Source of the DNA: Candidatus Eiseniibacteriota bacterium
GTDB taxonomy: Bacteria; Orphanbacterota; Orphanbacteria; Orphanbacterales; Orphanbacteraceae
Direction: 5' to 3'
DNA: 64,000 nt
Assembly (NCBI GenBank): GCA_043809585.1
Contig: JBDROZ010000087.1
Location: 1 to 64,000, forward strand
This document shows positions 1 to 64,000 of this stretch, in pieces. The translations under genes were made by a program, and so were the position numbers. Under the pieces are notes generated by a model. That model was given only the letters and a program-made list of their open reading frames with translations, was not told the origin of the DNA and made no database searches. How positions within the stretch are numbered: the first letter of the stretch is position 1; the number at the start of each line of letters is the position of its first letter.

Positions 1-2
1 TC

Positions 3-215
3 CAGAACGTCGAGAAGGCCGTGGCGATCGACGTGGAGTACATCGGCTCCGCCGAAACTCCCTGGGGGGACGTGCGCGCCGGGTTCGAGGGGAAGCTGAC
101 CATCACCCGGGAGGAGTTCGGCGTAGGCTGGACCGACATCAAGTACCGCCCGCCGCTCATCGGGAACGAGGTGGAGATCACGCTGAACCTCGAGTTGGTC
201 AAGTCCGAGGGGTAG
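3..215 (+). CDS. YceI-family protein, C-terminal part (5' truncated by window edge)
   Basis: 'V..DVEYIG...PWGDVRAGFEGKLTITREEFGVGW...IGNEVEITLNLE' matches the YceI beta-barrel C-terminus; frame open to the window start. Confidence 0.85.
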   Translation, partial: QNVEKAVAIDVEYIGSAETPWGDVRAGFEGKLTITREEFGVGWTDIKYRPPLIGNEVEITLNLELVKSEG

Positions 216-242
216 AGCGGACACCCGCCTTTCCGTACGAAC

Positions 243-280
243 GAGAAAGCCCCGGCCGCGCCGCGGTCGGGGCACTTCTC
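243..280. terminator. GC hairpin between convergent yceI-like and cyclophilin genes, possible terminator
   Basis: gagaa-gccccggccgcg / cgcggtcggggc-ttctc inverted repeat. Confidence 0.45.
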
Positions 281-308
281 TGTGCGGGCGTTCGTATGCA
301 GTTCGGTC

Positions 309-941
309 CTATGGCTGCTCCGTCTTCGCTTCCATCTCTTCCCGGGCGACGGAGAGGATCACCACATCCTGAAGGGGCACGTCCCGCGGGAGCGGAGGCT
401 TCGATCCCGTTTCGACCTTGCGGATCCGGTCGACCACGTCGAGGCCTTCGATCACCGTGCCGAAAACGCAGTACCCGAATCGGTCGGCGTTGTCGAAGTG
501 GTCCAGGTTCTGATTGTCCTGCACGTTGATGAAGAACTGGCTCGTCGCGGTGTGGGGCTCGGGAAGCCGGGCCATGGCGATGGTGCCTCTCGTATTGGAG
601 ATGCCGTTCGCCGCCTCGTTCTGTATCGCGTCCTTCGTCGGCTTCTTGACCAGGTCGGGCGTGAACCCGCCTCCCTGAATGACGAAGTTCTCCATCACCC
701 GGTGGAAGATGGTGCCGTCGTAGAACTTCTCGTCCGTATAGGCGAGGAAGTTCTGCACCGTGATGGGCGCCTTGTCGGCGAAGAGCTCGATCCGGATGTC
801 TCCCATCGAGGTCTTCACGAGAACCACGGGATTCACGATCTTCCCCTCCTCTTGCTCGGCCGCGGCGTCCTCGGCGTACGACGGGGCCGCGCCGGCGAGG
901 AGCAGGAATGTGGCGACGATGGCTGTACGGTAGCGTTTCAT
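309..941 (-). CDS. ppiA: Cyclophilin-type peptidyl-prolyl cis-trans isomerase with signal peptide
   Basis: Motifs APITVQNF, FYDGTIFHRV, FVIQGGG, GTIAMAR, ATSQFFIN, GYCVFG; N-terminal signal peptide MKRYRTAIVATFLLLAGAAPSYA. Confidence 0.93.
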   Translation of the reverse strand: MKRYRTAIVATFLLLAGAAPSYAEDAAAEQEEGKIVNPVVLVKTSMGDIRIELFADKAPITVQNFLAYTDEKFYDGTIFHRVMENFVIQGGGFTPDLVKKPTKDAIQNEAANGISNTRGTIAMARLPEPHTATSQFFINVQDNQNLDHFDNADRFGYCVFGTVIEGLDVVDRIRKVETGSKPPLPRDVPLQDVVILSVAREEMEAKTEQP

Positions 942-1109
942 GCGATCTCTCCCTTTCGGGCGGGGTTCGGGGTCCACGAGGCGATTCCATCCCTGGAAAC
1001 CCGAAGGGTACCAGAAGTTCCCCGCCGGGGCAATCGGGTCGGAAGAGGCGGGGACTCGACAGGAGCGCCCGAGTCTCGTAGCCTGTCATCGAAACTCCGG
1101 GAGGGCCCC

Positions 1110-2553
1110 ATGGCGCTTGGTTCCGAAATCGATCTCCTCCGGCGGGTGGGAGAGGTCCTCGCCGATCCCGCTCTCGGAGACGTGTTCCCCGGCGTCTTCT
1201 TCGAGATCGCCCGGACTTACACGGTTCCGGCGGGGGGGGGGGATACCGGCCGGGGCCTCCGGCCGTGCGGGGCCCCTCCGTCTCCGCCGCGGGGAGCGGG
1301 AGCGGTTCGTCGTCCTTACCGGCGCGGACGAAGCTTCGGGGAGGGAGGCCTGGCGCCGTGCCGTCGAGGATCTCGGGGGGGAGGCCGCCGCGCCCATCGT
1401 CGTCCGGGAGGTTCCGGGCCGAGAACGGAACGGACGTTACTACCCCGACATCTCCGGCCTTCTCCTCGGCGAGAACTACTACCCGATTTCGTATCTGAAG
1501 CCGATGGAGGGCATCGCCTATGTCTCCCTCGGTCTCGGCGCCCCGAACCGCGCCCACAGGGGGGCCCTCCGGTTCTCCCCCGCCCACCCGGACCTGATGC
1601 CCGATTTCTCCACGCCCGCGGACATCCTTCGGAATTCCCAGCGGAATTTCCTCGCCCTCGACCCGGCAGATCCTTCGGCGGGGCCGCTCGAGTTCGATCT
1701 GGGCGTGGCGATGAAGGACGGCGCCCTCGCCCCGGTGGGGAGCGTCTACTCGAGGGAGAACCAGGCCCTCTATCCCGGTGTGGGGCGGGAGGGGGTCAAG
1801 GTCGTCACCTTCGCCCCCATGCTCCGGGGGGGGGGATTCCCCCTTGCGAAGATCCTGAAAGAGCTGCTCGACCGATTCCGGGAGGCTTTTCGCGAACCCC
1901 TCGCCGTCGAGTTCGCGGTGAGTCTCGGGGGGGGGAGCGCGGGGGGAAGGGAACATCGCTTCATCGTCGAGCGGGTGACGGCGCAGTGGACCGGGGAGGA
2001 AGGGGCGCCGGAGCCCCTCGACCTCGAGAGTCCCGGCGACGATCTCCTCTGTTCCTCCGGCGCGGCCCTCGGGAACGGGACCTTTCCCGGTATCCGGGAC
2101 ATCCTCTGTGTCTGCCCCGACCGGTTCGACGTCTCCAAGTCCCACGACATCGGAAGGGAGGTGGGGCGGTTCGACCGGGGGCTCCGGGAGGGGGGGCGCC
2201 CCTATGTCCTGATCGGATCCGGGCGATGGGGGACTTCCGACCGGTGGCTGGGAGTCCCCGTGACGTGGGGGGACATCTCGGGCGCGCGCATTCAAGTCGA
2301 GGTCGGTCTCGAAGACTTCAACGTCGAGTCCTCCCGGGGCACCCATTTCTTCCGGGAGCTGACCTTCCACCGCATCGGCGCCCTGCACATCGGGCCGGGA
2401 AATCCGCGGGACAGGATCGATTGGGACTATCTACAAACCGCCCCCACCGCGTCGGAGGGGGAGTTCGTCCGCCACATCGCCCTCGACGAACCGCTCCGCA
2501 TCCGCATCGACGGCCGCCGCGGCCGCGCCGCCATATGGAAACCGCCCGCCTGA
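1110..2553 (+). CDS. Degenerate PEP/pyruvate-binding (PPDK_N)-like protein; +1 frameshift in G11 run at 1232-1242
   Basis: ATG at 1110 (MALGSEIDLLRRV...) is in one frame; homology to the 5884 and 7625 proteins (YYPDISG, VSLGLG, VEFA, LIGSGRWG, GTHFF, IDG) continues in the +1 frame after the poly-G. Confidence 0.75.
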
Positions 2554-2568
2554 CCCCGCCAAAAGAAA

Positions 2569-2590
2569 CGGGGCGGCCTCTGCCGCCCCG
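2569..2590 (-). terminator. Rho-independent terminator downstream of gdhA
   Basis: cggggcggc-ctct-gccgccccg hairpin preceded by an A-rich run on + (U-tract on -). Confidence 0.65.
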
Positions 2591-2616
2591 CCGGGATTCG
2601 GAATGAGAATCGGGCG

Positions 2617-4035
<1,419 letters not shown>

Positions 4036-4037
4036 TC

Positions 4038-4052
4038 AAGATTTTGAATCTT
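4038..4052. promoter_or_regulatory. Palindromic candidate operator in the divergent gdh intergenic region
   Basis: AAGATT-ttg-AATCTT in an AT-rich patch about 60 bp upstream of the gdhA start. Confidence 0.35.
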
Positions 4053-4455
4053 AACGGAAGGCCGCGGCGAAATCATCCAAACTTTTGCTAATCCTATCGG
4101 ACAGAATCCCTTTTGGACGGGAGTCGGCGGAAGGCGCTCCCTCCTCGACTTCTTCGCATTATTTTGTTTGATGACAGAGAGTTCGGCTCTGCCATCCGGT
4201 CGATTCTCTCCCGGAGTCGCCGGCGTGACGAGGCACGAGACCGTTCGGCAAAAGGAAGCGGCCCGATCCCGTCAACCCCCCTGTTTCCAATGCATTCACT
4301 ATCCTTGCCACCACGCCCGCGGGGGGAGTAATCTCGTAGGCGGTGCGAGGCACGATCGCTCACCGGCGGGCCTGCCGGGTCCCCGGGTCGATCGCGTCTG
4401 TCTATGCCGCGCTCCGCGAACGGGGTTCACGGGGACCGGGGGAAAGGGAAACGTG

Positions 4456-5745
<1,290 letters not shown>

Positions 5746-5883
5746 ACCGCCCGACGGGGTTTCCCTGGACCGGAGGACCCGTGCGCCCGAGCAACACGCA
5801 TCGACGACAAACCACGGCCCGGAAGCACGGGGGATAAAATCCGGCCCCGGAGAGGGCGACGGGATCCCCGCGGGGAGGAGGCC

Positions 5884-7632
5884 ATGGCCGGGGAACGGAA
5901 GAAGGATCTCCCCCAGTACGGGCGCCGCTTCTTCGGCGCGGCGGAGACCTTTACCCGGATCGGCGAGGGGGCCATCGGCGGGAAGGCCGCCGGACTCCGG
6001 CTCATTCACGACCACATTCTCCCCGCCGTCGAGCCGGACGAGTTCCCCTCGATCGAAGTCGTGGTACCCACTCTTACGGTCTTGACCACCAATCTGTACG
6101 ACGCGTTCGTCGAGCGGAACGGTCTCGATCCCTCATCGCTCGCCGAACTGCCGGACGACCGGATCGCCCACGAGCTGCAGAAGGCGGACCTGCCCGCCGA
6201 GTTCGTCGGCGACCTTTGGGGAATCGTGGACCGGGTGCGGGCGCCCCTCGCGGTCCGCTCATCGAGCCTTCTCGAGGACGCGCTGCAACATCCCTTCGCC
6301 GGCGTGTACGCCACGAAGATGACCCCCAACAACCAGCCCGACGTGGAGGCCCGCTTCCGGCGGCTGGTCGAAGCGATCAAGTTCGTCTACGCCTCGACCC
6401 ATTTCCGGGCGGCCCGCAGCTACCTCCGATCGATCCGACAGCCCGCGGGGTCGGAGAAGATGGCCGTCATCGTGCAGGAGATCGTGGGGACCCGATGGAA
6501 CGACCGGTTTTATCCCCACGTCTCCGGCGTGGCCCGATCATACAACTACTACCCCACCGGGCACGGCGAGCCGAAAGACGGAGTCGTCAGTCTCGCCCTC
6601 GGCCTCGGCAAACAGATCGTGGACGGAGGTCTTTCGTGGAATTACGCGCCTCCCTATCCGCGGGCGCCGGCCCCCTTCGGAGGCGTGCGGGACCTGCTTC
6701 GAAACACACAATCGAAGTTTTGGGCGGTCCACATGGGGCGCCCTCCCATGCCCGATCCGATCCGGGAGACCGAGTACCTGGTGGAGGCGGACCTCGAGGC
6801 GGCGGAAGCGGACGGCACGCTCGGCCGGCTCGCGTCCACATACGACGCGGCGTCCGACCGCGTCCGCCCCGGCATCGGGGCGAAAGGTCCCCGGGTGCTG
6901 GACTTCGCCCCCCTTCTGGCGTCGGAGGACCCTCCCCTGAACGATCTGATCCGGCGGCTTCTCTCGGTCGCCGAGGAGAAATCCGGCGCCGCCGTGGAGA
7001 TCGAGCTCGCCCTCACCCTCCCTGGACCGGGGCGGGAGAAGGCGCGGCTCGGCGTTTTGCAGGTTCGGCCGATGATGGTGAGCGAAGGGGATGTGGACCT
7101 CGCCGGGGCGGACCTGGACCGGCCGGGCACGCTCCTTGCCTCAGAGCAGGCCCTCGGCAACGGGGTCCGGGACGATATCATGGATGTGGTGTATCTGAAG
7201 CCCGGGGCCTTCGAGGCGCGGCACACGCCGCGCATCGCCGAGGATCTCGATGCGGTGAACCGGTCGCTCCTCGACGAGAACCGTCCGTACCTCCTCATCG
7301 GTTTCGGCCGGTGGGGATCCTCGGACCCCTGGCTAGGCGTTCCCGTGGAGTGGGGACAGATCAGCGGTGTCCGGGCCATCGTGGAGGCGACGCTCCCGGA
7401 CATGACCCCCGATCTCAGTCAGGGGTCTCACTTCTTCCACAACATGATCGGGTTTCAGGTCCTCTACCTTTCGGTCGGGCACACCGGGCCGCACCGGATC
7501 GACTGGGAGTGGCTGGACCGGCGGAAGACGGTCTCCGAGACCGATTTCGTCCGGCACGTCCGCCTCGAGCGTCCCCTCCGGATCGAGGTGGACGGCCGGC
7601 ACGCGCGGGGATGGGTGAGATACGATGAATAA
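5884..7632 (+). CDS. PEP/pyruvate-binding (PPDK_N ATP-grasp) domain protein without PEP-binding barrel
   Basis: IGGKAAGL, PLAVRSSSLLED, FAGVYAT, MAVIVQ, LGLG, EIELA, LQVRP; C-terminal GFGRWGS...SQGSHFF domain. Confidence 0.9.
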   Translation: MAGERKKDLPQYGRRFFGAAETFTRIGEGAIGGKAAGLRLIHDHILPAVEPDEFPSIEVVVPTLTVLTTNLYDAFVERNGLDPSSLAELPDDRIAHELQKADLPAEFVGDLWGIVDRVRAPLAVRSSSLLEDALQHPFAGVYATKMTPNNQPDVEARFRRLVEAIKFVYASTHFRAARSYLRSIRQPAGSEKMAVIVQEIVGTRWNDRFYPHVSGVARSYNYYPTGHGEPKDGVVSLALGLGKQIVDGGLSWNYAPPYPRAPAPFGGVRDLLRNTQSKFWAVHMGRPPMPDPIRETEYLVEADLEAAEADGTLGRLASTYDAASDRVRPGIGAKGPRVLDFAPLLASEDPPLNDLIRRLLSVAEEKSGAAVEIELALTLPGPGREKARLGVLQVRPMMVSEGDVDLAGADLDRPGTLLASEQALGNGVRDDIMDVVYLKPGAFEARHTPRIAEDLDAVNRSLLDENRPYLLIGFGRWGSSDPWLGVPVEWGQISGVRAIVEATLPDMTPDLSQGSHFFHNMIGFQVLYLSVGHTGPHRIDWEWLDRRKTVSETDFVRHVRLERPLRIEVDGRHARGWVRYDE

Positions 7633-10600
7633 GCCTTCGAAATCCCACCGGCGGCTCCTGGACGACCTCCAGGAGAGGGCCAAGGAACTGAACTGCCTCT
7701 ACGAGGTGGAGAACCAGCTCAACCGGACGGACGTCCCCTTGGACGAGGTCCTCCAGGGTGTGGTGGACGCGATCCCTCCGGGATTCCAGCATCCCCGGGT
7801 TTGCCGGGCGCGAATCGTCTACGGCGGGAAGGAGTTTCGTTCCGGCGAAATCTCCACGGCCGAATGGAGGATCGAGGTTCCCCTTCGGGTTCAGGACGAA
7901 CAGGTCGGCGGAATCTGCGTCTGCTACGTCGAAGAGATGCCCGCGGAAGACGAGGGCCCTTTTCTCGCCGAGGAAAGGCGCCTGCTGATCACGCTGGCCG
8001 ACCGTCTCGGCCACTACCTCTTTTACCAGAAGCTGCGGGATCTGCAGCACGACCTCGAGGTCGCCCGGCGGTCCGACTCCTCGGGAAGGGGGGATGATTG
8101 GCGCGCGCCCATCCATCTCCTTCGAGAATCGGACCGGGGCGCCTATCTCCGGATCGCCCGGCGCATGCTGAACCATCTGACGCGGATCGGCGTCGAGGAG
8201 GCCCGGGCGATTCTTACCGGCGGGCCGGGGGGCGCCGCCGACGAGGGAATCACGGAAGAGAGCAACATGCCGACCCGCGCCTGGAAACCCGACGTGCAGG
8301 TGCTGATGAGCGACCGGCCTTTCGAGATCGCCTCGGAGCATATTGGCGGGGAGGAGATCCTCTCCCGCGTCCAGCGCTGGGTTGCGGAGGACCGGGCCGG
8401 GAATTTCATCAAGCTCCTGAACAGCCAACGAACTTCTCTACCCGCGTTGGCCGACGGGATCCGTCGGTTCCATCTCTCGTCGACCGACGGCCCTAGGCTG
8501 CCGGAGTCGACCATGAAGAGCATCCGGGTCTCCCTGACCCAGAGGCTCCTCACGGAGCAACTCGACTTCGTTCGGACGGCGAAGGAGTTCGTCGAGATCG
8601 CGGATTTCGAGGAGCTGATCAAGCGCCTCATCATGCCCCCCGAGAGCCACGGCAAACTGGGGGGCAAGGGGGCGGGACTGATCCTCGCCCAGAAGGTGCT
8701 GGAGAGGACCCAGTCGGAAGACCGGCCCATCGGGAACGTCCGGATTCCGAAGACTTGGTACATCGTCTCGGACGGCCTTCTCGACTTCGTGGGACACAAC
8801 GATCTGCAGGACGTGATCGAGCAGAAGTTCAAGGAGATCGATCAGGTCCGGGACGAATACCCGAGCATCATCAGGCTTTTCAAGAGCGCCGCGTTCACGC
8901 CCCGCGTGGTCAGCGGTCTTTCCCTCGCCCTCGACGACTTCGGCGAGACGCCGCTCATCGTGCGGAGTTCGAGTCTTCTCGAGGACCGGATCGGCACGGC
9001 CTTTTCGGGCAAGTACAAGAGCCTCTTTCTCGCGAACCAGGGGACCAAGGAGGAGCGGCTGTCCGCCCTCGTGGACGCCATCGCCGAGGTGTACGCCTCC
9101 ACGTTCGGTCCGGACCCGATCGAGTATCGCCGGGATCACGGCCTCCTCGAGTTCAACGAGGAGATGGGGATCTTGGTGCAGGAGGTGGTGGGAACGAAGG
9201 TAGGGCGCTACTACCTACCCGCCTTCGCCGGGGTGGCGTTCAGCAACAACGAATTCCGGTGGTCGCCCCGCATCAAGCGGGAGGACGGCCTGGTCCGGAT
9301 GGTCGCCGGCCTCGGTACGAGAGCGGTGGACCGTGTCTCCGACGACTATCCGGTGCTTGCCGTCCCCGGCCAGCCGAAGCTCAGGGCGAACGTGGCTGTC
9401 CACGAGATCGTCCGCTACTCGCCCGGCAAGCTCGACGTGATCAACCTGGAGACCCGTTCCTGGGAGACCGTGCGGGTAGGAGATTTCATGGCCGAGTACG
9501 GCCGGAAGTACCCGGCCCTCCCGCTCGTCTTCTCCATTCTCCGGGACGACATACTCCAGAAACCGGTGGGCCTCTTGGTCGACCCCGAAAAGGACGAGCT
9601 CGTCGTCACCTTCCAGGAGCTCTTCACCGGAACGCCTTTTCTGACCCACATGCGCAACATGATGAGTCTCCTCCAAGAGCACCTGGGAACGCCGGTGGAC
9701 GTGGAGTTCGCCCACGACGGGAAGGACTTTTACCTTCTCCAGTGCCGGCCCCAGAGCTACGGGGAGGACTCCGTCCCCGCGCCGATCCCGAAGGACCTGC
9801 CCGAGCGGGACGTTTTCTTCACCGCCGACCGGTACGTGTCGAACGGATACGTTCCGGACATCACCCACGTGGTGTACGTGGACCCGGAGAAGTACGGAGA
9901 GATCGAGAGCCGCCAAGAACTGCTCGCCGTGGGACGGGCCGTGGGGCGGCTGAACAAGCTTCTCCCGAAGCGCCAGTTCCTACTCATGGGGCCGGGCCGT
10001 TGGGGAAGCCGGGGTGATCTGAAGCTCGGCGTCGGCGTGACCTATGCCGACATCAGCAATACGGCCATGCTCATCGAGATCGCCCGCCGGAAGGGGGGCT
10101 ACGTTCCCGACGTCTCCTTCGGCACCCACTTCTTCCAAGATCTGGTGGAGGCTCGGATCCGGTACCTCCCGCTCTACCCGGACGAACCGGGGGTGGTGTT
10201 CAACGAGAGGATCCTGAAGGAGTCGCAGAACCTCCTCCCCGAGATCTTGCCCGAGTACGCTCATCTCGCCGGGACGATCCTGGTGGTGGACGTGCCCGTC
10301 GCCACGGGGGGGCGGGTGCTCCGAGTCCTCTTAAACGCCGAACTGGACGAGGCGGTGGCGCTGCTCAGCGCCCCCGAGGAGGGCCCCCGGGCCCGCCCGG
10401 AGGTTTCGGCCGGCGGCGATTCCCAGCGGAAGCCGGTCCAGTACTGGCTGTGGCGGCTCAAGATGGCCGAACGGGTCGCGATGGAGATGGACGCCGGGCG
10501 GTTCGGCGTGAAAGCCATGTACCTGTTCGGGAGCACCAAGAACGCCACGGCGGGCCCGGCGAGCGACATCGATCTTCTCGTGCATTTCACGGGGGGAGAG

Positions 10601-10816
10601 GAACAGCGGCGGGATCTTCTCTCCTGGTTCGAAGGGTGGAGCCTTTGTCTCGGGGAGGTGAACTACCTCCGGACCGGATACCGGACCGAGGGGCTCCTGG
10701 ACGTGCACATCGTCACCGACGACGACATCGAGAAGCGAACGAGCTACGCCGTCAAGATCGGCGCCGTGACCGACGCGGCCCGCGAGCTCCCTCTTCGAAA
10801 GAGCGGCCGGCCTTGA
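7625..10816 (+). CDS. Multidomain protein: N-terminal sensory-like region, PPDK_N ATP-grasp, GTHFF domain, C-terminal nucleotidyltransferase
   Basis: LQERAKELNCLY...FLAEERRL N-terminus; LGGKGAGL, VRSSSLLED, FSGKY, VEFA, LLQCRP; GPGRWGS, SFGTHFF; C-terminal MYLFGS...SDIDLLV (pol-beta/MNT motif). Confidence 0.9.
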   Translation: MNKPSKSHRRLLDDLQERAKELNCLYEVENQLNRTDVPLDEVLQGVVDAIPPGFQHPRVCRARIVYGGKEFRSGEISTAEWRIEVPLRVQDEQVGGICVCYVEEMPAEDEGPFLAEERRLLITLADRLGHYLFYQKLRDLQHDLEVARRSDSSGRGDDWRAPIHLLRESDRGAYLRIARRMLNHLTRIGVEEARAILTGGPGGAADEGITEESNMPTRAWKPDVQVLMSDRPFEIASEHIGGEEILSRVQRWVAEDRAGNFIKLLNSQRTSLPALADGIRRFHLSSTDGPRLPESTMKSIRVSLTQRLLTEQLDFVRTAKEFVEIADFEELIKRLIMPPESHGKLGGKGAGLILAQKVLERTQSEDRPIGNVRIPKTWYIVSDGLLDFVGHNDLQDVIEQKFKEIDQVRDEYPSIIRLFKSAAFTPRVVSGLSLALDDFGETPLIVRSSSLLEDRIGTAFSGKYKSLFLANQGTKEERLSALVDAIAEVYASTFGPDPIEYRRDHGLLEFNEEMGILVQEVVGTKVGRYYLPAFAGVAFSNNEFRWSPRIKREDGLVRMVAGLGTRAVDRVSDDYPVLAVPGQPKLRANVAVHEIVRYSPGKLDVINLETRSWETVRVGDFMAEYGRKYPALPLVFSILRDDILQKPVGLLVDPEKDELVVTFQELFTGTPFLTHMRNMMSLLQEHLGTPVDVEFAHDGKDFYLLQCRPQSYGEDSVPAPIPKDLPERDVFFTADRYVSNGYVPDITHVVYVDPEKYGEIESRQELLAVGRAVGRLNKLLPKRQFLLMGPGRWGSRGDLKLGVGVTYADISNTAMLIEIARRKGGYVPDVSFGTHFFQDLVEARIRYLPLYPDEPGVVFNERILKESQNLLPEILPEYAHLAGTILVVDVPVATGGRVLRVLLNAELDEAVALLSAPEEGPRARPEVSAGGDSQRKPVQYWLWRLKMAERVAMEMDAGRFGVKAMYLFGSTKNATAGPASDIDLLVHFTGGEEQRRDLLSWFEGWSLCLGEVNYLRTGYRTEGLLDVHIVTDDDIEKRTSYAVKIGAVTDAARELPLRKSGRP

Positions 10817-11649
10817 GGTGCTTCTTCACGTCCGATCTCCACGGTCGGGAGGCGCGCTACGAGGCACTCTTCGGCGCCGTCTCCTCCGAGGGCCCCGACG
10901 GGCTCTTTCTCGGCGGGGATCTTCTCCCCCGCGCCGCCGATCCCGAGGAGTTCCTCGCCGAACATCTCTTCGGCCGACTGCGGTCGCTCCGCGGCGGGGG
11001 GCGGGCGCCCCGCTGCTTCGTCATTCTCGGCAACGACGATCCTCGGATCCATGAGGAGATCCTGACGGAAGCGGCAGAGGAAGGCCTGATCGAATACGTC
11101 CACGGGCGATCGGTCCCCTTTGGCCCATGGTTCGTGACCGGGTACGCCTTCGTCCCGCCCACGCCCTTCCGCCTCAAGGATTGGGAGAAGTACGATGTCT
11201 CCCGCCAAGTCGATCCCGGCTCCGTCTCCCCCGAGGAGGGGACGCGCTCAGTGGACGTGTCGCTTCGGGAGATCCGTTACGGGACCATCGCCGCCGATCT
11301 GGAGGAACTCGCGGCGATGTCGCCGCCGGAGCGCACCCTGTTCCTCTTCCACTCGCCCCCCTACAAGACCGCCCTCGACAGGGCCGCGTTGGACGGCAGG
11401 ATGGTCGATCATGCCCCGCTCGACGTCCACGTAGGAAGCGTGGCGATCGCCCGTTTCATCGAGGAGAAACAGCCCCGGGTCACCCTTCACGGTCACGTCC
11501 ACGAAGCCCCACGGCTCAGCGGCAGGTGGCGGGAGCGCATCGGAGAGACCCACGCTTTCACCGGATGCCATGACGGCCGGGGCATCGGCCTCGTGCGGTT
11601 CGATCCGGATCGCCCCGAGGATGCCACCCGGGAAGTTCTCGGAGACTGA
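10813..11649 (+). CDS. Calcineurin-like metallophosphoesterase
   Basis: SDLHG, LGGDL, ILGNDD, FHSPP, LHGHVHE motifs; TTG start overlaps the upstream TGA (TTGA). Confidence 0.9.
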   Translation: MRCFFTSDLHGREARYEALFGAVSSEGPDGLFLGGDLLPRAADPEEFLAEHLFGRLRSLRGGGRAPRCFVILGNDDPRIHEEILTEAAEEGLIEYVHGRSVPFGPWFVTGYAFVPPTPFRLKDWEKYDVSRQVDPGSVSPEEGTRSVDVSLREIRYGTIAADLEELAAMSPPERTLFLFHSPPYKTALDRAALDGRMVDHAPLDVHVGSVAIARFIEEKQPRVTLHGHVHEAPRLSGRWRERIGETHAFTGCHDGRGIGLVRFDPDRPEDATREVLGD

Positions 11650-11930
11650 TCCCCCCATCCCGGGAAGACCGTTCCCTTTCCCCTCCGGTCTGCTATTCTC
11701 GGCCCGGCCCCCGGAACGGCGGATCGGCCCCCGCGGCCCGCGCCGGTCTTCATCGAAAGGAGCGAATCATGGCCCGCTCTCCGCGCCGGATCACGGCGGC
11801 GATCGCCGACACGCTCCCGGGGTGGGTGGGACCGATCGCCGCCTACCCGTTCCGGGGGGGCGGACCGATGAACCGGCTCGAGAGGCTCCGCCGAATCGTC
11901 GATTGGTTCGAGAGGTACCTGTAAAGAGAG

Positions 11931-13427
11931 ATGACGGACCCGCGAAACATGGAACCCGGGGAGAGGGGGAGGGACGCCGCGCTGCTCCTCTCGCTGACGG
12001 CGGCCGCCCTCCTCCTCCGCTTCTTCCGGATCGGCGCCGAGTCGCTTTGGCTCGACGAGGCGTACTCGTGGCACCTCTCGTCGGCCGACGCCCTCTCGAC
12101 CCTGACCGGAAGCGTCGGCAACCGGCACACGCCCCCCCTCTATTATTTTCTCCTCCACTTCTGGATGTACTTCGGATCGTCCGAGACGGTCCTCCGTTCC
12201 CTCTCCGCGCTCTTCGGCGCCCTTTCGGTTCCCCTCGCGTACGGGCTCGGGAGGGATCTCCTCGGGCGGGCCCCGGCCCGGATCGGGGCCGCCCTCTTCG
12301 CCTTCGCCCCCTTCCTCGTCTACTACGGGCAGGAGGCCCGGGGGTACACCCTTCTCGTGTTCCTCGTGCTCCTCCTCCATCGCCTTCTTCTTCGGTACGT
12401 CTCGGAGGGGCGGGCCCGGGACGGCGCTCTCTTCGCTCTGGTCGCCGTGATCTCCCTCTACACCCACTACTACGCCGGTTTCGTTCTCGTCGCGGCAAAC
12501 GTCTTCGCCATCGTCGAGCTCCGCCGCCGCCGGGGTCTACTCGCCCGGTGGCTCGCGGTGCAGGCGCTGATCGCCGGCGCCTACGCCCCCTGGATCGTCA
12601 ATCTGCTCACCGCCGGCTTCGGAGGAGGCCAGATCTTCCGCCGGTTTCTCTTCAGCCAGGTCCCGTACTCTTTCCTTCGCTTCACTCTGGGCTACGGGCT
12701 GCTCCCCCTTTCGCCGGAGGCGAAGGCGGACATGACCGGCTTCGTGGCGCGGAATCTCCCCTTGCTCGCCGCGGCCGCTCTCTCTTTCGGGGCCCTCCTC
12801 GCCGCCGGGGTGCGGAGCGTGTCGGGGCGGCCGGGACGGTTCCTCCTCGTCCATCTGCTCGTCCCCGTCGTCCTCGCCCTGGCCGTCTCGCTCCGGTCGA
12901 ACCTGATCAGCGAGCGCTACCTGATCGTCACCTATCCCTGCTTCGCGCTCTTTCTCGCCGCCGGCTTCGGCGCCGCCCGGAGCGCGGCCACGCGAACCGC
13001 CGCGGCGGCGGCGATCGCGCTCACTCTTTTCGGGCTCGGCGCCCACTACTTCAATCCCCGGGCGGGCAAGGCGGACTGGCGGGAGGCGGCGGCCCTCGTC
13101 GGCCGCGAGGGGGAAGCGGGAGACGTGGTCCTTCTCGCCCCCTCGTTTATCGACCTCCCTTTTTGCTATTATTTCGACCGGAGGGAAGGCCCGCCGATGG
13201 AGGTGCGCGGCCTCCAGTCGGCGGAGGGATTCGACGAGAATCGCTTCGAGAGAGAGTGGGAGACGATCGGCCGGGCGAATCGCTGGTGGCTCGTCGCCTC
13301 CCACACGGAGCGCACTGATTTCTATCGCCGCTTGATGGGCGCGCGGGGGCGCGAAATCGATTGCGTCTTCCTGCCCGAGGAGAACGGGATTACCATCTCC
13401 CTTTTCGAGAGAGGGAACGGACGATGA
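11931..13427 (+). CDS. GT-C fold (GT39/PMT-like) membrane glycosyltransferase
   Basis: SLWLDEAYS, HTPPLYY, YGQEARGY, ERYL, DWREAA motifs; many TM helices. Confidence 0.85.
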   Translation: MTDPRNMEPGERGRDAALLLSLTAAALLLRFFRIGAESLWLDEAYSWHLSSADALSTLTGSVGNRHTPPLYYFLLHFWMYFGSSETVLRSLSALFGALSVPLAYGLGRDLLGRAPARIGAALFAFAPFLVYYGQEARGYTLLVFLVLLLHRLLLRYVSEGRARDGALFALVAVISLYTHYYAGFVLVAANVFAIVELRRRRGLLARWLAVQALIAGAYAPWIVNLLTAGFGGGQIFRRFLFSQVPYSFLRFTLGYGLLPLSPEAKADMTGFVARNLPLLAAAALSFGALLAAGVRSVSGRPGRFLLVHLLVPVVLALAVSLRSNLISERYLIVTYPCFALFLAAGFGAARSAATRTAAAAAIALTLFGLGAHYFNPRAGKADWREAAALVGREGEAGDVVLLAPSFIDLPFCYYFDRREGPPMEVRGLQSAEGFDENRFEREWETIGRANRWWLVASHTERTDFYRRLMGARGREIDCVFLPEENGITISLFERGNGR

Positions 13428-13464
13428 ATGGCGCGGCCATCCGGACCGGGCCGGAGAGAGGAAC

Positions 13465-14280
13465 ATGACGGACGAGGAATCGATCATCGAACAGTGGATG
13501 GACTCGGTGGAGGAACGCCTCCAGGCGGACGACCCGGAGGAGGCCCTTCGCCTGGCGGCGGAGGCGCTCGGCGAGTTCCCCGACGTGCCCGACCTCCTGG
13601 CCCTCCGGGGGGACGCTCTCTGGGCGCTCGGCGACGTCCGGGGGGCGTGCGCGGATTACGAGAAGGCGGTGGAGATCCTCCCGGACGCGGCGGATCTTCT
13701 CGCCGGGCTCTCCCGGATCCGGTTCTCCCTCTCCGACTTCTTCGGCGCCCACCGTTTCGCGAAAGAGGCGCTGAAGTTCGAGGAGCGGGTGGAGGCGATC
13801 GACGTCCTTTCGCGACTTGCCGAGCGGAGCGGGCGGATGGACGAAGCGGACAGGCTCGCGGCGCGGGCGGCGGCGATCGACGAGGAGGCGTATCCGATGC
13901 CCTTCCGCTTCCCCGAGGAGGAGTTCCGTGGGGTCGTGGAGGAAGCGGTGGACAAGTTGCCGGAGAAATTCGCCGCCGCGGTGCGGTCGAAGAATGTGGC
14001 GATCCTGGTGGAGGATGTGCCGTCGGAGGAGATCCTGCTGGAGGATGAACCCCCCTTCGACCCGTCGATTCTCGGGCTCTACCGGGGGATCCCGCTGCCG
14101 GAGCGGACCACCGACTCCCAGCGGATGCCGGACACGATCCATCTCTTTCAGCACAATCTGGAGCGGGTGGCCGAGGACCGGGAAACGCTGATCAAGGAGA
14201 TCGCGATCACCGTCTACCACGAGCTCGGCCACTTCTTCGGCTTCGACGAGGACGAGCTGGAGGAGCTCGACCTCGCATAG
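13465..14280 (+). CDS. TPR-containing minimal zincin (Zincin_1) metallopeptidase
   Basis: N-terminal TPR-like helices; LGLYRG, PDTIHLFQ, TVYHELGHFFG (HExxH). Confidence 0.85.
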   Translation: MTDEESIIEQWMDSVEERLQADDPEEALRLAAEALGEFPDVPDLLALRGDALWALGDVRGACADYEKAVEILPDAADLLAGLSRIRFSLSDFFGAHRFAKEALKFEERVEAIDVLSRLAERSGRMDEADRLAARAAAIDEEAYPMPFRFPEEEFRGVVEEAVDKLPEKFAAAVRSKNVAILVEDVPSEEILLEDEPPFDPSILGLYRGIPLPERTTDSQRMPDTIHLFQHNLERVAEDRETLIKEIAITVYHELGHFFGFDEDELEELDLA

Positions 14281-14384
14281 GCCGGGATCCTCACCCGATT
14301 CTGCTGCGGACTCCGATCGCGGGCCGCGAGCCCGTTATTCCTTCGCCCGCTTCGAATTTCCCTAACCAGATACCATACTGCGGC

Positions 14385-14834
14385 TCATCGGCTGGGGGCG
14401 TAGAACCCGGCGAGGGTCCAGACCGACCCCTCCCTCCGGAGACGGGCGGCGTTCCCCGTGCCGAAAGTCTGGACGGGGCGCCGACGGAGGAGCCGGGCGA
14501 GGAGGTACTCGAGATGGGGGATGTGGCCGACCACGGCGGTGTCCACATCGGTGGAGGCGAGGTCGCCGGCGATGTCCGACACGTCGTCGTGGGGCTCGAG
14601 GCCGGTCCGCCGGAGGGGAGGGACACCGCTGGCGATCGTGCGGCTCAAGACGCCGGCCGTCTCGAAGGCGCGCTTCTTTCCACTGTGGAAGACCAGCTCC
14701 ACGCGCACGCCGTCCGCCGCCAGGCGATCCGCCACGGCGCCCGCCTCTCTTCGTCCCCGCTCCGAGAGGCCCCGCTCGGGGTCCGCTTCGGAGGGGAGGG
14801 CGTGGCCGTGACGCATGAGTACGACGGTTGTCAT
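14385..14834 (-). CDS. sixA: Phosphohistidine phosphatase SixA
   Basis: LMRHG, R.LS..G, HSGKKRA.ETA, VVGHIPHL. Confidence 0.88.
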   Translation of the reverse strand: MTTVVLMRHGHALPSEADPERGLSERGRREAGAVADRLAADGVRVELVFHSGKKRAFETAGVLSRTIASGVPPLRRTGLEPHDDVSDIAGDLASTDVDTAVVGHIPHLEYLLARLLRRRPVQTFGTGNAARLRREGSVWTLAGFYAPSR

Positions 14835-14949
14835 GGGAGCTTCCTTTCCCGAACGAGGTCGCGCCATTGTACCGCCCCCGGGGGCACAGCGCAACGACGC
14901 GGGGGCCCCCGTTGTGCGTAAGGGTCCGCTCCGCTACACTGGCGGCGTG

Positions 14950-15231
14950 ATGGGACGGGTCTTTCGCGCACTCCTCTTGGTCGGGCCGGGCCTCGCGGCG
15001 GCGTACTACTTCTTCGTCTATCTCGTCGTCTGGTCCTTCGTCGTCGTGTACGCCGCCCTCGGCTCTCTCTTCATGCCCTTCCTCGCAGGCACCCTCTTCT
15101 TCCTGATGAACCGGAGGGAGTGGATGGGCGGCCTCCGCAACGGCCGGCTCGCGAACGCGGGGCTCGCGGTCTCCCTCCTTCTCTTCCTCTGTCTGGCGGT
15201 GGCCGGCCTCCTGGAGAGGTTCGGATCGTGA
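14950..15231 (+). pseudogene. Short membrane ORF, probable internally deleted Nramp-like transporter remnant
   Basis: Segments GPGL, F.YL..WSF and YA..G..FMPFLA.TL...MN.R.W.G..RNG...N recall the start, TM3 and C-terminus of Nramp-like transporters, compressed into 93 aa. Confidence 0.5.
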
Positions 15232-16520
15232 CGCCGCCCCGTCTCCTGGCGGACGACATGCTCGGCCGCCTCGCCCGTTGGCTCCGGGGGGCGGGCCTCG
15301 ACACGGCCTACGCCGGCGACGGCGCCGCCACAGACGATGACGACATTCTCCGGCGGGCGAGACGGGAGAAGCGGATCGTCGTCACCCGGGACCAACGCTT
15401 TCCCGGCGGCCCGGAGGAGGTGATCGTCGTCGAGTCTCGGGGCTTGGGTGATCAGCTCGTGGAGGTGCTCCGCCGGTTCCCCGAGTTCGACCCCCTCGCC
15501 CGTCCCTTCAGCCGGTGCATGGAGTGCAACGGAGAGGTCCGGCCGGAAGATGATCCGCCCGGCCGGCCGGCGGGGACAAAGGGGCCCTTCACGCGCTGCG
15601 ACGACTGCGGGCGGCTCTTCTGGGAGGGGAGCCACGCCCCGCGGATCCGGGAGAAGCTCGGCCGCGCGAAGCAGGGGGTGGAGCGGGTGGTCGCCGACGA
15701 AAGGGCGGGCGTTCCCCGGCCCATCGAGCGGGCGGAGTTCGACCGCTTCCTGGAGGACGCCCTTCCCCTCCTCGGCTTCTCGTGGCGGGGCTACCGGCGG
15801 GTCCGGTTCGGCCTCCGCACGCGGATCCGGCGGCGCATGGCGGATCTCGGAATCCGGACCTTGGACGTCTACGGGGACCGAGTCCGCCGGGACCGGGAGG
15901 AACGCCGCGCCCTCCGCCGCCTGCTCCGGGTCACCATCTCGCGGTTCTTCCGGGACCGGGCGCTCTGGCTTCGCTTCCCCGCGGTCCTCTTCCCCGATCT
16001 CGTCCTCCTCGCGGGGGACGGCCCCGCGCGGATCTGGTCCCTCGGATGCGCCTCGGGGGAGGAGCCCTTCACGCTCCGCATGGTGTGGGACCGGGAGGGC
16101 CCGGCCGGCGGAGCCCTCGAGATCATGGGGGGCGACATCTCCGAGGATTGCCTCGCCCGGGCGAGGGAAGGGCTCTACCCCGAGAGCGCCCTCCACAACA
16201 CGCCCCCCGATTACCGGGAGCGCTATTTCCGGCCCGAAGGGGGGCTCTTCCGCCTCGACCGGCATGTGACCGGGTCGGTCCGGTTCGAGCGGTTCGACTG
16301 GGCGGATGATGATTGGCCCGGTCCCTTTCACGGCATCTTCGCGAGAAATGGTATGTTCACTTATCTCGACGGGCCGGGCCGGCGGCGGGCGTCGGGGAAG
16401 ATCGCGGCCTCTCTCCTCCCGGGCGGCTTTCTCTGGATCGGGGGGAACGAACGCCTCCCGGAAGAGACGGGATGGGAGAGGACGGGCGCGGGACTCTTTC
16501 GGAAAAATGTTGACGGTTAA
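15228..16520 (+). CDS. Mut7-C (PIN-fold RNase/Zn-ribbon) domain fused to a CheR-type SAM methyltransferase
   Basis: LLADDMLGRLARWLR..G.D, VTRD, RCMECNG, RCDDCGRLFWEGSH; then VTISRFFRD, IWSLGCASGEEPFT, GDIS, ARN.F.Y, L.PGGFL.IG..E; GTG start overlaps the upstream TGA. Confidence 0.85.
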   Translation: MTPPRLLADDMLGRLARWLRGAGLDTAYAGDGAATDDDDILRRARREKRIVVTRDQRFPGGPEEVIVVESRGLGDQLVEVLRRFPEFDPLARPFSRCMECNGEVRPEDDPPGRPAGTKGPFTRCDDCGRLFWEGSHAPRIREKLGRAKQGVERVVADERAGVPRPIERAEFDRFLEDALPLLGFSWRGYRRVRFGLRTRIRRRMADLGIRTLDVYGDRVRRDREERRALRRLLRVTISRFFRDRALWLRFPAVLFPDLVLLAGDGPARIWSLGCASGEEPFTLRMVWDREGPAGGALEIMGGDISEDCLARAREGLYPESALHNTPPDYRERYFRPEGGLFRLDRHVTGSVRFERFDWADDDWPGPFHGIFARNGMFTYLDGPGRRRASGKIAASLLPGGFLWIGGNERLPEETGWERTGAGLFRKNVDG

Positions 16521-16574
16521 TGAATCTGCGGAACATGGATTGTCTATGAGAACGACAAAGAGAGTGGGTGCCCG

Positions 16575-16973
16575 GTGATCGTCGGCCTCGGGATGGATCT
16601 CGCCCGGATCGACCGGGTGGGGCGGGTATACGAGAGGTTCGGCGGGCGCTTCCTCGGCCGGATTTTCACCCCGGGCGAAGCGGCGTACTGCATGGGCAAG
16701 GGCGATCCGGTCCCTCACCTCGCCGCTCGGTTCGCCGCCAAGGAGGCGGCCATGAAGGCCCTCGGCACGGGGGCGGCCCGGGGGGTCCGGTTTCGCGACA
16801 TCGAGGTGGAGCGCCGAAGAGGAGAGGCGCCGCGCGTGCTGTTTCACGGCGGGGCGAGACGCCGGGCCGAGTCTCTCGGCGTGATCGCCTCGTCCCTCAC
16901 CCTCACCCACGACGCCGGCATTGCCGCGGCGATCGTCATTCTCGAAAGCGAGGCCGCGCCTACTCGAACCTGA
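16575..16973 (+). CDS. acpS: Holo-[acyl-carrier-protein] synthase
   Basis: IVGLGMD, RIFTPGE, LAARFAAKEAAMKALGTG, LTHD. Confidence 0.95.
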   Translation: MIVGLGMDLARIDRVGRVYERFGGRFLGRIFTPGEAAYCMGKGDPVPHLAARFAAKEAAMKALGTGAARGVRFRDIEVERRRGEAPRVLFHGGARRRAESLGVIASSLTLTHDAGIAAAIVILESEAAPTRT

Positions 16974-18228
16974 CGATCCGGTAGTTCTTCTTCCCCTGGC
17001 GGAGGACGAGGGTCGGGCCGGCGACGAGGTCCTTTCGCGTCACGATCCGGTCGCTGGAGTCGACGCGCACGTTGTTCAGGTAGATTCCCCCTTGGTCGAT
17101 GAGGCGCCGGGCGGCCCCCTTCCCCTTCGTGGCGCCGCACTCCGCGAGGAGATCCACGATGCCGAGTCCCTCGCCGAGCCGCCCGGCCGGAAGGGTGGAC
17201 GAGGGGACGTCGATGAAGATGTCGGCGAGGGTCTTCTCGTCGACCCCCGCGATCTCCCCGCCGAACATGATCTCCGACGCCCGGAGGGCGCCCTCGAACG
17301 CCTCGTCCCCGTGAACGAGTTTCGTCAGCTCCTCGCCCAGACGCTTCTGGGCGGTCCGCTTCTCCGGCGACGACTTCGTCTCCTCCTCGAGACCGGCGAT
17401 CTCGTCCAGGGGGAGGAACGTGAAGAGCTTGAGGAAGCGGATCACGTCCGGGTCCGTCGCGTTCAGCCAGTACTGGTAGAATCGGTACGGAGAGGTGAGC
17501 TCCGCGTCGAGCCAGACCCGCTCTCCTTCGCTCGTCTTGCCGAGCTTCTGCCCCGACGAGTCGAGGAGGAGGGGGAAGACCATCCCGTACGCCGGTTTCC
17601 CCCGGAGCTTCCGGATCAGATCGATTCCGGCGACGATGTTCCCCCACTGGTCGCTCCCGCCCGCCTGGAACGAGCACCCGTACTCGTCGAAGAGGTGGAG
17701 GAAGTCGTAGGCCTGCAGGAGCATGTAGGAGAACTCGGTGTACGAGATCCCGGCGTCGCTCTGAAGCCGGGACTTCACCGACTCCTTGGCGAGCATCTCG
17801 CCGAGACGGAAATGCTTGCCCACGTCCCGGAGGAACTCGATGAACCCGAACCGGGTGAGCCACTCCCCGTTGTTCACGAGCACGCCCTTGCCGTCGCCGA
17901 ACTCGATGAAACGCTCGAACTGCTTCTTCTGGGAGGCGAGGTTCTCTTCGATCTTTTCCGGGGTGAGGAGGTTCCGTTCTTTCGATTTGCCCGACGGGTC
18001 GCCGATCATGCCGGTGGCGCCTCCCATCACGGCGATGGGGCGGTGGCCGGCGCGCTGGAGCCGGGCGAGGCCGACGATCGGGATCAGGTTCCCCACGTGA
18101 AGGGAGGAGGCCGTCGGGTCGAATCCGATGTAGCAGGTCACCCGTTCCTTTTCCAGGATCCCGCCGATCTCGTCCGACGTGGCCTGCTCGATGAATCCCC
18201 GCGCTTCCATCTCTTGAAACAAGTTCAC
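16960..18228 (-). CDS. tyrS: Tyrosine--tRNA ligase
   Basis: YIGFDPTASSLHVGN (HIGH), TGMIGDPSG, EFSYMLLQAYDF, GGSDQWGNI, KLGKT (KMSKS), C-terminal S4 domain. Confidence 0.97.
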   Translation of the reverse strand: MNLFQEMEARGFIEQATSDEIGGILEKERVTCYIGFDPTASSLHVGNLIPIVGLARLQRAGHRPIAVMGGATGMIGDPSGKSKERNLLTPEKIEENLASQKKQFERFIEFGDGKGVLVNNGEWLTRFGFIEFLRDVGKHFRLGEMLAKESVKSRLQSDAGISYTEFSYMLLQAYDFLHLFDEYGCSFQAGGSDQWGNIVAGIDLIRKLRGKPAYGMVFPLLLDSSGQKLGKTSEGERVWLDAELTSPYRFYQYWLNATDPDVIRFLKLFTFLPLDEIAGLEEETKSSPEKRTAQKRLGEELTKLVHGDEAFEGALRASEIMFGGEIAGVDEKTLADIFIDVPSSTLPAGRLGEGLGIVDLLAECGATKGKGAARRLIDQGGIYLNNVRVDSSDRIVTRKDLVAGPTLVLRQGKKNYRIVRFE

Positions 18229-18341
18229 GGTCCGCCCTCCTCGTCTGGAGAGGATAAGACAGCACCGCCCCGGGGGGCAAGGCCGGGACGCCGGGAGAGC
18301 GGTGGCGGCGGGGGGGGAGGGAATAGGGATCGATCGGCGGA

Positions 18342-18881
18342 TCAGGCTCTCTCCGCTTCGATCTTCGCGAGAACCTCCCGGAAGGCGGCGAGATCGGACG
18401 GACCGAAGAGGACGAACCGGACGGTCCGCGGCGTGTCGTGGGTCTCGAGGAAGGAGGCCACCGTCCGGATCGCGATCCGGGAGGCCGCCTCGAAGGGATA
18501 TCCGAAGACTCCGGTCGAGATGGCGGGGAAGGCCACCCTCCGGCACCCGTGCTCCTCCGCGGTTTCGAGGGACCGGCGGTAACAAGAGGCGAGAAGCTCC
18601 GGCTCCCCGCTCTTCCCGCCCCGGTAGACCGGACCGGCCGTGAGGATGACGAACTCCGCCGGCAGCCCGAAGCCCGGAGCGATCTTCGCCTCCCCCGGGG
18701 GGCATCCGTCCAGGGTCAGGCAGAAGCGGGCCAGCTCGGGCCCCGCCGCCCGGTGAATGGCGCCGTCGACGCCCCCCCCGGGGACCAACCTCGAGTTGGC
18801 GGCGTTCACGATCGCGTCGACCCGGGACTTCGTGATATCCCCCTTCACGGTCTCGATCCGGTCGAAAACACTCTCGTTCAT
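18342..18881 (-). CDS. Macrodomain O-acetyl-ADP-ribose deacetylase (YmdB-like)
   Basis: GDIT, DAIVNAAN, GGGVDGAIHRAAG, AFPAISTGVFGYP. Confidence 0.93.
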   Translation of the reverse strand: MNESVFDRIETVKGDITKSRVDAIVNAANSRLVPGGGVDGAIHRAAGPELARFCLTLDGCPPGEAKIAPGFGLPAEFVILTAGPVYRGGKSGEPELLASCYRRSLETAEEHGCRRVAFPAISTGVFGYPFEAASRIAIRTVASFLETHDTPRTVRFVLFGPSDLAAFREVLAKIEAERA

Positions 18882-19020
18882 CTTGTCCTCGTTTGACCTT
18901 ATCCTCCCACCAGCATACCAAGAAACGGCCCGCGCCGCGGGGAGGGCTCGAAGAAAGGTTGGCGCCGATCCCGGTCCTTGCTTACTCTAGACCATATGAC
19001 GCCCACCGGAGATATGGATC

Positions 19021-19539
19021 ATGGAAATCAAAGACCGTGGAATCCTCCTCGACCACGCCCGCAGCATCCGTGATCTGACGTTGACCGTCGCCTCCCGGTT
19101 CACCGCCGACGAGGCGTTCCGCGTTCCCCCCTTCTGCAAGAACTGCCCGATCTGGAACATCGGCCACGTCATGGTGGTCCAGGAGCAACTGATACTCCGT
19201 CCCTTCGGAGAGGAGGGCGTCCTTCCCGCCCCTTTCAGCGAACTTTTCGGCGAAGGCTGGTGCTCCTGCGATTGGAACGGGAACCGCCCCGACTGGACCG
19301 AAGTGGTCGGCCTCCTCGCCCCGACCCGGGACCGGGTGGAGCAGTTCATCCAGACCGGTCCCCCCCTGAAGACCGCCCTGCCCGAACCCTATCTGACCGC
19401 CACGGGAATCGCCCTCGAGACCCTCGCCGATTCCCTCTCCTTCTGTACCCTCCACGAGGCGATCCATCTCGGCATCCTCAGCACATACTCCCGGCTCCTG
19501 GTAAGGAAGCCCAAAGACCCGTCCGACACCCCCCAATAA
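19021..19539 (+). CDS. DinB-family protein
   Basis: N.PIWNIGH...HEAIHLG triad pattern of DinB_2 proteins. Confidence 0.8.
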   Translation: MEIKDRGILLDHARSIRDLTLTVASRFTADEAFRVPPFCKNCPIWNIGHVMVVQEQLILRPFGEEGVLPAPFSELFGEGWCSCDWNGNRPDWTEVVGLLAPTRDRVEQFIQTGPPLKTALPEPYLTATGIALETLADSLSFCTLHEAIHLGILSTYSRLLVRKPKDPSDTPQ

Positions 19540-19675
19540 GTAGCTCGCACAAAACCATTGACTTCCATTCCCGGCAGGGCCACATTCGTCCTCGGATCCC
19601 GTCGGTGCGGATTATGCCAAGTTACTCAAGAAGTCGTTTGGGAAACTCACGAACCCATTCGCGGAGGTGGAGAGA

Positions 19676-20752
19676 ATGCGTCGGATTCTGTTCTTGATCT
19701 CGGCATTGGTCTTCTCGTTCGCCCTGATTCTGTCCCCCGGATGCGGGGGGGACGACGACGACAACCCGGGCGGTCCCGGCGATGGGGACACCCTGTCCAC
19801 GGAGCAGGTGTTGACGGCCCTCGAGGACCTCAGCGGAGCCTTCGACGCCGTCTACGACGAGTGCGAAGCCAGCTACATCATCAACGGCCTCCTCGACGAG
19901 GATGCCCAGGGAGAGTTCCTGCTCCTCACTCAGGTGCTCTTCGGCGTTCTCGAAGGTGATGCGGAACTCGCCGATTTCTACGGGACCTGGGGCCCCGACA
20001 CGAGCACCGTGAATCCTCTCGACATGGTGATCGTCGACTCCGAGCCGGACGATGCCGTAGTCATCCCCGTGACCGGGATCGACACGCTCGGAGGCGCGAA
20101 CTATCCCGGCGACATCACGATCTACGACCTCGTTCTCGGCACGGACTTGGACACGGTGTTCGTCCATGTGGCGCTCCACGTGGACGGGTCCGGGGACAGC
20201 GTGGCGGTGCTCTTGAACGGGAGCCTGAACCAGGGAGAGCTCAGCCTCTCGGGCAACGCCTGTGATCTCGAGTTCGAGGTGAACTTCACGTTGGACGAGG
20301 CGGATTCGTCGGCCGCGGTTTCCGGTTGGTACGATTCCCCGGGGGATCCGAAGGTCTATTTCGAGATCGCCGGCAGCCTCTCGGGCGACACTACCTCGAG
20401 CGGCGCCGAAGGGTCGATCCACATCTGGACGACCGAAGCCCCCACGGTCGACGTCACTCTGACCATCACCGACGATCCGACCGACTGCCTGACCGGTACG
20501 ATCAAGATCAACGGCACGACGGAAGCCACGATGTACGCCGACGACTGCAGCGCCGACACGGTCAACATCTACGTCGTGATCGACGGTCAGACCTATAGTC
20601 TGGAAGATCTGCTCGGAGAGTTCTACTCGGACCTTCTGGGGCTCAATCTCGACGATCTGGGGAGCGGCGGTCTCATCAAGCAGGCCTTCCTCTTAACGCC
20701 CCGGCCGCTCGGAAAGAGCGCGGTCGAGGCGTTCGAGCGCCTCGTGCAGTAG
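19676..20752 (+). CDS. Acidic hypothetical lipoprotein
   Basis: Signal peptide with lipobox (LSPG-C) followed by GGDDDDNP; D/E/T-rich, beta-strand-like sequence. Confidence 0.7.
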   Translation: MRRILFLISALVFSFALILSPGCGGDDDDNPGGPGDGDTLSTEQVLTALEDLSGAFDAVYDECEASYIINGLLDEDAQGEFLLLTQVLFGVLEGDAELADFYGTWGPDTSTVNPLDMVIVDSEPDDAVVIPVTGIDTLGGANYPGDITIYDLVLGTDLDTVFVHVALHVDGSGDSVAVLLNGSLNQGELSLSGNACDLEFEVNFTLDEADSSAAVSGWYDSPGDPKVYFEIAGSLSGDTTSSGAEGSIHIWTTEAPTVDVTLTITDDPTDCLTGTIKINGTTEATMYADDCSADTVNIYVVIDGQTYSLEDLLGEFYSDLLGLNLDDLGSGGLIKQAFLLTPRPLGKSAVEAFERLVQ

Positions 20753-21796
20753 GTTCGGGTCGATCCCGTAACCGAGTCGGAATCCACGGGGGTCCTCGAA
20801 GTGCCCGCCGGGCACGACGAGGACCCCGTGCCGTTTTCGGGCGAAATCCACGAAGGGAGCGGACTCTTCCCCGCCCCGGAAGCGGGGGAACGCGGTGATG
20901 CCCGCCTCCGGCCGGACCCATTCGAGGTCCGGCCTTCTCTTCATCCACGCCGCGACGATCTCCCCGTTCACGGAGGAGCGGATGGCGCCCTTCTCTCGAA
21001 TGGCCTCTCTCTTCGACAGGGCCGCGACGCCGAGCGCCACCGAGGGCCCCGAGAGGTCGCCCACCGTGTAGTCGTAAAGGGGGGCGGCCCGGCGGATGGT
21101 CTCCTCCCGGGCGAGGATCCAGCCGACCCGGAGGCGGCCGAGACCGTACACCTTGGTGAGGCTGCCGATGGAGATCATGCGCCGGCCATGCCGGAGGGCG
21201 CACTCGTACCGCGGCCCGTCGCCCGCTTCTTTCCTCCGATCGAAGTCGATGTACACCTCGTCCAGGAGGACGTCCACGTCATGCTCTTCGGCGATGGAGG
21301 CGAGCCACTCCCGGTCTCCGGCGGTGAGCCGGACCCCCGTCGGGTTGTGGGGGTCCGTGAGCACCACGAGGCGGGTTTCTTCCGTGAGCGAATCGACGAG
21401 GCGGTCCCGGTCGAGGCGGTAGCCCGATTCGAAGGGGCGGGGGAGCCGATCGACCCGGGCTCCGAAGAGGAGGGGGATGCTCCGGAGCGGTTCATAGGCC
21501 GGCTCCTCGACGAGCACCCGGTTCCCGGGTTCGAGGAGGGCGGCGTAGACGAGAAAGAGGGCGAAGGTGGTGCCGTTGGAAGGCAACACGTTCCTTTCAG
21601 GAATCGAGTACGAGCGGGCGATCGCGGCGCGAAGGGAGGGGCTCCCCCAATCCGAGCCCTCCGGCAGGAGGAGACCGCCGGCGCTCACACCGAGCCCCTC
21701 GAGCGCGAAGTCTTCCATGCCGCTCCGGGAGAGGTCGAATTCCCCCTCCTTCGGGAGCCGGGCCCAACGGAGGTACTCGATCACGGGTAGCCGCAT
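20693..21796 (-). CDS. PLP-dependent aminotransferase class I/II
   Basis: PHNPTG, LLDEVY, GSLTKVYGLGRLRVGW, VVPG.HF, FRLGY. Confidence 0.9.
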   Translation of the reverse strand: MRLPVIEYLRWARLPKEGEFDLSRSGMEDFALEGLGVSAGGLLLPEGSDWGSPSLRAAIARSYSIPERNVLPSNGTTFALFLVYAALLEPGNRVLVEEPAYEPLRSIPLLFGARVDRLPRPFESGYRLDRDRLVDSLTEETRLVVLTDPHNPTGVRLTAGDREWLASIAEEHDVDVLLDEVYIDFDRRKEAGDGPRYECALRHGRRMISIGSLTKVYGLGRLRVGWILAREETIRRAAPLYDYTVGDLSGPSVALGVAALSKREAIREKGAIRSSVNGEIVAAWMKRRPDLEWVRPEAGITAFPRFRGGEESAPFVDFARKRHGVLVVPGGHFEDPRGFRLGYGIDPNLLHEALERLDRALSERPGR

Positions 21797-22130
21797 GGTC
21801 TCCTCCTCGCGCCTTTTCGCGCCGCCTCGGAGGCGACGATGTTTGGTCTTGACCGATCGCTTCGAAGGCATTAGTATAGTCCGAACGAATAAGTTGATTC
21901 CATTCGGCCGGACACGGGAGCCGCGCCCCCTCCTCGTCCGAACACCGGATTGAACTCGTGACTAAATTTTGTCTCGCTCACAGGCCCGCCCCTGTTCCCG
22001 AAACGATCCACGCATCGTTCCGCCTACGCTCGCCCGCCGGTTCGTCGAAAAGGGGGATTTGCGCGCGATTCGTTTCGAGCCCGGGCAGAGGTTTTCCCTT
22101 CTCCTCGAAGGAAAGGCGGTGGTCATCGAG

Positions 22131-22544
22131 ATGAACTCCTACCACGATCCGTCGTCCCGGGACCGGGTTCCGAACTCCCCGGACCGGTCGGAGTTGGTCC
22201 GCAAGGTCGCCGAGAGGATCGTGGGGCTCGGCCTCGCGGCGCCGGCGATCCGCTTTCTCGAGTCGGGGACCTCCCGCCCCGCCCACGGCGGCCGTGGATC
22301 GTTGTTCTTCGGATCCCTCGCCCGCATGCTCGCGCAGCGGGACGAAGACCGCCATGTGGTGGAGTTTCTGGACGACCGGGAGACGGTGGCGAGCCTCATT
22401 CTCGAAATCGAGAGGATCGAAGAGGAGAACCGGGAACCGGAGGCCCTCGCCTGTCGCCGCCTGACGCCGAACCGGCGCTTCGGGCGGATCGTTCGCCGCC
22501 ACCGCCCCGCGGCGTCCCCGCGGGCGCCCGGCGGGGAACGGTAG
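22131..22544 (+). CDS. Hypothetical protein
   Basis: ELVRKVAERIV..GL.APAI.FLES...FL.DRE.V..LI.EIE helical pattern resembles a small conserved hypothetical family; start uncertain. Confidence 0.5.
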   Translation: MNSYHDPSSRDRVPNSPDRSELVRKVAERIVGLGLAAPAIRFLESGTSRPAHGGRGSLFFGSLARMLAQRDEDRHVVEFLDDRETVASLILEIERIEEENREPEALACRRLTPNRRFGRIVRRHRPAASPRAPGGER

Positions 22545-22566
22545 GGCCCCTTCGCTCCTCGTTCAG

Positions 22567-23655
22567 TCAGGCCGTCCGGTCTCTCTCTTCCGCGTCGTTC
22601 CCCTCCGGAGCGACCGCCGCCGCCATGCGGACCTCGGGCGGCGGATACCACGCCTCCGTGTCCGGTCCCGGCTCGAACCACCGGGAACGGCCGATCCAGA
22701 GGGCCATCAGGCCCATCCCCACGAAAGAGAGGAAGCTCCCCTCGGGACCGAATGAGCCGCCGCTCACCCAGTCGGGACCGATGGTCGTTACCGTGAAGGG
22801 GACGACCGGGAGCGTCACGCCGCTCACCGGAAGGGACCAGACATATCCCATGAAGAAATTCCATGTCACGTGCATGCCCACGGGGAGCCAGAGGCTTCGG
22901 GTGCGGAAGTAGGCGAGGCAGAGAAGAAGACCCGCCACGCCGGTCGACACGGCGCCGATCCACGTGCCCCCCGAGTTGAAGTGATGGATGAAGCCGAAGG
23001 GGGCGGAGAGGAGGAGGGCCGCCGGGACCTTCCCGATCCCTTCGGCGAGCGCCTGCAGGGCGAAGCCGCGAAAGAGAAGCTCCTCCACGAACGCGACGCC
23101 GATGAAGAAGAGGAGATAGAGGACCGTGTGCCGGAGGATCTCTCCGCCCGCCTCGCCGGAGGGGGCGAGGCGAAGGGCGCCGAGGGCGGCCTGGACCGCG
23201 ACGACGCCGGTGATGAAGAGGGCGCCGAGCCCGAGACCGAGCCCGAGGTCCCGGAGCCAGCGGGAGTGCAGTCCGAGGCCGATCCCGGCGAAGGGGCGCC
23301 GGTCGAGCCACCGGGCCGCGGCGGCGCTCGCGAGAAGGATCGCGACGGTGAGAAGCGCGTAGCCGAGGATCATGGTGGGGAGAGGGGCGTTCTCCAGGGC
23401 CGTGGCCCCCTCCGCCCGGGGAAGGAGCTTCCGGAACGGCGCGAGGAGGAGAGTAAGGGCGATCACGGCCGCGAGGATGAACAGGACGAAGAGGACGATC
23501 CTCCACGGAACCCGGATGAGGCCGTGGCGGTTCCGCCAGAGGGGGCGGAGCATCCCCTTCCCGGTGAGGATGGCGAGGACGGCCGCCGCGACGAGGAGCG
23601 CGATCGAGAGGGGAAGGAAGATCGGCATCGCGGTTTCTCCTCCGGTCGGTTCCAT
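22567..23655 (-). CDS. CPBP-family (CAAX/Abi) intramembrane glutamic protease
   Basis: EELLFRG, FGFIH, HVTWN motifs; multiple TMs. Confidence 0.9.
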   Translation of the reverse strand: MEPTGGETAMPIFLPLSIALLVAAAVLAILTGKGMLRPLWRNRHGLIRVPWRIVLFVLFILAAVIALTLLLAPFRKLLPRAEGATALENAPLPTMILGYALLTVAILLASAAAARWLDRRPFAGIGLGLHSRWLRDLGLGLGLGALFITGVVAVQAALGALRLAPSGEAGGEILRHTVLYLLFFIGVAFVEELLFRGFALQALAEGIGKVPAALLLSAPFGFIHHFNSGGTWIGAVSTGVAGLLLCLAYFRTRSLWLPVGMHVTWNFFMGYVWSLPVSGVTLPVVPFTVTTIGPDWVSGGSFGPEGSFLSFVGMGLMALWIGRSRWFEPGPDTEAWYPPPEVRMAAAVAPEGNDAEERDRTA

Positions 23656-23693
23656 CAGCGTTCTTCATCCGCGAAGATCCTCCCTCCGCGGCA

Positions 23694-24827
23694 TCAGGCC
23701 CCGGCGAGGATCTCCTCGTAGAGGCTCTCGATACGGTCCGTACGCCGCTCCCGGTCGAAGTGCCTCTCCGCCCGCTCCCGCCCTCGGGCGCCGAGGGAGG
23801 CGCGGAGGGCGTCGTCGGAGAGAAGCCGCCGGAGCGCGGCGGCGATCGCCTCCGGATCGTCCGGCGGGAAGAGGATCCCCGTCTCTCCGTCCACCACCAG
23901 GTCCCGGATGCCCGCGGCCCCCGCCGCGGCGATGGGGAGGGAGGCGGCCATCCCTTCGAGCACCACGTTGCCGAGCGCTTCCGAGCGGGAGGGGACGACG
24001 AGGATGTCGAGCGCGGCCAGCGCCCCGGGCACGTCCTCCCGGAATCCGGTGAACCGGAGACGATCCCCGAGATCGATCTCCCGGGCGAGGTCTCGGGCGC
24101 GCGCCCCGTACTCCTCCTCCCCCTCGGTCACGGAGCCGATGACGAGGAACCGCGCGCCCCGCTCCTCCCGGGCGACCATCGCCGCCGCCCGGAGAAACTC
24201 GAGCTGTCCTTTCCCCCGGGAGATCCTCCCGACGAGACCGATCGCGACGGCGCCCTCCGGAATCTCCCACTCCCGCCGCGTCTCCGCCCGGCCTGGCCTC
24301 CCGGGCGGAAAGCGGGAAAGATCGACGCCGTTCGGTATGACCACGATCTTCTCCCGCGGGAGCGGCGTCCGGCGGAGGAGGTTCTCCTCCACCATCGACG
24401 AGATCGCGACGACCCGCGCCGTGTTCCCGTAGAGCCATCGGTGAACGAGGTCGGTCTTGTTCACCGAGGAGGCGAGGTGTTTCGTGAGCACCACCGGGAC
24501 GCCTCCCGCCATCTTGGCGGCCGGGACCAGGGTCCAGAGGTCCTTCGAGAACTCGGCGTGGACGATCCGGATCTTCTCCCCTCGGAGGATCCCGGCGACC
24601 CGCGCCGCGGCGAGGGGGGCCAGGTAGCTCCGGGAGAGGACGGGCCTCGTGGGGAGACCCCGCCGGACCCCTTCGGCGGCGATCGGCGTTCCCGGCGAAG
24701 CGAGAAGGATCACCGGGTACCCCCGCCGGGCGAGGGCTTCGGCGGAGAGGACGGACTCCATCTCCATCCCCCCCCAGGAAGGGGAGGAGCAGGCCACGAC
24801 GATCCCCGGTTTCTCCCGATCCGTCAC
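23694..24827 (-). CDS. GT4 glycosyltransferase
   Basis: WGGME, IPNGVD, VGRISRGKGQ, FTGFRED, PSRSEALGNVVLEGMA; GTG start. Confidence 0.9.
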   Translation of the reverse strand: MTDREKPGIVVACSSPSWGGMEMESVLSAEALARRGYPVILLASPGTPIAAEGVRRGLPTRPVLSRSYLAPLAAARVAGILRGEKIRIVHAEFSKDLWTLVPAAKMAGGVPVVLTKHLASSVNKTDLVHRWLYGNTARVVAISSMVEENLLRRTPLPREKIVVIPNGVDLSRFPPGRPGRAETRREWEIPEGAVAIGLVGRISRGKGQLEFLRAAAMVAREERGARFLVIGSVTEGEEEYGARARDLAREIDLGDRLRFTGFREDVPGALAALDILVVPSRSEALGNVVLEGMAASLPIAAAGAAGIRDLVVDGETGILFPPDDPEAIAAALRRLLSDDALRASLGARGRERAERHFDRERRTDRIESLYEEILAGA

Positions 24828-25594
24828 CCCCCGCCCCCCCCTCTCCGCGCCCGGATCATGGCCCGGGCCCTCGCGTACTTGAGGTATGAGTGCTTCGCCG
24901 AGAGAAGGGCGATGAGGAGCCCCCGCCAGCCGTCGAGAAAGCCGAGGCGGAGCAGATAGCTCTTGATGAAGGTCGCCGGCGGATGGACGAAGAGGCGCCC
25001 GATCGAGCCGCCCCGGTTCCGTTCGGCGAGGTCCCGCGCCGAGAGGCTCGTGAACCGGTCGATCGTGGATTGATGGTCGGCGAGGGTGCGGAACGAATAG
25101 TGGAGGATCGGATGGGTCAATGTCTCCACCGGGCCGTCCACCTCGACGCTCTCGTGAACGCTCCCCCCCACCCATCGTCCCGACTCCTTCCGGAAGAGCC
25201 GGAGCTTCTGGTCCGGATACCAGGTGCCGTGGCGGATGAATTTCCCGAGATACCATGTCAGGCGGGGAATACGGTAGCCCGCCGCCCCGCCCCCCGAGCG
25301 CACGGCCCGGACGATCTCCTCCGCGAGTTCCTCCGAGACCCGTTCGTCGGCGTCGATGTTCAAGATCCACTCTCCCGCGGCGAGATCGGTCGCCTCCCGT
25401 TTCTGCTCGGTGAAGCCGGTGAAATCCCGCGTCTCGACCCGGCCGGCGTAGCGCCGGGCGATCTCCACGGTCCGGTCCGTGGAGTGGGAATCGACCACCA
25501 CGATTTCTTGGGCGAAGGCGAGGCTCCGGAGGCACTCCTCGATCTCCCCCTCTTCGTTCCGGGTGATGACCACCGCGGAGATGCGCTCGTTCAC
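24824..25594 (-). CDS. GT2 glycosyltransferase (LgtF/KdtX-like)
   Basis: ISAVVITRNEE, VVDSHSTDRT, WILNIDADE, WYPD..LRLF, VHE, GFLDG; GTG start overlaps the true GT9 stop (GTGA). Confidence 0.88.
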   Translation of the reverse strand: MNERISAVVITRNEEGEIEECLRSLAFAQEIVVVDSHSTDRTVEIARRYAGRVETRDFTGFTEQKREATDLAAGEWILNIDADERVSEELAEEIVRAVRSGGGAAGYRIPRLTWYLGKFIRHGTWYPDQKLRLFRKESGRWVGGSVHESVEVDGPVETLTHPILHYSFRTLADHQSTIDRFTSLSARDLAERNRGGSIGRLFVHPPATFIKSYLLRLGFLDGWRGLLIALLSAKHSYLKYARARAMIRARRGGGGG

Positions 25595-26644
25595 GCCCCC
25601 GCCCCCTTGCCGCCGCCGATCCGGAGGGCGGCCGCGGCGAGGCCCTCCGCGCCGATCCGTTCCATGCACGGCCAGAAGCGGCATCGCCTCCCCTTGCATC
25701 GAACCCGGGCGGGGGCAAACCACGTCCGGCGCGAGCAGCGCGCTGCGTTCCCCCCTCGGCCCCCACCGCTCCGGGCTCTGGGAGGGGAGGGGGGGATAGG
25801 GGGCGGCGGTCGGCACGCCGAGGGCGGCGGCGGCGTGAAGGGGGCCGGTGCTCGGCGCCACGAAAAGATCGAGGGAGGCGAGCATGCCGAAGAAGAGACG
25901 GAGGGGGCGGTCCCCACCGGCGTCGAACGCGCCCTCGCCGATCGCTTCCGCGACGCGCCGGGTGAGGCGGGCCTCCGCGGCGCCCCCCGTGACGGCCACG
26001 CCCCATCCCGCGCGGACGAGACGGCGTCCGACCTCGACGTATCGATCCTCCGGCCAGCGGAGGGAGGAGTCCCCCGACCCCGGATGGAGACCGGCGAGCG
26101 ACTTTCCTTCCGGCGCGCCCGATGCGCGGAGCGTCTCGAGCCCGGCCCGCTTCTCCTCTTCGCCGATCGTGAGCGTCGGGAGGGGCGTCCCCGAGGCGCG
26201 GCCGCCGGTCACGAGGGGGGCGAAGGCGGCGTCCAGCTCCGATTGGTGCGATCCCGCCCTCGAGCGGCGCTGCCGGACGCCCCGGTTCAGGTGCACGAAC
26301 GACGACGGCCGCGAAAGGGGGCCGGTCCTGTACGGAACATCCGCCCGCCGGGCGGCGCCTGAGGAGGCCCAGGAGGGGTTCAGCACGATCGCCGCGTCGA
26401 CCCGCCGTTCCCGGAGATCCGCCGCCGTCCCTTTCGGATGCCACGGGATCGCTTCGTCGACCGACCGGTTCCCCTCGAGAACGGGGAGGGCGTAGGCCGA
26501 GACGACGGCCACGACCCGGCACTCCGGCGACGCCTCCTTGATCGCCTGGAAGAGAGGGGTGGAGAGAATCAGGTCTCCGATCCGGTCGGTCCGGATCACC
26601 GCCACCGTTTTTGCCTCGACGGGCCGCGGGTTTCTATCGAACAC
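25591..26644 (-). CDS. GT9 heptosyltransferase-like protein; +1 frameshift near 25711-25715
   Basis: RTDRIGDLILSTP, LHPGSG, STGPLHAAAALG; the Cys-rich GT9 tail (CPARVRCKGRRCRFWPCMERI) lies in the adjacent frame ending at 25591. Confidence 0.82.
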
Positions 26645-27686
26645 GGTCCGCCTCCGCGAGAAGCCGGTCCGCTTCGGCGGCGACCCGGGTCTCGGTGATT
26701 CCGGGAAGGCAGATCCAATGGCCCAGGGGGCACTCGGCCGACCCGTGGTCGGAGCAAGGGGCGCAGAAGGCGTCGCTCCGAACGATCCGGACGAGCCGGT
26801 CGAACCGGAACTGCTCCGGCCCGGTCGGCCCGAAGAGGGCGATCGCCGGCGTCCGTGCCCCCCGGGCGAGATGAAAGGCGCCCGAATCGTTGCCGACGAA
26901 GAGCGACGCGCCGTGGAGGAGGGCGCCGAGCACCTCGAAGGACATTTCGCCGGTCAGGTCCGCCCCCCCGCCCGTCTTCGCGGCCCGGCGTCCCGCCTCT
27001 CGGTCCCCGGGGCCCCCGACGAATACCGACGCCATGCCCCGCTTCTCGAGGAGGGGGACGAGGGCGCCGAACCGCTCCGGCGGCCACTGCTTGGTCGGCC
27101 ACGCCGACCCGACGGCGAGCACCGCGTAGGGAGGGCGCACGTTCCCCCCGGCGAGAAGGCGCCGCGCCTCGGCCGCTTCGGCGTCGCCGAAGTAGACTTC
27201 CGGGGTTTCGTCCTCCTCGTGAATCCCGAGGGGCTCGAGCAACCGGAGTTTCCGCCGGACGAAGGTCGACTCCCACCGGCTGTACGGGACCGTGTCGGTG
27301 TAGAAGAGGGATGACGGGTATCGCTCGAATCCGACGCGCCGGGGAGCGCCGGTGGCGAAAGCGAGAAGGCCGCTCCGGACGGATCGGTGGGGGGAGATCA
27401 CCAGATCGAACCGTTCCGCCCGGAGTCGGCGGGCGAGCCGGAGCGTGGAGGCCGTCCCCCGTTCGCTCCCCCCCTTGTCGAACCGGACGAGCCGGTCCAC
27501 GTGGGGGCAGAGGCGAACGATCCCTTCCGTCCTCGGCGCGTGGAGAAGAGTGATCGACGCCTCCCGCCCCGCCCCCCGCCGGAGCGCCCGGATCAGAGGG
27601 GTGGTCAGGACCATGTCCCCCACGAAGCCGGTCTGGATGACGAGGACGTTCCGGTAGGGAAATCGATTTGTGCCCGCCGTGTTCAT
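26634..27686 (-). CDS. GT9 LPS heptosyltransferase (WaaF-like)
   Basis: IQTGFVGDMVLTTP, GSAWPTKQW, GNDSGAFHLA, LFGPT, CAPCSDHG..CPLGH..C. Confidence 0.9.
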   Translation of the reverse strand: MNTAGTNRFPYRNVLVIQTGFVGDMVLTTPLIRALRRGAGREASITLLHAPRTEGIVRLCPHVDRLVRFDKGGSERGTASTLRLARRLRAERFDLVISPHRSVRSGLLAFATGAPRRVGFERYPSSLFYTDTVPYSRWESTFVRRKLRLLEPLGIHEEDETPEVYFGDAEAAEARRLLAGGNVRPPYAVLAVGSAWPTKQWPPERFGALVPLLEKRGMASVFVGGPGDREAGRRAAKTGGGADLTGEMSFEVLGALLHGASLFVGNDSGAFHLARGARTPAIALFGPTGPEQFRFDRLVRIVRSDAFCAPCSDHGSAECPLGHWICLPGITETRVAAEADRLLAEADRVR

Positions 27687-27734
27687 GCCGAAGCGAGTGT
27701 ATCGGATGGGGGGAGGCGGGACAATGACGGCCGA

Positions 27735-29705
27735 CTATTCCCCGAGGGCCTCCCTCGCCCTTCCCGCGAGAGGGGAGCCGGGCGCGAGGCGGATCACCTC
27801 CCGGTAGGCGGCGCGGGACCCCGCTCCGTCACCGAGACGTTCCCGGGCGATGCCGAGGTAGTACCATGCCGCCCCGTTCGCCGGGTCGTCCCGGACGAGA
27901 CGGTCCAGATGGGGGATCGCCTGCTCTTCCGCGTGGAGCACGACCAGGATCTCGGCCAGGTGGTTCCTGGCGGTGTCGTACGCCTCATCCGCGGCGAGGG
28001 CCTCCCGGAAGGCGGCGATCGCCCCCGTGAGGTCCCCCGCCCCTTTCCGGGCGAGCCCGAGGTTCGTCAGATAACCGGCGTCCCCCGGCCAGAGGCGGGC
28101 CGCTTTCTCGAAGGCGTGTGCGGCGTCGTCGAACCGCTTCGCCTCGTAGAAGACGCGCCCGAGATTGGACCAGGCGTCGTAGTAGGTCGAGTCGATCGAA
28201 ACGGCCCGGATCAGATCGGCCGTCGCCTCCTCCACATCCCCCCGGGCGAGGAGGAGCACGGCCCGGTTGTTCAGGGCCGGCCCGAACCAGGCGCTCTCCT
28301 CGGAAACGCGGGCGTACTCCTCGATCGCCCGCTCCCCGTCCCCTCCTTTTTGGGCGGCCCAGCCTTCGCCGAACCGGGCTTGGGATTCGTCGGCCACCTC
28401 GCCGAGAGGATTCCAGTTGAAGAGAAGGAACCCGAGAAGGAGAAGGGCCGCGGGGAGGGGGGCGCGGCGCCGGAGGTCCCGCCCGGCCCGGACGAGCTCC
28501 ACGAGCCCCGCCGCCGCGAAGACGAGGAGGAAGGGGACCAGGGGGAGGCGATACCGGGCGTTCACGAAGAAGAGGAGGACCGAAACCGTGTAGGCGGCGA
28601 TCACGAGGATCACCGCCGCGCCCCCTCTCTTTCGTTTTCGAAGGAGGCCGACCAGGGCGAGGGGGGCCGCGACGCCGAACCCGACCCAGACGGGGAGGGA
28701 GAGGAAGGGGGAACGGGCGCGGGAGAAATTCGGGTCCTTCACGTTCGGCATCTCGTAGGACGAGAGGAGGGCCGCGATCTTCCGCCCCCCGAGGGCGATC
28801 GCGTCCCCCGGCCGCCCCGTCACGAAGCCGAGCCCCTTTCGCAGGTAGAAACGGGAGACCTCCGACGGTTTCATGGCCCGGCCCGCCTCCCGTTCGGCGA
28901 GACGCTCCGCCTTGTCGAAGGTCCACTGCACGAGGCCGGGAAAAGTCGAGTCCCTCCCCGAGGCGGCCGGGTTGTTCCCGAGGAAGAAGTTGATGCCCGC
29001 CGTGGTGGAGACGATCGCGAAATCCCCCCCGGCGAACCGGTTGTGGGCGGTGACGGGCGCCACGGCGGCGGCGCATCCGGCGGCGAGGAGGAGGGCGTGC
29101 TTCGCCCGCTTCCGGCCGAGCTCGAAGAGGACGAGAACCGGGAGAAGGAGGAGGACGTTCGGGCGCGCGATCGCCGCCCCGCCGAGAAGGAGACCGGCCG
29201 CGACGGTCGTCCGGGCGTCCGGCCGCCCCCCGCCCCGGAGAAGCAGCAGGCAGACCGCGAGCAGGAGGGGGATGAAGAAGGGTTCGATGAGAAGCTCGCC
29301 GCCGAAGTAGAGGAAGGGCCAGTAGAGGGCGGAGGCGATTCCGGCGACGAGTCCGGCGGTCCTTCCGAACAGGGCCGCGGCGATCCCCGCGGTCAGGGGA
29401 ACGGCGAGGCAGGTGAAGAGCGCCTGGAGGAGCTGGAGAACCGTCCGGTCCCCTCCGGCGAGGAGGTGGAGAAAGCCGAGAAAGACCGGGTAGAGGGGGC
29501 CGTACCGGAAGGGGGCGGGGGGAAGGCCCTCCCCGCCGGCGAACCGCTCCGCCGCGGCGAGGTACTCGGCGCTGTCCACCACGGGGTTCCGAAAGGTCGG
29601 CTCCTCTTGGATGGTAAGGATGTAGAAGCACTGCAGGAGCAGGGCAAGCAGGTAGACGGCGGCATAAGGGGCCGCTCTCTCCGTGATGGACCGGCCGACG
29701 CTCAT
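27735..29705 (-). CDS. GT-C (PMT-like) membrane glycosyltransferase with C-terminal TPRs
   Basis: VVDSAEY, GPLYP.FL, ARPN, GINFFLGNN, ARYRLP; TPR repeats. Confidence 0.85.
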   Translation of the reverse strand: MSVGRSITERAAPYAAVYLLALLLQCFYILTIQEEPTFRNPVVDSAEYLAAAERFAGGEGLPPAPFRYGPLYPVFLGFLHLLAGGDRTVLQLLQALFTCLAVPLTAGIAAALFGRTAGLVAGIASALYWPFLYFGGELLIEPFFIPLLLAVCLLLLRGGGRPDARTTVAAGLLLGGAAIARPNVLLLLPVLVLFELGRKRAKHALLLAAGCAAAVAPVTAHNRFAGGDFAIVSTTAGINFFLGNNPAASGRDSTFPGLVQWTFDKAERLAEREAGRAMKPSEVSRFYLRKGLGFVTGRPGDAIALGGRKIAALLSSYEMPNVKDPNFSRARSPFLSLPVWVGFGVAAPLALVGLLRKRKRGGAAVILVIAAYTVSVLLFFVNARYRLPLVPFLLVFAAAGLVELVRAGRDLRRRAPLPAALLLLGFLLFNWNPLGEVADESQARFGEGWAAQKGGDGERAIEEYARVSEESAWFGPALNNRAVLLLARGDVEEATADLIRAVSIDSTYYDAWSNLGRVFYEAKRFDDAAHAFEKAARLWPGDAGYLTNLGLARKGAGDLTGAIAAFREALAADEAYDTARNHLAEILVVLHAEEQAIPHLDRLVRDDPANGAAWYYLGIARERLGDGAGSRAAYREVIRLAPGSPLAGRAREALGE

Positions 29706-29718
29706 GGATCAAGGCTAG

Positions 29719-29906
29719 CCTTATTCCGGCAAAAAATCCCGGTGCAAATCGCCGACGCTCGCGCGACAGCACGCCATCTGCCGCAGGGCGCGGCATTCAC
29801 CAATGCTCACATATCGTTGAATATGCTCCGCTTGGTGAATGCTCCGCGCAGCAGCATCTGACGCACTCTCGCGCGTTTTCACTCGCGATTTTTTACCGGA
29901 TCAAGG
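29719..29906. mobile_element. MITE-like non-autonomous element (188 bp) with terminal inverted repeats and flanking CTAG
   Basis: Left end ccttattccggcaaaaaatc, right end gattttttaccggatcaagg (imperfect IR); CTAG at 29715-29718 and 29907-29910; internal IR gcattcaccaa/ttggtgaatgc. Confidence 0.7.
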
Positions 29907-29984
29907 CTAGCACCGGGTGGGAGGGGCGACAACTCTTCTCCCCGCGGCGTGACGGCGGAGCCGGGGATGTGGTAATCCTCGAAC

Positions 29985-31343
29985 ATGATGAAGATCCGGC
30001 TCTTCCCGCCCGCCCTGATCCTCCTCCTCTCCGCGACCTGCGGGGAGGGACCGACAGGTTCCGCGCGGAACGGGATTCTCGTTCTCATCGATACCTGCCG
30101 GTTCGACGACGTGGGGCGCGAGGGGACCCACGGACCGGTCACCCCGAACCTCGACCGGTTCGCGGCGGGCGGCGCCTCCCGGTTCACCCGCTGCTCGGCG
30201 CCCGCCCCCTGGACGCTCCCCTCCGTCGGCTCTCTCCTGACCGGCGTCTATCCGACCGTCCACGGCGCCCTCGGCCGCTACCCCGATTTCACCAAAGTCC
30301 GCGCCGACGTTCCGACGGGCGCCGAACTTCTCTCCGCCGCCGGATTCGAGACCGCCGCCTTCGTGAACGTGGCCTTCCTCGATCCGGTGCTGGGCCTCGG
30401 CCGCGGTTTCGACGTCTACGATTACGTGGGGGGGGCGAACCGGAAGATCCGCCGTGCGGGGCCCACCTTCGACGAAGCGGCGGAGTGGCTCGAGAACCGG
30501 GGAGAGGGGCGCTTCTTCCTCTTCATTCACCTCTTCGATCCTCACATGGACTTCGACCCCGTGGAACCGTTCCGATCCCGCTTCCTCGAGGGGTACTTGG
30601 GGGAGATGGAGCCCCCTTTCGCCGGCGTCTCCCGTTGGAAAGCGGAGAAGGAGATCCCCCCCGAGATCCGGGACTTCGCCCGCGCCCTCTACCGGGCGGA
30701 GATCGCGGGGGTCGATCATGAATTCGGGCGGTTTCTCGGCCGGCTCGACTCGCTCGATCTCTCGGAGGAGACGGTGGTGATGGTGACCGCCGACCATGGC
30801 GAGGAGTTCTGGGATCACGGGAAGTTCGAGCACGGCCACACTCTGTACGAGGAACTCCTGCACGTCCCCTTCCTCCTCCGCGCCCCCGGCCGCCCCTTCG
30901 AACCGGAGATCGGCCGCCTCGTGGGACTGGTCGACGTGATGCCGACCCTTTTCGATCTTCTCGGTCTCCCCGTCGATCCCGGATTCCAGGGGGAGTCGCT
31001 CCTCCCCTTGCTCGAAGGGGAGGACCCGCCGGGGCCGCGCTACCGTTTCGCCGAGGCCCTTTTCTACGGCGATGATTGGAAGGGGGTGATCGGGGAGCGG
31101 TACAAGTACTCCATGAGTGAAGGCCATCCGGCGGGCGTGCTGTTCGATCTGGAGCAAGACCCTGGGGAGCGCCGGGACCTGGCCGGGGACAGGCCCGAGA
31201 GTGCGGCCGAGATGAGCCGGATCCTCGTCGACTGGTATCGAGGCGCTCTCGAGCGGACCGGCGGAAGCGTCCAAGGGGGCGAGACGGTGGACATGGAACA
31301 CGAGGTGGTCGAGCAGCTCCGCGCCCTCGGCTACGCCGACTGA
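29985..31343 (+). CDS. Sulfatase-like hydrolase/transferase (alkaline phosphatase superfamily), exported
   Basis: LIDTCRFD, WTLPSVGSLLTG, HLFDPH, TADHGEEF..HG...HGH.LY.E..HVP, LFDL..DPGE; C-terminal EQLRALGY. Confidence 0.9.
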   Translation: MMKIRLFPPALILLLSATCGEGPTGSARNGILVLIDTCRFDDVGREGTHGPVTPNLDRFAAGGASRFTRCSAPAPWTLPSVGSLLTGVYPTVHGALGRYPDFTKVRADVPTGAELLSAAGFETAAFVNVAFLDPVLGLGRGFDVYDYVGGANRKIRRAGPTFDEAAEWLENRGEGRFFLFIHLFDPHMDFDPVEPFRSRFLEGYLGEMEPPFAGVSRWKAEKEIPPEIRDFARALYRAEIAGVDHEFGRFLGRLDSLDLSEETVVMVTADHGEEFWDHGKFEHGHTLYEELLHVPFLLRAPGRPFEPEIGRLVGLVDVMPTLFDLLGLPVDPGFQGESLLPLLEGEDPPGPRYRFAEALFYGDDWKGVIGERYKYSMSEGHPAGVLFDLEQDPGERRDLAGDRPESAAEMSRILVDWYRGALERTGGSVQGGETVDMEHEVVEQLRALGYAD

Positions 31344-31354
31344 CGGAGAGAACC

Positions 31355-32161
31355 ATGGCGTCCCGAAATCGCCGATTCCCCCTTCTCGTCCTCTCCCTTC
31401 TTCTCGTCGCCTGTGGCGGCGGCGGTGGGGGGAAGGAGGAGGGACCGCTCACCGAGAGGATCGTCCGGGGCGCGGCGGACCGGATCTATCTTCACGGCGA
31501 GGAGATCCTGGGCGACACACTCCTCTTCGCCTGGGTGCCGGGGGGGGAGGCCACTCTCTGTGGTCGGCCCCTCCGGCCCCCCCCGCTCCGCCTGGAGGAG
31601 AGCGAAGAGGACCTCGGGACCCGTTACGGCCGGGTGCCGTCGGTGAAGCGGCTCACGGAGGAGGGGAAGAGCCTCGCCGATGGGGTCGCCGGCTTCCGCC
31701 GGGCCGAGGAGGATCTCCGGAGACGCCTCTCCGCCTCCTACCGGTCGGCCCTCCCCGGGGGATCCGAGGAAGAGGCGACCCTCGCCGCGATCCGATCGCT
31801 GACCGATGAGGACCGGAGCCTGCTCGCCGGGGATCCCGTCCCGGGACCGGGGGTCGTCGAGATCCGTTTCGCCGGCCGGCCCCCCGAGACATGGATTCTC
31901 CGGTCCCCGGGGAAGAGGGGGATCGGGGCGCCCGGGTCGATGAGCCGGAAGGGGGTGGCCCGCCTCGCCGGCGAACTTCGAGGCGCCCTTTCCTCCTCTC
32001 CGGAGGGAACGCTCACGGTCCTCGGGAGGACCGTCCACATCCTCGGCGATCCGGAGGAGATCGGCCGGGGCGCCGCCCAGATCGAAGGGGCCCGCGAGGG
32101 GCGCGCCGAGGAGGGACCTCTCCCTCCGGAAGCGCTTCTGCCTTTCCGTTCCCGGCGCTGA
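31355..32161 (+). CDS. Hypothetical lipoprotein
   Basis: Lipobox LLVA-C after a hydrophobic signal; 11 bp downstream of the sulfatase. Confidence 0.6.
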   Translation: MASRNRRFPLLVLSLLLVACGGGGGGKEEGPLTERIVRGAADRIYLHGEEILGDTLLFAWVPGGEATLCGRPLRPPPLRLEESEEDLGTRYGRVPSVKRLTEEGKSLADGVAGFRRAEEDLRRRLSASYRSALPGGSEEEATLAAIRSLTDEDRSLLAGDPVPGPGVVEIRFAGRPPETWILRSPGKRGIGAPGSMSRKGVARLAGELRGALSSSPEGTLTVLGRTVHILGDPEEIGRGAAQIEGAREGRAEEGPLPPEALLPFRSRR

Positions 32162-32168
32162 CCGGGGG

Positions 32169-32750
32169 CTATTCCGTCTTTCGGCAAAGTTCGGGGAGGG
32201 TGGCCGAGACCCACGCGTCGACCTGGCTCTTCAGGTCTTCCAGGGAGCCGTCGTTCACCATGGTCGTCGTGGAGAGAGTGGCCGCTTTCTGGATGCCGAA
32301 GATCCGCTCCTCCCGGGCGTCGTGTTCCAGGAGCTCATCGATCGTCTTCGGATCCCGGGCGCTCCCCCGGGTGCGGGCGCGGCGGAGCCGCTCCTCGTCG
32401 TCCGAGACGATCACGTTGATGAGGAGGAACCGGTCGCCGTAGCGGTCCCGAAGGGTTCTGGCGTCGAGGTAAGTGCGGATTCCGGTCACCACCGTGAAGG
32501 GGGCCCCCGCGGCGTCGAGCCGGTCGATCACGATCCTAATGAAGTAGTCGTTCCCGTATTTCTCGAAGTGGGACCGGGAAATCTCGTTCAGATTGGCCCG
32601 GGTCGGCTCGATCCCCTTTTCCCTCGCGATGTCCCTGACGATGTCGCCCATGGAGATGCTGGGCACTCCGTACTCGTCGGCGATGATGTCGAGGGCCGTG
32701 TCCTTTCCCGATCCGTTCTTTCCGACCGCTCCGATGACCTTTTTCCGCAT
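32169..32750 (-). CDS. P-loop nucleoside-monophosphate/dephospho-CoA kinase-like protein (UPF0200-like)
   Basis: VIGAVGKNGSGKDT Walker A, SMGDIVR, GIR, R..R...RG..RD, NDGSLEDL. Confidence 0.8.
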   Translation of the reverse strand: MRKKVIGAVGKNGSGKDTALDIIADEYGVPSISMGDIVRDIAREKGIEPTRANLNEISRSHFEKYGNDYFIRIVIDRLDAAGAPFTVVTGIRTYLDARTLRDRYGDRFLLINVIVSDDEERLRRARTRGSARDPKTIDELLEHDAREERIFGIQKAATLSTTTMVNDGSLEDLKSQVDAWVSATLPELCRKTE

Positions 32751-32918
32751 GCACTCCTCTCCATTGCCTGGTGTGGACCCGGATTGTACCATCCGGCGAT
32801 AGGGATTGCGACGGCTTCATCCGTATTCCGGCTCCCCCTTGGATGAGCGGTCTCATGCGGTTATGCTGAGACAGATCCCGCGGAGGCGCCCCTTCGCGCC
32901 CCCCTTTCGGAGGTGCCC

Positions 32919-34838
32919 ATGCTCGTCCCCATGATCGCCGCGGCGATCCTCGCGGCCGCCGCCGTCTATTTCGCCTACCACCCGTCGGCGCTGATCTGGT
33001 CCCTCTCCTTCGGCGCCGACCTGTCGCCGGAGGCTCGGATTCTCTGGATCGGGTTCGGAGGCGTCGCGTTCCTCCTGCCTCTCCTCCTTCTCGCCTCCCG
33101 GGGGAAGGACCGGTGGCTCCCCCGAATCCGGCCCGGCGGCCCACCGGCCATGGTCCTCATCGGGGCCGCCGCCTTTCTCGTCTTCTATCTTCTTCGCTCA
33201 CGGAACCATTTTCTAGGGGATGGATGGTTGATCACGACCTTCATCGAGCGGGAGGGCGTGCCCATGGAGACCCGGCCGGGGATGGGCACCCTCTGGATCC
33301 AGCGGCTCGGCTTCCTGGTGCTGAGGCGGTTCGGCGTCGGCGTGGAGACGTACCTCATACTTTTCGCCTGCCTCGCCGGGGCCTTGTACGTTCTTCTTCT
33401 GGTCCGATGGGCGAGGATCGCCGGGGGAGCGGGCCCCGCGGGGACGCCCCGGGGCTCCCGCCTTCTCCTCGCCGCGGTTCCCCTGACGGCGGGTTTCATG
33501 CAGATTTACTTCGGGTACGTGGAAAACTACCCGCTCGTCCATCTCTTCCTCCTCCTCTATCTGATCGAAGGGACCCACGCCCTCCTCTCGGGGCGCCACC
33601 CCTGGACCGCCCTCGCCTTCTTCGGCCTCGCCCTCCTCTCCCATTGGGGGGCGATCGTCTTCTTCCCCTCCCTGTTCGTTCTCCTCGCCCGGAAGAAACC
33701 GGAGGGGGAGGGCCGGTCCCCTCTCCGATTCCTCCCGGAGGCGACGATCATCCTCTTTCTCCTCCTCCTCCCTCCGACACTCGCCCAGTTTCGGATTCTC
33801 CTGCCCCCCCTGCCCTGGTACCGGGTCTCGACGAGGACTCCCTACGGCATTCTCTCCATCGAGTATGTCCGGCAGTGCCTGAACTTCGCGCTCCTCCTCG
33901 TCCCCGCCGCTTCCCTCCTCTTCCTGGTCTCCCGCCGGCGGAAGGAACCGGATCCGGCCGCCGAGGGGCCCCTCCGCTTTCTCCGGACCGCCGCCCTCGC
34001 GGGGATCGCCTTCGCTCTGGTCATGCGCCCCTTCCTCGGTCCACGGGACTGGGATCTCTTCTCTCTCTTCGCCCCCCCCGTGGCGCTCTGGGCCGCCTTC
34101 CGCGCCCGGCGGCGCCTCGAAGGCCGTCGGATCCTCCCCGCCGGCCTCTTCGCCGCGGGGATCGGCCTCTTCTTCCTCGCCCCCTGGGTGCTCGGCAACC
34201 GGGACCCGGAGGCCGGCGCGCGCCGGGTGGTCCGCATGATCGAAGAGGACCCGAACCACTACCGGGGGAAAAGGCCCCTCGCCTCCTCCCTCGCCTGGGT
34301 GATGGTGGAGCGGGACGCCGGCGAGGTCGGTTTCGAACTGCTCCAGCACGTGATCCGGAAGCGTCCCGACGACGCCGTCGCCCAGGCCAACCTGGGGATT
34401 CTCTATTTTCAGCGGGGGGAGTACGAAGAGGCCCGCCCCCACCTGGCCGAGGCGCTCCGGTCCGCCCCGGAACTCTCGCAGCCGATCTTCTACCTCGGGG
34501 CGACGGAGTTCATGCTCCAGCGGACGGACCTCGGCGAGATGGCCTTCCGGGAATACCTCCACCGCAACCCGGGAAACCTGTCGGCGGAGAGCTACCTCGG
34601 GCGTGCGCTCATGTGGCGGGGGGAGTGGGAGGAGGCCCTCGAACATCTGCTCGTCGCCCACGAGGCTCTTCCGAACGAAGCGGATCTGAACTTCTGGATC
34701 GCCCGGACCCTCGACGAACTCGGCCGGCGGGAGGAAGCCCGGGCGTATGCCGGCCGCGCCCTGGCCGCCGACCCGAATCACCAGGGGGCCCTCCGCCTCC
34801 GCTCGAAGATCGCCGGTGGATCTTCGGAGAAGCGCTGA
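32919..34838 (+). CDS. Polytopic membrane protein (GT-C-like) with C-terminal TPRs
   Basis: HFLGDG, YFGYVENY, GPRDWDLF motifs, about 12 TMs, TPR tail. Confidence 0.75.
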   Translation: MLVPMIAAAILAAAAVYFAYHPSALIWSLSFGADLSPEARILWIGFGGVAFLLPLLLLASRGKDRWLPRIRPGGPPAMVLIGAAAFLVFYLLRSRNHFLGDGWLITTFIEREGVPMETRPGMGTLWIQRLGFLVLRRFGVGVETYLILFACLAGALYVLLLVRWARIAGGAGPAGTPRGSRLLLAAVPLTAGFMQIYFGYVENYPLVHLFLLLYLIEGTHALLSGRHPWTALAFFGLALLSHWGAIVFFPSLFVLLARKKPEGEGRSPLRFLPEATIILFLLLLPPTLAQFRILLPPLPWYRVSTRTPYGILSIEYVRQCLNFALLLVPAASLLFLVSRRRKEPDPAAEGPLRFLRTAALAGIAFALVMRPFLGPRDWDLFSLFAPPVALWAAFRARRRLEGRRILPAGLFAAGIGLFFLAPWVLGNRDPEAGARRVVRMIEEDPNHYRGKRPLASSLAWVMVERDAGEVGFELLQHVIRKRPDDAVAQANLGILYFQRGEYEEARPHLAEALRSAPELSQPIFYLGATEFMLQRTDLGEMAFREYLHRNPGNLSAESYLGRALMWRGEWEEALEHLLVAHEALPNEADLNFWIARTLDELGRREEARAYAGRALAADPNHQGALRLRSKIAGGSSEKR

Positions 34839-34853
34839 GGGGGCGTGGGGGGA

Positions 34854-37605
34854 TTAGGGGGAGGTCCGCAGGTCGGAGACGGGACCGGGGGGGATCACGT
34901 CGAAATGGAACTGGTACCCCCCCGAGGACCCCGACTGCCCGCCCGGCGCCTCCGAGTGAACCCGGTAATAGTAGGTCACGTCGTTGGCGATGTCCGGCTC
35001 GCTCAGCATGACCGCGTGATGGGTCACGGGCGATTCGTCGAGGTCGCTGAAGAACCCGTACGAGGGACCCGGCCCGTACTCGACCCGCGAGTCGGCGGGC
35101 ATGTCCGTGTCCCACTCGACGAAGACCGAAAACGCGCCCTCCCCGCCGTAAGTGGCCGTGACGTTCGAGATCTGGAGGAAGAGGTTCTCGCCGCTGAAGC
35201 CGAAGCTGAGGAGACCCGCCTCGGTGGCGGTGGGCGGGGGCGTCACGATCTCCTCCGCCCCCTGCGGGGCCGGCATGTCGGACCGGCGGACGTAAACGGT
35301 GCGGCCTTCCCGGAAGACCCGGTAGGCGGTCTCGGGGATCAAGTTGCAGATCGTGTGAATCGACGACGTGTCCTCCGGCGCGACCCGGTAGCTCACCGAA
35401 TCGATGCCGCTCGTCTCCTCCCGCCCGAAGAGGATCACCCGCTCGTTCACGATCTCCGCCCCCACCATCCCCTCCGACTCGATCAGGCGCGTATCGGGCA
35501 TCTCGGTCACGTCGTTGTCGCACGGGTAGAGCACGTGAAGGAAGAGGTCGTCCTCGGCGGGCGTCGTCGCCTCCACCTCGATCCGTCCCCATCCGATGGT
35601 CACCGAGGGGAGATAGTCTTCGTGATACTCCTTCCCCTCGTTCCACTCGCCCCAGTAGAAGTTCTCGCCCTCCGTCGGGTCGTAGCGCCCGTTCCCGTCG
35701 AACCCGCCCATCCAGTAGGCGAAGCCGTCCTGGGAGCGGTTCCGGCCGCCGATCTTCCGGATCGTCCGGTCGTGGGGGAGGAGGGACTTCATGAAGAGCC
35801 GCCCCTGCCCGTAACGGGTGTCGGTGACGTAGGCGGTGTTCGCGCCCGCGAAGTCCCAGATGCCCGCCTCCGAGTCCCCCATCCTCTGCACCGCCGTCCC
35901 CACGACGACCGGCTCCGCGTCGAAGTGGAGGTTCCACACCTTCACGAAGTCCGGATCCACGGAGCCCACGCGGTCGAAGACCACGAAGTAGTCCGGTCGG
36001 AGAAAGACGAACTCCCGGGTGATGTGGGTCAGCTTGTTCGGGTAGAAGTCGATGTCGGATCGGCTCTCGGAGAGGGCCTCCTGGTTGTAGGCGTTGTGGA
36101 GATCCGCCTGGGCGTAGGTGTAACTCCCGTTCGCCTCGTAGGCGATGATGTTTCCCGGCTGGAAGGTGGAGTCCGTCAAGACCTGGTTCACGCCGGGGGC
36201 GCTCTTCGGCAGGATCTGCCCTCCGTCGTTCACCAGCAGTCCGCTGCTCGCGGGGGCCGCACCCCAGTAGAAGGGCTCGTTCGGGTCGTAGATCGAGACT
36301 GTGTTGTGGGCCGCGGAGCGGTGGTAGTAGTTCGAGGCGTGATCGTCCCCGTCGGTCGAGCGGTACTGGCCGTAGTATCCGCTGTCGATCGTCAGATTCC
36401 CCTTCCGGTGAATCGTGAACGCCCCCGCGTCTTGGTGCTGGTGGCCGTAGAAGTACTTGCCCGCTTCGAAGTAGGCCCATGTGGCGTTCTCGTCGTCGAG
36501 ACCCGTGGTCATGTAGATGTGGTCCATGCCCCCCGCGCCGAGTCGCACGGTCTTGGGGGATGTGGACGCGCTGTAGGCGGGAAGGGTGGGATCGTACCAG
36601 AGGACCAGGCACCAGAGGCTGGTGTTCTGGTAGTGCCCGACGCTCCTCCCCTGGACCTCCTGCCAGTAGTTCTTCGTGATGCTCTGATGATAGGGGTCCT
36701 GGGCGCGGGCCGCCATGAGGGCCACGTTCTTGTAGCTGTCGTTGCCGATCCCGTAGAGCTCGTCCTGGTTCGCCTCCATCTTCCACCGCTGGGGGATCTT
36801 CCCGTAAATGATCCACGGGCCCCACTCGCGGGCCCACTTCCCGGAGAGCGCCCAGGCATCGACGCCGGTCGCGACGGTGAACGCCTCGAGCATCCAGGCC
36901 CGGTCGAATTGGAGGCCCGTCTCGTATCCCGCACCCGTCGCGCCGACACCCCCCTGGAGGTCGAGGGCCCCGGCGAAGTAGTCCTCGATGTAGGAGCTGA
37001 CCGATTGGTATTCGCTCGCGTAGTCCCCGCCTCCGTCCACGTTCGACCCGGTGAAGAGAAGGGACCGGAGGATGGCGGTCATGCGGAGGTAGGTGGTGTT
37101 GTCCCGCCAGGTCTGCACGTCCGGGTAGTAGCTGGTCGGGCTCCCGTATTTCGGCGCCAGCGCCGAGATGTCCGAAGCGGAAAGCCGCTCCCAGATCCAG
37201 TCCGCCGCGATGGCCCGGCAGGCGCCGGTCGAGCTGATCCCCCAGCCGCCGGAGGAGAGAAGGGCGTCGCGGGTGAACTCCCAGTACCGGTTCTCCTCGA
37301 ACCCCCCCCCCGTCGTAGCCGGTCTGGTTCCAATACCGGTGGATACGGTAAACGAGGGCGTAGTCGGGGAGGTAGAGGCCGTCGGTCTTTCCGCCGTTGA
37401 TCCGGTCGTCCGAAAAGGCGACGAGCTTTTCATAGAATTCCCTGTGGGTCCCCCCGGCGCGGCAGCGGTCCGCGATCTGCCCGATCGAGTCGGAGGTGAA
37501 GAAGATCCGGGGATGACTCGGGTGCATGTCGTATCCCCACGCGGGGCCGGCGAGGAGAACCAGGAGGAGGGGGAGGGCGCGCAGGACCTTTCGGATTAGG
37601 GTCAT
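34854..37605 (-). CDS. Secreted heparinase II/III-like polysaccharide lyase with C-terminal FN3-like domain; +1 frameshift in G10 run (37302-37311)
   Basis: Signal peptide and HPRIF in one frame; after the run, GHQHQDAGAF, DSG.Y, AHNT, REFVFLRPDYFVVFDRV and W.TD.PADSRVEYG...H.V.L...YYYRV in the next frame. Confidence 0.75.
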
Positions 37606-37794
37606 CGTCTTCTCGTTCGTTGGAATGGGACGCAGGGCACAACCTCTTCCTTCGGAGTATCGACCGGCCGGGGGGGGACCTGAGCACGGGGGGAGAGGTT
37701 CTCCGCCGCCCCTCGCCACGGGTTCTCATCGAACTTAAATCCTAGCACGGAAAGAGGATGGACGCCAACGGCTCCGTGGGTCGGGAGCGCCGGG

Positions 37795-39141
37795 CTACCC
37801 CGATGTCTTGCGGAGGCCGACCCAGGCCCAGGCGAGGAGGATCAACAGGGCGAGCAGGACGAGGAGACCGGCCCGGAGCCGGCTCCCCCGGAGCAGGGCC
37901 CGGCCGAACGAACGGGGGTCGGCGATCAGGAGGGACCCGTAAGGAATCAGGATCTGGTCGATCGGGTCCCGGTAGCGCGGGTGTCCGTGGGCGACCGCCG
38001 TGCCCCCCACGATGTAGAGAGCGAGGACGAGCGCGATCCACCAGTAGATGCTCCGGCGGGCGAGCACGAATCCGGCGAGGGAGATCAGTATCCAAATCGC
38101 GCTCGAAGTCCCGGAAAAAAGCGTGACGATCCGGTTCATTGCGCCGGGCATGGCGTAGGCGGTCCGGAGGAAGTCCCGGTGGAAGCTCGGGAAGAGAAGC
38201 CACGAGACCTTCTTGAATCCATTCCGGACGAAAGCCCCCGGGTTCTCCCGGATGAAGGCCCGCGCCTGCCGGGAATGCCAGCGGCGATAGTCGGGGCTTC
38301 CCCACCGGAGGCCGTCCGGGGCCCTCGTCGGAAGGTCCATGTGCTTTCCGGTCGTCTCCGGGTTGTTCCCGATGTGCAGGTTGACGCCGGACGTCTGGGC
38401 GATGGGAAGGGGTTCCCCCCAGACCGAAGCATTCCGGATCATCCAGGGGGAGATCACCAGGACCAGCGCCGCCCCGTACGCCGCGAGCCCGGCAGGCGCC
38501 CTTCTCCTTCCGCGAAAGCCGAGGAACACGAGTAGACCGAAGAGGAAGGGGAAGAGGAGCGCCGAATCCCTGGCGAGCGTCGCGGCGCCGGCCACGGCCC
38601 CGAGGGCGGCGGCGTCCCCGTAGGAGGGCCGTTCGCTCGAGCGCAGGGCGAGGAGGACCGCGCCGAAGAGAAGGAGCGAGAAGAGACCTTCGGTGAGGAC
38701 GAACGTGTCGAGGATGACGAAGGGGGGGAGGAGGCCCCGGATCCCGAACGCGATCCAGGCGGCCCTCCGCCCGCCGATCCTGTCGGCGATCCGGAAGAGA
38801 AGGAGCGACGCCAGGACGCCGGGCAGGGCCGAGTAGATTTGCGCCGCTTTGTACGGCGCTTCCGGATAGGCGCGGAAGAGTCCGGCGAGGTAGACGAAGA
38901 AGAGGGGCGCCCGGTATCCGAACTCGCCGCCGGGCCGGAGCCAGGCCGATCCGGAACCGGCGAGCTCGCGGGCGGTTTGAAAATAGACCATCAGGTCCCC
39001 GGAGGGGGGGGGCTCGGCCCGGCCGAAGAGAAGAACGACGGCGATCCGTATGAGCAAAAACGCCGCGACGCCGATCATCAGACCGGGAGGAAAGGACCTT
39101 CCGGATTCCGAGGGGGGGCGGTTCTCTGTGGTCCCCGACAT
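37795..39141 (-). CDS. GT-C (ArnT/PMT-like) membrane glycosyltransferase
   Basis: GD...Y, YRAPL, LTEGLF, PWMIRN, GVNLHIGNNP, PRYR.P. Confidence 0.85.
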   Translation of the reverse strand: MSGTTENRPPSESGRSFPPGLMIGVAAFLLIRIAVVLLFGRAEPPPSGDLMVYFQTARELAGSGSAWLRPGGEFGYRAPLFFVYLAGLFRAYPEAPYKAAQIYSALPGVLASLLLFRIADRIGGRRAAWIAFGIRGLLPPFVILDTFVLTEGLFSLLLFGAVLLALRSSERPSYGDAAALGAVAGAATLARDSALLFPFLFGLLVFLGFRGRRRAPAGLAAYGAALVLVISPWMIRNASVWGEPLPIAQTSGVNLHIGNNPETTGKHMDLPTRAPDGLRWGSPDYRRWHSRQARAFIRENPGAFVRNGFKKVSWLLFPSFHRDFLRTAYAMPGAMNRIVTLFSGTSSAIWILISLAGFVLARRSIYWWIALVLALYIVGGTAVAHGHPRYRDPIDQILIPYGSLLIADPRSFGRALLRGSRLRAGLLVLLALLILLAWAWVGLRKTSG

Positions 39142-39327
39142 GGGCGCATTATAGCGGCGGCACCGGGGGGAGTAAACGCGAAGGGGAAGGTTCGGGGAAG
39201 AGGTCCTCCGCACGGCCCCCATGGCCGTTTCACCCTCCCCACGGATGTGGTAGCTTGGGGATTGTCCGCGCCGGGGGCGTCGGCGCGGAGTGTTCGCGAC
39301 CGACTCCCTTGAAGGGGTAGACATTCG

Positions 39328-41007
39328 ATGGCGATGGTCGAAGCGGTGGTCGGAACGAAGAGGAACTCGGGATCCGTCCCGGAGCACCCGGGGCGTTCTT
39401 TTCGGTGGGAAGTCGCCGCCGTCATCCTCATCGCCCTCCTCGTCCGCCTGCCGAACCTCGGGCATACGCCCTTCGTGGACGAGTTGAACCACGTTCTCGC
39501 GGCGCGCTCCTTCGTCGAGGACGGGGAGATGCGGCTTCCCGGAGGCGGGGGTTACGGGAGGGCCAAGCTCTTCACGCACGCGGTGGCCGCTCTCTTCCGG
39601 ATCTTCGGCGAGAGCCTCGCCGTCGCCCGGATCCCGGCGCTCCTCGCGGGCGTCGCCCTCGTGACGGCGCTCTTCCTCTGGCTGAGGCGAAACGCGGGGG
39701 TTCTGGCCGCCTGGATCGGCGCGCTCCTCTTCTGCTTCTATCCCGAGTCGATCTATCTTTCCCAAATCTCCCGTTTCTACACGTTGCAGGCGCTCTTTCT
39801 CTGGATCGGGGCGACGCAGATCTACCGGATCGCGGAGGACCCCGAGAACCGGGAAACGTGGTTGCGGGCCGGAGCGATCTCGGTCGTGAGTCTGCTTCTG
39901 GCCGTCCATTTTCAGCTTCTCAGTTTGATCGGCGCGGGTTGCGTCGCCGTCTGGGCCGGCGCCGCCCTGGCCCCGTGGATCGGGGCCAAGGCGCGAACCT
40001 CTCCCCGCCCGGCCTTCCTGTTCGCTGCTCTCCTCGCGGCCGCCGCCCTGGTTCTCTTTCTCGCCTGGCGGAGCGGAAGGGTCGCGGGTCTGTGGGATTT
40101 CTACCGCAACCGGGCCGACCTTTGGGCCGCGGGCTCGGGGGACAGCCGCCGGTTCTACCACTGGATCCTCCTCGGCCTTTACCCGACGATTTGGCCCCTC
40201 TTCCCCTTCCTCGCGATCTTCGCCCTTCTCCGGCGGCCGCGGCCCGCGTCGTTTGCCGTGACCGTCTTCGTGCTCGTCTTTCTCATTCAGTCGGGGGCTT
40301 CGTGGAAGGCGGAGCGCTATCTCTTCTACGCCATGCCCTATTTCTTCGGCGCCGTGGGGATCGCCCTCAGTGACCTGATTTCGCTGACGGCCGGCCGGTG
40401 GGCGGAGGGGATCCGGTCGCTCGCCGGCCGCCGCTCCCTTCCGATGCCGGCGGGCCGGATCGCGACGGTACTCGTCGCGGGGGCTTTGCTCATTGCCGCG
40501 CTCTGGAACGACGCCACGCCGATCGCCTGGAAAATGCTCACCGAAGAGGACGCGCGGTGGAACCTCCCCCAAATCTACCGCGGGGAGCCGGACTGGGTGG
40601 CGGCGGAACCGACGGTCCGTCCCTACCTGGACGAAGGAGCCGCCCTCGTCGCCTCGTCCGCGCTCAAGGCCCTCTGGGCGTGGGGCCGGATCGACTACAT
40701 CCTCAGCCGGGACCGGCTGAATGACGTGGGGAGGAAGGGACCGAGAAAGGAGATGGAGAACTGGTGGAAGATCGCCCGTCCGGTCCTCTCCGAAGTCCCC
40801 TCCCTCGAGCGCATCACGGCCGAGCATCCCCTCGGGATCGTCGTGATCGAGCAAGGTTCGTGGAGAAAATCCTGGGGCGTCCCGCCGGCAGTCGCCGATT
40901 GGCTCGATGCGAACCTCCGTCCCCTCCCCTTCGCACCGGAGTGGAGACTCCACGGGTTCTACTGGGATCACCGGGCGGACCGGCCTTCCCCGGCGCCCCG
41001 GTCGTGA
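39328..41007 (+). CDS. GT-C (GT39-like) membrane glycosyltransferase
   Basis: FVDELNH, ARIP, SQISRFY, ERYLFY; many TMs. Confidence 0.82.
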   Translation: MAMVEAVVGTKRNSGSVPEHPGRSFRWEVAAVILIALLVRLPNLGHTPFVDELNHVLAARSFVEDGEMRLPGGGGYGRAKLFTHAVAALFRIFGESLAVARIPALLAGVALVTALFLWLRRNAGVLAAWIGALLFCFYPESIYLSQISRFYTLQALFLWIGATQIYRIAEDPENRETWLRAGAISVVSLLLAVHFQLLSLIGAGCVAVWAGAALAPWIGAKARTSPRPAFLFAALLAAAALVLFLAWRSGRVAGLWDFYRNRADLWAAGSGDSRRFYHWILLGLYPTIWPLFPFLAIFALLRRPRPASFAVTVFVLVFLIQSGASWKAERYLFYAMPYFFGAVGIALSDLISLTAGRWAEGIRSLAGRRSLPMPAGRIATVLVAGALLIAALWNDATPIAWKMLTEEDARWNLPQIYRGEPDWVAAEPTVRPYLDEGAALVASSALKALWAWGRIDYILSRDRLNDVGRKGPRKEMENWWKIARPVLSEVPSLERITAEHPLGIVVIEQGSWRKSWGVPPAVADWLDANLRPLPFAPEWRLHGFYWDHRADRPSPAPRS

Positions 41008-41017
41008 GGGGACGTCC

Positions 41018-42256
41018 ATGACGACGGGCGGGGGGGGAGGACCGGCGATTCCGGAGGTGGGCGTGATCGCCCTGGTGCCCGATCACTGGGGACCCTACTG
41101 GCAGCCCCGGCACTACGTGCTCTCCCTCCTGGCCCGGTTCTTCCGTGTCGTCTGGATGGAGCCGGCCGTCGACGGCCGTTCTTATCTCCTCCGCCGGGCC
41201 TCCGGAGGGGAGTCCCATCCGGTCCCGGCCGGCCTGTCGATTTTCGGCGCCCGCCGCTGGCCTCCGAAGATCTACCGGCCCGCGGCCCTCGCCGCGTGGG
41301 CGGAACGGGCCCGCCTCCGCGCCGCCCGGAGGCGCCTCGAGAGTCTCGGCTGCCGGCGGTTCATCCTCTATGTCTGGCGCCCCCGCTTCGCCTCCGCCCT
41401 CGGCCTCGTCGACCACGACCTCGCCTGCTATCACATCGACGACGAGTACGTCTTCTACGGAAGGGAGAACGCCGAAGAGGCGGCTCACGGCGAGCGGGAA
41501 CTGATGAAGCGGGTGGACCAGGTCTTCATCCACTCCCCCGCCTTGCTCGAGAAGAAGGGGGACGTGAACCCGCGCACGGAGCGGGCGCCGAACGGGGTCG
41601 ACTTCGACGCCTACCGGAAGCCCCGAGAAGAGCCGGAGGACCTGGCGCCGATCCCCCGTCCCCGTATCGGTTACGTGGGATGGCTGAAGCGCCAGCTCGA
41701 CTGGCCGCTGATCGAGAGGCTCGTGGATGCGCGCAAGGAGTGGTCTTTTGTCTTCGTCGGGCCCGCCGCTCCCCACGACGAGGTTCGGGAGAGCGTGGAA
41801 CGGCTCGCCGCCCGGCCCAACGTTCGCTTCCTCGGGGGAAAGCCGGTGGACCAACTTCCCGCCTACTCCCGGCACTTCGACGTCGGCGTCATGCCGTACC
41901 GGTCGGACGAATACACCCGCTACATCTATCCGCTGAAGCTCCACGAATTCCTCGCCACCGGAAACCCCGTCGTGGCGACCCGCATCCGATCCCTTGAGGA
42001 ATTCTCCCGCGTGGTCCTCCTCGCCGAAACGCCGGAGGAGTGGATCGCGGCGATCGAAGCCTCCCTCGAAGGGGCCGGGCCGGGGGCGGAGGAACGCCGC
42101 GCCGCGCGTCTTGAGGTCGCCCGGGAACACGACTGGGGGGTCATCGCCGGGCGGATCGCCGTCACCCTCGCCCGCCGCCTTTCGCCCGAAATCGCCGTCC
42201 GGGCCGAAGAGACCGCGGCGGCGCTCCTCCGGGAGAGGGGGGTGTCGGTTGAGTGA
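41018..42256 (+). CDS. GT4-like glycosyltransferase (TuaH-like)
   Basis: WQPRH, YHIDDE, PNGVD, IGYVG, PLKLHEFLATG.PVV. Confidence 0.88.
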   Translation: MTTGGGGGPAIPEVGVIALVPDHWGPYWQPRHYVLSLLARFFRVVWMEPAVDGRSYLLRRASGGESHPVPAGLSIFGARRWPPKIYRPAALAAWAERARLRAARRRLESLGCRRFILYVWRPRFASALGLVDHDLACYHIDDEYVFYGRENAEEAAHGERELMKRVDQVFIHSPALLEKKGDVNPRTERAPNGVDFDAYRKPREEPEDLAPIPRPRIGYVGWLKRQLDWPLIERLVDARKEWSFVFVGPAAPHDEVRESVERLAARPNVRFLGGKPVDQLPAYSRHFDVGVMPYRSDEYTRYIYPLKLHEFLATGNPVVATRIRSLEEFSRVVLLAETPEEWIAAIEASLEGAGPGAEERRAARLEVAREHDWGVIAGRIAVTLARRLSPEIAVRAEETAAALLRERGVSVE

Positions 42257-43724
42257 AATCGCGCCCCCGCCGGACGGCTCCCGGGATAGCCTCGACCGCT
42301 CCCTGATCCGCGGAATCGCGTGGACCGGCTCGGCGAAGTGGGGGAGCCAGATCGTCACCTGGGCCTCCACGATTCTCGTGGCCCGGATGCTCCTTCCCGA
42401 GCATTACGGCATCGTCGGGATGGCGACCATCTATCTCGGCCTCGTGACTCTGGTCAACGAGTTCGGCTTCGGGATGGCCATCGTCGCCCTCCGGGACCTG
42501 TCGGACCGGCAGGTGGCGCAGCTGAACACGGTGGCGATCCTCTTCGGCCTGATCAGCTTGGGTCTCTCTTTCGCCGCCGCGCCGCTTCTCGCCCTCTTCT
42601 TCCAGACCCCGGAGCTCCGGACGGTGGTGATCGCCATGAGCCTCGGTTTCGTGCTCGGGTCGTTCCGGACCGTGCCCCAGGCGCTCCTCCAGAGAGAGCT
42701 GCGGTTCCCCCGGCTCGCCGTGATCGAGGGGATCCAGGCGGTGCTCCGGGCGCTCACCATGATCGCCCTCGCCGCCGCCGGGTTCGGCTATTGGACGCTC
42801 GTCGTCGGGAACGTCCTCGGCGCCCTTTACTGGACCGGGCTCACCCTTCACTCGCGCCGGCATTCCTACGCCGCGCCGAGATGGGGAGAGATCCGGCCGG
42901 CCCTGCGTTACAGCTGGCACATTCTCGGCGGGCGCATCGGCTGGTACGTCTATTCCCACGCCGACTTCGCCGTGGCGGGACGGATGCTCGGGCAGGCGGC
43001 GCTCGGCGCGTACTCCTTCGCCTGGACCTTGGCGAGCCTTCCGGTGGAGAAGGTGACCGCCATGGTCGGCCGAGTGACGCCGGCGGTCTTCTCCGCCGTC
43101 CAGGAGGATGACGAGTCCCTCCGCCGCTATCTGTCGAACCTGACCGAGGGGCTCGCCTTGATCACCTTCCCCGCGGCGGTCGGCCTCGCCCTCGTGGCGG
43201 ACACGCTGGTCCCCGTCGCTCTCGGCGACCGCTGGCTCGCCGCCGTGGCCCCCCTCCGCCTCCTCGCGGTGTACGCCTCGTTCCGTTCCATCGTGACCCT
43301 TCTCCCCCAAATCCTGAACGTCACCGGCCACTCCCGCTTCGGGATGGGAAACGCCTTCCTCGCCGCCGTGGTGCTCCCCATCGCTTTCATCATCGGCGCC
43401 CGCTACGGGACGACGGGAATCGCCGCGGCTTGGATCGTCGCCCACCCTCTCGTGACGCTGCCGGTCTACTGGCGCGTCTTCACGCGGATCGGCATGCCCA
43501 CGTCCCGGTACCTTCGCGCCCTCTGGCCCGCCATCAGCGCCGTGGCACTCATGGCCACCGTCGTGCTCGCCGTGAAACGGATCGAACCGGCCGGTTGGCC
43601 CGCGGCCGCCCGTCTCGCCGTCGAAGCGGGGAGCGGCGCCGCCGCCTACGCCCTCGCCATCGGCATCATCCACCGTTCCCGGTTCAAGGCGATACGGTCC
43701 AGCCTCCGGCTTCTTCGCCGATGA
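42249..43724 (+). CDS. Wzx-type polysaccharide flippase (MOP superfamily)
   Basis: G..W......Q......LVARML.PE.YG, EFGFG, LQRELRF, D..V.GR.LG...LG.Y..A; about 12-14 TMs. Confidence 0.88.
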   Translation: MSEIAPPPDGSRDSLDRSLIRGIAWTGSAKWGSQIVTWASTILVARMLLPEHYGIVGMATIYLGLVTLVNEFGFGMAIVALRDLSDRQVAQLNTVAILFGLISLGLSFAAAPLLALFFQTPELRTVVIAMSLGFVLGSFRTVPQALLQRELRFPRLAVIEGIQAVLRALTMIALAAAGFGYWTLVVGNVLGALYWTGLTLHSRRHSYAAPRWGEIRPALRYSWHILGGRIGWYVYSHADFAVAGRMLGQAALGAYSFAWTLASLPVEKVTAMVGRVTPAVFSAVQEDDESLRRYLSNLTEGLALITFPAAVGLALVADTLVPVALGDRWLAAVAPLRLLAVYASFRSIVTLLPQILNVTGHSRFGMGNAFLAAVVLPIAFIIGARYGTTGIAAAWIVAHPLVTLPVYWRVFTRIGMPTSRYLRALWPAISAVALMATVVLAVKRIEPAGWPAAARLAVEAGSGAAAYALAIGIIHRSRFKAIRSSLRLLRR

Positions 43725-43832
43725 CCGGTCCGGTGCTCTTTGAGAATTGAAGTCTTTTCTTCATTCCGCCGATTCTCCGCGGTGCAGACCCCGATCGGAG
43801 TGTGGTTCCTGAACCGGCGCAATTTCCCACGG

Positions 43833-43862
43833 TTGACAGGGTTTCCGAGATCGGGTTACAAT
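43833..43862 (+). promoter_or_regulatory. Sigma70-type promoter of the sat/cysC operon
   Basis: TTGACA-18 bp-TACAAT, 55 bp upstream of the RHH gene; downstream TACGAT direct repeats at 43881 and 43893 are a possible operator. Confidence 0.7.
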
Positions 43863-43917
43863 CTTAGACTCTTTATGTAGTACGATCAGTTATACGATTG
43901 GAGCCTGGAGCGCAGAG

Positions 43918-44139
43918 ATGAAAGAGAGCCGAGTCACCATCAAGATCCCCCGGCCCCTCTATCGGAAGATCACACAAGTTATTGATGGGTCTGGCTTTAG
44001 CTCTCCTACGGATTTCATCGTCTATGTCCTCCGCGATCTTGTCGGGGAGCGGAGTGTCCCCGAAGGGCAGGAGGACTTCTCCCAGGACGAGCTCAGGAGC
44101 ATTCGACGGAAGCTGAAGAACCTGGGGTACCTCGAGTAG
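43918..44139 (+). CDS. CopG/ribbon-helix-helix protein with C-terminal LxxLGY tail
   Basis: VTIKIPRPLY..I...I..SGFSS.TDFI.YVLR RHH pattern; ends IRRKLKNLGYLE. Confidence 0.85.
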   Translation: MKESRVTIKIPRPLYRKITQVIDGSGFSSPTDFIVYVLRDLVGERSVPEGQEDFSQDELRSIRRKLKNLGYLE

Positions 44140-44192
44140 CCCCATGCCGGGCGCCGGGGGAGCCCCTCCCGGGAAACCGAAGGGAACACGAC

Positions 44193-45362
44193 ATGATACG
44201 TGCACACGGAGGCAAGCTGGTCCACCGCATCGCCGAAGGCAGAGAGCGGGAGACCCTGATGGAGAAGGTCCCGAACCTGCCGAGGCTGACGCTGAACGAG
44301 CGGGAGACCGCGGACATCGAGATGATCGCCATCGGCGCCATGAGTCCCCTCGAAGGATTCATGACCCGGGAGGACTACATCTCGGTCCTCGACCTGAAGC
44401 GCCTCGGCAAGGGATTGCCCTGGACGATTCCGGTGGTCTTGGCGGTGAAGGAGGGGGACGGCGCCGAATACAAGGAAGGCGGGCAGGTCGCCCTCGTCTC
44501 TCCGGAAGGGGAAGCCCTCGGCGTCATCGACCTGGAGGAGAAGTACCGGGTCGACAAGCGGCAGGAGGCGGAGAAGGTCCTTCTCACCACCGACGAGTCC
44601 CATCCGGGCGTGCAGTACCTGGTCACGACCGGCGACGTCTACCTCGGCGGCGCGATCCACCTTCTCCAACGGCCGAAGCACCACCGGTTCGAGAACTACC
44701 GCCTCGATCCGAAGGAGACGCGGGTCCTCTTCAAGGCGAAGGGATGGGAGACGGTGGTCGCCTTTCAGACCCGGAACCCGATCCACCGGGCCCACGAGTA
44801 TTTGCAGAAATGCGCCCTCGAGATCGTAGACGGACTGCTGGTGCATCCCCTGGTCGGCCAGACCCGGGGCGAGGACATCCCCGCCGAGGTGCGGATGAAG
44901 TGCTACGAGGTCCTCTTCGAGCACTACTACCCGCGCACCCGGACCGCCCTCTCCATCTTCCCGGCGGCCATGCGGTACGCCGGACCCCGGGAGGCGATCT
45001 TCCACGCCCTGGTGCGGAAGAACTACGGCTGCTCCCATTTCATCGTCGGCCGGGACCACGCGGGCGTCGGCAGCTTCTACGGCACCTACGACGCCCACTA
45101 CATCTTCGGCGAGTTCGACCGGTACGAGATCGACATCACGCCCATGTTCTTCGATCACGCCTTCTTCTGCCGGAAGTGCGGGAACATGGCTTCGTCCAAG
45201 ACCTGCTCCCACGAGAGCGCCGACCACGTGTTCCTCAGCGGGACGAAGGTCCGGGAGATGCTCGGGCGGGGCGAGATCCCGCCCGTCGAGTTCACGCGGC
45301 CCGAGGTCGCCGAGATCCTCGTGAAACACTACCAACAGCGCGAGAAGGAGCAGAACGGATGA
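44193..45362 (+). CDS. sat: Sulfate adenylyltransferase (ATP sulfurylase)
   Basis: HGGKL, SPLEGFM, AFQTRNPIHRAHEY, MRYAGPREA, HFIVGRDHAGVG, LSGTKVR. Confidence 0.97.
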   Translation: MIRAHGGKLVHRIAEGRERETLMEKVPNLPRLTLNERETADIEMIAIGAMSPLEGFMTREDYISVLDLKRLGKGLPWTIPVVLAVKEGDGAEYKEGGQVALVSPEGEALGVIDLEEKYRVDKRQEAEKVLLTTDESHPGVQYLVTTGDVYLGGAIHLLQRPKHHRFENYRLDPKETRVLFKAKGWETVVAFQTRNPIHRAHEYLQKCALEIVDGLLVHPLVGQTRGEDIPAEVRMKCYEVLFEHYYPRTRTALSIFPAAMRYAGPREAIFHALVRKNYGCSHFIVGRDHAGVGSFYGTYDAHYIFGEFDRYEIDITPMFFDHAFFCRKCGNMASSKTCSHESADHVFLSGTKVREMLGRGEIPPVEFTRPEVAEILVKHYQQREKEQNG

Positions 45363-46738
45363 GTCGTCTGGCCCTGATCGGACTGGATTGCGCGGCGCCC
45401 AAGCTGATCTTCGACCTGTGGCGCGACGAACTCCCGAACATCAAGTCCGTGATGAGCGAGGGGGTCTACGGGAATCTCCGTTCCACCCTTCCGCCCATCA
45501 CCGTCCCCGCCTGGACGTCGATGATGACCTCGCAGGACCCGGGGCAGCTCGGCTTCTACGGCTTCCGGAACCGGGCGAGCCACGACTACGAGGATCTCTT
45601 CTTCGCGAACGCCAAGTACGTGAAGGCGAAGACGGTGTGGAACTACCTCTCCCGCCAGCGCCTGAACTCGCTCGTCTTCGGCGTCCCCCAGACCTACCCG
45701 CCGAAGCCGCTGAAGGGCGTCATGGTCTCGAGCTTCCTCACGCCGAGCAAGGAAGTGCAGTGGACCCACCCGCGCGAGGCGGCCCGCGAGGTCGACGAAG
45801 CGGCGGGGGGCGACTACATGATCGACGTGAAGGACTTCCGCACCGATGACAAGGATTGGCTCGTGGAGCAGATCTACGAGATGACCAGGCGCCGGTTCGC
45901 CGCGTTCCGTCACTTCGTGAGGAAGAAGGACTTCGACTTCATGATGATGGTGGAGATGGGGATCGACCGGATCCATCACGGCTTCTGGCGCTACTTCGAC
46001 AAGGAGCACCGCCTCTACGAGCCGGGACACCGGTACGAGACAGTCATTCACGACTACTACAAGTTCGTCGACGAGGAACTCGGCAAGCTGCTCAGCGACC
46101 TCCCCATGGACACGTCGGTGATGATAACGTCCGACCACGGCGCCCGGGGGATGGACGGCGCGATCTGCGTCAACGAGTGGCTGATGCGGGAAGGGCTGCT
46201 GAAGCTGAAGAAGAAGCCCGACGGCCCGACGAAGCTGACCATGGACATGGTCGACTGGAAGAAGACGAAGGCGTGGGGCGAAGGGGGCTACTACGCCCGG
46301 ATCTTCATGAACGTGGAGGGCCGGGAGCCGAAAGGGGCCGTCCCCGCGGCGGAATACGAGAGCTTCCGGGACGAACTCAAGGCGATGATCGAGGCGATCC
46401 CCGACGAGAAGGGGGAGCCGATCGGCACCACCGTCTACAAGCCCCAGGATGTGTACAAGGAGGTGAACGGGGTCGCTCCCGACCTCATCACCTTCTTCGG
46501 AGACCTTTCGTGGCGGAGCGCCGGTCTGGTCGGCACGGGCGTGATCCACACTTTCGAGAACGACACGGGCCCGGACGACGCCAATCACGACTGGAACGGG
46601 ATCTTCATCTGGGATCACCCGGCGAAAGTGGAGCCGAAGGTGAAGGACCCCTATTCGATCTACGACATCGCTCCCACGATTCTCCGTTTCTTCGACATCG
46701 ACATACCGGAGCACATGATCGGGGAGCCCCTCTTTTAG
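45359..46738 (+). CDS. Alkaline-phosphatase-superfamily (NPP/type I phosphodiesterase-like) protein 1
   Basis: [43 protein letters not shown] overlap with sat. Confidence 0.9.
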
Positions 46739-46805
46739 GGGAAAGAGGCCCCCTGCCGATGACGGAAGAGAGGAAGCGGAAGGACCCACAAGGAGGAAGG
46801 CTCTC

Positions 46806-47417
46806 ATGAGCGCCAACAAGGGATTCACACTTTGGTTCACGGGGCTCTCGGGCTCCGGAAAGACGACCCTCGCCCGGGCGGTCGAGGAGATCCTCCTCGA
46901 GCGGGGTCTGAACGTGGAGGTCCTCGACGGGGACGTGGTTCGCACGAACCTGTCGAAGGGTCTGGGGTTCTCGAAGGAGGACCGGGACACGAACATCAAG
47001 CGGATCGGCTTCGTCGCCCACCTGCTCTCGCGGAACGGCGTCGTCGCCATCGCCTCGGCGATCAGCCCCTACCGGGAGATCCGGGACTACTGCCGGGAGA
47101 TGATCGGCCGGTTCGTCGAGGTCTACGTGGAGTGCCCCCTCGACACCCTCGAGGAGCGGGACGTGAAGGGGCTCTACAAGAAGGCCCGGGCCGGTGAGAT
47201 CAAGGGATTCACGGGTGTGGACGACCCCTACGAGGCGCCGCTGAAGCCGGAGGTGCTCATCCACTCCGCCGCGGAGAGCGAAGAGGAGAGCGTCCAGAAG
47301 ATCATCCGGACGCTCGAGCTGATGGGCTACATTCCGGGCGCCGACGCCTCCGAGGAGTACACCGAGGAGGAAGAGGAAAAAATCAAGCAGCGGCTCCGCG
47401 ATCTCGGCTATATCTAA
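46806..47417 (+). CDS. cysC: Adenylyl-sulfate (APS) kinase with C-terminal LxxLGY extension
   Basis: [48 protein letters not shown]; tail [16 protein letters not shown]. Confidence 0.96.
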
Positions 47418-47435
47418 ATTCATGGAAGGCGTGAT

Positions 47436-48785
47436 TTGGCGCTGAATTTCCGGAAGAAGAAGAAGGCGGGCCGGAGGGCGTGCGTCTTCGGCATCGACGG
47501 GATGCCTTGCACGCTGCTTTCGGATCTCATGGAACGGGGCGTCATGCCCCGGGCGAAGGAGATTTTCGAGGCCGGGACCCTTCACAAGATGAAGGTGACC
47601 CTTCCCGAGGTCTCCGCGGTCAGCTGGCCGAGCTTCATGACCGGGTCCGACCCGGGGACCCACGGGGTCTACGGCTTCACGGAGTTCGATCCGGGCACCT
47701 ACCGCATCCGTTTCCCGAGCTTTCCCTCGCTCAAGGCTCCCACGCTGTGGGACCGTCTGGGCGAAAAGGGGAGGCGTTCGGTGGTGATCAACCAGCCGTC
47801 GACTTATCCGGCCCGGGAGATTCCGGGGGTGCTGATCTCCGGGTTCGTGGCGGTCGACATGAGAAAGGCGGTGTCGCCGCCGTTTCTGCTGAAGAAGCTC
47901 GAGCAGCTCGATTACGAGATCGACGTGGATTCCCAGAAGGGGGGGAGGGATGCGGACTTCCTCTTCCGGGAGCTCGGCTCGACTCTCCGGGGGCGGGAGA
48001 GGGTGCTCGACTACCTCTGGGAGCGGGAGGATTGGGACCTCTTCGAGATCGTCGTCACCGGCACGGACCGGCTGCAGCACTTCCAGTACGACGCGATCGA
48101 GGACCCGTCCCATCCGAACCATGTCCGCTGTCTCGAGTACTACGAGAAGGTGGACGGGTTCCTCGGGCGGGTGTTCGACCGGTACACGGCGGAGACGGAC
48201 GAAGGCCGAGGCCGCGGAAGGCCGGGCGCGGGTTTCTTCGCCCTGTCGGACCACGGCTTCTGCCGGATCCGCCGGGAGTTCTACCTGAACGCCTGGCTCG
48301 TGAAGGAGGGGTTCCTCTCGTTCCGGTCGAAGGAGCCGAAGTCGTTCGAGGAGGCCCTGCCGTCGTCGAAGGCCATGGGCCTCGACCCGACGAGGATCTA
48401 CCTGAACCGGAAGGACCGCTTCCCGGAGGGGACGGTGCGCGGCGAAGAGATCCCCGAGATCTGCGCCGCCATCAAGGAGAAGGCCCTGGCGGTCGAATTC
48501 GAGGGGGAGAAGGTCTTTCAGGGGGCCTTCCGGCCGGACGAGATCTACACGGGGGCCTGCGTCGCGGAGGCGCCGGACCTGGTGCTCCTCGCGAACGACG
48601 GCTTCGACGTGAAGGGGTGGATGCGGACCGAAGGGGTGTTCGGCAACTCCCACTTCACGGGGATGCACAATTGGGACGACGCCTTCCTCTGGACCCCGGA
48701 GGAGATGCCCGCCGGCTTCGACATCACGAACATCGCCGGCGCGGTGGAGAGGACCCTGCTCGAAGGAGACGGATCGAGTGAGTGA
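47436..48785 (+). CDS. Alkaline-phosphatase-superfamily (NPP-like) protein 2
   Basis: FGIDG, PEVSAVSWPSFMTG, TDRLQHF, SDHGF, GMH. Confidence 0.88.
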   Translation: MALNFRKKKKAGRRACVFGIDGMPCTLLSDLMERGVMPRAKEIFEAGTLHKMKVTLPEVSAVSWPSFMTGSDPGTHGVYGFTEFDPGTYRIRFPSFPSLKAPTLWDRLGEKGRRSVVINQPSTYPAREIPGVLISGFVAVDMRKAVSPPFLLKKLEQLDYEIDVDSQKGGRDADFLFRELGSTLRGRERVLDYLWEREDWDLFEIVVTGTDRLQHFQYDAIEDPSHPNHVRCLEYYEKVDGFLGRVFDRYTAETDEGRGRGRPGAGFFALSDHGFCRIRREFYLNAWLVKEGFLSFRSKEPKSFEEALPSSKAMGLDPTRIYLNRKDRFPEGTVRGEEIPEICAAIKEKALAVEFEGEKVFQGAFRPDEIYTGACVAEAPDLVLLANDGFDVKGWMRTEGVFGNSHFTGMHNWDDAFLWTPEEMPAGFDITNIAGAVERTLLEGDGSSE

Positions 48786-50937
48786 CCGAAGGAAGATGTC
48801 CCGCCTGTGGATCGCCCTGGCGCTGCTCGCCCTGGCCGCGGCGCCGGCCTTCGCCTACATCGGCCCCGGCGCGGGATTCGCCTTCCTCTCTTCCTTCATG
48901 GTCCTCTTCGTGACCTTCCTCCTCGCCGTGGTTTCGATCCTGATCTGGCCGATCCGGGTGGTGATCCGCCTCCTCACCCGCGCGGGGAAGCTGGCGAAGA
49001 CCGACGTGGACCGGGTCATCGTCGTCGGCTACGACGGCCTCGAGCCGAAGCTGGCCCGGAAGTGGATGGACGAGGGGAAGCTGCCGAGCTTCAAGCGCCT
49101 CGCCGACAAGGGGGACTTCCAGCCCCTCTTCTCGTCGTGGCCCTCCATGTCGCCCGTGGCGTGGTCGACCTTCGCCACGAGCACGGACGCGTCGAAGCAC
49201 AACCAGTTCGACTTCCTGAACCGGGACCCGAAGACGTACGTCCCCGATCTGGCGTCGGTGAAGATCACGAACCCGACCCGGTCGATCAAGATCGGCAAGT
49301 ACCGGATCCCTCTCGGCAAGCCGGTGGTGAAGCTGATGCAGCGGTCCACCCCGTTCTGGAAGATCCTCGGAGACCACCACATCTTCTCCCAGATCCTCCG
49401 GGTGCCGATCACGTTCCCGCCGGTCAAGTTCAACGGGGCGCTCCTCTCGGCGATGTGCGTGCCCGATCTCGCGGGGACCCAGGGGACCTTCACCTTCTTC
49501 ACCACCGACGAGGCCGCGGTGAAGGGAGCGACCGGCGGCGTGCGGAAGCCGCTCGTCCGCCGGGGGAACGCGGTGAAGGCGTACATCCCCGGGCCCGCGA
49601 ACAGCATGACCGAGAAGCAGGAGGAACTCCGGATCCCCCTCGAGGTGACGATCGACGACACGAAAGAATTGGCGACGTTCAAGCTCCCCGGCGAGACCTT
49701 CAAGCTCGGCCTGAAGGAGTACTCCCCCTGGAAGAAGGTCGCCTTCAAGCCGGGCCTCGGAATCAAAGTGAACGGCATCGTCCGTTTCTACATCATGTCC
49801 TTCCAGCCCCACTTCGAGCTCTACCTCTCGCCGACCCAGATCGACCCGGAGAAGCCGGCCATGCCGATCTCGGAGCCGGTCTTCTACTCGGTCTACCTGG
49901 CGAAGCTCTTTGGGCCCTATTCGACCCTCGGGCTCGCCGAGGACACGTGGGCCCTGAACGAACGGGTGATCGACGAAGACGCGTTCTTGAAGCAGGTCTG
50001 GATCAATCATGACGAGCGGGAGAAGCAGTTCTTCAACGCCCTGAAACAGACGAAGCGGGGTCTCGTGGCGTGCGTTTTCGACTGCACCGACCGGATTCAG
50101 CACATGTTCTGGCGCTACTTCGATCCGAATCATCCGGCGAACGTGGGGAAAGACGGGGAGATCTACAAGGACGAGATCGAGAAACTCTACGTCCGGATGG
50201 ACGAATTGCTCGGCCGGATCATGAAGGAGTGCGACGACACGCGCACGGTCCTCATGCTCATGTCCGACCACGGTTTCACCGAGTTTTCGCGCGGAATGAA
50301 CCTGAATTCGTGGCTCGTCGAGAACGGCTATATGACGATGCAGAACGGCGACAAGACGTGCCAGGACTGGTTCCGGGGGGTGGACTGGACGAAGACGAAG
50401 GCGTACAGCTTCGGCCTCACCGGCATCTACCTGAACAAGGCCGGGCGCGAGGGGCAGGGGATCGTGGCCGAGGAGGACGCCGTCGCGTTGAAGCGGGAGA
50501 TCGCGGGGAAGCTGAAGGGCTGCCGGGACGAGGAGCGGGGCCGGGTCGCGGTGAGGGACTGTTTGATCGCCGAAGACCTCTTCCACGGACCCTACGTCGA
50601 GAACGGGCCCGACATCTACCCTTGCTTCGACCACGGCTACCGGACGTCGTGGGAGGCGGCGGTCGGGAAAGCGGACGGGAAGGTCTTCCACGACAACGGG
50701 AAGAGCTGGAGCGGCGACCACTGCGTCGACCCGCGGATCGTGCCCGGCGTCTTCTTCTGCAACCGGCGGCTTGCGCGGAAGAAGATCGGCATCGTCGACA
50801 TCGGAGCGTCGGTGCTCGACCTGTTCGGCATCCCGATTCCCCGCCACATGACCGGGCGCTCTTTCTTCCGGGCCGATCCCTCGGAGGAAGCGGCGTCCCC
50901 GGAGGGGGCCGCGGCGAAGGAAACGTCTCGAGGATAG
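48778..50937 (+). CDS. Membrane-anchored alkaline-phosphatase-superfamily (NPP-like) protein 3
   Basis: N-terminal signal/TM (AFAYIGPGAGFAFL...), VGYDG, PSMSPVAWSTF, DRIQHMFW, SDHGF, WSGDH. Confidence 0.88.
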   Translation: MSDRRKMSRLWIALALLALAAAPAFAYIGPGAGFAFLSSFMVLFVTFLLAVVSILIWPIRVVIRLLTRAGKLAKTDVDRVIVVGYDGLEPKLARKWMDEGKLPSFKRLADKGDFQPLFSSWPSMSPVAWSTFATSTDASKHNQFDFLNRDPKTYVPDLASVKITNPTRSIKIGKYRIPLGKPVVKLMQRSTPFWKILGDHHIFSQILRVPITFPPVKFNGALLSAMCVPDLAGTQGTFTFFTTDEAAVKGATGGVRKPLVRRGNAVKAYIPGPANSMTEKQEELRIPLEVTIDDTKELATFKLPGETFKLGLKEYSPWKKVAFKPGLGIKVNGIVRFYIMSFQPHFELYLSPTQIDPEKPAMPISEPVFYSVYLAKLFGPYSTLGLAEDTWALNERVIDEDAFLKQVWINHDEREKQFFNALKQTKRGLVACVFDCTDRIQHMFWRYFDPNHPANVGKDGEIYKDEIEKLYVRMDELLGRIMKECDDTRTVLMLMSDHGFTEFSRGMNLNSWLVENGYMTMQNGDKTCQDWFRGVDWTKTKAYSFGLTGIYLNKAGREGQGIVAEEDAVALKREIAGKLKGCRDEERGRVAVRDCLIAEDLFHGPYVENGPDIYPCFDHGYRTSWEAAVGKADGKVFHDNGKSWSGDHCVDPRIVPGVFFCNRRLARKKIGIVDIGASVLDLFGIPIPRHMTGRSFFRADPSEEAASPEGAAAKETSRG

Positions 50938-50983
50938 CCTTTGGACGAGAGCCCGCGGTAGCGCGGGCCCGGAGGGAGAGAAG

Positions 50984-51175
50984 ATGTTCGGACCGAAGCT
51001 GAAGCTGAGCAAGGACCTGCTCGACAAGATCAAGAAGTACTCGGAGATCGCCGGGTACGCCTCGCCCGAGGAGTTCGCCATTCACGCCCTCGAGAAGGAG
51101 ATCGCGAAGCTCGAGGAGGCGGGGTCGGACGAGGAGATCAAGAAGAAGCTGCAGGGACTCGGCTACATCTCTTAG
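50984..51175 (+). CDS. Small RHH-like protein with C-terminal LxxLGY tail
   Basis: KLKLSKDLLDKIKKY...GYASPEEF..HALE resembles the 43918 RHH; ends EEIKKKLQGLGYIS; GGAGGGAG RBS upstream. Confidence 0.8.
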   Translation: MFGPKLKLSKDLLDKIKKYSEIAGYASPEEFAIHALEKEIAKLEEAGSDEEIKKKLQGLGYIS

Positions 51176-51196
51176 CCGGGGTCGTGCGGTGGGTTT

Positions 51197-51395
51197 CTGC
51201 TGCGGCCGCGGCTCGCGGGCTGCAAGGCGTCGTCTCCATCGCCGCTTCCGGAGCGGGGCCCGTCGGGCGCTTGGACTTATCGCGACGGCTAGGAGCGATA
51301 AGCGGTAGCGCCCGGGGGGAGCAACCTTAGCGAGGACTGCGGTAGCGGGATTCAGGCGGCCTTTCGCCTCGCGATCCACGACCTCGCGACGAACC
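51197..51395. repeat. Palindromic intergenic repeat, related to the 52251-52540 element
   Basis: Shares ctgcggccg..gctcgcgggctgcaag and the end motif cctcgYgacgaa with the element at 52288-52418; internal hairpin ttatcgc/gcgataa. Confidence 0.55.
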
Positions 51396-51445
51396 CCCCC
51401 GCCCTCCCCAGGCTCCCCAGGAACGGCTCGGAAGGAGCAAAGGGC

Positions 51446-52264
51446 ATGTGGACAGTTGTTCACGGTGTAACGGCGGTTTTTGACGGTCTGATCGGCTTGT
51501 TCGACCGGTGGCACCCGATGGTCGGGCTCCTCGTGATCTCGATCATCACGGGCGCCATCATGCTGATCATCTTCCGTTACACGTCGAACCAGGCCGCCAT
51601 CGCCGACACGAAGAACAAGATCAAGGCGTACATTCTGGAGGTCCGCCTCTTCAAGGACGACCTGCCCGCCCAGATGGCCGCCCAGCGTCGGATCCTTTGG
51701 ACGAACTTCAAGTACATACGCTACGCCACGGCGCCCATGCTGGTCATGCTGATCCCGGTGCTCGTGATCCTGATCCAGCTCGACGTCCGTTACGCCCGCC
51801 GGCCCCTCCTGCCCGGCGAGGACACCATCCTCAAGGTGGAGATGGAGAAGGGGACGGACATCTCTTCGCTCCGGTTCGAGCCTCCCGCGGGAATCGTCAG
51901 CGACATGGAGCCGGTCCGGATTCCGGAGCGAAATCAGGTGACCTGGCGGCTCGAGGCCGAAGCGTCCGGCGCCCACGACCTGATCTTCACGAGCGGCGGC
52001 GAGGCCGTCACCAAGAGGCTCGAGGTGGGCGACTACCTCACCAAGCTCGCCGACGAGCGGAAGCACTCGAACGCCTTCGGCGTCTGGGAGAACCCCGCCG
52101 AGCCGCCCCTCCCGAAGGGCTCCGCCTTCCGGTCGATCGTGATCGAGTACCCCGACCGGGACCTCCGGATCTGGGGGTTCGGCATGCACTGGCTCCTCGT
52201 CTTCTTCGCCTCGTCCGTCATCTTCGGTTTCGCGATCAAAGGTTTCGTCGGGGTCGAAGTCTGA
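51446..52264 (+). CDS. Membrane protein, DUF106/EMC3/TMCO1 (Oxa1 superfamily)-like
   Basis: TM1, coiled coil (SNQAAIADTKNKIKA...MAAQRRI), P-containing TM2, soluble insert, terminal TM (HWLLVFF). Confidence 0.55.
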   Translation: MWTVVHGVTAVFDGLIGLFDRWHPMVGLLVISIITGAIMLIIFRYTSNQAAIADTKNKIKAYILEVRLFKDDLPAQMAAQRRILWTNFKYIRYATAPMLVMLIPVLVILIQLDVRYARRPLLPGEDTILKVEMEKGTDISSLRFEPPAGIVSDMEPVRIPERNQVTWRLEAEASGAHDLIFTSGGEAVTKRLEVGDYLTKLADERKHSNAFGVWENPAEPPLPKGSAFRSIVIEYPDRDLRIWGFGMHWLLVFFASSVIFGFAIKGFVGVEV

Positions 52265-52540
52265 CCCGGATTTCGGAGACGTTCCTACTGCGGCCGGCGC
52301 TCGCGGGCTGCAAGCCTTGTTCTCCTTCGTCGCCTCCTCGACGTAGCTAAGGCTACGCCTGCGTCGGCGGCTCGTCCGAGCAAGTCTTTCGCCACGCTCC
52401 GCTCGGCCTCGTGACGAAACCTCTCCGAAACCCGGGTCAGATTCGACCCGAGGAAGGGAACGCCGAACCGCGGGTCACACCGAAGAGGATCGGCCTCGCG
52501 ACGATATCTCTCCGAAAACCGGATCAGACTTCGACCCACG
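52251..52540. repeat. Compound inverted-repeat element overlapping the stop codon of the upstream gene
   Basis: gggtcgaagtctgacccggatttcggagacgtt (52251-52283) has inverted copies at about 52418-52449 and 52506-52537; central hairpin gtagc-taag-gctac. Confidence 0.7.
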
Positions 52541-52581
52541 GAACGGAACACCGAAGCGCTCAGAATGCTCTTCATCTCCCT

Positions 52582-52754
52582 GGCGGGGCGGGGGATCGGT
52601 TGAGGGAGGGATGAGTGGGGCAGATTGGGACGCTCGATCTACTACGGGAGAAAACCCTCCCATTCTCCGGACTCGTAAAGGGGGCGTCGCGAAGAACTCC
52701 GACAGCTCCCCGGTTATGCCCCCCATCCCTCCCGAAGCCGACACCTGTCCCGCC
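52582..52754 (+). repeat. About 170-bp MITE/REP-like element, copy 1
   Basis: Near-identical to 52817-52988 (period 234 bp); TIR ggcggggcgggggatcgg.tgagggaggg. Confidence 0.85.
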
Positions 52755-52816
52755 GATCCCGGTTTCGCCGGTTCCCTCTCAGAAGAGAACGCTGTAAGAC
52801 ACCTGCCTTGCTTTCT

Positions 52817-52988
52817 GCGGGGCGGGAGATCGGGTGAGGGAGGGATGAGTGGGGCAGATTGGGACGCTCGATCTACTACGGGAGAAAACCCTCCCATTCT
52901 CCGGACTCGTAAAGGGGGCGTCGCGAAGAACTTCAACAGCTCCCCGGTTATGCCCCCATCCCTCCCTCACCCGACCGCTCGCCCCGCC
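52817..52988 (+). repeat. About 170-bp MITE/REP-like element, copy 2
   Basis: gcggggcgggagatcgggtgagggaggg ... ccctccctcacccgaccgctcgccccgc terminal inverted repeats. Confidence 0.85.
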
Positions 52989-52996
52989 CCTCCTCG

Positions 52997-55357
52997 TCAC
53001 CTCACGATGACGATCTTCTTCGTGATCTCCCTCTCCACCGTCTTCACCCGCACGAAGTAGACCCCCGCCGCGGCGCGGCGGCCCGAGCGGTCCCGGCCGT
53101 CCCATGCGAGGGCGGCGATGCCGTTCGACGAGGTGAAGTCCGCGTCTTCCATCGACCGAATCTCCCGGCCCGCGACGTCGTAGACACGAAGCGAGACCGG
53201 ACCCGACGCGGGCGGGGCGAAGCGGATGGTGACGGCGCCCGCCGAGGGGTTCGGGTAGGGGGGGAGGGAGGCGACCGAATCGGCCGGCGCGATCGGCGTG
53301 AAAACGCCCGCGAGTTTCGCCGTCAACGCCGCCGAGAGACGGGCCGACTTCTCGAAGAAGGGGAAGTCGAAATTGCCGAGCGTGTCGTTCGACGTGTGCA
53401 GATCGTGGGTCGCGACCTCGAAGTCCTCGTTCACGAGAACCGCCGGGTAGCCGCTCGCCCAGAAAGGCGAGTGGTCGCTGTAGATCATCTCGGGGGCGAC
53501 GAGAAGGGAGCAGGCGAGGTCGGGCGTCGAGAGTTCCCGCACTCCGGGAATCTCGTCCAGGAGCCAGGAGGAAGGCTCGTCGGCGTAGACGATGAGGGGA
53601 CCGTCGGAGCGGCCGATCATGTCGATCTGGACGTCCGCCGCGATCGCCTCGCCCATCGACCCCCGTCCCGTCGCATAGGCGATCGATCCTTGAAGCCCCA
53701 GTTCTTCCCCCGAAAAGAGAAGGAAGCGAATCGTCTTCTCCGCGGGAGCGCCGGAGAGGAGCCGGGCCGTCTCCAGAACCGCCGCGACACCGCTGGCGTC
53801 GTCGTCCGCGCCGGGCGCGTCCGTATACGGGTCGTACATCGGCGGCTGGGCGTACGAGTCATAATGGGCCGACAGGATCACCACGCTGTCCGGATTGACC
53901 CGTCCCGGAATCTCGGCCCCCACGTTCCTCGACCGGTGGGCGACCTCCTCGGGAAGGGGGATTGACGACCAGGAGGCCCCGCCGTCGTCCGACGAAACGA
54001 AGAGCCCGTCCACGCCCCCCGCGACGACGCCGCCCCCCGAACGAATCGCGAGGAAGTCGATGTTCCGGGCGAGGAAGGGGAAAGAGGGGAAGAGAACTTC
54101 CTCCCACGAAAGAAGGGATTCGCCTCCCGTCTCCGCCCGGAAGACCCGGGTGAGTAGAATCGGGTCGTCCAGGCCGGCGATCCAGAGAGCGGAGTCGGGG
54201 GCGAAGGCGACCGTGTATCCCCGGGGGATCGGCGTCGACGCCTGGTTCCAGGCGTTCCCGTCCCAGAGGAGCGCCTTGTTGCCGCTCGAGAGGAGCGCCG
54301 CCCCGAGGGAGGGGCCCGCGAAGGCGATGTCGTAGATGGTCCCGGGCCCGCTGTTCCGGAGGACCCACCCTCCGGTGGGCGTCCAGTGCCAGATCTGCTG
54401 GCTCGCCCCGGCCGCCCACGCGTTCTCTTCGTCCACGTATACCGCATCGTTCAGGGGGCTCGATCCGACGGCCTGCTCGATCCACGTCCCGCCGCCGTCA
54501 TCGGTTCGGTAGACCGCGCCCGATTGAGACGCCGCGATGCCCCGGAGGGAATCGAGGAAATCGATCGCGCTTAGCCGCTTCACGCCGAGGGTGTCCGCCG
54601 CCTCCCACACTCCCCCTTCCTCCCGGAAGACCCGGCCCGAATCGCCGGCGGCGAAGCGGACCCAATTCCCCGCGGCCGCGACGTCGTAGAGCCGGACCGG
54701 GGCGAGGAACTCGGTCTCCCACGTCTGTCCGCCATCCTCCGTGACGAGCACGGCGCCCGTTTCGTCGTGGGAGAGGGCGATCCATCCTCGCGAGACGCCG
54801 GGGGAGAATTCGATTCCCCGGAGGTCCCACTCGGAGAGGGTGTACTCGTGATAGAACGGCTCGTACCCCATCGCCTCGAACCGCCCGAAGAGATAGACGG
54901 CGGCGCTCTCCTGCTCGGCGGTGTACTCGTAGCGGGTGCCGAAGGCGACGAGGTCCTCCACGGTGCGAACGAGGGAGTCGAGATTCGTTCCGGAGGCGAG
55001 CGACGCGGCGAGGGAGTCGGATGCGTCCGACGAGGAACGCTTCGCGACGTGCGGGACCGCCCGCACCGACTCGAGCCTCGCCCGGAGAACCTCACGGTCC
55101 GGGGGAACCGGAGGGACACGATGCTCATTTCGGTCGGGAAAGGAGGCCTCAACCGCCGCCCCTCCAGCAAGATGAGTATCGTGTCCCTCGATTTCGAATT
55201 GAGTATTGTGTCCCCCGAATTCCGCTTGAGTATTGTGTCCCCCGAATTCCGCGCCGAGGATCAGCGGGAGGAGCAGCGGGAGAAGAAGGCCCGGCCTATT
55301 CGACCGGGATTGGGAGGCCGTCCCCGAAGGCGATGGCGCGGTACGCTTTCTCCACAC
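52997..55357 (-). CDS. Secreted M28 Zn-aminopeptidase with inserted BNR/YCF48-like propeller and FlgD-Ig-type C-terminal domain
   Basis: SAHYDS, GADDDASG, FSGEELGL, DMIG, SDH; repeated [TS].DGG.[TS]W boxes; C-terminal PYPNP..RVYDVAGR..WDGRD..G...GVYF; start codon uncertain (GTG 55357). Confidence 0.85.
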   Translation of the reverse strand: MWRKRTAPSPSGTASQSRSNRPGLLLPLLLPLILGAEFGGHNTQAEFGGHNTQFEIEGHDTHLAGGAAVEASFPDRNEHRVPPVPPDREVLRARLESVRAVPHVAKRSSSDASDSLAASLASGTNLDSLVRTVEDLVAFGTRYEYTAEQESAAVYLFGRFEAMGYEPFYHEYTLSEWDLRGIEFSPGVSRGWIALSHDETGAVLVTEDGGQTWETEFLAPVRLYDVAAAGNWVRFAAGDSGRVFREEGGVWEAADTLGVKRLSAIDFLDSLRGIAASQSGAVYRTDDGGGTWIEQAVGSSPLNDAVYVDEENAWAAGASQQIWHWTPTGGWVLRNSGPGTIYDIAFAGPSLGAALLSSGNKALLWDGNAWNQASTPIPRGYTVAFAPDSALWIAGLDDPILLTRVFRAETGGESLLSWEEVLFPSFPFLARNIDFLAIRSGGGVVAGGVDGLFVSSDDGGASWSSIPLPEEVAHRSRNVGAEIPGRVNPDSVVILSAHYDSYAQPPMYDPYTDAPGADDDASGVAAVLETARLLSGAPAEKTIRFLLFSGEELGLQGSIAYATGRGSMGEAIAADVQIDMIGRSDGPLIVYADEPSSWLLDEIPGVRELSTPDLACSLLVAPEMIYSDHSPFWASGYPAVLVNEDFEVATHDLHTSNDTLGNFDFPFFEKSARLSAALTAKLAGVFTPIAPADSVASLPPYPNPSAGAVTIRFAPPASGPVSLRVYDVAGREIRSMEDADFTSSNGIAALAWDGRDRSGRRAAAGVYFVRVKTVEREITKKIVIVR
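55173..55249. repeat. Three 27-bp tandem REP-like units, in frame within the M28 gene
   Basis: tgagtattgtgtcccccgaattc at 55200 and 55227, degenerate copy at 55173; encodes EFGGHNTQA-EFGGHNTQF-EIEGHDTH. Confidence 0.85.
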
Positions 55358-56888
55358 GATCCCAGTTCTCCTCCCGGTCGAGTGCCCAGAAGCGGCCGGT
55401 GACGCTGCACACTCGGCCGAGGCCGAGTTCGCCGCACTTGTCGTCCACCTGCTGAATATAGGCGGCCCCCGCCTCGGGCCGCTCCCCCCGCCGCCCGAGG
55501 AGGCTGTGAACGTAGACCTTCTCGACGCCCCGCTCCTTCGCCGCATCGAGGAGCTCCAGGAGATGGTCGAGGGATCCGTGGGAGCTGAAGAAGGAGACGA
55601 TGCCGAGAAGGTGGAGGGCCTTGCCGTTCCTTGCCGCGTCGTCCATGGCCCAGAGAAACGCCTCGTTCTTCCGGTACGAGCCGTCCTTGATCGCACGGTC
55701 GATGCGGAGCCGGTCCGAGTAGATCGTGCGCCCGGCGCCGATGTGGAGGTGCCCCGCTTCGGAGTTCCCCACGGTCCCGGCGGGGAGCCCGACCGCCTCG
55801 CCGGAGGCGGCGATCAGCGTGTTCGGGCAGGTCGACCGGAGCCGGTCCATGTTCGGCGTGCTCGCCTCCGCGATCAAGTTCCCCTCCAAGTCGTCCGAGT
55901 GGCCCCATCCGTCGGTGATCACCAGGATCGCCCGGCGCTTCCCTTCGGGCAGCCCTTCGAGGAGAGAGCGGCCGGTCATCTCCGCCGGCTTCTCCACGCC
56001 GAGGAGGGCGAGGGCCGTGGGGGCCACGTCGGTCAGGGCGCCCCCTTCGCGCGCCCGGATCCCGTCCGCCTTTCCGTCCGGCGGCACGTAGACGAAAGGA
56101 ACCGGGCTGTCCGTGTGTCCCGTGTCGACGGTTCCTTCCGGATAGAACCACTTCTCCACCGTGCCGTGGTCGGCGGTGACGAGCACGTGCACTCCGTTCT
56201 TCGCGGCAGCCTCCACCACGCGGCCGAGGTTCCGGTCCACCGTCTCCACCGCCTTCTTCGCCGAGACTTCGTTCTCGATATGCCCGAGGACGTCGATGTT
56301 CGCGAAGTTCACCACCGTGAGGGCGACCCCCGGATCGCCGAGCACCTCGATCACCTTGTCCGCCACCTTGTCCGCCTCGAGCTCGGGGATCTTCGAGTAA
56401 TCCTCCACCACCGGCGACTCGATGAAGTGGAGCTCCTCGTTCGCGAACCGTTCCCGCCTCTTCCCGTTCAGGAAGTAGGAGAGGTGGATCGACTTCTCCG
56501 TCTCCACCACCTTCGCGAACCGGAGCCCGGCCCGGTCGACCGCCTCGGCCATGGTCCCCGACACCGCCTCCTGCGGGGGGAAGGCGACCTCCGCCTTCAG
56601 GTCTTCGTGATAGCGGATCATGGTGACGAAGCGGAGATCGAGAAACTCCCGCACCGGGAAGTGGGGGAAGTCCCGTTCCACGAAAGCCCGGCTGATCTCC
56701 ACCTCCCGCTCGCCCCGGATGTCGTAGAAGATCAGCGCGTCGCCCACCTCCGGCCGGCCGGCCGGCTTGCCGTCCCTGCCGACGAGTACGAGAGGGTTCA
56801 TCGCTTCGTCCTCTTCGCCCCGGTGGTACGCGTCCAAGACGGCCCGGGCCATGGGCGACCTGTACGCGGAGGTATTCTCGTCGTTCAT
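55296..56888 (-). CDS. gpmI: 2,3-bisphosphoglycerate-independent phosphoglycerate mutase, circularly permuted
   Basis: All iPGM motifs are present (DGWG, ASG.AVGLP.G.VGNSE.GH..IGAGR, GRFWALDRE..WDRV.KAY, ETEK, N.D.LGH, TADHG, T.HT, EMTG.SL), but the normal N-terminal half follows the normal C-terminal half. Confidence 0.9.
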   Translation of the reverse strand: MNDENTSAYRSPMARAVLDAYHRGEEDEAMNPLVLVGRDGKPAGRPEVGDALIFYDIRGEREVEISRAFVERDFPHFPVREFLDLRFVTMIRYHEDLKAEVAFPPQEAVSGTMAEAVDRAGLRFAKVVETEKSIHLSYFLNGKRRERFANEELHFIESPVVEDYSKIPELEADKVADKVIEVLGDPGVALTVVNFANIDVLGHIENEVSAKKAVETVDRNLGRVVEAAAKNGVHVLVTADHGTVEKWFYPEGTVDTGHTDSPVPFVYVPPDGKADGIRAREGGALTDVAPTALALLGVEKPAEMTGRSLLEGLPEGKRRAILVITDGWGHSDDLEGNLIAEASTPNMDRLRSTCPNTLIAASGEAVGLPAGTVGNSEAGHLHIGAGRTIYSDRLRIDRAIKDGSYRKNEAFLWAMDDAARNGKALHLLGIVSFFSSHGSLDHLLELLDAAKERGVEKVYVHSLLGRRGERPEAGAAYIQQVDDKCGELGLGRVCSVTGRFWALDREENWDRVEKAYRAIAFGDGLPIPVE

Positions 56889-57141
56889 CGTTTCTCCCGG
56901 TTCGCTCTCCCGGAGGAGGCGGCAGGCTCGGAGTGGTTTCTCGATTCCTCTTGAGTATATCAAGAGGGCAACGGGCGCGCCACCGGCCTAACTGGTTATT
57001 TTATTGATCATTAGGCGTCGGTGTCGGGTGACGGAGGAAGCGGTTCGGGGTGTGAGGGGCGTCGGGGCAGATCCGGCCCGCCCGATCCCGGGCGCCGGTG
57101 GTATACTGGGGCACCGAGAAGTTCCCGGAGGACGGAACGGG

Positions 57142-57696
57142 ATGGATTCGAATTTCTGGACGAACGAGACCGTTGCCCTCTACTCGGTGAACAACATTCT
57201 CGGGGCCCGCATCGGGGGTGTTCCGTTCGCCCTTCTTCTCGGTCTCCTTGTCCTCCTCCCCGCCCTGCTTTGGGGGGCACGCCGCCGCGGGAGCTTCTCC
57301 GCTTCCGCGCGATTCGCGGCTTCCCGTCTCTTCCTCCTCGCAGGGATCCTCTTCGCCCTCCGCAGCGGTCTCGATCAGGCTCGGAACGCCCGTCTCGACC
57401 TGCAGTACCTCTCGGGCGGACTCGACGAGAAGATCGCCGCCCTGAACCCGCCGGGCTACTACGCCCTCCTCCTGGAAACGAAAAAGAGGGCGGTCGGGGA
57501 GGAGGAGGTCGAACTCCGGGCCCCGAAGCCCTATCCGTGGGAGAAAGGGGCCTTCTATCTCTACCCTCACCGACTGAAGGAGGGCGCCTCCCTGGTCGTC
57601 TCCTACCGCACGCCGGCGCCGCCGGATTCGGCGGGTGCGGAGCTCCTCTTCCGGCGCGCAGGGTTCGGATCGATCTACCGGAGGACGACGAGATGA
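57142..57696 (+). CDS. Hypothetical membrane protein, paralog of the C-terminal half of 60370-61485
   Basis: YSVN.ILGA, NPPG, LRAPKPYPWEKGAFYLYP, SYR.PAPPDSA, LFRR.G.GS.Y shared with the paralog. Confidence 0.7.
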   Translation: MDSNFWTNETVALYSVNNILGARIGGVPFALLLGLLVLLPALLWGARRRGSFSASARFAASRLFLLAGILFALRSGLDQARNARLDLQYLSGGLDEKIAALNPPGYYALLLETKKRAVGEEEVELRAPKPYPWEKGAFYLYPHRLKEGASLVVSYRTPAPPDSAGAELLFRRAGFGSIYRRTTR

Positions 57697-59027
57697 CCTC
57701 CTACCGAATCCTGGGGGCGCTCCTCTTGCTCGCGGCAACGGGAGAAGGGTTCCTCGTGTTCCTCCGGGGAATGGGAACCGTCCGGGCCGTCGTCTCCCGG
57801 CTCCCTTCGGCGATCGGGGTCGGCATCGCCCTCGTCGGCACATGGTCTCTCCTTCTCGCCATGGCGGGAGTGAAGGCCACGGCCCTCCTCCTCGCTTTCC
57901 CCGGGATCCTCCTTCCTCTCGCGATGGTCATTCGGCGCGGGGGGAAGGGAGCCGTGCCCCCGGCCCATCCGCGAACGGAACGGAGCCGTTGGGCATTCCC
58001 CGTCTTCATCATCGTGGGGGCCCAGGTTCTTTTCGTGCTCCATTCCGCGCTCGTGCGGCCGACGTATGCGTGGGACGCGTGGACGGCATGGTCCTTTCGG
58101 GCGAAAGTCCTCTTTCTCGAAGGGGGCTTTCCCGGAGATTTTTTCCTTTCCCACTGGGCGGGATCGCCGGGGTATCCTCTCGGGATTCCTCTCGTCGAGG
58201 CTTTCCTGGCCCACTTCGTCGGGTTCTGGGATGGTCCGGCAATCAAGATCCTCTTCCCGATGATCTATGTTTGCACCCTCGCGATGACGGGGGAACTCCT
58301 CCTTCGAAGATCGGGGACACGGGGCGCCCTTCTCGGACTGCTGCTCGCGGCGCCGGCGCCCCTTCTGGTTCATCACGGAACCATCGCCTACATGGATCTT
58401 CCCGTGGCCTTCTTCTTCCTCGCCTCGACCGTCCACATCTCTCGCTGGGAACGGGAAGGGAGGGGGAACGAACTTCTCGTCGGCGGCCTCCTCGCCGGGT
58501 TCCTCCCGCAGATCAAGAACGAGGGCCTGTACCTCTACGGGCTTCTTTCGCTGGTGCTGCTCGTCACGGCATTCCGACGGAGAGCGTCGGTCCGGACCGC
58601 CCTTCTCTGGGCGGCCGCCTCCCTTCCGATCGCGCTCCCCTGGCTTCTCTTCAAGCTCGTCGCCCTCCCTCCGGAGTCGACGACCCAGAGCCTTCAGTGG
58701 CCCGGTTTCGAGGAAGGGGCCCGCCGCGCCGCGCTATTCGCCGAAAGCGTTGCGAGAAGCGCCTTCCTGACCGGGAACTGGGGGATCGCGTGGGTCCCCC
58801 TTCTCTTTCTTCTGCTTCCGGGACGGCGGGGTGCGCTCGGAATCCCCGGCCTCCTTCTCACGGGCGGGCTCCTTCTCTTCGGCGCCGTGTACGTCTTCAG
58901 CGAAAGTCATGTCTGGCTCCAAACCGGTACGACCATCTCCCGGAATCTGCTGATCTTGTTCCCGCTGGCCGTCGTCTGTGGGATCACGGCCCTCGGCTTC
59001 TCCGAAGACGCGCCGCCCGATCGGTAA
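57693..59027 (+). CDS. GT-C-like membrane glycosyltransferase
   Basis: WDAW..WSFRAKV.F, GYPLGIP, AYMDLP, KNEG; ATGA overlap. Confidence 0.8.
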   Translation: MTSYRILGALLLLAATGEGFLVFLRGMGTVRAVVSRLPSAIGVGIALVGTWSLLLAMAGVKATALLLAFPGILLPLAMVIRRGGKGAVPPAHPRTERSRWAFPVFIIVGAQVLFVLHSALVRPTYAWDAWTAWSFRAKVLFLEGGFPGDFFLSHWAGSPGYPLGIPLVEAFLAHFVGFWDGPAIKILFPMIYVCTLAMTGELLLRRSGTRGALLGLLLAAPAPLLVHHGTIAYMDLPVAFFFLASTVHISRWEREGRGNELLVGGLLAGFLPQIKNEGLYLYGLLSLVLLVTAFRRRASVRTALLWAAASLPIALPWLLFKLVALPPESTTQSLQWPGFEEGARRAALFAESVARSAFLTGNWGIAWVPLLFLLLPGRRGALGIPGLLLTGGLLLFGAVYVFSESHVWLQTGTTISRNLLILFPLAVVCGITALGFSEDAPPDR

Positions 59028-59044
59028 GAAGGCCGGGCCGGAGG

Positions 59045-60373
59045 CTAGGGGGCCCGTCTCTCATCGCCGAGGCGCATCATCCCCGAGACGATCGCGAGAG
59101 GAAGGAGCACGAGGAGGTTTCGCGACAGGGCGGTGCCGTTCACGAGGAACGTGTAGCTGTCGGTGAAGAGATACGCCCCCGCGAACAAGAATCCGCCGCC
59201 GAGGAGGAGGGCGAGGGGAAGACGAGGTACCGGTCTTCCGAGCCGGAGAGGGAGGAGCACCAGCGGGTACCATGCGATTCCCCAACTCCCCGTCAAGAAC
59301 GCGTTGATCAGGGCGAGACGGAGGAAACTCGAAAGCCGCCGGAGGATCTCACCCACCCCGAAGAAGCCGACGACGTGATAGGGCGATTCGGGCACTCCGC
59401 CGGTGTACTTGAACAGGAGCCACGGAAGACAGACGGGAAGGGAGATCGCGAACCACCGGACCAGGGCGGGGCGGAGATCCCTCCGCCTCCGGGAATCGAG
59501 CACGACCCATACGGTGCAGATAAGATAGAACGGAAATCCTTCGTTCTTGACGATCGGCATCATTCCCGCGGCGATCGCGGCGAGGAGGAGATCCCCCCGC
59601 CTTCCGCCCCGGTGATACGCCATGAGGAAGAATGCCGTCGCCATCAGGAAGAAGGCGAGAGGGAGATCCATGTAGGCGACCGTGCCGTGATGGACGGCGA
59701 AAGGCGAGGTCACGAAGAGGAGCACGCCGAGGCGGGCCACCGTGAACCCCGAGTGTTCGCGCAGGAAACGCCATACGAGCGCGGCGAGCCCGGTGAAGAA
59801 GAGGGGGAAGAGGATCTTCACCGCCGGTTCGTGCCAGTACCCGACGAAGTGGGCGAGATACGATTCCAACAGGGGAATCCCGAGCGGGTATCCGGGGAAG
59901 CCGGCCCAGTCGTGGGAGAAGAATTCGTCGGGGAATCCCTTCTCGAGAAAGATCACTTTCGCCCGGAACGACCAGATCCGCCAGGCGTCCCATCCGTGCA
60001 CCGGACGGATCAACGCGTGGCGAAAGACGTAAACAATCTGGGCGAGGACGACGATTCCCGTGACCGCGCCGAGGAAGTCCCGCACCGGGCGCCGGGGGAG
60101 CACGAGATAAGGACCTTCGCCCCCCCGATTCCGAAGGCGTCCGGCGATGTACAGGGCGACCGGCGCGGCGAGAAGGGGGGGAGAGGCGGGGACGCCGGCG
60201 CCGGCGAGCAGAAAGGACCATGTGGCGATGACGGCGGTTCCCGCGGTGAAGGCGGCGATCAATCGGTCGAGGGTCTGTCCCTCGAGGGAGCGAATCCTGA
60301 GCAGGAGGAGCAGCCCCTCGCCCGACGCGACGAGCAACAGGAGGGCGACGATGACCGAGAGGAAGGGAATCAC
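59045..60373 (-). CDS. GT-C-like membrane glycosyltransferase, paralog of 57693-59027
   Basis: WDAWRIWSFRAKVIF, GYPLGIP, AYMDLP, KNEG, GT..SRNLL; GTGA overlap with the upstream gene. Confidence 0.8.
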   Translation of the reverse strand: MIPFLSVIVALLLLVASGEGLLLLLRIRSLEGQTLDRLIAAFTAGTAVIATWSFLLAGAGVPASPPLLAAPVALYIAGRLRNRGGEGPYLVLPRRPVRDFLGAVTGIVVLAQIVYVFRHALIRPVHGWDAWRIWSFRAKVIFLEKGFPDEFFSHDWAGFPGYPLGIPLLESYLAHFVGYWHEPAVKILFPLFFTGLAALVWRFLREHSGFTVARLGVLLFVTSPFAVHHGTVAYMDLPLAFFLMATAFFLMAYHRGGRRGDLLLAAIAAGMMPIVKNEGFPFYLICTVWVVLDSRRRRDLRPALVRWFAISLPVCLPWLLFKYTGGVPESPYHVVGFFGVGEILRRLSSFLRLALINAFLTGSWGIAWYPLVLLPLRLGRPVPRLPLALLLGGGFLFAGAYLFTDSYTFLVNGTALSRNLLVLLPLAIVSGMMRLGDERRAP

Positions 60374-61485
60374 GGCGCCCCTCTCCTTCGTCCGTAGACC
60401 GATCCCGCCCCCTCCCTCCGGAAGAGCGGAACGCACGAAGCCGAATCGGGGGGCGCCGGCGACCGGTAAGAGATCACGTAGTCGGCCCCCCGCCGCACCC
60501 GGCTCGGGTAGAGATAGAACGCCCCCTTCTCCCACGGGTATGGTTCGGGAGCCCGAAGATCCACAGCGGCCCCTTCGGGGATGCGGCGCTTTGCCTCGAT
60601 GATCAGGGGAAAGAACCCCGGCGGATTCACCAACTCCGTCTTCTCCATCAGGGATTTTCCCCCGAACCGGGCGGTTTCGGCCCGCGCGATCCGGATTTCG
60701 TCGACGGCGCTTCGCGCGAAGAAGAGAAGGACTCCGGCGAGTAGCCAACGGGGGAGGATCTGTGTGACCTCCGCCGCGAAGCCGCTCCTTCTTCGGAGCG
60801 CGAGGGCGGCGGGGAGAAGAACGAAAAGGACGCCGAGCAGAAGGGAGTAGGGGATCTTGCCGACGGAGGCGCCGAGGATGCCGTTCACCGAATAGTGGGA
60901 CCGGAGCTCGGTCCTCCCGAACGCCGTCCAACCGTCGCCCAGGATTTCGCCGATTCCCTCGGCCCGCCGGACCTCGAAGGCCTCGAGACGGAGCGACCGG
61001 GCCCCCCGGCCGGGGGAGATCAGGAAGCGATCGATCCTCCCTCGCCACGACGGGTTTTCACCGAGGCGAACCACGGTTCGGCCGTCCGGTATCTCAGCGC
61101 GCCACTCGGCGACGAAGCCCCGCGCCTCGTCGTCGGTCCAGTAGAGTACGGCCCCCGTCCCCGCCGGCTCCGTGGCGATCCGCACTTCCACGCGGTCGAG
61201 CCGCTCTCCGTCGATCTCGAGACCGCCGGGGCTGATGAGGGCGGCGGTCGCATCCTCCGTTCCGTCGAGCCGGAGCCCTCCGGGCCCCGCCCGGAGGAGA
61301 CCCCCCGTGGCGCCCCACCCCGCGGGATCGCCTCCGGAGAAGTCGTAGCGGAGAGGCTCGGACCGGAGATCACGGCCCGAGGCGCCCGTCCCGAGGGAGA
61401 GGAGCAAGAAAAGGGCGATCGTGCATGCTCGGATCCGGCGAGAAGCCAAGGCAACCTCCCCAGGCGGCGGGCCGCCCAGCGCCAT
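60370..61485 (-). CDS. Membrane protein with N-terminal extracellular beta-domain, paralog of 57142-57696
   Basis: Signal/TM, beta-rich domain (YDFSGG...W.G.IDR), then the shared RAPEPYPWEKGAFYLYP module; start uncertain. Confidence 0.7.
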   Translation of the reverse strand: MALGGPPPGEVALASRRIRACTIALFLLLSLGTGASGRDLRSEPLRYDFSGGDPAGWGATGGLLRAGPGGLRLDGTEDATAALISPGGLEIDGERLDRVEVRIATEPAGTGAVLYWTDDEARGFVAEWRAEIPDGRTVVRLGENPSWRGRIDRFLISPGRGARSLRLEAFEVRRAEGIGEILGDGWTAFGRTELRSHYSVNGILGASVGKIPYSLLLGVLFVLLPAALALRRRSGFAAEVTQILPRWLLAGVLLFFARSAVDEIRIARAETARFGGKSLMEKTELVNPPGFFPLIIEAKRRIPEGAAVDLRAPEPYPWEKGAFYLYPSRVRRGADYVISYRSPAPPDSASCVPLFRREGAGSVYGRRRGAP

Positions 61486-61600
61486 GGTACACGACCCCCC
61501 GCCCGAAAGCGAGAGAGGCCCGTCCTTGCGGCCGTCGCCCCGCCTCTCTATAATCGGACCCTCAGGGCCGCGCCGCGGTCGAATAGGGAGGGATAGGCAG

Positions 61601-63733
61601 ATGAAGATTCGAGTGCTCGGCGCGCTACTCGCGATCGCGCTCCCCGCCGCCGCTCTCGGCGAAGCACGCATCGTGCACCACACGATCCGGGCGAAGATCG
61701 ATCCGGAAAGCTCCCGGCTCGTTGCGAGCGACCGTTTGACCGTGGAGGGGCACGACTCGAGCATGCTTCGCTTTCTTCTCCACCGGGACCTGAAGATCAA
61801 GACGATCCGGTTGGAAGAGCGGGACCTCCGCTGGGAGGAGAAAGCCTACGATTCGTCCCGTTGGGGGGAGGAGGAAGGGTCCGAGGGGTCGTCGTACGAC
61901 GGGACGAGAGAAGTGGCCGTCAATCTTCGCGGGCCGGAGCAAGGTCGTTTCGAGCTTCTGGTCGAGTACGAGGGGGTCGTTCTCGATTCCCTCCACCCGC
62001 CGAAAGAGGCGTACGGCCGCTCCTTCATGACCACGTCGGGGCTCATCGAGGAACGGGGGGCCTACCTCGCCGGCTCGACGGTCTGGACGCCGACGATTCC
62101 GGGCGATCTCTTCACGTTCCGTCTCGAGGCGCTCGTTCCGTCGGATTGGGAATCGGTGAGCCAGGGGACCCTCGCGGCGCGCTACGAGGAGGGCGTCCAC
62201 CGCGTCGGACGGTGGGAGTCGAAAGACCCGATGGAGGAGATCTACCTCGTGGCCGGTCCCTACGTCTTCCGGGAGACCGAGGCGGGGGGGAGGAGATTCC
62301 AGTCCTACCTGTACGAGGCGGGGGACGGGCAGGAACTCCACGAGCGGTACGCCGCCGCCACGGGCGATCTTCTCGAGCGGTACTCCCGGGAGATCGGCGA
62401 GTACCCGTTCCCGAAGTTCGCGCTGGTCGAGAACTTTTGGCAGACCGGATTCGGGATGCCCTCCTTCACGCTCCTCGGCACTCAGGTGATCCGTCTTCCC
62501 TTCATCATCCATACCTCCTACGGGCACGAGATCCTGCACAACTGGTGGGGGAACGGCGTGTTCGTCGATTGGGAGCGGGGGAACTGGTGCGAGGGGCTGA
62601 CCGCTTACGGCGCCGACTACGCGTTCAAGAAGGAGAGAAGCGACGCGGAGGCGGCCCAGTACAGGCGGGGCGAGCTTCAGAAGTACCGGGACTATGTGAG
62701 CGCCAATGAGGATTTTCCTCTGGTCGACTTTCGGAGCCGCTCCGACGCGTCGACCCAGGCCGTGGGCTACTCGAAGTCGACGATGGTCTTTCACATGCTT
62801 CGGAATTTCATCGGCGAGGGGGCGTTCCGTGAGGGGCTCCGGGCTCTTTTCCGGGACCGGAAGTTCCAAGTCGCGGGGTGGACCGACCTCCGGGCCGCGT
62901 TCGAGAAGGCGAGCGGCGCCGATCTGGAGATGTTCTTCGAGCAGTGGACGACGCGGAGGGGCGCCCCCTCGCTCAATCTCGAGAGCGTGGAGGCGACGAA
63001 AGGGTGGAGCGGAAAGTACACGGTGAAGGGGGTGGTTCGGCAGGGGGAGCCGCCCTTCCATGTCGACGCGCCGCTCGTGATCGAGACGGGTGCGGGGAAG
63101 GACACCCTCACCGTGTATTTGACGGGGAAGGAGATGAAGTTCGAATGGAGCGGGTCGGACCTGCCCCGGGCGGTGTCGGTGGACCCGGAGTTCGATCTCT
63201 TCCGCCGTCTCGACCGGACCGAGATCCCGCCCGCTCTCTCGGGAACGCTCGGCGCCGATTCACTCCTCATCGTGCTGCCGCCGGAGGGGGCCTGCGCGTT
63301 CGACGGGGAGCTCGCCGTTCTCGCGGAGCAGTGGGGGAAGGCCCCGGGGGCGACGGTCGTGCGCGGGGCGGTGCCGGAGGCGTTCCTGAACCGGCGGGGG
63401 GTCTGGCTCCTCGGACCGACGGTTTACACGGAGCGCTTTCTGGAGTCGTTGCCGGCCGGGAGCGGTTTGGACGGGGAGGATTGGGTGACGCCGTCGGGGC
63501 GGTTCCCGGCCGGGGGCCACACGGCGGTGCTCACGGCGCGGCACCCGGGAAATCCGGACATGACGTGGTCTCTCGTGATGCCGCCGGAGGGAGAGCCCGT
63601 CGCTTCGATCGGAAGGAAGATCCCCCACTACGGGCGATACGGCTACCTGGTGTTCGAGGGGGACACGAACGTGGACAAGGGGGAGTGGGCGGTCACCGAG
63701 TCGCCGCTCCGGGTGACGGTGGAAGTGAAGTAG
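61601..63733 (+). CDS. Secreted M1-family aminopeptidase
   Basis: YPFPKFALVE, GFGMP, HEILHNWWGN..V...GNWCEGL (HExxH-18-E), Y.K..MVFHMLR, DP.FD.FR. Confidence 0.9.
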   Translation: MKIRVLGALLAIALPAAALGEARIVHHTIRAKIDPESSRLVASDRLTVEGHDSSMLRFLLHRDLKIKTIRLEERDLRWEEKAYDSSRWGEEEGSEGSSYDGTREVAVNLRGPEQGRFELLVEYEGVVLDSLHPPKEAYGRSFMTTSGLIEERGAYLAGSTVWTPTIPGDLFTFRLEALVPSDWESVSQGTLAARYEEGVHRVGRWESKDPMEEIYLVAGPYVFRETEAGGRRFQSYLYEAGDGQELHERYAAATGDLLERYSREIGEYPFPKFALVENFWQTGFGMPSFTLLGTQVIRLPFIIHTSYGHEILHNWWGNGVFVDWERGNWCEGLTAYGADYAFKKERSDAEAAQYRRGELQKYRDYVSANEDFPLVDFRSRSDASTQAVGYSKSTMVFHMLRNFIGEGAFREGLRALFRDRKFQVAGWTDLRAAFEKASGADLEMFFEQWTTRRGAPSLNLESVEATKGWSGKYTVKGVVRQGEPPFHVDAPLVIETGAGKDTLTVYLTGKEMKFEWSGSDLPRAVSVDPEFDLFRRLDRTEIPPALSGTLGADSLLIVLPPEGACAFDGELAVLAEQWGKAPGATVVRGAVPEAFLNRRGVWLLGPTVYTERFLESLPAGSGLDGEDWVTPSGRFPAGGHTAVLTARHPGNPDMTWSLVMPPEGEPVASIGRKIPHYGRYGYLVFEGDTNVDKGEWAVTESPLRVTVEVK

Positions 63734-63778
63734 GAGATGAGGGGGGTGCGTTTGGTGGCACGCACTCCTTGAAAAAGC

Positions 63779-63954
63779 CCGGCGGGACGGGGGATCGGGT
63801 GAGGGAGGGGTTGGGGCATAGCCGGGGAGCCCAAGGAAGACATGCGCAACGCAGACACTATGCGTCCGGAGAAAGGGAGGGTTTTCTCCCGCCGCACGAC
63901 GAGCGTCCAAGCCCGCCCCAATCCCCTCCCTCACCCGATCCCCCGCCCCGCCGG
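63779..63954 (-). repeat. About 175-bp MITE/REP-like element, copy 3 (inverted and diverged relative to copies 1-2)
   Basis: TIR ccggcgggacgggggatcgggtgagggagggg / cccctccctcacccgatcccccgccccgccgg; reverse complement retains ggacgctcg, gggagaaaaccctccc.ttctccggac, gctccccgg.tatgcccc. Confidence 0.85.
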
Positions 63955-64000
63955 AAGGAGGGGAAGCGGAAACAGCGGAGTGGGCGGGCTTGTCAGCCCG

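Follow-up and report, generated by a model that had tools for sequence, protein, structure and literature searches.

Gene content and layout of the locus

The window, by which we mean the whole 64,000-nucleotide stretch of DNA that was analysed, contains three homologous genes, here called P1, P2 and P3, which bracket two glutamate dehydrogenase (GDH) genes and are followed by a phosphoesterase gene. P1 (1110-2553, + strand) converges on gdhA (2617-3978, - strand), which encodes a family I, NADP-type GDH with intact catalytic residues (NF006929 above its cut-off; NCBIfam PRK09414, NADP-GDH, 758.6 bits against a cut-off of 536). Transcribed divergently from gdhA, gdhB (4456-5745, + strand) encodes a family II GDH with intact catalytic residues, belonging to a clade that is linked to the cassette and has a CWDQ-type insert; its nearest NCBIfam model is GdhA_Arch, which it matches below the cut-off (461 against 750). 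The three catalytic/substrate lysines and the PA[GP]D aspartate are kept in both proteins, which are 33% identical. The preliminary description of this locus was right to recognize two divergent GDHs of different subfamilies. The cluster as a whole also stood, while two of its details, namely the ATP-grasp status of the leftmost gene and translational coupling as a general feature, did not.

Between P1 and gdhA lies an 11-bp hairpin with a T-tail (2567-2592, - strand) which is terminator-like by consensus match only, the scan having found 6 such sites against 7.1 in shuffled sequence. No sigma-70 or sigma-54 consensus site was found in the gdhA-gdhB intergenic region. A SixA-like histidine phosphatase gene 2.7 kb downstream was considered as a component of the system and rejected, because 119 loci yielded such a gene only twice, each time within the window's own family. 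Contig C46 was likewise rejected as an overlap with the start of the window (84% identity).

P2 and P3 combine a dikinase-type ATP-grasp domain with a histidine domain

P2 (5884-7632, + strand; 582 aa) consists of an ATP-grasp domain (residues 30-400) leading directly into a histidine domain. The P3 gene (7625-10816, + strand; 1063 aa) overlaps that of P2 by 8 nt, and its product has a GAF-like N-terminus, an uncharacterised linker region, an ATP-grasp domain (residues 344-725), a histidine domain and a C-terminal nucleotidyltransferase domain. Both proteins match PPDK_N above the Pfam cut-off (E 1e-29 for P2 and 1e-55 for P3). The invariant K34, R125 and T144 of P2 correspond to K22, R117 and T136 of RPH, and the P3 counterparts are K348, R447 and S466; these three residues are essential for RPH according to PMC4844700. 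The dikinase ATP-grasp features (catalytic Lys/Arg/Thr and QxR) are thus present in P2 and P3, but not in P1. As for the "sensor-like" N-terminus ascribed to P3, the GAF likeness holds as a lead (Atlas 0.86-0.89), whereas Pfam returned no match there, nor did it detect a receiver domain in any of the window's proteins. Elsewhere, natural P2-P3 fusions exist: of 19 proteins 1523-1655 aa long whose matches cover 79-99% of P2, 10 also match P3 over 98-100%.

The source names of family members, such as "pyruvate, water dikinase", and weak NCBIfam matches to PEP synthase raise the reading that these are ordinary PEP synthases or PPDKs clustered with gdh for metabolic convenience. We consider this most improbable. 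As the preliminary description had claimed, the pyruvate-binding barrel is absent: Pfam found no PEP-utilizers_C domain in P2 or P3, nor is there room for one. The scores amount to 15-52 bits against cut-offs of 598-1063, and three separate canonical PEP-utilizers matches are found elsewhere in the genome. A central substrate-binding domain of the RPH/PigC type is also missing, PPDK_N ending at P2 residue 400 and the histidine domain spanning residues 397-582 approximately, and the NCBIfam scores of P2 and P3 for RPH/PigC-type families are far below cut-off.

The C-terminal domain is predicted to resemble phosphohistidine swivel domains

The histidine domain of P2 (7072-7629, + strand) has a swivel-like predicted fold in which H516 (7429-7431) opens a helix; the equivalent histidine of P3 is H835 (10127-10129, + strand), within that protein's own histidine domain. 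The G.GRWG and G[ST]HFF motifs noticed earlier are kept in all three paralogues, and the histidine, previously called invariant, is present in 105 of 105 and 133 of 135 aligned homologues. Single-sequence AF2 prediction of the whole of P2 gave a pLDDT of 34, and the model of the histidine domain reached 95. When this model was searched with VIA-align, PEP-utiliser His-swivel domains made up 7 of the best 9 of 48,161 chains and the best 11 of 1000, the best structural matches coming from the phosphohistidine swivels of RPH, PPDK and Enzyme I. The proposed likeness to the PEP-utiliser swivel is therefore favoured by these matches (Z 5.4-6.9, rmsd 2.8-4.3 Å, 101-125 residues aligned), although a Z below 8 may, by the tool's own bar, reflect a common arrangement. 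With Foldseek the model had no match in the PDB at E≤0.001, and hhalign gave a probability below 1% for the domain profile against 29 PEP-utilizers domains, so the equivalence of the histidine rests on fold and motif order rather than on residue-level superposition. Weak phmmer matches in the PDB to malate dehydrogenase were dismissed as chance. Since the best matches of the GTHFF domain are His swivels, P2 and P3 are best described as putative dikinases made of an ATP-grasp and a His-swivel domain, with no acceptor domain. Further invariant residues of the domain (R476, G478, E501 and S512) could form a small-molecule pocket.

P1 is an ATP-dead paralogue

P1 is homologous to P2 (35% identity over 408 aa, E 4e-68) and would be about 480 aa long if read through, but it is frameshifted here: its start at 1110 and its body lie in different frames, and the shift falls at a run of eleven G (1232-1242, + strand), which is either an assembly error or a recent lesion. 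The N-terminal 40 aa, in the other frame, align with the intact orthologues L033, L047 and L048, and the window's assembly holds 31 G/C runs of at least 11. Among the matches listed, no contig spans the run, coverage ending at 1234 and restarting at 1312. One contig from the RNA runs, 226 nt long, matches exactly inside P1, which is too little for a claim of expression.

PPDK_N has no match in P1 at E≤0.05. P1 lacks the GGK lysine, the RSSxxED motif, the threonine and the QxR motif, as do the three intact orthologues (4/4), while the histidine (codon 2344-2346 in P1) is retained in all four, and the paralogue adjoins a GDH gene in every case (4/4). On these residues, P1 is a conserved pseudo-enzyme which has lost its ATP site and kept its histidine. 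The three genes had earlier been taken for homologous ATP-grasp proteins and "writers"; the homology holds for all three, and an intact ATP-grasp domain for P2 and P3, but P1, judged by the family's residues, cannot bind ATP.

The family is linked to gdh genes

Members of the family were found in 74 of 301 sampled genomes. The predicted enrichment beside gdh genes proved strong: in 43 of the 74 positive genomes, or 36 of 67 when the window's own family is left out, at least one member and a GDH gene lie no more than 10 kb apart, where about 1.4-1.8 such genomes were expected. A GDH was found in 71 of the 74 family-positive genomes (the other 3 gave none), against 151 of 227 family-negative ones. 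The subtypes differ in the GDH subfamily that they pair with: for the nucleotidyltransferase-bearing P3 type the nearest GDH is an insert-clade GdhB in 20 of 21 cases, and for the receiver type it is a family I enzyme in 36 of the 47 loci with a GDH. This pairing, together with the fact that most relatives adjoin a single GDH, gives no support to the suggestion that the module switches between two GDHs. Receiver domains (PF00072) occur in most long class-A relatives, and a genome may carry up to four paralogues. Among 93 aligned GDH rows, two beside family members lack the catalytic lysine (L001 K>Q, L053 K>E) and are pseudo-GDHs. At two Parabacteroides loci, the position directly downstream of gdhA is taken by other genes.

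A GDH gene within 10 kb of a member was lacking in 31 of 74 genomes, and several members are far away on complete chromosomes. L168 sits within an amtB-glnK-GSIII-gltB cluster, L177 is near a glutaminase gene, and L173 adjoins a 2-oxoacid dehydrogenase gene. Such GDH-unlinked members near nitrogen and 2-oxoacid genes would suit a metabolic dikinase whose phosphohistidine phosphorylates 2-oxoglutarate, glutamate, glutamine, ammonia or a coenzyme, held in the enlarged histidine domain or on a bound GDH, for ATP-driven ammonium assimilation or production of a signal metabolite. The extra invariant residues of the histidine domain fit this reading as well, and the glutamine kinase Cj1418 belongs to the dikinase superfamily. 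In the literature searched, the characterised relatives act on small molecules or glucan rather than on proteins, and the acceptor module may be a separate polypeptide (HpeHI). Nevertheless, we regard it as unlikely: P2 has no acceptor domain; the sensor domains vary, some paralogues are ATP-dead and a genome may hold several paralogues, all of which looks regulatory; and association with GDH subfamilies of both the anabolic and the catabolic type is difficult to account for by a single reaction.

A possible accessory pair: the nucleotidyltransferase and the phosphoesterase

The LFGS..SDID nucleotidyltransferase reported in P3 is confirmed by an NTP_transf_2 match at residues 960-1002 (PF01909, 30.6 bits against a cut-off of 21). 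It is a minimal Pol-beta-type domain (10502-10813, + strand), whose GS...SDID motif and later, third aspartate are conserved among the 21 relatives listed, and its identity is 55-79% in 15 of 16 other genomes and 43% in one. The downstream phosphoesterase (10813-11649, + strand) is a calcineurin-like Metallophos protein (PF00149, 41.1 bits against 21.5) of a cassette-specific subfamily. Its metal-binding motifs (DLH, GGD, GNDD and HGHxHE) are conserved in 16 relatives, GNDD replacing the usual GNH[ED]. The phosphoesterase is translationally coupled to P3 here, its TTG at 10813 overlapping the TGA of P3, but not in general, as 7 of 11 adjacent pairs are convergent. A writer/eraser pairing is nonetheless backed by co-occurrence, with the nucleotidyltransferase present in 13 of 14 genomes holding the phosphoesterase subfamily and adjacent in 11. 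No GlnD/GlnE-type match, including a fused eraser (HD or second nucleotidyltransferase domain), was found in NCBIfam or Pfam at E≤0.05, and the candidate eraser is the separate metallophosphoesterase.

The strong conservation of the nucleotidyltransferase and its phosphoesterase partner, and the receiver domains of the long relatives, could mean that the output lies here: the nucleotidyltransferase might modify GDH or make a nucleotide signal erased by the phosphoesterase, or phosphohistidine might feed receiver aspartates, GDH being tied in by co-regulation only. We think this quite improbable, as GDH linkage extends across the whole family while just 17 of the 74 family-positive genomes have the nucleotidyltransferase, and the window's own proteins have no receiver domain.

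Weakly predicted binding of P3 to GdhB

Co-folding with GDH, which the preliminary description had recommended, was weakly supportive. GdhB (residues 6-429) with the P3 core (residues 339-912) scored 0.56, against 0.00 for the best of three controls; of 157 solved complexes, only 18 had scores of 0.60 or less, as did both mismatched pairs that passed (2 of 215). The runs agreed in at least 65% of contacts and partner pLDDT was at least 76, with no interface returned. The P3 core is thus weakly predicted to bind GdhB. Given this predicted binding and the adjacency to gdh, which recurs across diverse bacteria, the family may be an undescribed GDH switch.

The co-fold fits equally well with a non-covalent switch, in which histidine autophosphorylation, or ATP/AMP together with GAF/receiver sensing, regulates an unmodified GDH by binding alone, by analogy with the activation of Thermus GDH by a catalytically inactive APRT homologue, or with EIIA-Ntr of the nitrogen PTS. 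The retention of ATP-dead P1 beside a GDH, the pseudo-GDHs and the Thermus precedent (PMC12301742) all point the same way. Against it, the ATP chemistry residues and the histidine are strictly retained in active members, a pattern more suggestive of turnover to an acceptor than of sensing by itself, and we judge such a switch rather unlikely.

Proposed mechanism and comparison with known systems

The reading we prefer, with a probability of about 0.4, is that P2 and P3 dock on GDH and phosphorylate it, as the putative acceptor, through phosphohistidine, with a nucleotidylation layer on top. P2 and P3 would be two-domain dikinases for which GDH replaces the acceptor-binding domain that PPDK, RPH and GWD have as their third. 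From the conserved residues and fold, ATP would be cleaved and its beta-phosphate passed to the invariant histidine (H516 or H835), releasing AMP and Pi. The core would then dock on its partner GDH subfamily, a step for which the linkage is observed and the binding weakly predicted, and the histidine would swing across to phosphorylate a GDH residue and alter GDH activity. In GdhB, H64, H116 and H155 are invariant within its clade and specific to it, which makes them possible acceptors at the level of a lead. The variable N-terminal modules, GAF-like here and receiver domains in most relatives, may read nitrogen/carbon status. P2 and P3 would act jointly, in line with the natural fusions of the two, and P1, being ATP-dead, may serve gdhA as a His carrier or adaptor. 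By analogy with GlnD/GlnE, the nucleotidyltransferase and phosphoesterase would be a second, optional write/erase layer on the complex.

RPH, PigC/RedH and HpeHI share with the family an ATP-grasp domain at the N-terminus that has equivalents of K22/R117/T136 and a C-terminal histidine domain, the RPH swivel (residues 755-867) being the best structural match of the P2 domain (Z 6.8-6.9). Unlike them, the family has no central substrate-binding domain, its histidine domain is about 70 residues larger with an invariant GRWG motif of its own, and it is further set apart by its sensor domains, its linkage to gdh and the presence of pseudo-enzymes. PEP synthase and PPDK share PPDK_N, and the PPDK phosphoryl-carrier domain is among the structural matches of the P2 histidine domain (Z 6.1-6.7); the family differs in having no PEP/pyruvate barrel, scores far below cut-offs and a terminal histidine domain. 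Glucan water dikinase is also an ATP-grasp and His-domain dikinase acting on a macromolecule, but with reversed domain order, carbohydrate-binding and central domains, and a plant/algal distribution. The nitrogen PTS (EI-Ntr/NPr/EIIA-Ntr) reports nitrogen status through a GAF sensor and a phosphohistidine relay, a likeness extended by the EI-Ntr His domain being among the structural matches, but it is driven by PEP and the family by ATP. GlnD/GlnE also join a nucleotidyltransferase with an eraser, whereas here the nucleotidyltransferase is minimal and the candidate calcineurin-like eraser would act in trans with no fused HD domain. Compared with both of these systems, the apparent target here is GDH and not GS or PII. 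In Thermus thermophilus, the GdhA/GdhB/APRTh complex likewise places GDH under the control of pseudo-GDH subunits and of a bound enzyme homologue that is partly inactive (PMC12301742), but the partner fold is unrelated and phosphohistidine chemistry is absent there.

No description of a GDH-linked dikinase-like family was found in the literature searched, and the passages covered of PMC3543383 and PMC5552732 do not mention one. We tentatively propose that the family is an unrecognised class of AMP-forming, dikinase-type protein kinases that would pass the beta-phosphate via a swivelling histidine onto GDH. Gating would come from interchangeable sensor domains and, at this locus, additionally from a nucleotidylation cycle and an ATP-dead His carrier.

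Carbon and nitrogen metabolism meet mainly at GDH. The family occurs in a quarter of the sampled genomes, yet is mislabelled as PEP synthase. To our knowledge, the dedicated covalent regulators known in bacteria target glutamine synthetase and PII. The GDH of B. fragilis is reportedly inactivated in vivo, reversibly, upon ammonium shock. Cultured Bacteroidales, with their single-gene form, allow a direct test of the question. In the sampled Bacteroidales-type order, the one that holds an "uncultured Bacteroides" record, 58 of 61 genomes have the family, which is thus close to universal there; for this reason it could, if our reading is true, be the controller so far missing for the post-translational regulation of ammonium assimilation in gut Bacteroides.

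A six-gene cluster around two glutamate dehydrogenases

Positions 1110-11649 hold six genes in the order P1 (+), gdhA (-), gdhB (+), P2 (+), P3 (+) and a metallophosphoesterase gene (+), P1 to P3 being paralogues. The gdhA product is a family I, NADP-type glutamate dehydrogenase (GDH) scoring above the PRK09414 cut-off of the NCBIfam profile, the gdhB product is a family II GDH that scored below every named family cut-off in the profile search, and a motif alignment finds the catalytic lysines kept in both. The block lies between a cyclophilin gene (309-977) and a PMT_2 glycosyltransferase gene (11931-13427), which directly abut in a relative (genome G003, locus L043), suggesting that the six genes moved into the window as one unit.

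At 14385-14831 (-), 2.7 kb from the cluster, is a SixA-like histidine phosphatase gene (RHG motif, PF00300); such a gene occurs near P1/P2/P3-type genes at only 2 of 119 loci, both of the window's own taxonomic family. The gene at 15120-16520 (+), conserved in relative G004, fuses a Mut7-C RNase domain to a CheR methyltransferase. Elsewhere in the same assembly, contig C46 (locus L001, 1741-5612) encodes a fourth paralogue of 778 aa, without nucleotidyltransferase, downstream of a third GDH that is a pseudo-GDH (catalytic Lys to Gln). C46 begins with a copy, 84% identical, of the window's cyclophilin/YceI pair, and it also has the dispersed repeats of about 140-195 bp that are abundant in this genome at many contig ends and between genes. 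Because a cyclophilin gene adjoins the pseudo-GDH and 778-aa gene pair in relatives, C46 may be the neighbour just left of the window, or else a piece of a co-binned relative.

P2 and P3 as ATP-grasp proteins with a His domain

The preliminary description had these proteins lacking the PEP/pyruvate-binding barrel, and Pfam searches bear this out for P2 and P3, both of which carry PPDK_N and no barrel. Work on rifampin phosphotransferase (RPH; PMC4844700) names the ATP-grasp residues K22, R117 and T136 as required, and these align with invariant K34, invariant R125 and near-invariant T144 of P2. Since PPDK_N is followed directly by the His domain, P2 would thus be an ATP-grasp enzyme and His carrier without an acceptor domain. 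The scheme resembles that of RPH and pyruvate phosphate dikinase (PPDK) as far as a phospho-His, putative here, but PPDK/PEP synthase and RPH-type kinases have an acceptor domain, and its absence places P2 and P3 outside both groups. That they are ordinary PEP synthases is highly improbable.

Natural P2-P3 fusions exist: 19 proteins of 1523-1655 aa cover most of P2, and in ten of these the match takes in the whole of P3 as well. Among named sequences, those closest to P3 come from Candidatus Eisenbacteria. The N-terminus of P3 is GAF-like by an Atlas match at lead level. In three relatives (G004, contig C34; G007, C121; G008, C457), a homologue of this N-terminus is encoded about 3 kb away from a PEP-utilizers protein of very large size (frames of 1400-1550 aa).

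The His domain of P2 (residues 397-582) has no Pfam family; its own family is large, with 1590 clusters at 50% identity (E<=0.001). An AF2 model from a 135-row alignment (pLDDT 95, pTM 0.91) matched best the RPH His domain (Z 6.8, rmsd 3.3 Å, 112 aligned), then the PEP-utiliser-like tail of a Bacillus pyruvate kinase (Z 6.7), the PPDK phosphoryl-carrier domain (Z 6.5 and 6.3) and Enzyme I His domains (Z 5.4-5.7), all below the tool's bar of 8. PEP-utiliser His-type domains made up seven of the top nine matches among 48,161 representative chains, and the top 11 of 1000 in a second comparison. As to the proposed superposition on the PEP-utiliser His swivel, the top matches are swivel domains, but no Z value reaches 8, Foldseek returned nothing significant for the model, and the domain profile did not match the PEP-utilizers profiles. 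The order of elements (strand, helix, strand, G-[ST]-H at a helix start, strand, final DG..G hairpin) parallels, by eye, the GGxTSH...IDG..G pattern of the PEP-utilizers alignment. Together, the agreement among structural matches and this motif order point, with moderate confidence, to a swivel fold.

P1 as a conserved pseudo-enzyme

P1 changes frame between its start (1110, preceded by a good ribosome-binding site) and its body. The shift falls at a G11 run, which none of the public contigs listed spans. Intact orthologues of about 490-500 aa in three same-family relatives align with both pieces, so the break is either a recent lesion or a mistake in the assembly. The count of three ATP-grasp proteins has to be corrected, as in all four P1 proteins the GGK lysine, the RSSxxED motif, the Thr and the QxR motif are absent from the alignment and the PPDK_N profile finds no match. 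All four retain GRWG and SRGTHFF, and P1 is, judging from sequence, a conserved pseudo-enzyme. In three of the four genomes the P1 gene and gdhA converge; in the remaining one P1 lies upstream of gdhB.

Linkage of the family to GDH

Proteins joining PPDK_N to a GTHFF His domain (the family) were found in 74 of 301 broadly sampled genomes (E<=1e-15; at most three candidates scored per genome, with one or two fragment or ATP-grasp-only matches retained). The expected association with gdh genes was confirmed: 43 of the 74 have a member within 10 kb of a PF02812 match, against about 1.8 expected under a crude uniform model, and outside the window's own taxonomic family the figure is 36 of 67 (about 1.4 expected under a crude uniform model). 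GDH is present in 71 of the 74 family-positive and 151 of the 227 family-negative genomes (odds ratio about 12, kin not being independent). Among the best 80 of 702 GTDB loci, a set biased to P2-like proteins, 56 have GDH in the stored flank, as do 35 of the 46 full-length loci. The order that includes a record named 'uncultured Bacteroides' has the receiver-domain form in 58 of 61 genomes, 27 of the 58 within 10 kb of GDH.

Close linkage is missing in 31 of the 74 genomes, some of them complete chromosomes, which counts against a GDH-directed function. A dikinase acting on a small molecule is an alternative that we consider unlikely. Among 20 GDH-unlinked loci, one member is in an amtB-glnK-GSIII-gltB cluster, one is near a glutaminase gene and one adjoins a 2-oxoacid dehydrogenase gene; the others shared no theme among the 37 neighbours scanned, a set of neighbours picked by hand. 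At the first of these three, locus L168 (2246-14999), the member sits in a GAF-ANTAR, NAD synthetase, amtB, glnK, GSIII, gltB cluster without GDH; its differing N-terminal module has no Pfam match and presumably resembles a KaiC/RecA-type start. At two Parabacteroides loci (L096, 9664-13369; L115, 12523-16216), phosphotransferase-like and nucleotidyltransferase-like genes, identified by eye, lie between gdhA and the family gene. Both are just downstream of gdhA and are alternative candidates for the 'trans-acting genes' of 1996.

Scoring the nearest GDH of 137 family ORFs in fetched loci showed that it varies with subtype. A GdhB of the clade with a CWDQ-type insert is nearest to 20 of 21 nucleotidyltransferase-bearing P3-type and 22 of 27 short P2-type proteins, and another family II clade to 9 of 16 P3-type proteins without nucleotidyltransferase. 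For the receiver type, family I GDH is nearest in 36 of 47 GDH-containing loci, with 23 more loci having no GDH. Long class-A relatives (alignment A1) have two receiver-like domains, the first (FDLVITM) without the acceptor Asp, the second with the VED / ISD / QSS / K motifs retained in consensus.

Nucleotidyltransferase and phosphoesterase

The C-terminus of P3 is a nucleotidyltransferase, and its stop codon overlaps the TTG start of the phosphoesterase gene, a start backed by one relative beginning at the identical residue. The coupling described earlier thus holds in the window, but it is not the usual arrangement: the phosphoesterase gene adjoins a nucleotidyltransferase gene in 11 genomes, and 7 of these 11 pairs are convergent. 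Of the 301 genomes, 14 encode a member of the close phosphoesterase subfamily (E<1e-60) and 7 more have weaker matches only; 13 of those 14 belong to the 17 genomes with the nucleotidyltransferase. The candidate eraser therefore goes with the nucleotidyltransferase and not with the His enzyme. Nucleotidylation may have a role in the GDH-linked cluster; that the output of the family is a nucleotide or runs through the receiver domains seems quite improbable.

Possible modes of action on GDH

A co-fold of residues 6-429 of GdhB and the core of P3 (339-912) reached a score of 0.56, the best control 0.00; at least 65% of contacts recurred between runs, and pLDDT of the partner was 76 or higher, the output giving a score but no interface. 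The proposed co-fold with GDH was thus obtained for this pair, but in a range that includes false pairs: of 157 solved complexes 116 reach the mark, as do 2 of 215 mismatches, and scores up to 0.60 come from only 18 solved complexes and both mismatches. Since gene linkage already made the pairing likely, the model shifts the odds only modestly and hints weakly that the P3 core binds GdhB.

Our leading reading, at a probability of roughly 40%, is that family proteins transfer phosphate to GDH: P2 and P3 would form a phospho-His, the phosphate would pass from it to GDH, and the GAF-like domain of P3, on the Atlas lead, might sense a signal. Alternatively, family proteins could control GDH non-covalently by binding it, which we regard as possible but doubtful. 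HpeHI is a split dikinase and glucan water dikinase (GWD) is directed at a macromolecule, so each of the two ingredients of the leading reading has its own separate precedent. A literature search found no description of the family, although subscription papers and supplements outside its reach may contain one. Taking transfer and non-covalent control together, the family probably comprises regulators that dock on GDH.

Follow-up and report, generated by a model that had tools for sequence, protein, structure and literature searches.

Why do three proteins of one operon end in the same short peptide, when the three AP-superfamily enzymes encoded among them lack it? The question is raised by the window, a 64,000-nucleotide stretch of DNA from Candidatus Eiseniibacteriota bacterium. 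A first-pass annotation described an acidic helix ending in L-x-x-L-G-Y (the LGY tail) on an RHH protein, the APS kinase CysC, a 63-aa protein and a sulfatase at 29985, and proposed that it forms a docking code. All four quoted tails are present at those positions, and the three AP enzymes are tail-less as claimed. A literature search found no paper on the LGY tail, in agreement with the annotation's remark that the motif has no described function.

Tagged and untagged proteins of the operon

The features concerned are the following.

29985..31343, + strand: sulfatase-family lipoprotein with a cis tail (PF00884, E 2e-31)
43833..43862, + strand: sigma-70-like promoter site TTGACA-18-TACAAT, a consensus match directly 5' of the first operon gene
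43918..44139, + strand: RHH73, a 73-aa RHH-like protein and the operon's first gene (homology to the 63-aa protein)
44193..45362, + strand: ATP sulfurylase (sat), untagged (PF01747, E 1e-97; PF14306, E 2e-51)
45359..46738 (corrected start), + strand: AP1, a soluble PF01663 enzyme without tail (E 2e-41)
46806..47417, + strand: APS kinase CysC, tagged (PF01583, E 1.3e-65; NF002059)
47436..48785, + strand: AP2, a soluble PF01663 enzyme without tail (E 9e-34)
48778..50937, + strand: AP3, a PF01663 enzyme of the AP3a type without tail, with an N-terminal hydrophobic hairpin around AYIGPGAG
50984..51175, + strand: s63, a 63-aa RHH-like protein (relatives, conserved tail)
51446..52264, + strand: d272, a 272-aa membrane protein, the constant partner downstream of s63 (neighbourhood)

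The promoter-like site has 11 of 12 hexamer matches, in a region with 2 such sites against 0.7 expected; no clear operator repeat was found upstream of RHH73. The first 4 nt of AP1 are shared with the end of sat. Assigned from sequence, AP1, AP2 and AP3 pass the PF01663 gathering score (143, 118 and 97 bits against a cut-off of 23) and end in ...MIGEPLF, ...LLEGDGSSE and ...AAKETSRG, respectively. The AP3 hairpin is flanked on either side by positive charges, which suggests that the catalytic domain of AP3 is cytoplasmic. The only family match of d272 is a weak one to EMC3/TMCO1 (E 0.096, below cut-off).

RHH73 ends in ...SQDELRSIRRKLKNLGYLE, its tail FSQDELRSIRRKLKNLGYLE being encoded at 44077-44136, and s63 ends in ...SDEEIKKKLQGLGYIS, with the tail GSDEEIKKKLQGLGYIS at 51122-51172. 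Homology between the two extends along the entire chain (hhalign 95.9%, E 5e-9). The earlier description of the tagged proteins as unrelated thus fails for two of the three carriers, which are paralogs. At E<=1e-3, RHH73 has 3246 relatives; the 120 listed show 65-100% identity, and 'CopG family' is the source name of some. The listed relatives of s63 are 70-97% identical. The names 'CopG family' and 'Arc/MetJ-type' that occur among the relatives of the two proteins are source annotations. Neither protein matches a Pfam or NCBIfam family at E<=0.01, and one relative weakly matches the RHH-type models PF07704 and PF19891 (E about 0.02, below cut-off). Across 33 rows, the s63 tail shows no variation at G-L-G-Y or at its final S. 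At the same 32 loci, s63 is better conserved (65-83% identity) than the enzyme AP3a (46-77%).

CysC scores 279 bits against NF002059 (cut-off 244), and the model spans residues 4-176 of 203. The second LELMGYI reported in this protein is indeed present, but at residues 170-176 it is the canonical end of an APS kinase; fused sat-cysC genes finish in ...LHLEKLGYIGA. Residues 177-203 form a 27-aa extension beyond the kinase model, and the tail is its last 19 aa (encoded at 47358-47414). The canonical end and the extension resemble each other when aligned. In the AF2 model, the extension contains a helix at 187-200 with pLDDT about 91. Of 15 stand-alone CysC proteins linked to the module, 11 have the extension; in those of Planctomycetota the helix is kept while G-Y becomes N-F, S-F or Q-F (LNFID, LSFVS, LQFLS).

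The LGY tail and its carriers

The LGY tail is a discrete, portable amphipathic helix of about 13-20 residues, which finishes as an L-x-x-L-G-Y-hydrophobic C-cap and is attached by a flexible, often acidic linker. The hydrophobic positions seen in the sequences have an a/d-like spacing. Judged by eye and from helix-capping rules, the cytoplasmic version presumably starts with a [YF]-[ST]-x-[DE]-E N-cap/hydrophobic-staple box.

The C-terminal placement of the motif exceeds chance. Across the whole 4.24-Mb genome (stop-to-stop frames of at least 40 aa), [LIVMF]xx[LM]GY occurs 173 times; 29 occurrences end 1-4 residues ahead of a stop, 18 of them at exactly two and only three at one, while positions 5-19 before the stop together hold just 8. 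Three further genes have 9-20 residues after the motif, and four have a TPR domain there. A tail HMM scored 29 of 34,547 frame ends at >=13.9 and all others at <=10.4, although 26 of the 29 had been used to train it. Outside the AP superfamily, just four real genes carry the motif: those of the three operon proteins and one for a RadC homologue, in which ...LREMGYL is the ordinary end. Three of these four carriers in a 4.2-Mb genome thus belong to one operon.

L-x-x-L-G-Y is also a generic helix-to-strand junction. Against solved chains, the best match of the tail profile was a TamA POTRA domain, and no sulfatase was recovered.

As the first-pass annotation stated, AP/sulfatase-like proteins often carry the tail in cis: it is present in 30 of the 39 AP-superfamily genes of the genome, and at least 30 of 33 tail carriers sampled from five Planctomycetota genomes are AP-fold paralogs. 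A very large AP-superfamily clade, comprising PF00884 'sulfatases' and some PF01663 enzymes, natively ends in the tail, whose G and Y are among the few invariant columns of paralog alignments, alongside the catalytic Asp/His. Formylglycine-dependent (class I) sulfatases have a C/S-x-P-x-R signature that supplies the formylglycine nucleophile. The tailed PF00884 paralogs depart from this signature, having the consensus P-x-T-x-P-S-x-A-S-x-L-T-G with Thr at the nucleophile position (that of C/S) in at least 90% of rows; despite their PF00884 matches, they are probably not true sulfatases.

For example, the sulfatase at 29985-31343 ends in ...HEVVEQLRALGYAD, with its tail DMEHEVVEQLRALGYAD encoded at 31290-31340. 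Its AF2 model has a tail helix at 439-447 (pLDDT about 74), preceded by a linker at 431-436 below 50. In four sulfatases of the genome, the motif is internal, with a TPR domain about 30 residues further on. Being lipoproteins or proteins with multi-TM N-termini, the cis carriers are exported or membrane-anchored and extracytoplasmic, whereas the three trans carriers lack a signal peptide, include an ATP-dependent kinase and are cytoplasmic. One common receptor in one compartment therefore cannot serve all carriers.

Some soluble PF01663 enzymes can be aligned with AP1/AP2 over their whole length and bear a cis tail on an extra 40-50 residues. These are seven genes of one Planctomycetota genome and L005 in the present genome, with 26-31% identity to AP1/AP2 and E down to 8e-63 (31% over 493 aa between AP1 and one such relative). 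BLAST pairs their tails with those of CysC and s63 (63-67% over 18-19 aa). In the Planctomycetota genome with the seven genes, queries with s63 and RHH73 found neither.

A conserved module and its neighbourhoods

The s63 gene is part of a four-gene core, together with a cytoplasm-facing PF01663 enzyme (AP3a), an exported one (AP3b) and the membrane protein d272. All three partner genes are present at 78 of 80 s63 loci, which span at least ten phyla, and d272 at 79. None of the 158 AP3-type ORFs at these loci has the tail, while the adjacent s63 always does. The division into three tagged and three untagged proteins noted earlier describes this operon and is not conserved; in the majority of the 80 loci, a single tagged protein accompanies two AP enzymes without tail.

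The gene order RHH73-sat-cysC-AP3a-AP3b-s63-d272 recurs in Planctomycetota. RHH73 heads sat/cysC/PF01663 operons there and in Myxococcota, one genome of which has it immediately before AP3a. Beside the operon in Planctomycetota, divergently encoded TPR-like lipoproteins end in the LGY motif. In several phyla, non-AP carriers cluster with tail-less PF01663 enzymes and sulfate-activation genes. Together with an enrichment in module-holding genomes, this clustering shows a tail distribution correlated with AP/sulfur genes, where the annotation had taken an uncorrelated one to speak against its idea.

Of the genome's AP-fold genes, 30 of the 35 that do not belong to the module have the motif, against 0 of 4 module-type genes (AP1, AP2, AP3 and an AP3b-like gene on C36; Fisher p = 0.0015, which ignores relatedness). 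Among 201 Planctomycetota genomes, the 24 with s63 yielded 122 tail-pattern hits against 50 control hits, and the 177 without it 462 against 649; with s63 itself removed, tail-ending genes are enriched in s63 genomes (Mann-Whitney p = 2e-5, ignoring phylogeny). Some genomes without detected s63 are nevertheless rich in tailed genes, and cis tails are therefore independent of the module.

Candidate roles of the tail and known systems

The LGY tail is probably an undescribed docking tag. According to PMC5870055, AP-type sulfatases and phosphonate monoester hydrolases (PMHs) have subgroup-specific C-terminal tails that dock on the opposing protomer and reach towards its active site. Three tail residues of the Sinorhizobium choline sulfatase SmCS line the substrate tunnel, and deletion of 12 residues lowers activity (same source). 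Like SmCS, Rhizobium PMH and dimeric arylsulfatases, the cis carriers belong to this superfamily and have a partly helical tail after the AP-fold core. However, the LGY tail is much shorter, sits on a flexible linker and is common to PF00884 and PF01663; unlike the cases described in PMC5870055, it also occurs on separate, non-AP proteins. No sequence relation to solved sulfatase tails emerged from the matches of the 452-residue sulfatase: three alignments, two of them with choline/aryl-sulfatase chains, stop at residues 348-405, and the furthest of the listed matches to solved chains end at 436-437, short of the tail helix and L-G-Y.

Our preferred reading, tentative and of somewhat less than even confidence, is that the tail docks on an AP-fold domain: that of the neighbouring protomer in tailed enzymes and, in trans, that of the tail-less AP enzymes here. 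It seems the best reading because AP1/AP2-like enzymes are cis-tailed elsewhere, a fusion-type argument, and because AP-type sulfatase tails are known to dock. It is further supported by the discrete, C-terminal and non-random nature of the tail, the conservation of its G and Y like catalytic residues, its complementary distribution between module and non-module AP genes, the conserved neighbourhoods and genome-level co-occurrence, and the tethered-helix anatomy predicted by the sulfatase model. The helix of cis-tailed enzymes would dock as the choline sulfatase and PMH tails do. In the operon, the helix on the two paralogous RHH proteins and the APS kinase would dock in trans and so tether CysC and the RHH proteins, the latter as dimers, to AP3a as well as to AP1/AP2 at the cytoplasmic face of the AP3a-AP3b-s63-d272 membrane module. 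We infer docking itself and the role of the AP fold as its receptor, and likewise any consequence for catalysis, channelling or transcription. That substrate is channelled, or that the RHH proteins sense the state of the enzymes, as envisaged earlier, is speculation, and none of the results supports the earlier idea that the helix completes an AP-fold active site. Several observations count against AP-fold docking. The tail must work in two compartments, since cis carriers are extracytoplasmic and trans carriers cytoplasmic; the CysC extension helix, from its model confidence, may pack on CysC itself; and the helix-to-strand likeness and the s63-less genomes with many tailed genes weigh the same way.

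A non-AP receptor (TPR scaffolds in the periplasm; the membrane protein d272 or another module part in the cytoplasm; or other LGY helices, forming small bundles) is unlikely, though a serious rival. TPR scaffolds come into question because the motif precedes TPR repeats in four sulfatases and ends the TPR-like lipoproteins; the constancy of d272 beside s63 and the a/d-like spacing point the same way. RHH proteins and APS kinases are dimers, so their tails would be bivalent, and Mnt-type RHH repressors tetramerise through a C-terminal helix. However, the cytoplasmic part of the operon has no TPR gene, no single such receptor can cover both compartments, and it would not explain why precisely the module AP enzymes are tail-less. 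No fusion of s63 to any partner was found (weak evidence; only two longer proteins, of 130 and 167 aa). That the tail has no docking role is less probable still. It would then be a self-capped terminal helix stabilising its own domain, clustered in the operon by accident of co-transfer, with the CysC tail derived by duplication of the kinase's last helix and those of the RHH pair by common descent. The resemblance of the two CysC ends, the confident extension helix in a monomer model, the paralogy of RHH73 and s63 and the likeness to a common junction all fit, but G and Y are invariant across very divergent paralogs, s63 is better conserved than AP3a, the sulfatase model places the tail outside the core after a low-confidence linker, and three of four real non-AP carriers share one operon. 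The N-F, S-F and Q-F variants of Planctomycetota CysC also indicate selection on the hydrophobic face rather than the cap.

Amphipathic membrane-targeting helices are known from MinD and FtsA, and a similar helix could keep the envelope enzymes, CysC and RHH proteins at the inner membrane beside AP3a, AP3b and d272. Such a helix would function on either side of the membrane, its face is basic plus hydrophobic, and the module itself is membrane-bound. This is nonetheless quite improbable: the hydrophobic face is small (Leu, Leu, Tyr and one aliphatic residue), the strongly acidic preceding stretch is unfavourable at anionic membranes, lipoprotein and multi-TM carriers are anchored already, and an internal motif ahead of TPR domains is unfit for a terminal anchor. 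Modification of the Tyr by neighbouring AP or sulfate-activating enzymes (sulfation, phosphorylation or nucleotidylation), or a degradation or export signal, has the slimmest chance. It would suit a Tyr invariant in AP-fold and RHH carriers, adjacent PAPS-forming genes and an acidic context. Yet Planctomycetota CysC extensions have Phe instead, the two compartments differ in proteases and export routes, the motif also occurs internally, and the TM segment and basic end typical of sorting signals are lacking.

Other known systems share parts of this anatomy. In type II antitoxins of the RHH class (CopG/Arc/MetJ), a C-terminal tail binds the toxin, and Mnt has a tetramerisation helix. Like these, RHH73 and s63 consist of a small N-terminal strand-helix-helix module, a linker and a short C-terminal helix, and RHH73 is first in its operon, behind a promoter-like site. 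Unlike RHH antitoxins, they have no significant Pfam RHH model, no toxin-like neighbour and a tail common to enzymes, and s63 is far more conserved across phyla than usual regulators. Microcompartment encapsulation and encapsulin cargo-loading peptides are short amphipathic helices on flexible linkers at the ends of functionally linked, unrelated enzymes, which the LGY tail resembles. However, most LGY carriers are exported, the sequence pattern differs, and a Pfam scan of the operon stretch found no shell or encapsulin gene.

TPR-recognised peptides (Hsp70/Hsp90 EEVD, PTS1) likewise combine an acidic stretch with a short C-terminal motif, and a TPR adjoins the LGY motif in some carriers. They need a free carboxylate at a fixed distance, which rules out this type for a motif with 1 to about 20 trailing residues or an internal position. 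The HbYX proteasome-docking motif has a penultimate Tyr, found in only 3 of the 29 terminal occurrences. PEP-CTERM and LPXTG-type sorting signals, confined to exported proteins, place a TM helix and a basic end after their motif; no hydrophobic segment follows the LGY motif in the carriers examined, three of which lack a signal peptide. The LGY pattern is also matched by canonical APS-kinase ends and by the end of a CysD-type protein (PF01507, L134).

The tailed operon and its conserved module

Four proteins encoded in the window end in the LGY tail, a C-terminal amphipathic helix that closes on L-x-x-L-G-Y and is mostly found in cis on AP-superfamily enzymes. Three of them (RHH73, CysC and the 63-aa protein s63) share an operon with the PF01663 enzymes AP1, AP2 and AP3.

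Features of the operon and the tailed sulfatase
29985-31343, sulfatase-family lipoprotein, C-terminal end ...HEVVEQLRALGYAD
43833-43862, sigma-70-like site ahead of the operon's first gene
43918-44139, RHH73, C-terminal end ...FSQDELRSIRRKLKNLGYLE
44193-45362, sat, identity by Pfam and NCBIfam
45359-46738, AP1 (PF01663), not ending in the motif
46806-47417, CysC (APS kinase), tailed C-terminal end, identity by Pfam and NCBIfam
47436-48785, AP2 (PF01663), not ending in the motif
48778-50937, AP3 (PF01663), not ending in the motif
50984-51175, s63, C-terminal end ...GSDEEIKKKLQGLGYIS

The operon is tightly packed, with overlaps of 4 and 8 nt and gaps of 18-67 nt; a single gene, the last, stands further off, at a distance of 270 nt. 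A search for an operator upstream of RHH73 returned one weak palindrome and nothing convincing.

All four tailed C-termini named in the first-pass annotation were found in the sequence, and the three operon AP enzymes do lack the motif at their ends. Other parts of that description need revision. The tag was said to sit on unrelated proteins, but RHH73 and s63 are homologous over their full length (hhalign probability 95.9%, E 5e-9, 58 columns), so the independent non-AP carriers in the window are two families, not three. A supposed second tag in CysC, LELMGYI, is the normal end of an APS kinase: the curated model stops at residue 176, and ...LHLEKLGYIGA or ...LHLESLGFIGA closes fused sat-cysC genes. 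The true addition is a 27-residue extension past that residue, which, judging by its sequence, could have begun as a duplication of the kinase's last helix. The balance of three tagged and three untagged proteins is not conserved either, as most related loci encode a tagged s63 and two untagged PF01663 enzymes.

This smaller arrangement, AP3a-AP3b-s63-d272, in which d272 is a downstream membrane protein, is widespread. Searches found 780 relatives of s63 at E<=1e-3 (the 120 matches listed are 70-97% identical), among which L-x-G-L-G-Y-[IL]-S is essentially fixed. They are encoded in 548 stretches (one genome per species), and the best 80 of these 548 loci span at least 10 phyla as named in the records, including Acidobacteriota, Planctomycetota, Gemmatimonadota, Eisenbacteria, Myxococcota and Fibrobacterota. 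Within these 80 loci, an AP3-type gene is present in 79, d272 in 79 and both in 78, the two gaps both falling at contig ends. The only Pfam match of d272 itself (272 aa, 51446-52264), to EMC3/TMCO1, is sub-threshold (E 0.096).

Two AP3-type ORFs of more than 600 aa precede s63 in 53 of the best 80 loci. The first, type a, resembles the AP3 of the window and has a hydrophobic hairpin around A-Y-I-G-P-G-A-G; because basic residues flank this hairpin on both sides, the catalytic domain is expected on the cytoplasmic side. In type b, the second ORF, the N-terminus resembles a signal peptide, by eye of the lipoprotein or twin-arginine kind, and export is expected. The tail is absent from all 158 AP3-type ORFs, and a search for fused forms of s63 found nothing beyond two longer proteins (130 and 167 aa). 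In a set of 32 loci compared for both proteins, identity to the window copy is 65-83% for s63 and 46-77% for AP3a.

RHH73 has 3246 relatives at E<=1e-3 (65-100% identity among the 120 matches listed) and is present in 16 of 201 sampled Planctomycetota genomes. It is the first gene of operons of the type RHH73-sat-cysC-AP3a-AP3b-s63-d272 (15 neighbourhoods) and, in a Myxococcota genome, lies immediately upstream of AP3a. In the Planctomycetota operons, a divergently transcribed lipoprotein of ~165 aa, TPR-like by weak matches only, also ends in the tail.

When 15 module-linked stand-alone CysC proteins were aligned, five had the LGY extension, six had the same extension ending in N-F, S-F, Q-F or S-Y, and four had no extension. 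An apparent rule that tailed CysC always accompanies soluble AP1/AP2 neighbours (5/5 versus 0/10) was dropped because the six variant extensions occur on CysC proteins without such neighbours. Separately, a protein encoded near RHH73 ends in ...AMQKLRALGYM in two related loci (L134 11307-12110 and L136 3438-4397). In L134 this protein matches PF01507, the PAPS-reductase domain, and by eye resembles CysD, so another sulfate-activation enzyme naturally ends like the tail.

Carriers of the tail across genomes

A regular-expression scan of the 4.24-Mb genome, a count independent of the training of the tail profile HMM, found 173 occurrences of [LIVMF]xx[LM]GY in stop-to-stop frames (40 aa or longer, all six reading frames). 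In 29 of them, 1-4 residues separate the motif from the stop (exactly two residues in 18 cases), against eight across all of positions 5-19; the C-terminal placement of the motif is more than chance. The HMM scored 29 of 34,547 frame ends at 13.9 or above and all others at 10.4 or below, 26 of those 29 being its own training rows. It left out three of the terminal regex matches, namely a RadC homologue and short unassigned ORFs on contig C42 and at C87:8842. The 29 terminal matches comprise 23 AP-superfamily genes, the three operon proteins, the RadC homologue, which carries the motif as its own natural end, and the two short ORFs, taken as chance. The best tail-like score outside the recognised set, 10.4 bits, belongs to a 474-aa frame ending at 62883 (-) on contig C70 of the same genome, with the end ...IERLRGLGFVAQEEPSPPGPGTD.

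The expectation that AP/sulfatase-like proteins often carry the tail in cis was borne out in this genome, where the motif occurs in 26 of 28 PF00884 genes and 4 of 11 PF01663-only genes. Among the former, 19 end in the tail, three have the motif 9-20 residues from the end, four have it about 30 residues ahead of a C-terminal TPR domain, and two lack it. Among the latter, four end in the tail and seven do not: AP1, AP2, AP3, an AP3b-like gene on contig C36 and three others, one with the variant end ...LEALPYLQ. The motif is therefore present in 30/35 non-module AP genes versus 0/4 of the module type (Fisher p = 0.0015, the genes being related to one another).

The tailed PF00884 paralogs are probably not sulfatases, having Thr (consensus P-x-T-x-P-S) at the position of the Cys or Ser that true sulfatases convert to formylglycine. 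By eye, their N-termini show either a signal peptide followed by Cys, as in lipoproteins, or three to six hydrophobic segments; a simple lipobox pattern matched five. These paralogs are read as extracytoplasmic, and RHH73, s63 and CysC, without signal peptides, are cytoplasmic. Every paralog alignment keeps the tail's G and Y without exception, beside the catalytic Asp/His columns. Adjoining the tailed sulfatase of the window is a 656-aa ORF (27735-29705, -) with a hydrophobic N-terminal half and, by eye, a TPR-looking C-terminal part, a possible periplasmic TPR partner.

A back-translated tail-plus-stop pattern matched 15 sites in the genome of the window versus five for a reversed control. 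Across 201 Planctomycetota genomes, the 24 with s63 have 122 pattern matches versus 50 control matches, and the 177 without s63 have 462 versus 649 (Mann-Whitney p = 2e-5, with s63's own match removed and phylogeny uncorrected). An excess of at least four matches over control also occurs in eight s63-negative genomes. Among 33 non-s63 carriers from five Planctomycetota genomes, 30 match PF01663, 27 PF00884 and one a GDSL lipase family; this Pfam census leaves out 2 of 35 ORFs, a duplicate and a 42-aa fragment. The GDSL lipase match (PF13472) is taken to be a 385-aa ORF of a Planctomycetota locus (L149 1870-3024) that ends in ...LRELGYVP and could be an uncommon non-AP carrier or a match by chance.

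One Planctomycetota genome in which searches found neither s63 nor RHH73 has seven tandem genes for soluble PF01663 proteins tailed in cis, clustered with Wzy-like, glycosyltransferase and radical-SAM genes. Alignments of these proteins with AP1 (26-31% identity, E down to 8e-63) and with AP2 run from end to end, and their tail sits on an extra 40-50 residues. By BLAST, the tails are 63% identical to the CysC tail over 19 aa and 67% identical to the s63 tail over 18 aa. An AP-fold enzyme is thus either self-tailed or encoded beside a tailed small protein, a fusion-type argument for a functional link that is plausibly physical as well.

Proposed docking of the tail and alternative explanations

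A choline sulfatase study (PMC5870055) shows that AP-type sulfatases and phosphonate monoester hydrolases dock their C-terminal tails on the opposite protomer. In choline sulfatase itself, tail residues contribute to that protomer's active-site tunnel, and removal of 12 residues lowers activity. That the LGY helix docks on some receptor, whichever it may be, is probable. By analogy with those tails, the favoured reading is that the receptor is the AP-fold domain itself, a reading that we hold tentatively, at somewhat less than even confidence. In tailed enzymes, the helix would dock from one protomer onto another; in this operon it would act in trans and hold the dimeric RHH proteins and CysC to AP3a and AP1/AP2, on the side of the module that faces the cytoplasm. 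The active-site completion, substrate channelling and coupling of the RHH proteins to enzyme state suggested in the first-pass annotation would be speculative additions to such docking.

When the window sulfatase is modelled with AlphaFold2 (mean pLDDT 84.6), the tail forms a helix at 439-447 (pLDDT about 74) after a linker at 431-436 below 50; in the CysC model (mean pLDDT 85.9) the extension helix 187-200 reaches about 91 behind a weaker linker. These models make a helix on a tether visible, not its contacts. Complex prediction of AP3 residues 66-719 with s63 (33-row alignments each) scored 0.72, 0.73 and 0.73 against 0.00, 0.54 and 0.00 for controls, a margin over the best control that lies below the tool's mark. 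The s63 profile matched nothing meaningful among solved structures (best match a ribosomal uL13 chain, E 0.004). The best match of the tail profile, a TamA POTRA helix (E 7e-4), was rejected as a homologue and read as a generic helix-strand junction.

That L-x-x-L-G-Y is common at such junctions counts against AP-fold docking, and the modelled CysC extension may pack on CysC itself; the tail could then be a purely intramolecular cap. In four paralogs the motif stands ahead of TPR domains, so that the receptor might instead be a TPR scaffold, with d272 or tail-tail bundles as further candidates. The helix might also bind membranes. As for a modification or degradation signal, the Tyr-to-Phe variants of the CysC extension argue that the Tyr makes a hydrophobic contact, not that its hydroxyl is modified; both a degron and Tyr modification were considered and rejected.

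AP-fold docking also admits an extended form, which we consider unlikely, in which the helix is the two-compartment assembly code of an undescribed envelope-modification machine, trans-supplied AP-fold tail included. In the cytoplasm, bivalent RHH-LGY adaptors and the tailed APS kinase would plug into membrane-anchored, tail-less PF01663 enzymes, so that PAPS synthesis, catalysis and transcription of the operon would be physically coupled. On the periplasmic side, this helix would join to one another dozens of 'sulfatase' paralogs with a Thr nucleophile, TPR lipoproteins and exported AP3b. A tail encoded apart from its AP-fold enzyme would amount to the inter-protomer tail of choline sulfatase in split form, a step past known biology.

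Related systems, significance and neighbouring elements

The closest known systems are the oligomerisation tails of AP-type sulfatases, which share superfamily and chain position with the LGY tail, but alignments to solved sulfatases stop before the tail, and the tail profile matched no sulfatase among solved chains. Next closest are RHH proteins whose C-terminal tails bind a partner, followed by terminal targeting peptides. The LGY tail fails the defining features of a free-carboxylate TPR ligand, the HbYX motif and a C-terminal sorting signal. No account of the motif was found in a search of the text of papers. The tail is real and widespread, and is probably a docking or oligomerisation tail.

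If the tail is a docking helix, it offers a sequence-readable route to members of an uncharacterised system in at least 10 phyla, one that links sulfate activation to membrane-bound AP-superfamily enzymes. This idea is open to a binding assay, for which a 20-residue peptide, the 63-aa protein and soluble enzyme domains suffice. If the tail is only a structural cap, the finding is a family signature for annotation. There is also a case for re-annotation, as a very large clade annotated as 'sulfatases' combines a conserved terminal helix with Thr where the formylglycine residue would be.

The s63-d272 spacer measures 270 nt in the window, against about 20 nt in L024, the nearest of the related loci, and a 57-nt direct repeat (81% identical, 51193-51249 and 52281-52337) brackets d272, its copies lying just after s63 and just after d272. 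Downstream of d272, two 97% identical copies of a 141-nt direct repeat, spaced by 234 nt and with flanking inverted repeats, occupy 52583-52988, and a related stretch lies near the window end (63867-63889, -). Since an Rfam scan of 43000-54000 matched no family, this repeat has the look of a repetitive intergenic element. Immediately before the operon (40907-43724), translations suggest by eye a glycosyltransferase-like ORF and a multi-pass membrane ORF that resembles a flippase, a hint that the system modifies an envelope glycan.

Follow-up and report, generated by a model that had tools for sequence, protein, structure and literature searches.

According to the available part of the report on P. 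yayanosii, its sulfate activation cluster is composed of copG, ATP sulfurylase, DHH pApase, type I phosphodiesterase/nucleotide pyrophosphatase and APS kinase, and the phosphodiesterase was speculated to degrade PPi (PMC8268124). For the genes TON_1704-1707 the sections available of another paper give the names APS kinase, pyrophosphatase, PAP phosphatase and ATP sulfurylase (PMC4463584), and for TON_1705 a pH optimum of 9.5, a kcat of 2.1 per s and a Km of 18.8 uM are given in Table 1 of a third (PMC9653972; available in part). Fusions of Sat with a pyrophosphatase are known in eukaryotes, as described in the accessible text of PMC2275785.

The stretch of 64,000 nucleotides analysed here (the window) carries a locus composed of two modules. 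In module 1 (RHH1, Sat, AP1, CysC) we recognise the bacterial counterpart of a PAPS-making cassette that has been published for archaea, and module 2 (AP2, AP3a, RHH2, Mem) is a conserved, previously uncharacterised set of membrane-linked AP-fold enzymes that depends on module 1. The set of eight genes is real and recurs across many bacterial phyla. All genes named in the original prediction were found on the + strand, within 43918..52264:

43833..43862, + strand, promoter, sigma-70-like TTGACA-18-TACAAT, 5' of RHH1, 11/12 matches
43918..44139, + strand, RHH1, CopG-type ribbon-helix-helix protein, 73 aa (RHH_1 in family members)
44193..45362, + strand, Sat, ATP sulfurylase, 389 aa (PF01747 326 bits, with PUA_2; NF003166 563 bits, above cut-off)
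45359..46738, + strand, AP1, cytoplasmic PF01663 enzyme, 459 aa (PF01663 151 bits; putative nucleophile Thr48)
46806..47417, + strand, CysC, APS kinase, 203 aa (PF01583 221 bits; 27-aa C-terminal extension)
47352..47414, + strand, CysC tail, residues 183-203, predicted AP1 contact
47436..48785, + strand, AP2, cytoplasmic PF01663 enzyme, 449 aa (PF01663 118 bits; putative nucleophile Ser60; TTG start after GGAAGG)
48796..50937, + strand, AP3a (AP3 of the original prediction), PF01663 enzyme, 713 aa (PF01663 97 bits; Ser119; alternative start GTG at 48778)
50984..51175, + strand, RHH2, RHH paralogue, 63 aa (tail ..KKKLQGLGYIS; RHH_1 in family members)
51446..52264, + strand, Mem, membrane protein, 272 aa (Oxa1/TMCO1/EMC3-like helical core with an Ig-like domain between TM2 and TM3)

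From RHH1 to Mem the successive intergenic gaps are 53, -4, 67, 18, 10, 46 and 270 nt, the start of AP1 overlapping the sat stop codon by 4 nt. Tight coupling had been claimed for the operon; the last junction, with its gap of 270 nt, is not tight. The proposed promoter was located as a consensus match only, and the region contains two sites of promoter type, where shuffled sequences predict 0.8. Immediately upstream are a GT1 gene (40907-42256) and a gene for a flippase of Wzx type, which ends at 43724, as had been noticed before; in the other genomes compared, the genes that flank the cassette vary, including this Wzx/GT neighbourhood. As regards the small genes, the predicted ribbon-helix-helix fold is borne out by the Pfam profile RHH_1, which matched 17 of the 27 aligned members of the RHH1/RHH2 family (best E 3.2e-5) and gave no match to RHH1 of the window itself. 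RHH1 ends with ..RRKLKNLGYLE, and such a tail is present in its orthologues in all 38 loci and in 20/20 orthologues of RHH2.

At least 521 genome stretches encode relatives of AP1. Among the best 80 AP1 loci a whole CysC is present in 69, usually 3' of AP1, and the adjacent genes include Sat in 35 loci, AP2 in some 40 and, in some 20, AP3a, AP3b, RHH2 and Mem. Modules 1 and 2 lie side by side in some 20 loci, which belong to several phyla, and the conservation of the operon across genomes, suggested as a check of the original prediction, was indeed found. When the modules are apart, module 2 keeps together at its own sites, where AP2 travels with AP3a, AP3b, RHH2 and Mem. AP3b, a usual member of this module, is an exported paralogue with lipoprotein or Tat signals, and in the present genome its gene is located on another contig. 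The dependence of module 2 on module 1 appears at the level of whole genomes: among 201 genomes of Armatimonadota 14 encode Mem, and AP1 is present in 12 of these 14 (absent from two) versus 33 of the 187 Mem-less ones, so that 33 of the 45 AP1-bearing genomes are devoid of Mem. Absences in these figures are soft, because most of the genomes used are metagenome bins, and the counts overstate independence, because the genomes counted are kin.

Sat is encoded by a sole copy in the genome (a single tblastn hit), and so is CysC. The fold of AP1 is of the PhnA/NPP type, with structural matches that include PhnA, NPPs and SPAP, and its identity across phyla amounts to 62-84%. The nucleophiles that had been proposed, Thr in AP1 and Ser in AP2 and AP3, proved to be conserved in the alignments: Thr48 is invariant in 19/19 sequences, and conservation reaches at least 95% for Ser60 of AP2 (43 sequences) and for Ser119 of AP3a (16 sequences); the AP1, AP2 and AP3 paralogues all retain the full metal-ligand set together with the nucleophile. 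Sat-AP1 fusions form at least 120 protein clusters, being found in all 120 that were listed of 276 longer AP1 homologues. The counterpart of AP1 in the archaeal papers is named a pyrophosphatase, and because of this AP1 most likely assists in sulfate activation and is not a sulfotransferase; its correspondence to TON_1705 is drawn from the Pfam family name and gene order. The kcat listed for TON_1705 is very low for a pyrophosphatase, therefore its true substrate may be a compound other than PPi. Searches for a soluble family I pyrophosphatase were negative in this genome, in which an H+-PPase is present, and in 29 of 30 carrier genomes. However, the soluble enzyme occurs in only 1/10 genomes of the phylum and is missing also from the one genome without AP1, so the gap is lineage-wide and therefore not specific evidence for AP1 as a pyrophosphatase.

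Structure prediction places CysC on AP1. In three runs the AP1-CysC complex reached ipSAE of 0.68, 0.71 and 0.69, against at best 0.00 in three controls, with a partner pLDDT of 86 and at least 85% of contacts common to the runs; the ipSAE mark was calibrated with 116/157 solved complexes versus 2/215 mismatched pairs, a calibration that is rough here, where own alignments were used. In the predicted complex the C-terminal LGY tail of CysC would lie near the active site of AP1. The interface is formed by CysC residues 183-186, 189-190, 192-194, 196-197 and 199-203 and, on the side of AP1, by the invariant surface K91, W94, N95, S98, R99, R101 and P114-G120 as well as the active-site residues T48, R70 and H207. 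The tail occurs in 63 of 68 CysC sequences. Among the 69 loci in which both C-termini are readable it is present on CysC only in 63, on AP1 only in five, on neither in one and on both in none, that is, on exactly one of the two proteins in 68/69 loci. The same tail is carried by at least 19 other exported or membrane AP-superfamily proteins of this genome, which have no link to PAPS genes. AP1 is thus probably a dedicated pyrophosphatase and the hub of a Sat-AP1-CysC complex, and the original view of AP1 as a mover of sulfate or nucleotidyl groups is disfavoured by the pyrophosphatase named at its position in the archaeal cassette, by the Sat fusions and by the predicted docking of CysC.

The N-terminus of AP3a, with a hydrophobic hairpin, contains a signal-like segment, the conserved motif AYIGPGAGFA and a TM helix; since a basic stretch comes after this helix, the catalytic domain probably faces the cytoplasm. 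The last gene had been called DUF106-like. By sequence this call is weakly supported, EMC3_TMCO1 having matched 8 of 20 Mem family members with a best E of 0.0022, below cut-off, and the fold speaks better for it: Mem (pLDDT 90) matched chain 8 of 7tut with Z 12.4 and rmsd 3.3 over 137 aligned residues.

As to the use of PAPS, the profiles PAPS_reduct and NIR_SIR have no match anywhere in the 97.5%-complete genome, which extends the earlier observation that cysH and cysI are missing from the window, and a strong PAPS reductase is present in only 7/30 other carrier genomes. The lack of cysH and sulfite reductase and the small share of carriers with a strong PAPS reductase support the conclusion that the PAPS of this operon is not destined for assimilation. 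A classical P-loop sulfotransferase was not found in the cluster or the window, in agreement with the original prediction, all family matches being on other contigs. The search of the genome that had been proposed as a check yielded two candidates, a 214-aa protein on contig C73 (PF13469, 48.5 bits) and one on contig C42 (PF03567, 49.4 bits) beside a GT2 protein, and these could consume all the PAPS. The classical enzymes that would make an unusual route needless are therefore present as candidates. PF13469 genes occur in 17/30 carrier genomes; 9/30 other carriers have neither a strong PAPS reductase nor a gene above the cut-off of five sulfotransferase families, two of the nine showing weak matches to such families, and PF17784 and PF09037 had no match in any genome, controls included. 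On account of these nine carriers an AP-fold sulfation route is kept as a possibility, for module 2 only. In acidobacterial loci a PHP protein is encoded beside cysC, and its best NCBIfam match, 3',5'-nucleoside bisphosphate phosphatase (227 bits, cut-off 400), would be in keeping with formation of PAP. A literature search gave no AP-fold Ser/Thr enzyme linked to sulfuryl transfer from PAPS.

The account that we favour, namely that module 1 is a PAPS cassette with AP1 as its likely pyrophosphatase and module 2 a dependent add-on that may use PAPS, has in our opinion a little less than an even chance of being correct. A modest chance is left to ordinary chemistry, in which AP1 is a pyrophosphatase, AP2 and AP3 tidy nucleotides (pAp, PAPS, APS) or remodel phosphoesters, PAPS goes to classical sulfotransferases and no sulfate is transferred by an AP fold. 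The genes on C73 and C42 and those in 17/30 carriers are in keeping with it, as is the fact that the PF01663 enzymes solved to date (PhnA, NPPs, SPAP) are hydrolases; moreover, the archaeal cassette described in the available part of PMC8268124 has a pAp phosphatase and the bacterial form has none at that place, so AP2 could fill this role. However, it leaves the nine carriers unexplained, nucleotide housekeeping does not need an enzyme anchored in the membrane plus an exported paralogue and a dedicated membrane protein, and acidobacterial loci combine AP2 with a candidate pAp phosphatase of PHP type.

Module 2 might also serve the transfer or remodelling of envelope phosphoesters, similarly to phosphoglycerol or phosphoethanolamine transferases, being free of sulfate and near the PAPS cassette only by shared regulation. 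We consider this improbable: exported and membrane-bound AP-fold paralogues in module 2, the further tail-bearing paralogues without PAPS link and the several AP paralogues that adjoin GT-C glycosyltransferase genes would be expected, yet the co-occurrence of Mem with AP1 and the adjacency of the modules in several phyla would not, and the lipid-donor transferases known in this superfamily act outside the membrane, not in the cytoplasm, towards which the AP3a catalytic domain seems to face. Least credible, and very improbable as a whole, is the original prediction in full, by which AP1, AP2 and AP3 all pass sulfuryl or nucleotidyl groups from APS/PAPS via covalent Thr/Ser onto a lipid or glycan. 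The retained nucleophiles and metal ligands, the ties of AP1 to Sat and CysC, closer than a generic pyrophosphatase needs, the low kcat of TON_1705 on PPi (PMC9653972, partly available) and the abolished sulfation of the dolichol-phosphate hexose upon loss of Agl7 in Haloferax volcanii (PMC3892788, partly available) speak in its favour. Against it, the archaeal counterpart of AP1 is named pyrophosphatase in the available parts of the papers, AP1 is widespread without module 2 or glycan genes, as in the Armatimonadota that are devoid of Mem, and its identity of 62-68% across phyla is easier to reconcile with a small substrate common to all than with an acceptor that varies. For AP2 and AP3, their co-occurrence with AP1 and the nine carriers leave a role as users of PAPS conceivable.

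In the favoured two-module account, Sat would make APS and pyrophosphate, and AP1, as an NPP-like two-metal enzyme with a Thr nucleophile, would most likely remove the pyrophosphate and bridge Sat and CysC in a complex, in which the C-terminal helix-Gly-Tyr tail of CysC may reach the active-site cleft of AP1; CysC would then make PAPS. Module 2 would most likely draw on this PAPS at the inner membrane and modify a lipid or glycan of the envelope. In one fitting arrangement AP3a would be the candidate transferase, AP2 a second soluble step or a hydrolase of pAp or nucleotides, and AP3b would act outside the membrane.

LtaS, EptA/MCR and OpgB, two-metal enzymes with a Ser/Thr nucleophile that are anchored in the membrane or exported, transfer a head group via a covalent intermediate to an acceptor in the envelope; their donors are lipids, and they act outside the membrane. 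AP3a differs from them in its probable orientation to the cytoplasm and in its link to PAPS genes. The sole precedent found for an AP fold on the sulfate-adding side is Agl7 (HVO_2046) of Haloferax volcanii, which, in the available part of the report, is an AP-superfamily protein for which a location in the cytosol or in the membrane, with 1-2 TM helices, is predicted. By genetic evidence a lipid-linked sugar is not sulfated in its absence, and it is a candidate for the transferase role; it is annotated as N-acetylgalactosamine-4-sulfatase of PF00884 type, unlike the PF01663 proteins of the window, and a link to a Sat-CysC cassette is not mentioned there (PMC3892788). Classical sulfation loci, e.g., sulfated capsule clusters, contain PAPS genes beside polysaccharide genes, as is the case here with Wzx and GT1, but in the sections available they pair PAPS genes with Sulfotransfer_1/2/3 (PMC11641403, PMC11766843), whereas the cluster of the window is without a P-loop sulfotransferase. 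The ATP sulfurylase-inorganic pyrophosphatase fusion of stramenopiles and haptophytes joins a remover of the by-product to Sat, with Sat-AP1 as a bacterial parallel, and its partner is an inorganic pyrophosphatase, not an alkaline-phosphatase fold (PMC2275785, available in part). The archaeal cassette (T. onnurineus TON_1704-1707, P. yayanosii PYCH_17520-17560), as far as the accessible parts of the papers describe it, shares with the window the cluster of CopG/RHH, ATP sulfurylase, type I phosphodiesterase-family and APS kinase genes and the lack of a complete reduction pathway nearby, its phosphodiesterase-family gene being named pyrophosphatase (PMC8268124, PMC4463584, PMC9653972). Compared with it, the bacterial form is without the DHH pAp phosphatase and has a second module, which adds a further three genes of this fold, another RHH gene and a gene for a membrane protein.

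The eight genes of the operon fall into two modules. Module 1 (RHH1, Sat, AP1 and CysC) appears, by analogy, to be a known kind of cassette that was already published, and module 2 (AP2, AP3a, RHH2 and Mem, joined in related genomes by a second AP3 paralogue, AP3b) is a conserved, undescribed and dependent module. The gene set read in the original prediction was confirmed, with a promoter-like site and all eight genes on the forward strand, and the intergenic gaps in operon order are 53, −4, 67, 18, 10, 46 and 270 nt at a G+C content of about 65%.

Features of the operon and its surroundings (window coordinates)
37795-41019, − strand: 1074-aa PMT_2-like ORF, upstream of the operon
43833-52264, + strand: promoter-like site and eight genes, in the order RHH1, Sat, AP1, CysC, AP2, AP3a, RHH2, Mem
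43918-44139, + strand: RHH1, the CopG/RHH gene that heads the cluster
51193-51249 and 52281-52337: direct repeat of 57 nt (81% identity) that flanks the Mem gene
51446-52264, + strand: Mem, 272-aa membrane protein
52583-52723 and 52817-52957: 141-nt element with terminal inverted repeats, two copies 97% alike
52997-55696, − strand: 899-aa M28 peptidase, downstream of the operon; it has BNR repeats and, at the C-terminus, a sorting domain for type IX secretion

Immediately upstream of the operon a GT1 gene and a Wzx-type flippase are located; since genes outside the set vary between loci, this neighbourhood is local to this genome. One copy of the 57-nt repeat, which has 4 matches genome-wide, lies between RHH2 and Mem, in the 270-nt gap that is unusual in that the spacer of other genomes is short. 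The 141-nt element gives 49 blastn matches on 31 contigs of the genome, which points to a small dispersed MITE- or REP-like repeat; the Rfam search of 43000-53200 returned no riboswitch or other family, just two weak miRNA-model hits that coincide with this repeat. The M28 peptidase points to an FCB-group style secretion system in the lineage.

AP1 relatives are encoded in at least 521 stretches when one genome per species is scanned, the top relative (84% identity) being named Candidatus Eisenbacteria, and the 80 best loci served as comparison set. These come from Eisenbacteria, Latescibacterota, Krumholzibacteriia, Armatimonadota, Omnitrophota, Poribacteria, Acidobacteriota, Thermodesulfobacteriota and others, and include one Patescibacteria-labelled bin, so that the conservation of the gene set, proposed earlier as a check, was found in loci of many phyla.

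Whole copies of operon genes in the best 80 AP1 loci (tblastn)
CysC: 69
AP2: about 40
RHH1: 38
Sat: 35
AP3a: 21
AP3b: 21
RHH2: 20
Mem: 19

Conserved partner genes were sought in the flanks of related loci and none were found, the flanking genes differing from locus to locus; occasional ones encode sulfatase-like, PHP, radical SAM, epimerase, GT2 and flippase-like proteins. The acidobacterial form of the cluster (loci L054, L055, L058, L068, L069, L075, L076, L079 and L081) is without Mem and adds, after cysC, a PHP protein, an STM4011-like radical SAM gene and sulfatase-like genes that bear the C-terminal tail described below. The top NCBIfam match of this PHP protein is 3′,5′-nucleoside bisphosphate phosphatase (at 227 bits, short of the 400-bit cut-off), and it looks like a candidate pAp phosphatase.

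All three AP proteins of the operon belong to PF01663 (AP1 151, AP2 118 and AP3a, the AP3 of the window, 97 bits against a cut-off of 23). The nucleophiles named in the original prediction, Thr in AP1 and Ser in AP2 and AP3, hold, as AP1 Thr48 is invariant in 19/19 sequences and both AP2 Ser60 (n = 43) and AP3a Ser119 (n = 16, after removal of three truncated rows) are at least 95% conserved. The Asp and His residues conserved along with the nucleophiles (AP1: D10, T48, D203/H207, D259/H260, H410; AP2: D21, S60, D211/H215, D272/H273, H411; AP3a: D80, S119, D429/H436, D491/H492, D641/H642) presumably make up a two-metal site, with roles assigned by analogy with NPP. The nucleophile motifs are ITVPAW (AP1), VSAVSW (AP2) and MSPVAW (AP3a), and identity as formylglycine sulfatases was rejected, C/S-x-P-x-R not being at the nucleophile of any of the three. 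The folds nearest to the AP1 model (pLDDT 78.9) are phosphonoacetate hydrolase and the NPPs, with matches to PhnA 1ei6, Xac NPP 7mw8 and ENPP6 at E 7e-12 to 1e-11, TM 0.49–0.60 and 14–15% identity. AP1 is 62–68% identical across phyla; its profile had no match among all PDB sequences at E up to 0.01, and ESM Atlas returned solely ‘alkaline phosphatase family’ clusters. At least six further PF01663 paralogues are encoded in the genome, e.g., in stretches L085 (contig C25), L088 (C39) and L087 (C13), and several of them adjoin GT-C type glycosyltransferase genes (PMT_2, YfhO, TMEM260-like with TPR repeats).

In Pyrococcus yayanosii and other archaea, a cluster of a putative copG factor, ATP sulfurylase, DHH pAp phosphatase, phosphodiesterase and APS kinase is described in PMC8268124, where the phosphodiesterase gene is termed ‘type I phosphodiesterase/nucleotide pyrophosphatase’ and PPi degradation by this protein is offered as a speculation. 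The Thermococcus genes TON_1704-1707 are given as APS kinase, pyrophosphatase, PAP phosphatase and ATP sulfurylase (PMC4463584), and Table 1 of PMC9653972 reports for TON_1705 a pH optimum of 9.5, a kcat of 2.1 per s and a Km of 18.8 uM; Lee et al. 2009 (PMC2687159) is cited by all three of these papers. In the operon studied here RHH1 likewise stands at the head of the cluster, AP1 is flanked by ATP sulfurylase and APS kinase, and the order sat, AP1, cysC recurs in related loci. RHH_1 matched 17 of the 27 aligned RHH1/RHH2 family members, and the window's own RHH1, which is without a Pfam hit, is 52–64% identical to RHH1 orthologues of the same 27-member alignment. Unlike the archaeal cassette, the operon has no DHH-family pAp phosphatase among its eight genes, and the acidobacterial loci carry the PHP-type candidate instead. 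AP1 would be the counterpart of TON_1705 / PYCH_17550, judging by gene order and by the Pfam family named in PMC8268124.

Sat and AP1 are also fused, since the 120 proteins listed of 276 longer AP1 homologues all consist of PUA_2, ATP-sulfurylase and Phosphodiest domains (826–1173 aa, 50–56% identity to AP1). Sat is known to occur fused to APS kinase, to inorganic pyrophosphatase and to APS reductase (PMC2275785), and because of this the fusion alone fits either by-product removal or use of APS. A complex of AP1 with CysC was predicted with scores of 0.68, 0.71 and 0.69 in three runs, where the highest of three controls reached 0.00, on a scale whose calibration (116/157 solved complexes vs 2/215 mismatched pairs) is approximate here, custom alignments having been used. 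The partner pLDDT was 86 and at least 85% of contacts were common to the runs, which is model support for docking, not proof of binding. The predicted interface has two parts: CysC residues 28-36 would lie on AP1 residues 91-101 and 117-120, which are largely invariant surface residues, and the CysC tail (183-203) on AP1 residues 47-49, 68-70, 204, 207 and 308-311, among them the nucleophile and a metal ligand. By analogy, AP1 is best explained as a dedicated pyrophosphatase-type helper of a putative Sat-AP1-CysC assembly, and if this ordinary reading holds, AP1-type genes would be better named sulfate-activation pyrophosphatases, not phosphodiesterases. A family I soluble pyrophosphatase was found neither in this genome, in which H+-PPase is present, nor in 29 of 30 carrier genomes. 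Its absence as a mark of AP1 carriers was dropped, as the enzyme occurs in just 1 of 10 genomes of the phylum and is missing also in the phylum's one genome without AP1; the gap is lineage-wide and therefore has little weight as evidence.

The 27-aa C-terminal extension of CysC ends in a helix-Gly-Tyr tail, which is shared by RHH1 (..RRKLKNLGYLE) and RHH2 (..KKKLQGLGYIS) and occurs on 63 of 68 CysC copies and on all RHH1 (38/38) and RHH2 (20/20) orthologues; the last helix of the CysC core resembles it. When CysC is without the tail, the C-terminus of AP1 bears it, with the same acidic linker: of the 69 loci in which both C-termini are readable, 63 have the tail just on CysC, 5 just on AP1 and 1 on neither protein, and no locus has it on both. 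The five loci with a tailed AP1 are mutually related and may reflect a single event. Genome-wide, 24 ORFs (60 aa or longer) have L..[LMIV]GY[ILFVM] plus 0–2 residues at the C-terminus, three of them operon proteins. Twenty of the remaining 21 (e.g., stretches L093-L112) were scanned, with C115:20433-22448 left out, and 19 proved to be members of the alkaline-phosphatase superfamily (15 Sulfatase family, 4 PF01663), the last one being a RadC protein. Lipoprotein signals or membrane domains at the N-terminus are present in most of these 19, and C-x-P-x-R was seen at the expected place in none of them; sulfatase-like genes with the tail are present in 11 related loci as well.

The tail is read as a docking peptide for alkaline-phosphatase-fold domains, which is carried by the enzyme itself or lent by a partner, and which may activate, block or simply tether the enzyme. 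Binding to Mem was considered and dropped, as three acidobacterial genomes keep the tails and no Mem was found in them, and a MinD-like membrane-targeting helix or HbYX motif was set aside on sequence because the Gly-Tyr is invariant and can be followed by one or two residues, and because the tail is found on exported proteins too. Borne by an APS kinase, small RHH proteins and many AP-superfamily enzymes, this short, portable and putative docking peptide offers a testable handle on the assembly or switching of these enzymes. In Armatimonadota and ‘Hebobacteria’ loci an extra small ORF directly after AP2 (L025:~11340-11689, L033:~4580-4883, L034:~11370-11719, L035:~11350-11658) also ends in this tail (..EEIRRRLEELGYL); it matches neither RHH1 nor RHH2 and may be a third family of tail donors.

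The unity of module 2 is seen in two genomes in which the set is split, with AP2, AP3a, AP3b, RHH2 and Mem on one contig and RHH1, Sat, AP1 and CysC elsewhere. In an even sample of 201 Armatimonadota genomes (AP1 threshold E up to 1e-100), Mem is present in 14 and AP1 in 45, and AP1 accompanies Mem in 12 of 14 genomes vs 33 of the 187 without Mem, counts that overstate independence, the genomes being mutually related. Module 1 is often present alone in this sample and module 2 rarely so, which is the pattern expected for a consumer or accessory of sulfate activation; at the genome level, module 2 depends on module 1. The N-terminus of AP3a consists of a signal-like segment, an invariant AYxGPGAGFA motif, a TM helix and then a basic stretch, and because the basic stretch comes after the helix the catalytic domain is probably placed in the cytoplasm. 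AP3b carries lipoprotein or Tat signals and should be exported; it is missing from the window, and contig C36 encodes a relative of 685 aa that bears a twin-arginine and lipobox signal.

The Mem model (pLDDT 90) has the three-helix core with cytosolic coiled coil of the Oxa1 superfamily. A comparison with 48,161 chains ranked 7tut chain 8 first (Z 12.4, rmsd 3.3, alignment of 137 residues across model residues 18-272), with a runner-up chain at Z 8.7 and YidC 3wo7 at Z 7.6; for helical models, Z scores under about 13 may reflect a common arrangement. The 7tut structure is a ribosome with multipass translocon, and its chain 8 we take to be TMCO1. An Ig-like domain is inserted between TM2 and TM3, and Foldseek with the Mem model matched that domain only. 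PF01956 (EMC3_TMCO1) matched 8 of 20 family members weakly (best E 0.0022) and the window Mem at E 0.096 (12.9 bits, cut-off 27.1). Judged from the model, Mem of the window and of 19 related loci looks like a bacterial Oxa1-superfamily protein of the TMCO1/EMC3/DUF106 branch, extended by an Ig-like domain. Bacteria are usually credited with YidC alone of this superfamily, and if the ordinary reading holds, Mem would count as a bacterial representative of the TMCO1/EMC3-like group.

Where does the PAPS go? The genome, which is 97.5% complete, has one Sat and one CysC, and no match to PAPS_reduct or NIR_SIR was found anywhere in it. No operon protein matches the classical sulfotransferase families PF00685, PF13469 and PF03567 at E up to 0.01. 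The genome search for sulfotransferases, which the original prediction had called for, placed candidates outside the window on contigs C73 (214 aa; PF13469 48.5 bits, PF00685 36 bits) and C42 (PF03567 49.4 bits; adjoining a GT2 protein with a weak PF13469-like stretch). The outcome that it had named as refuting, in which classical enzymes encoded elsewhere account for PAPS use, is hence partly in evidence, as candidate sulfotransferases were found and reductases were not. About 1 kb from the Sulfotransfer_2 gene of C42 lies a T4 gp19-like tail-tube gene (L113:5690-6565), which may belong to a contractile injection system or prophage remnant. In 30 other carrier genomes, mostly metagenome bins in which absences are soft, a strong PAPS reductase occurs in 7, PF13469 in 17 and PF00685 in 14. 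Nine of the 30, including a closed Armatimonadota chromosome, have no strong PAPS reductase and no clear PF13469 or PF00685 gene (two of them have weak matches), and nothing was found in these nine for PF03567, PF17784 and PF09037, the latter two having rung nowhere, controls included.

That AP-fold enzymes move sulfate from PAPS or APS to an acceptor, as originally proposed, is still a candidate for module 2, while AP1 is better explained as the pyrophosphatase-type helper. The use of PAPS by module 2 for envelope modification is the leading idea, and it is unproven. In the specific form that we put forward tentatively and regard as rather unlikely, AP3a, perhaps with AP2, would be a PAPS-dependent sulfotransferase of a new kind on the alkaline-phosphatase fold. 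AP3a (perhaps with AP2) would sulfate a membrane-bound acceptor at the cytoplasmic face, Mem and the exported AP3b would deal with its product on the outside of the membrane, and the tails of CysC, RHH1 and RHH2 would plug into AP active sites and so assemble and gate the pathway. A bolder variant, in which the sulfuryl group travels from enzyme to enzyme on the invariant tyrosine of the tail, we consider very improbable. If module 2 does use PAPS, it would represent a second, unrelated fold for biological sulfation, spread across many uncultured phyla, and would explain the fate of PAPS in genomes without reductase and classical sulfotransferase.

The literature search found nothing relevant on an AP-superfamily sulfotransferase, on COG3379, or on Agl7 as a sulfotransferase. 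In Haloferax volcanii, deletion of agl7 (HVO_2046) is reported to leave the dolichol-phosphate-bound glycan unsulfated, and Agl7 is annotated as N-acetylgalactosamine-4-sulfatase and predicted to be cytosolic or membrane-bound with 1-2 TM helices (PMC3892788, Table S1). This precedent consists of genetic evidence alone and concerns another branch of the AP superfamily than the PF01663 enzymes described here. The present analysis adds that the tail is never on both CysC and AP1 and occurs genome-wide on AP-superfamily proteins, that AP1 is predicted to dock with CysC, and that the dependence of module 2 on module 1 is seen at the genome level.
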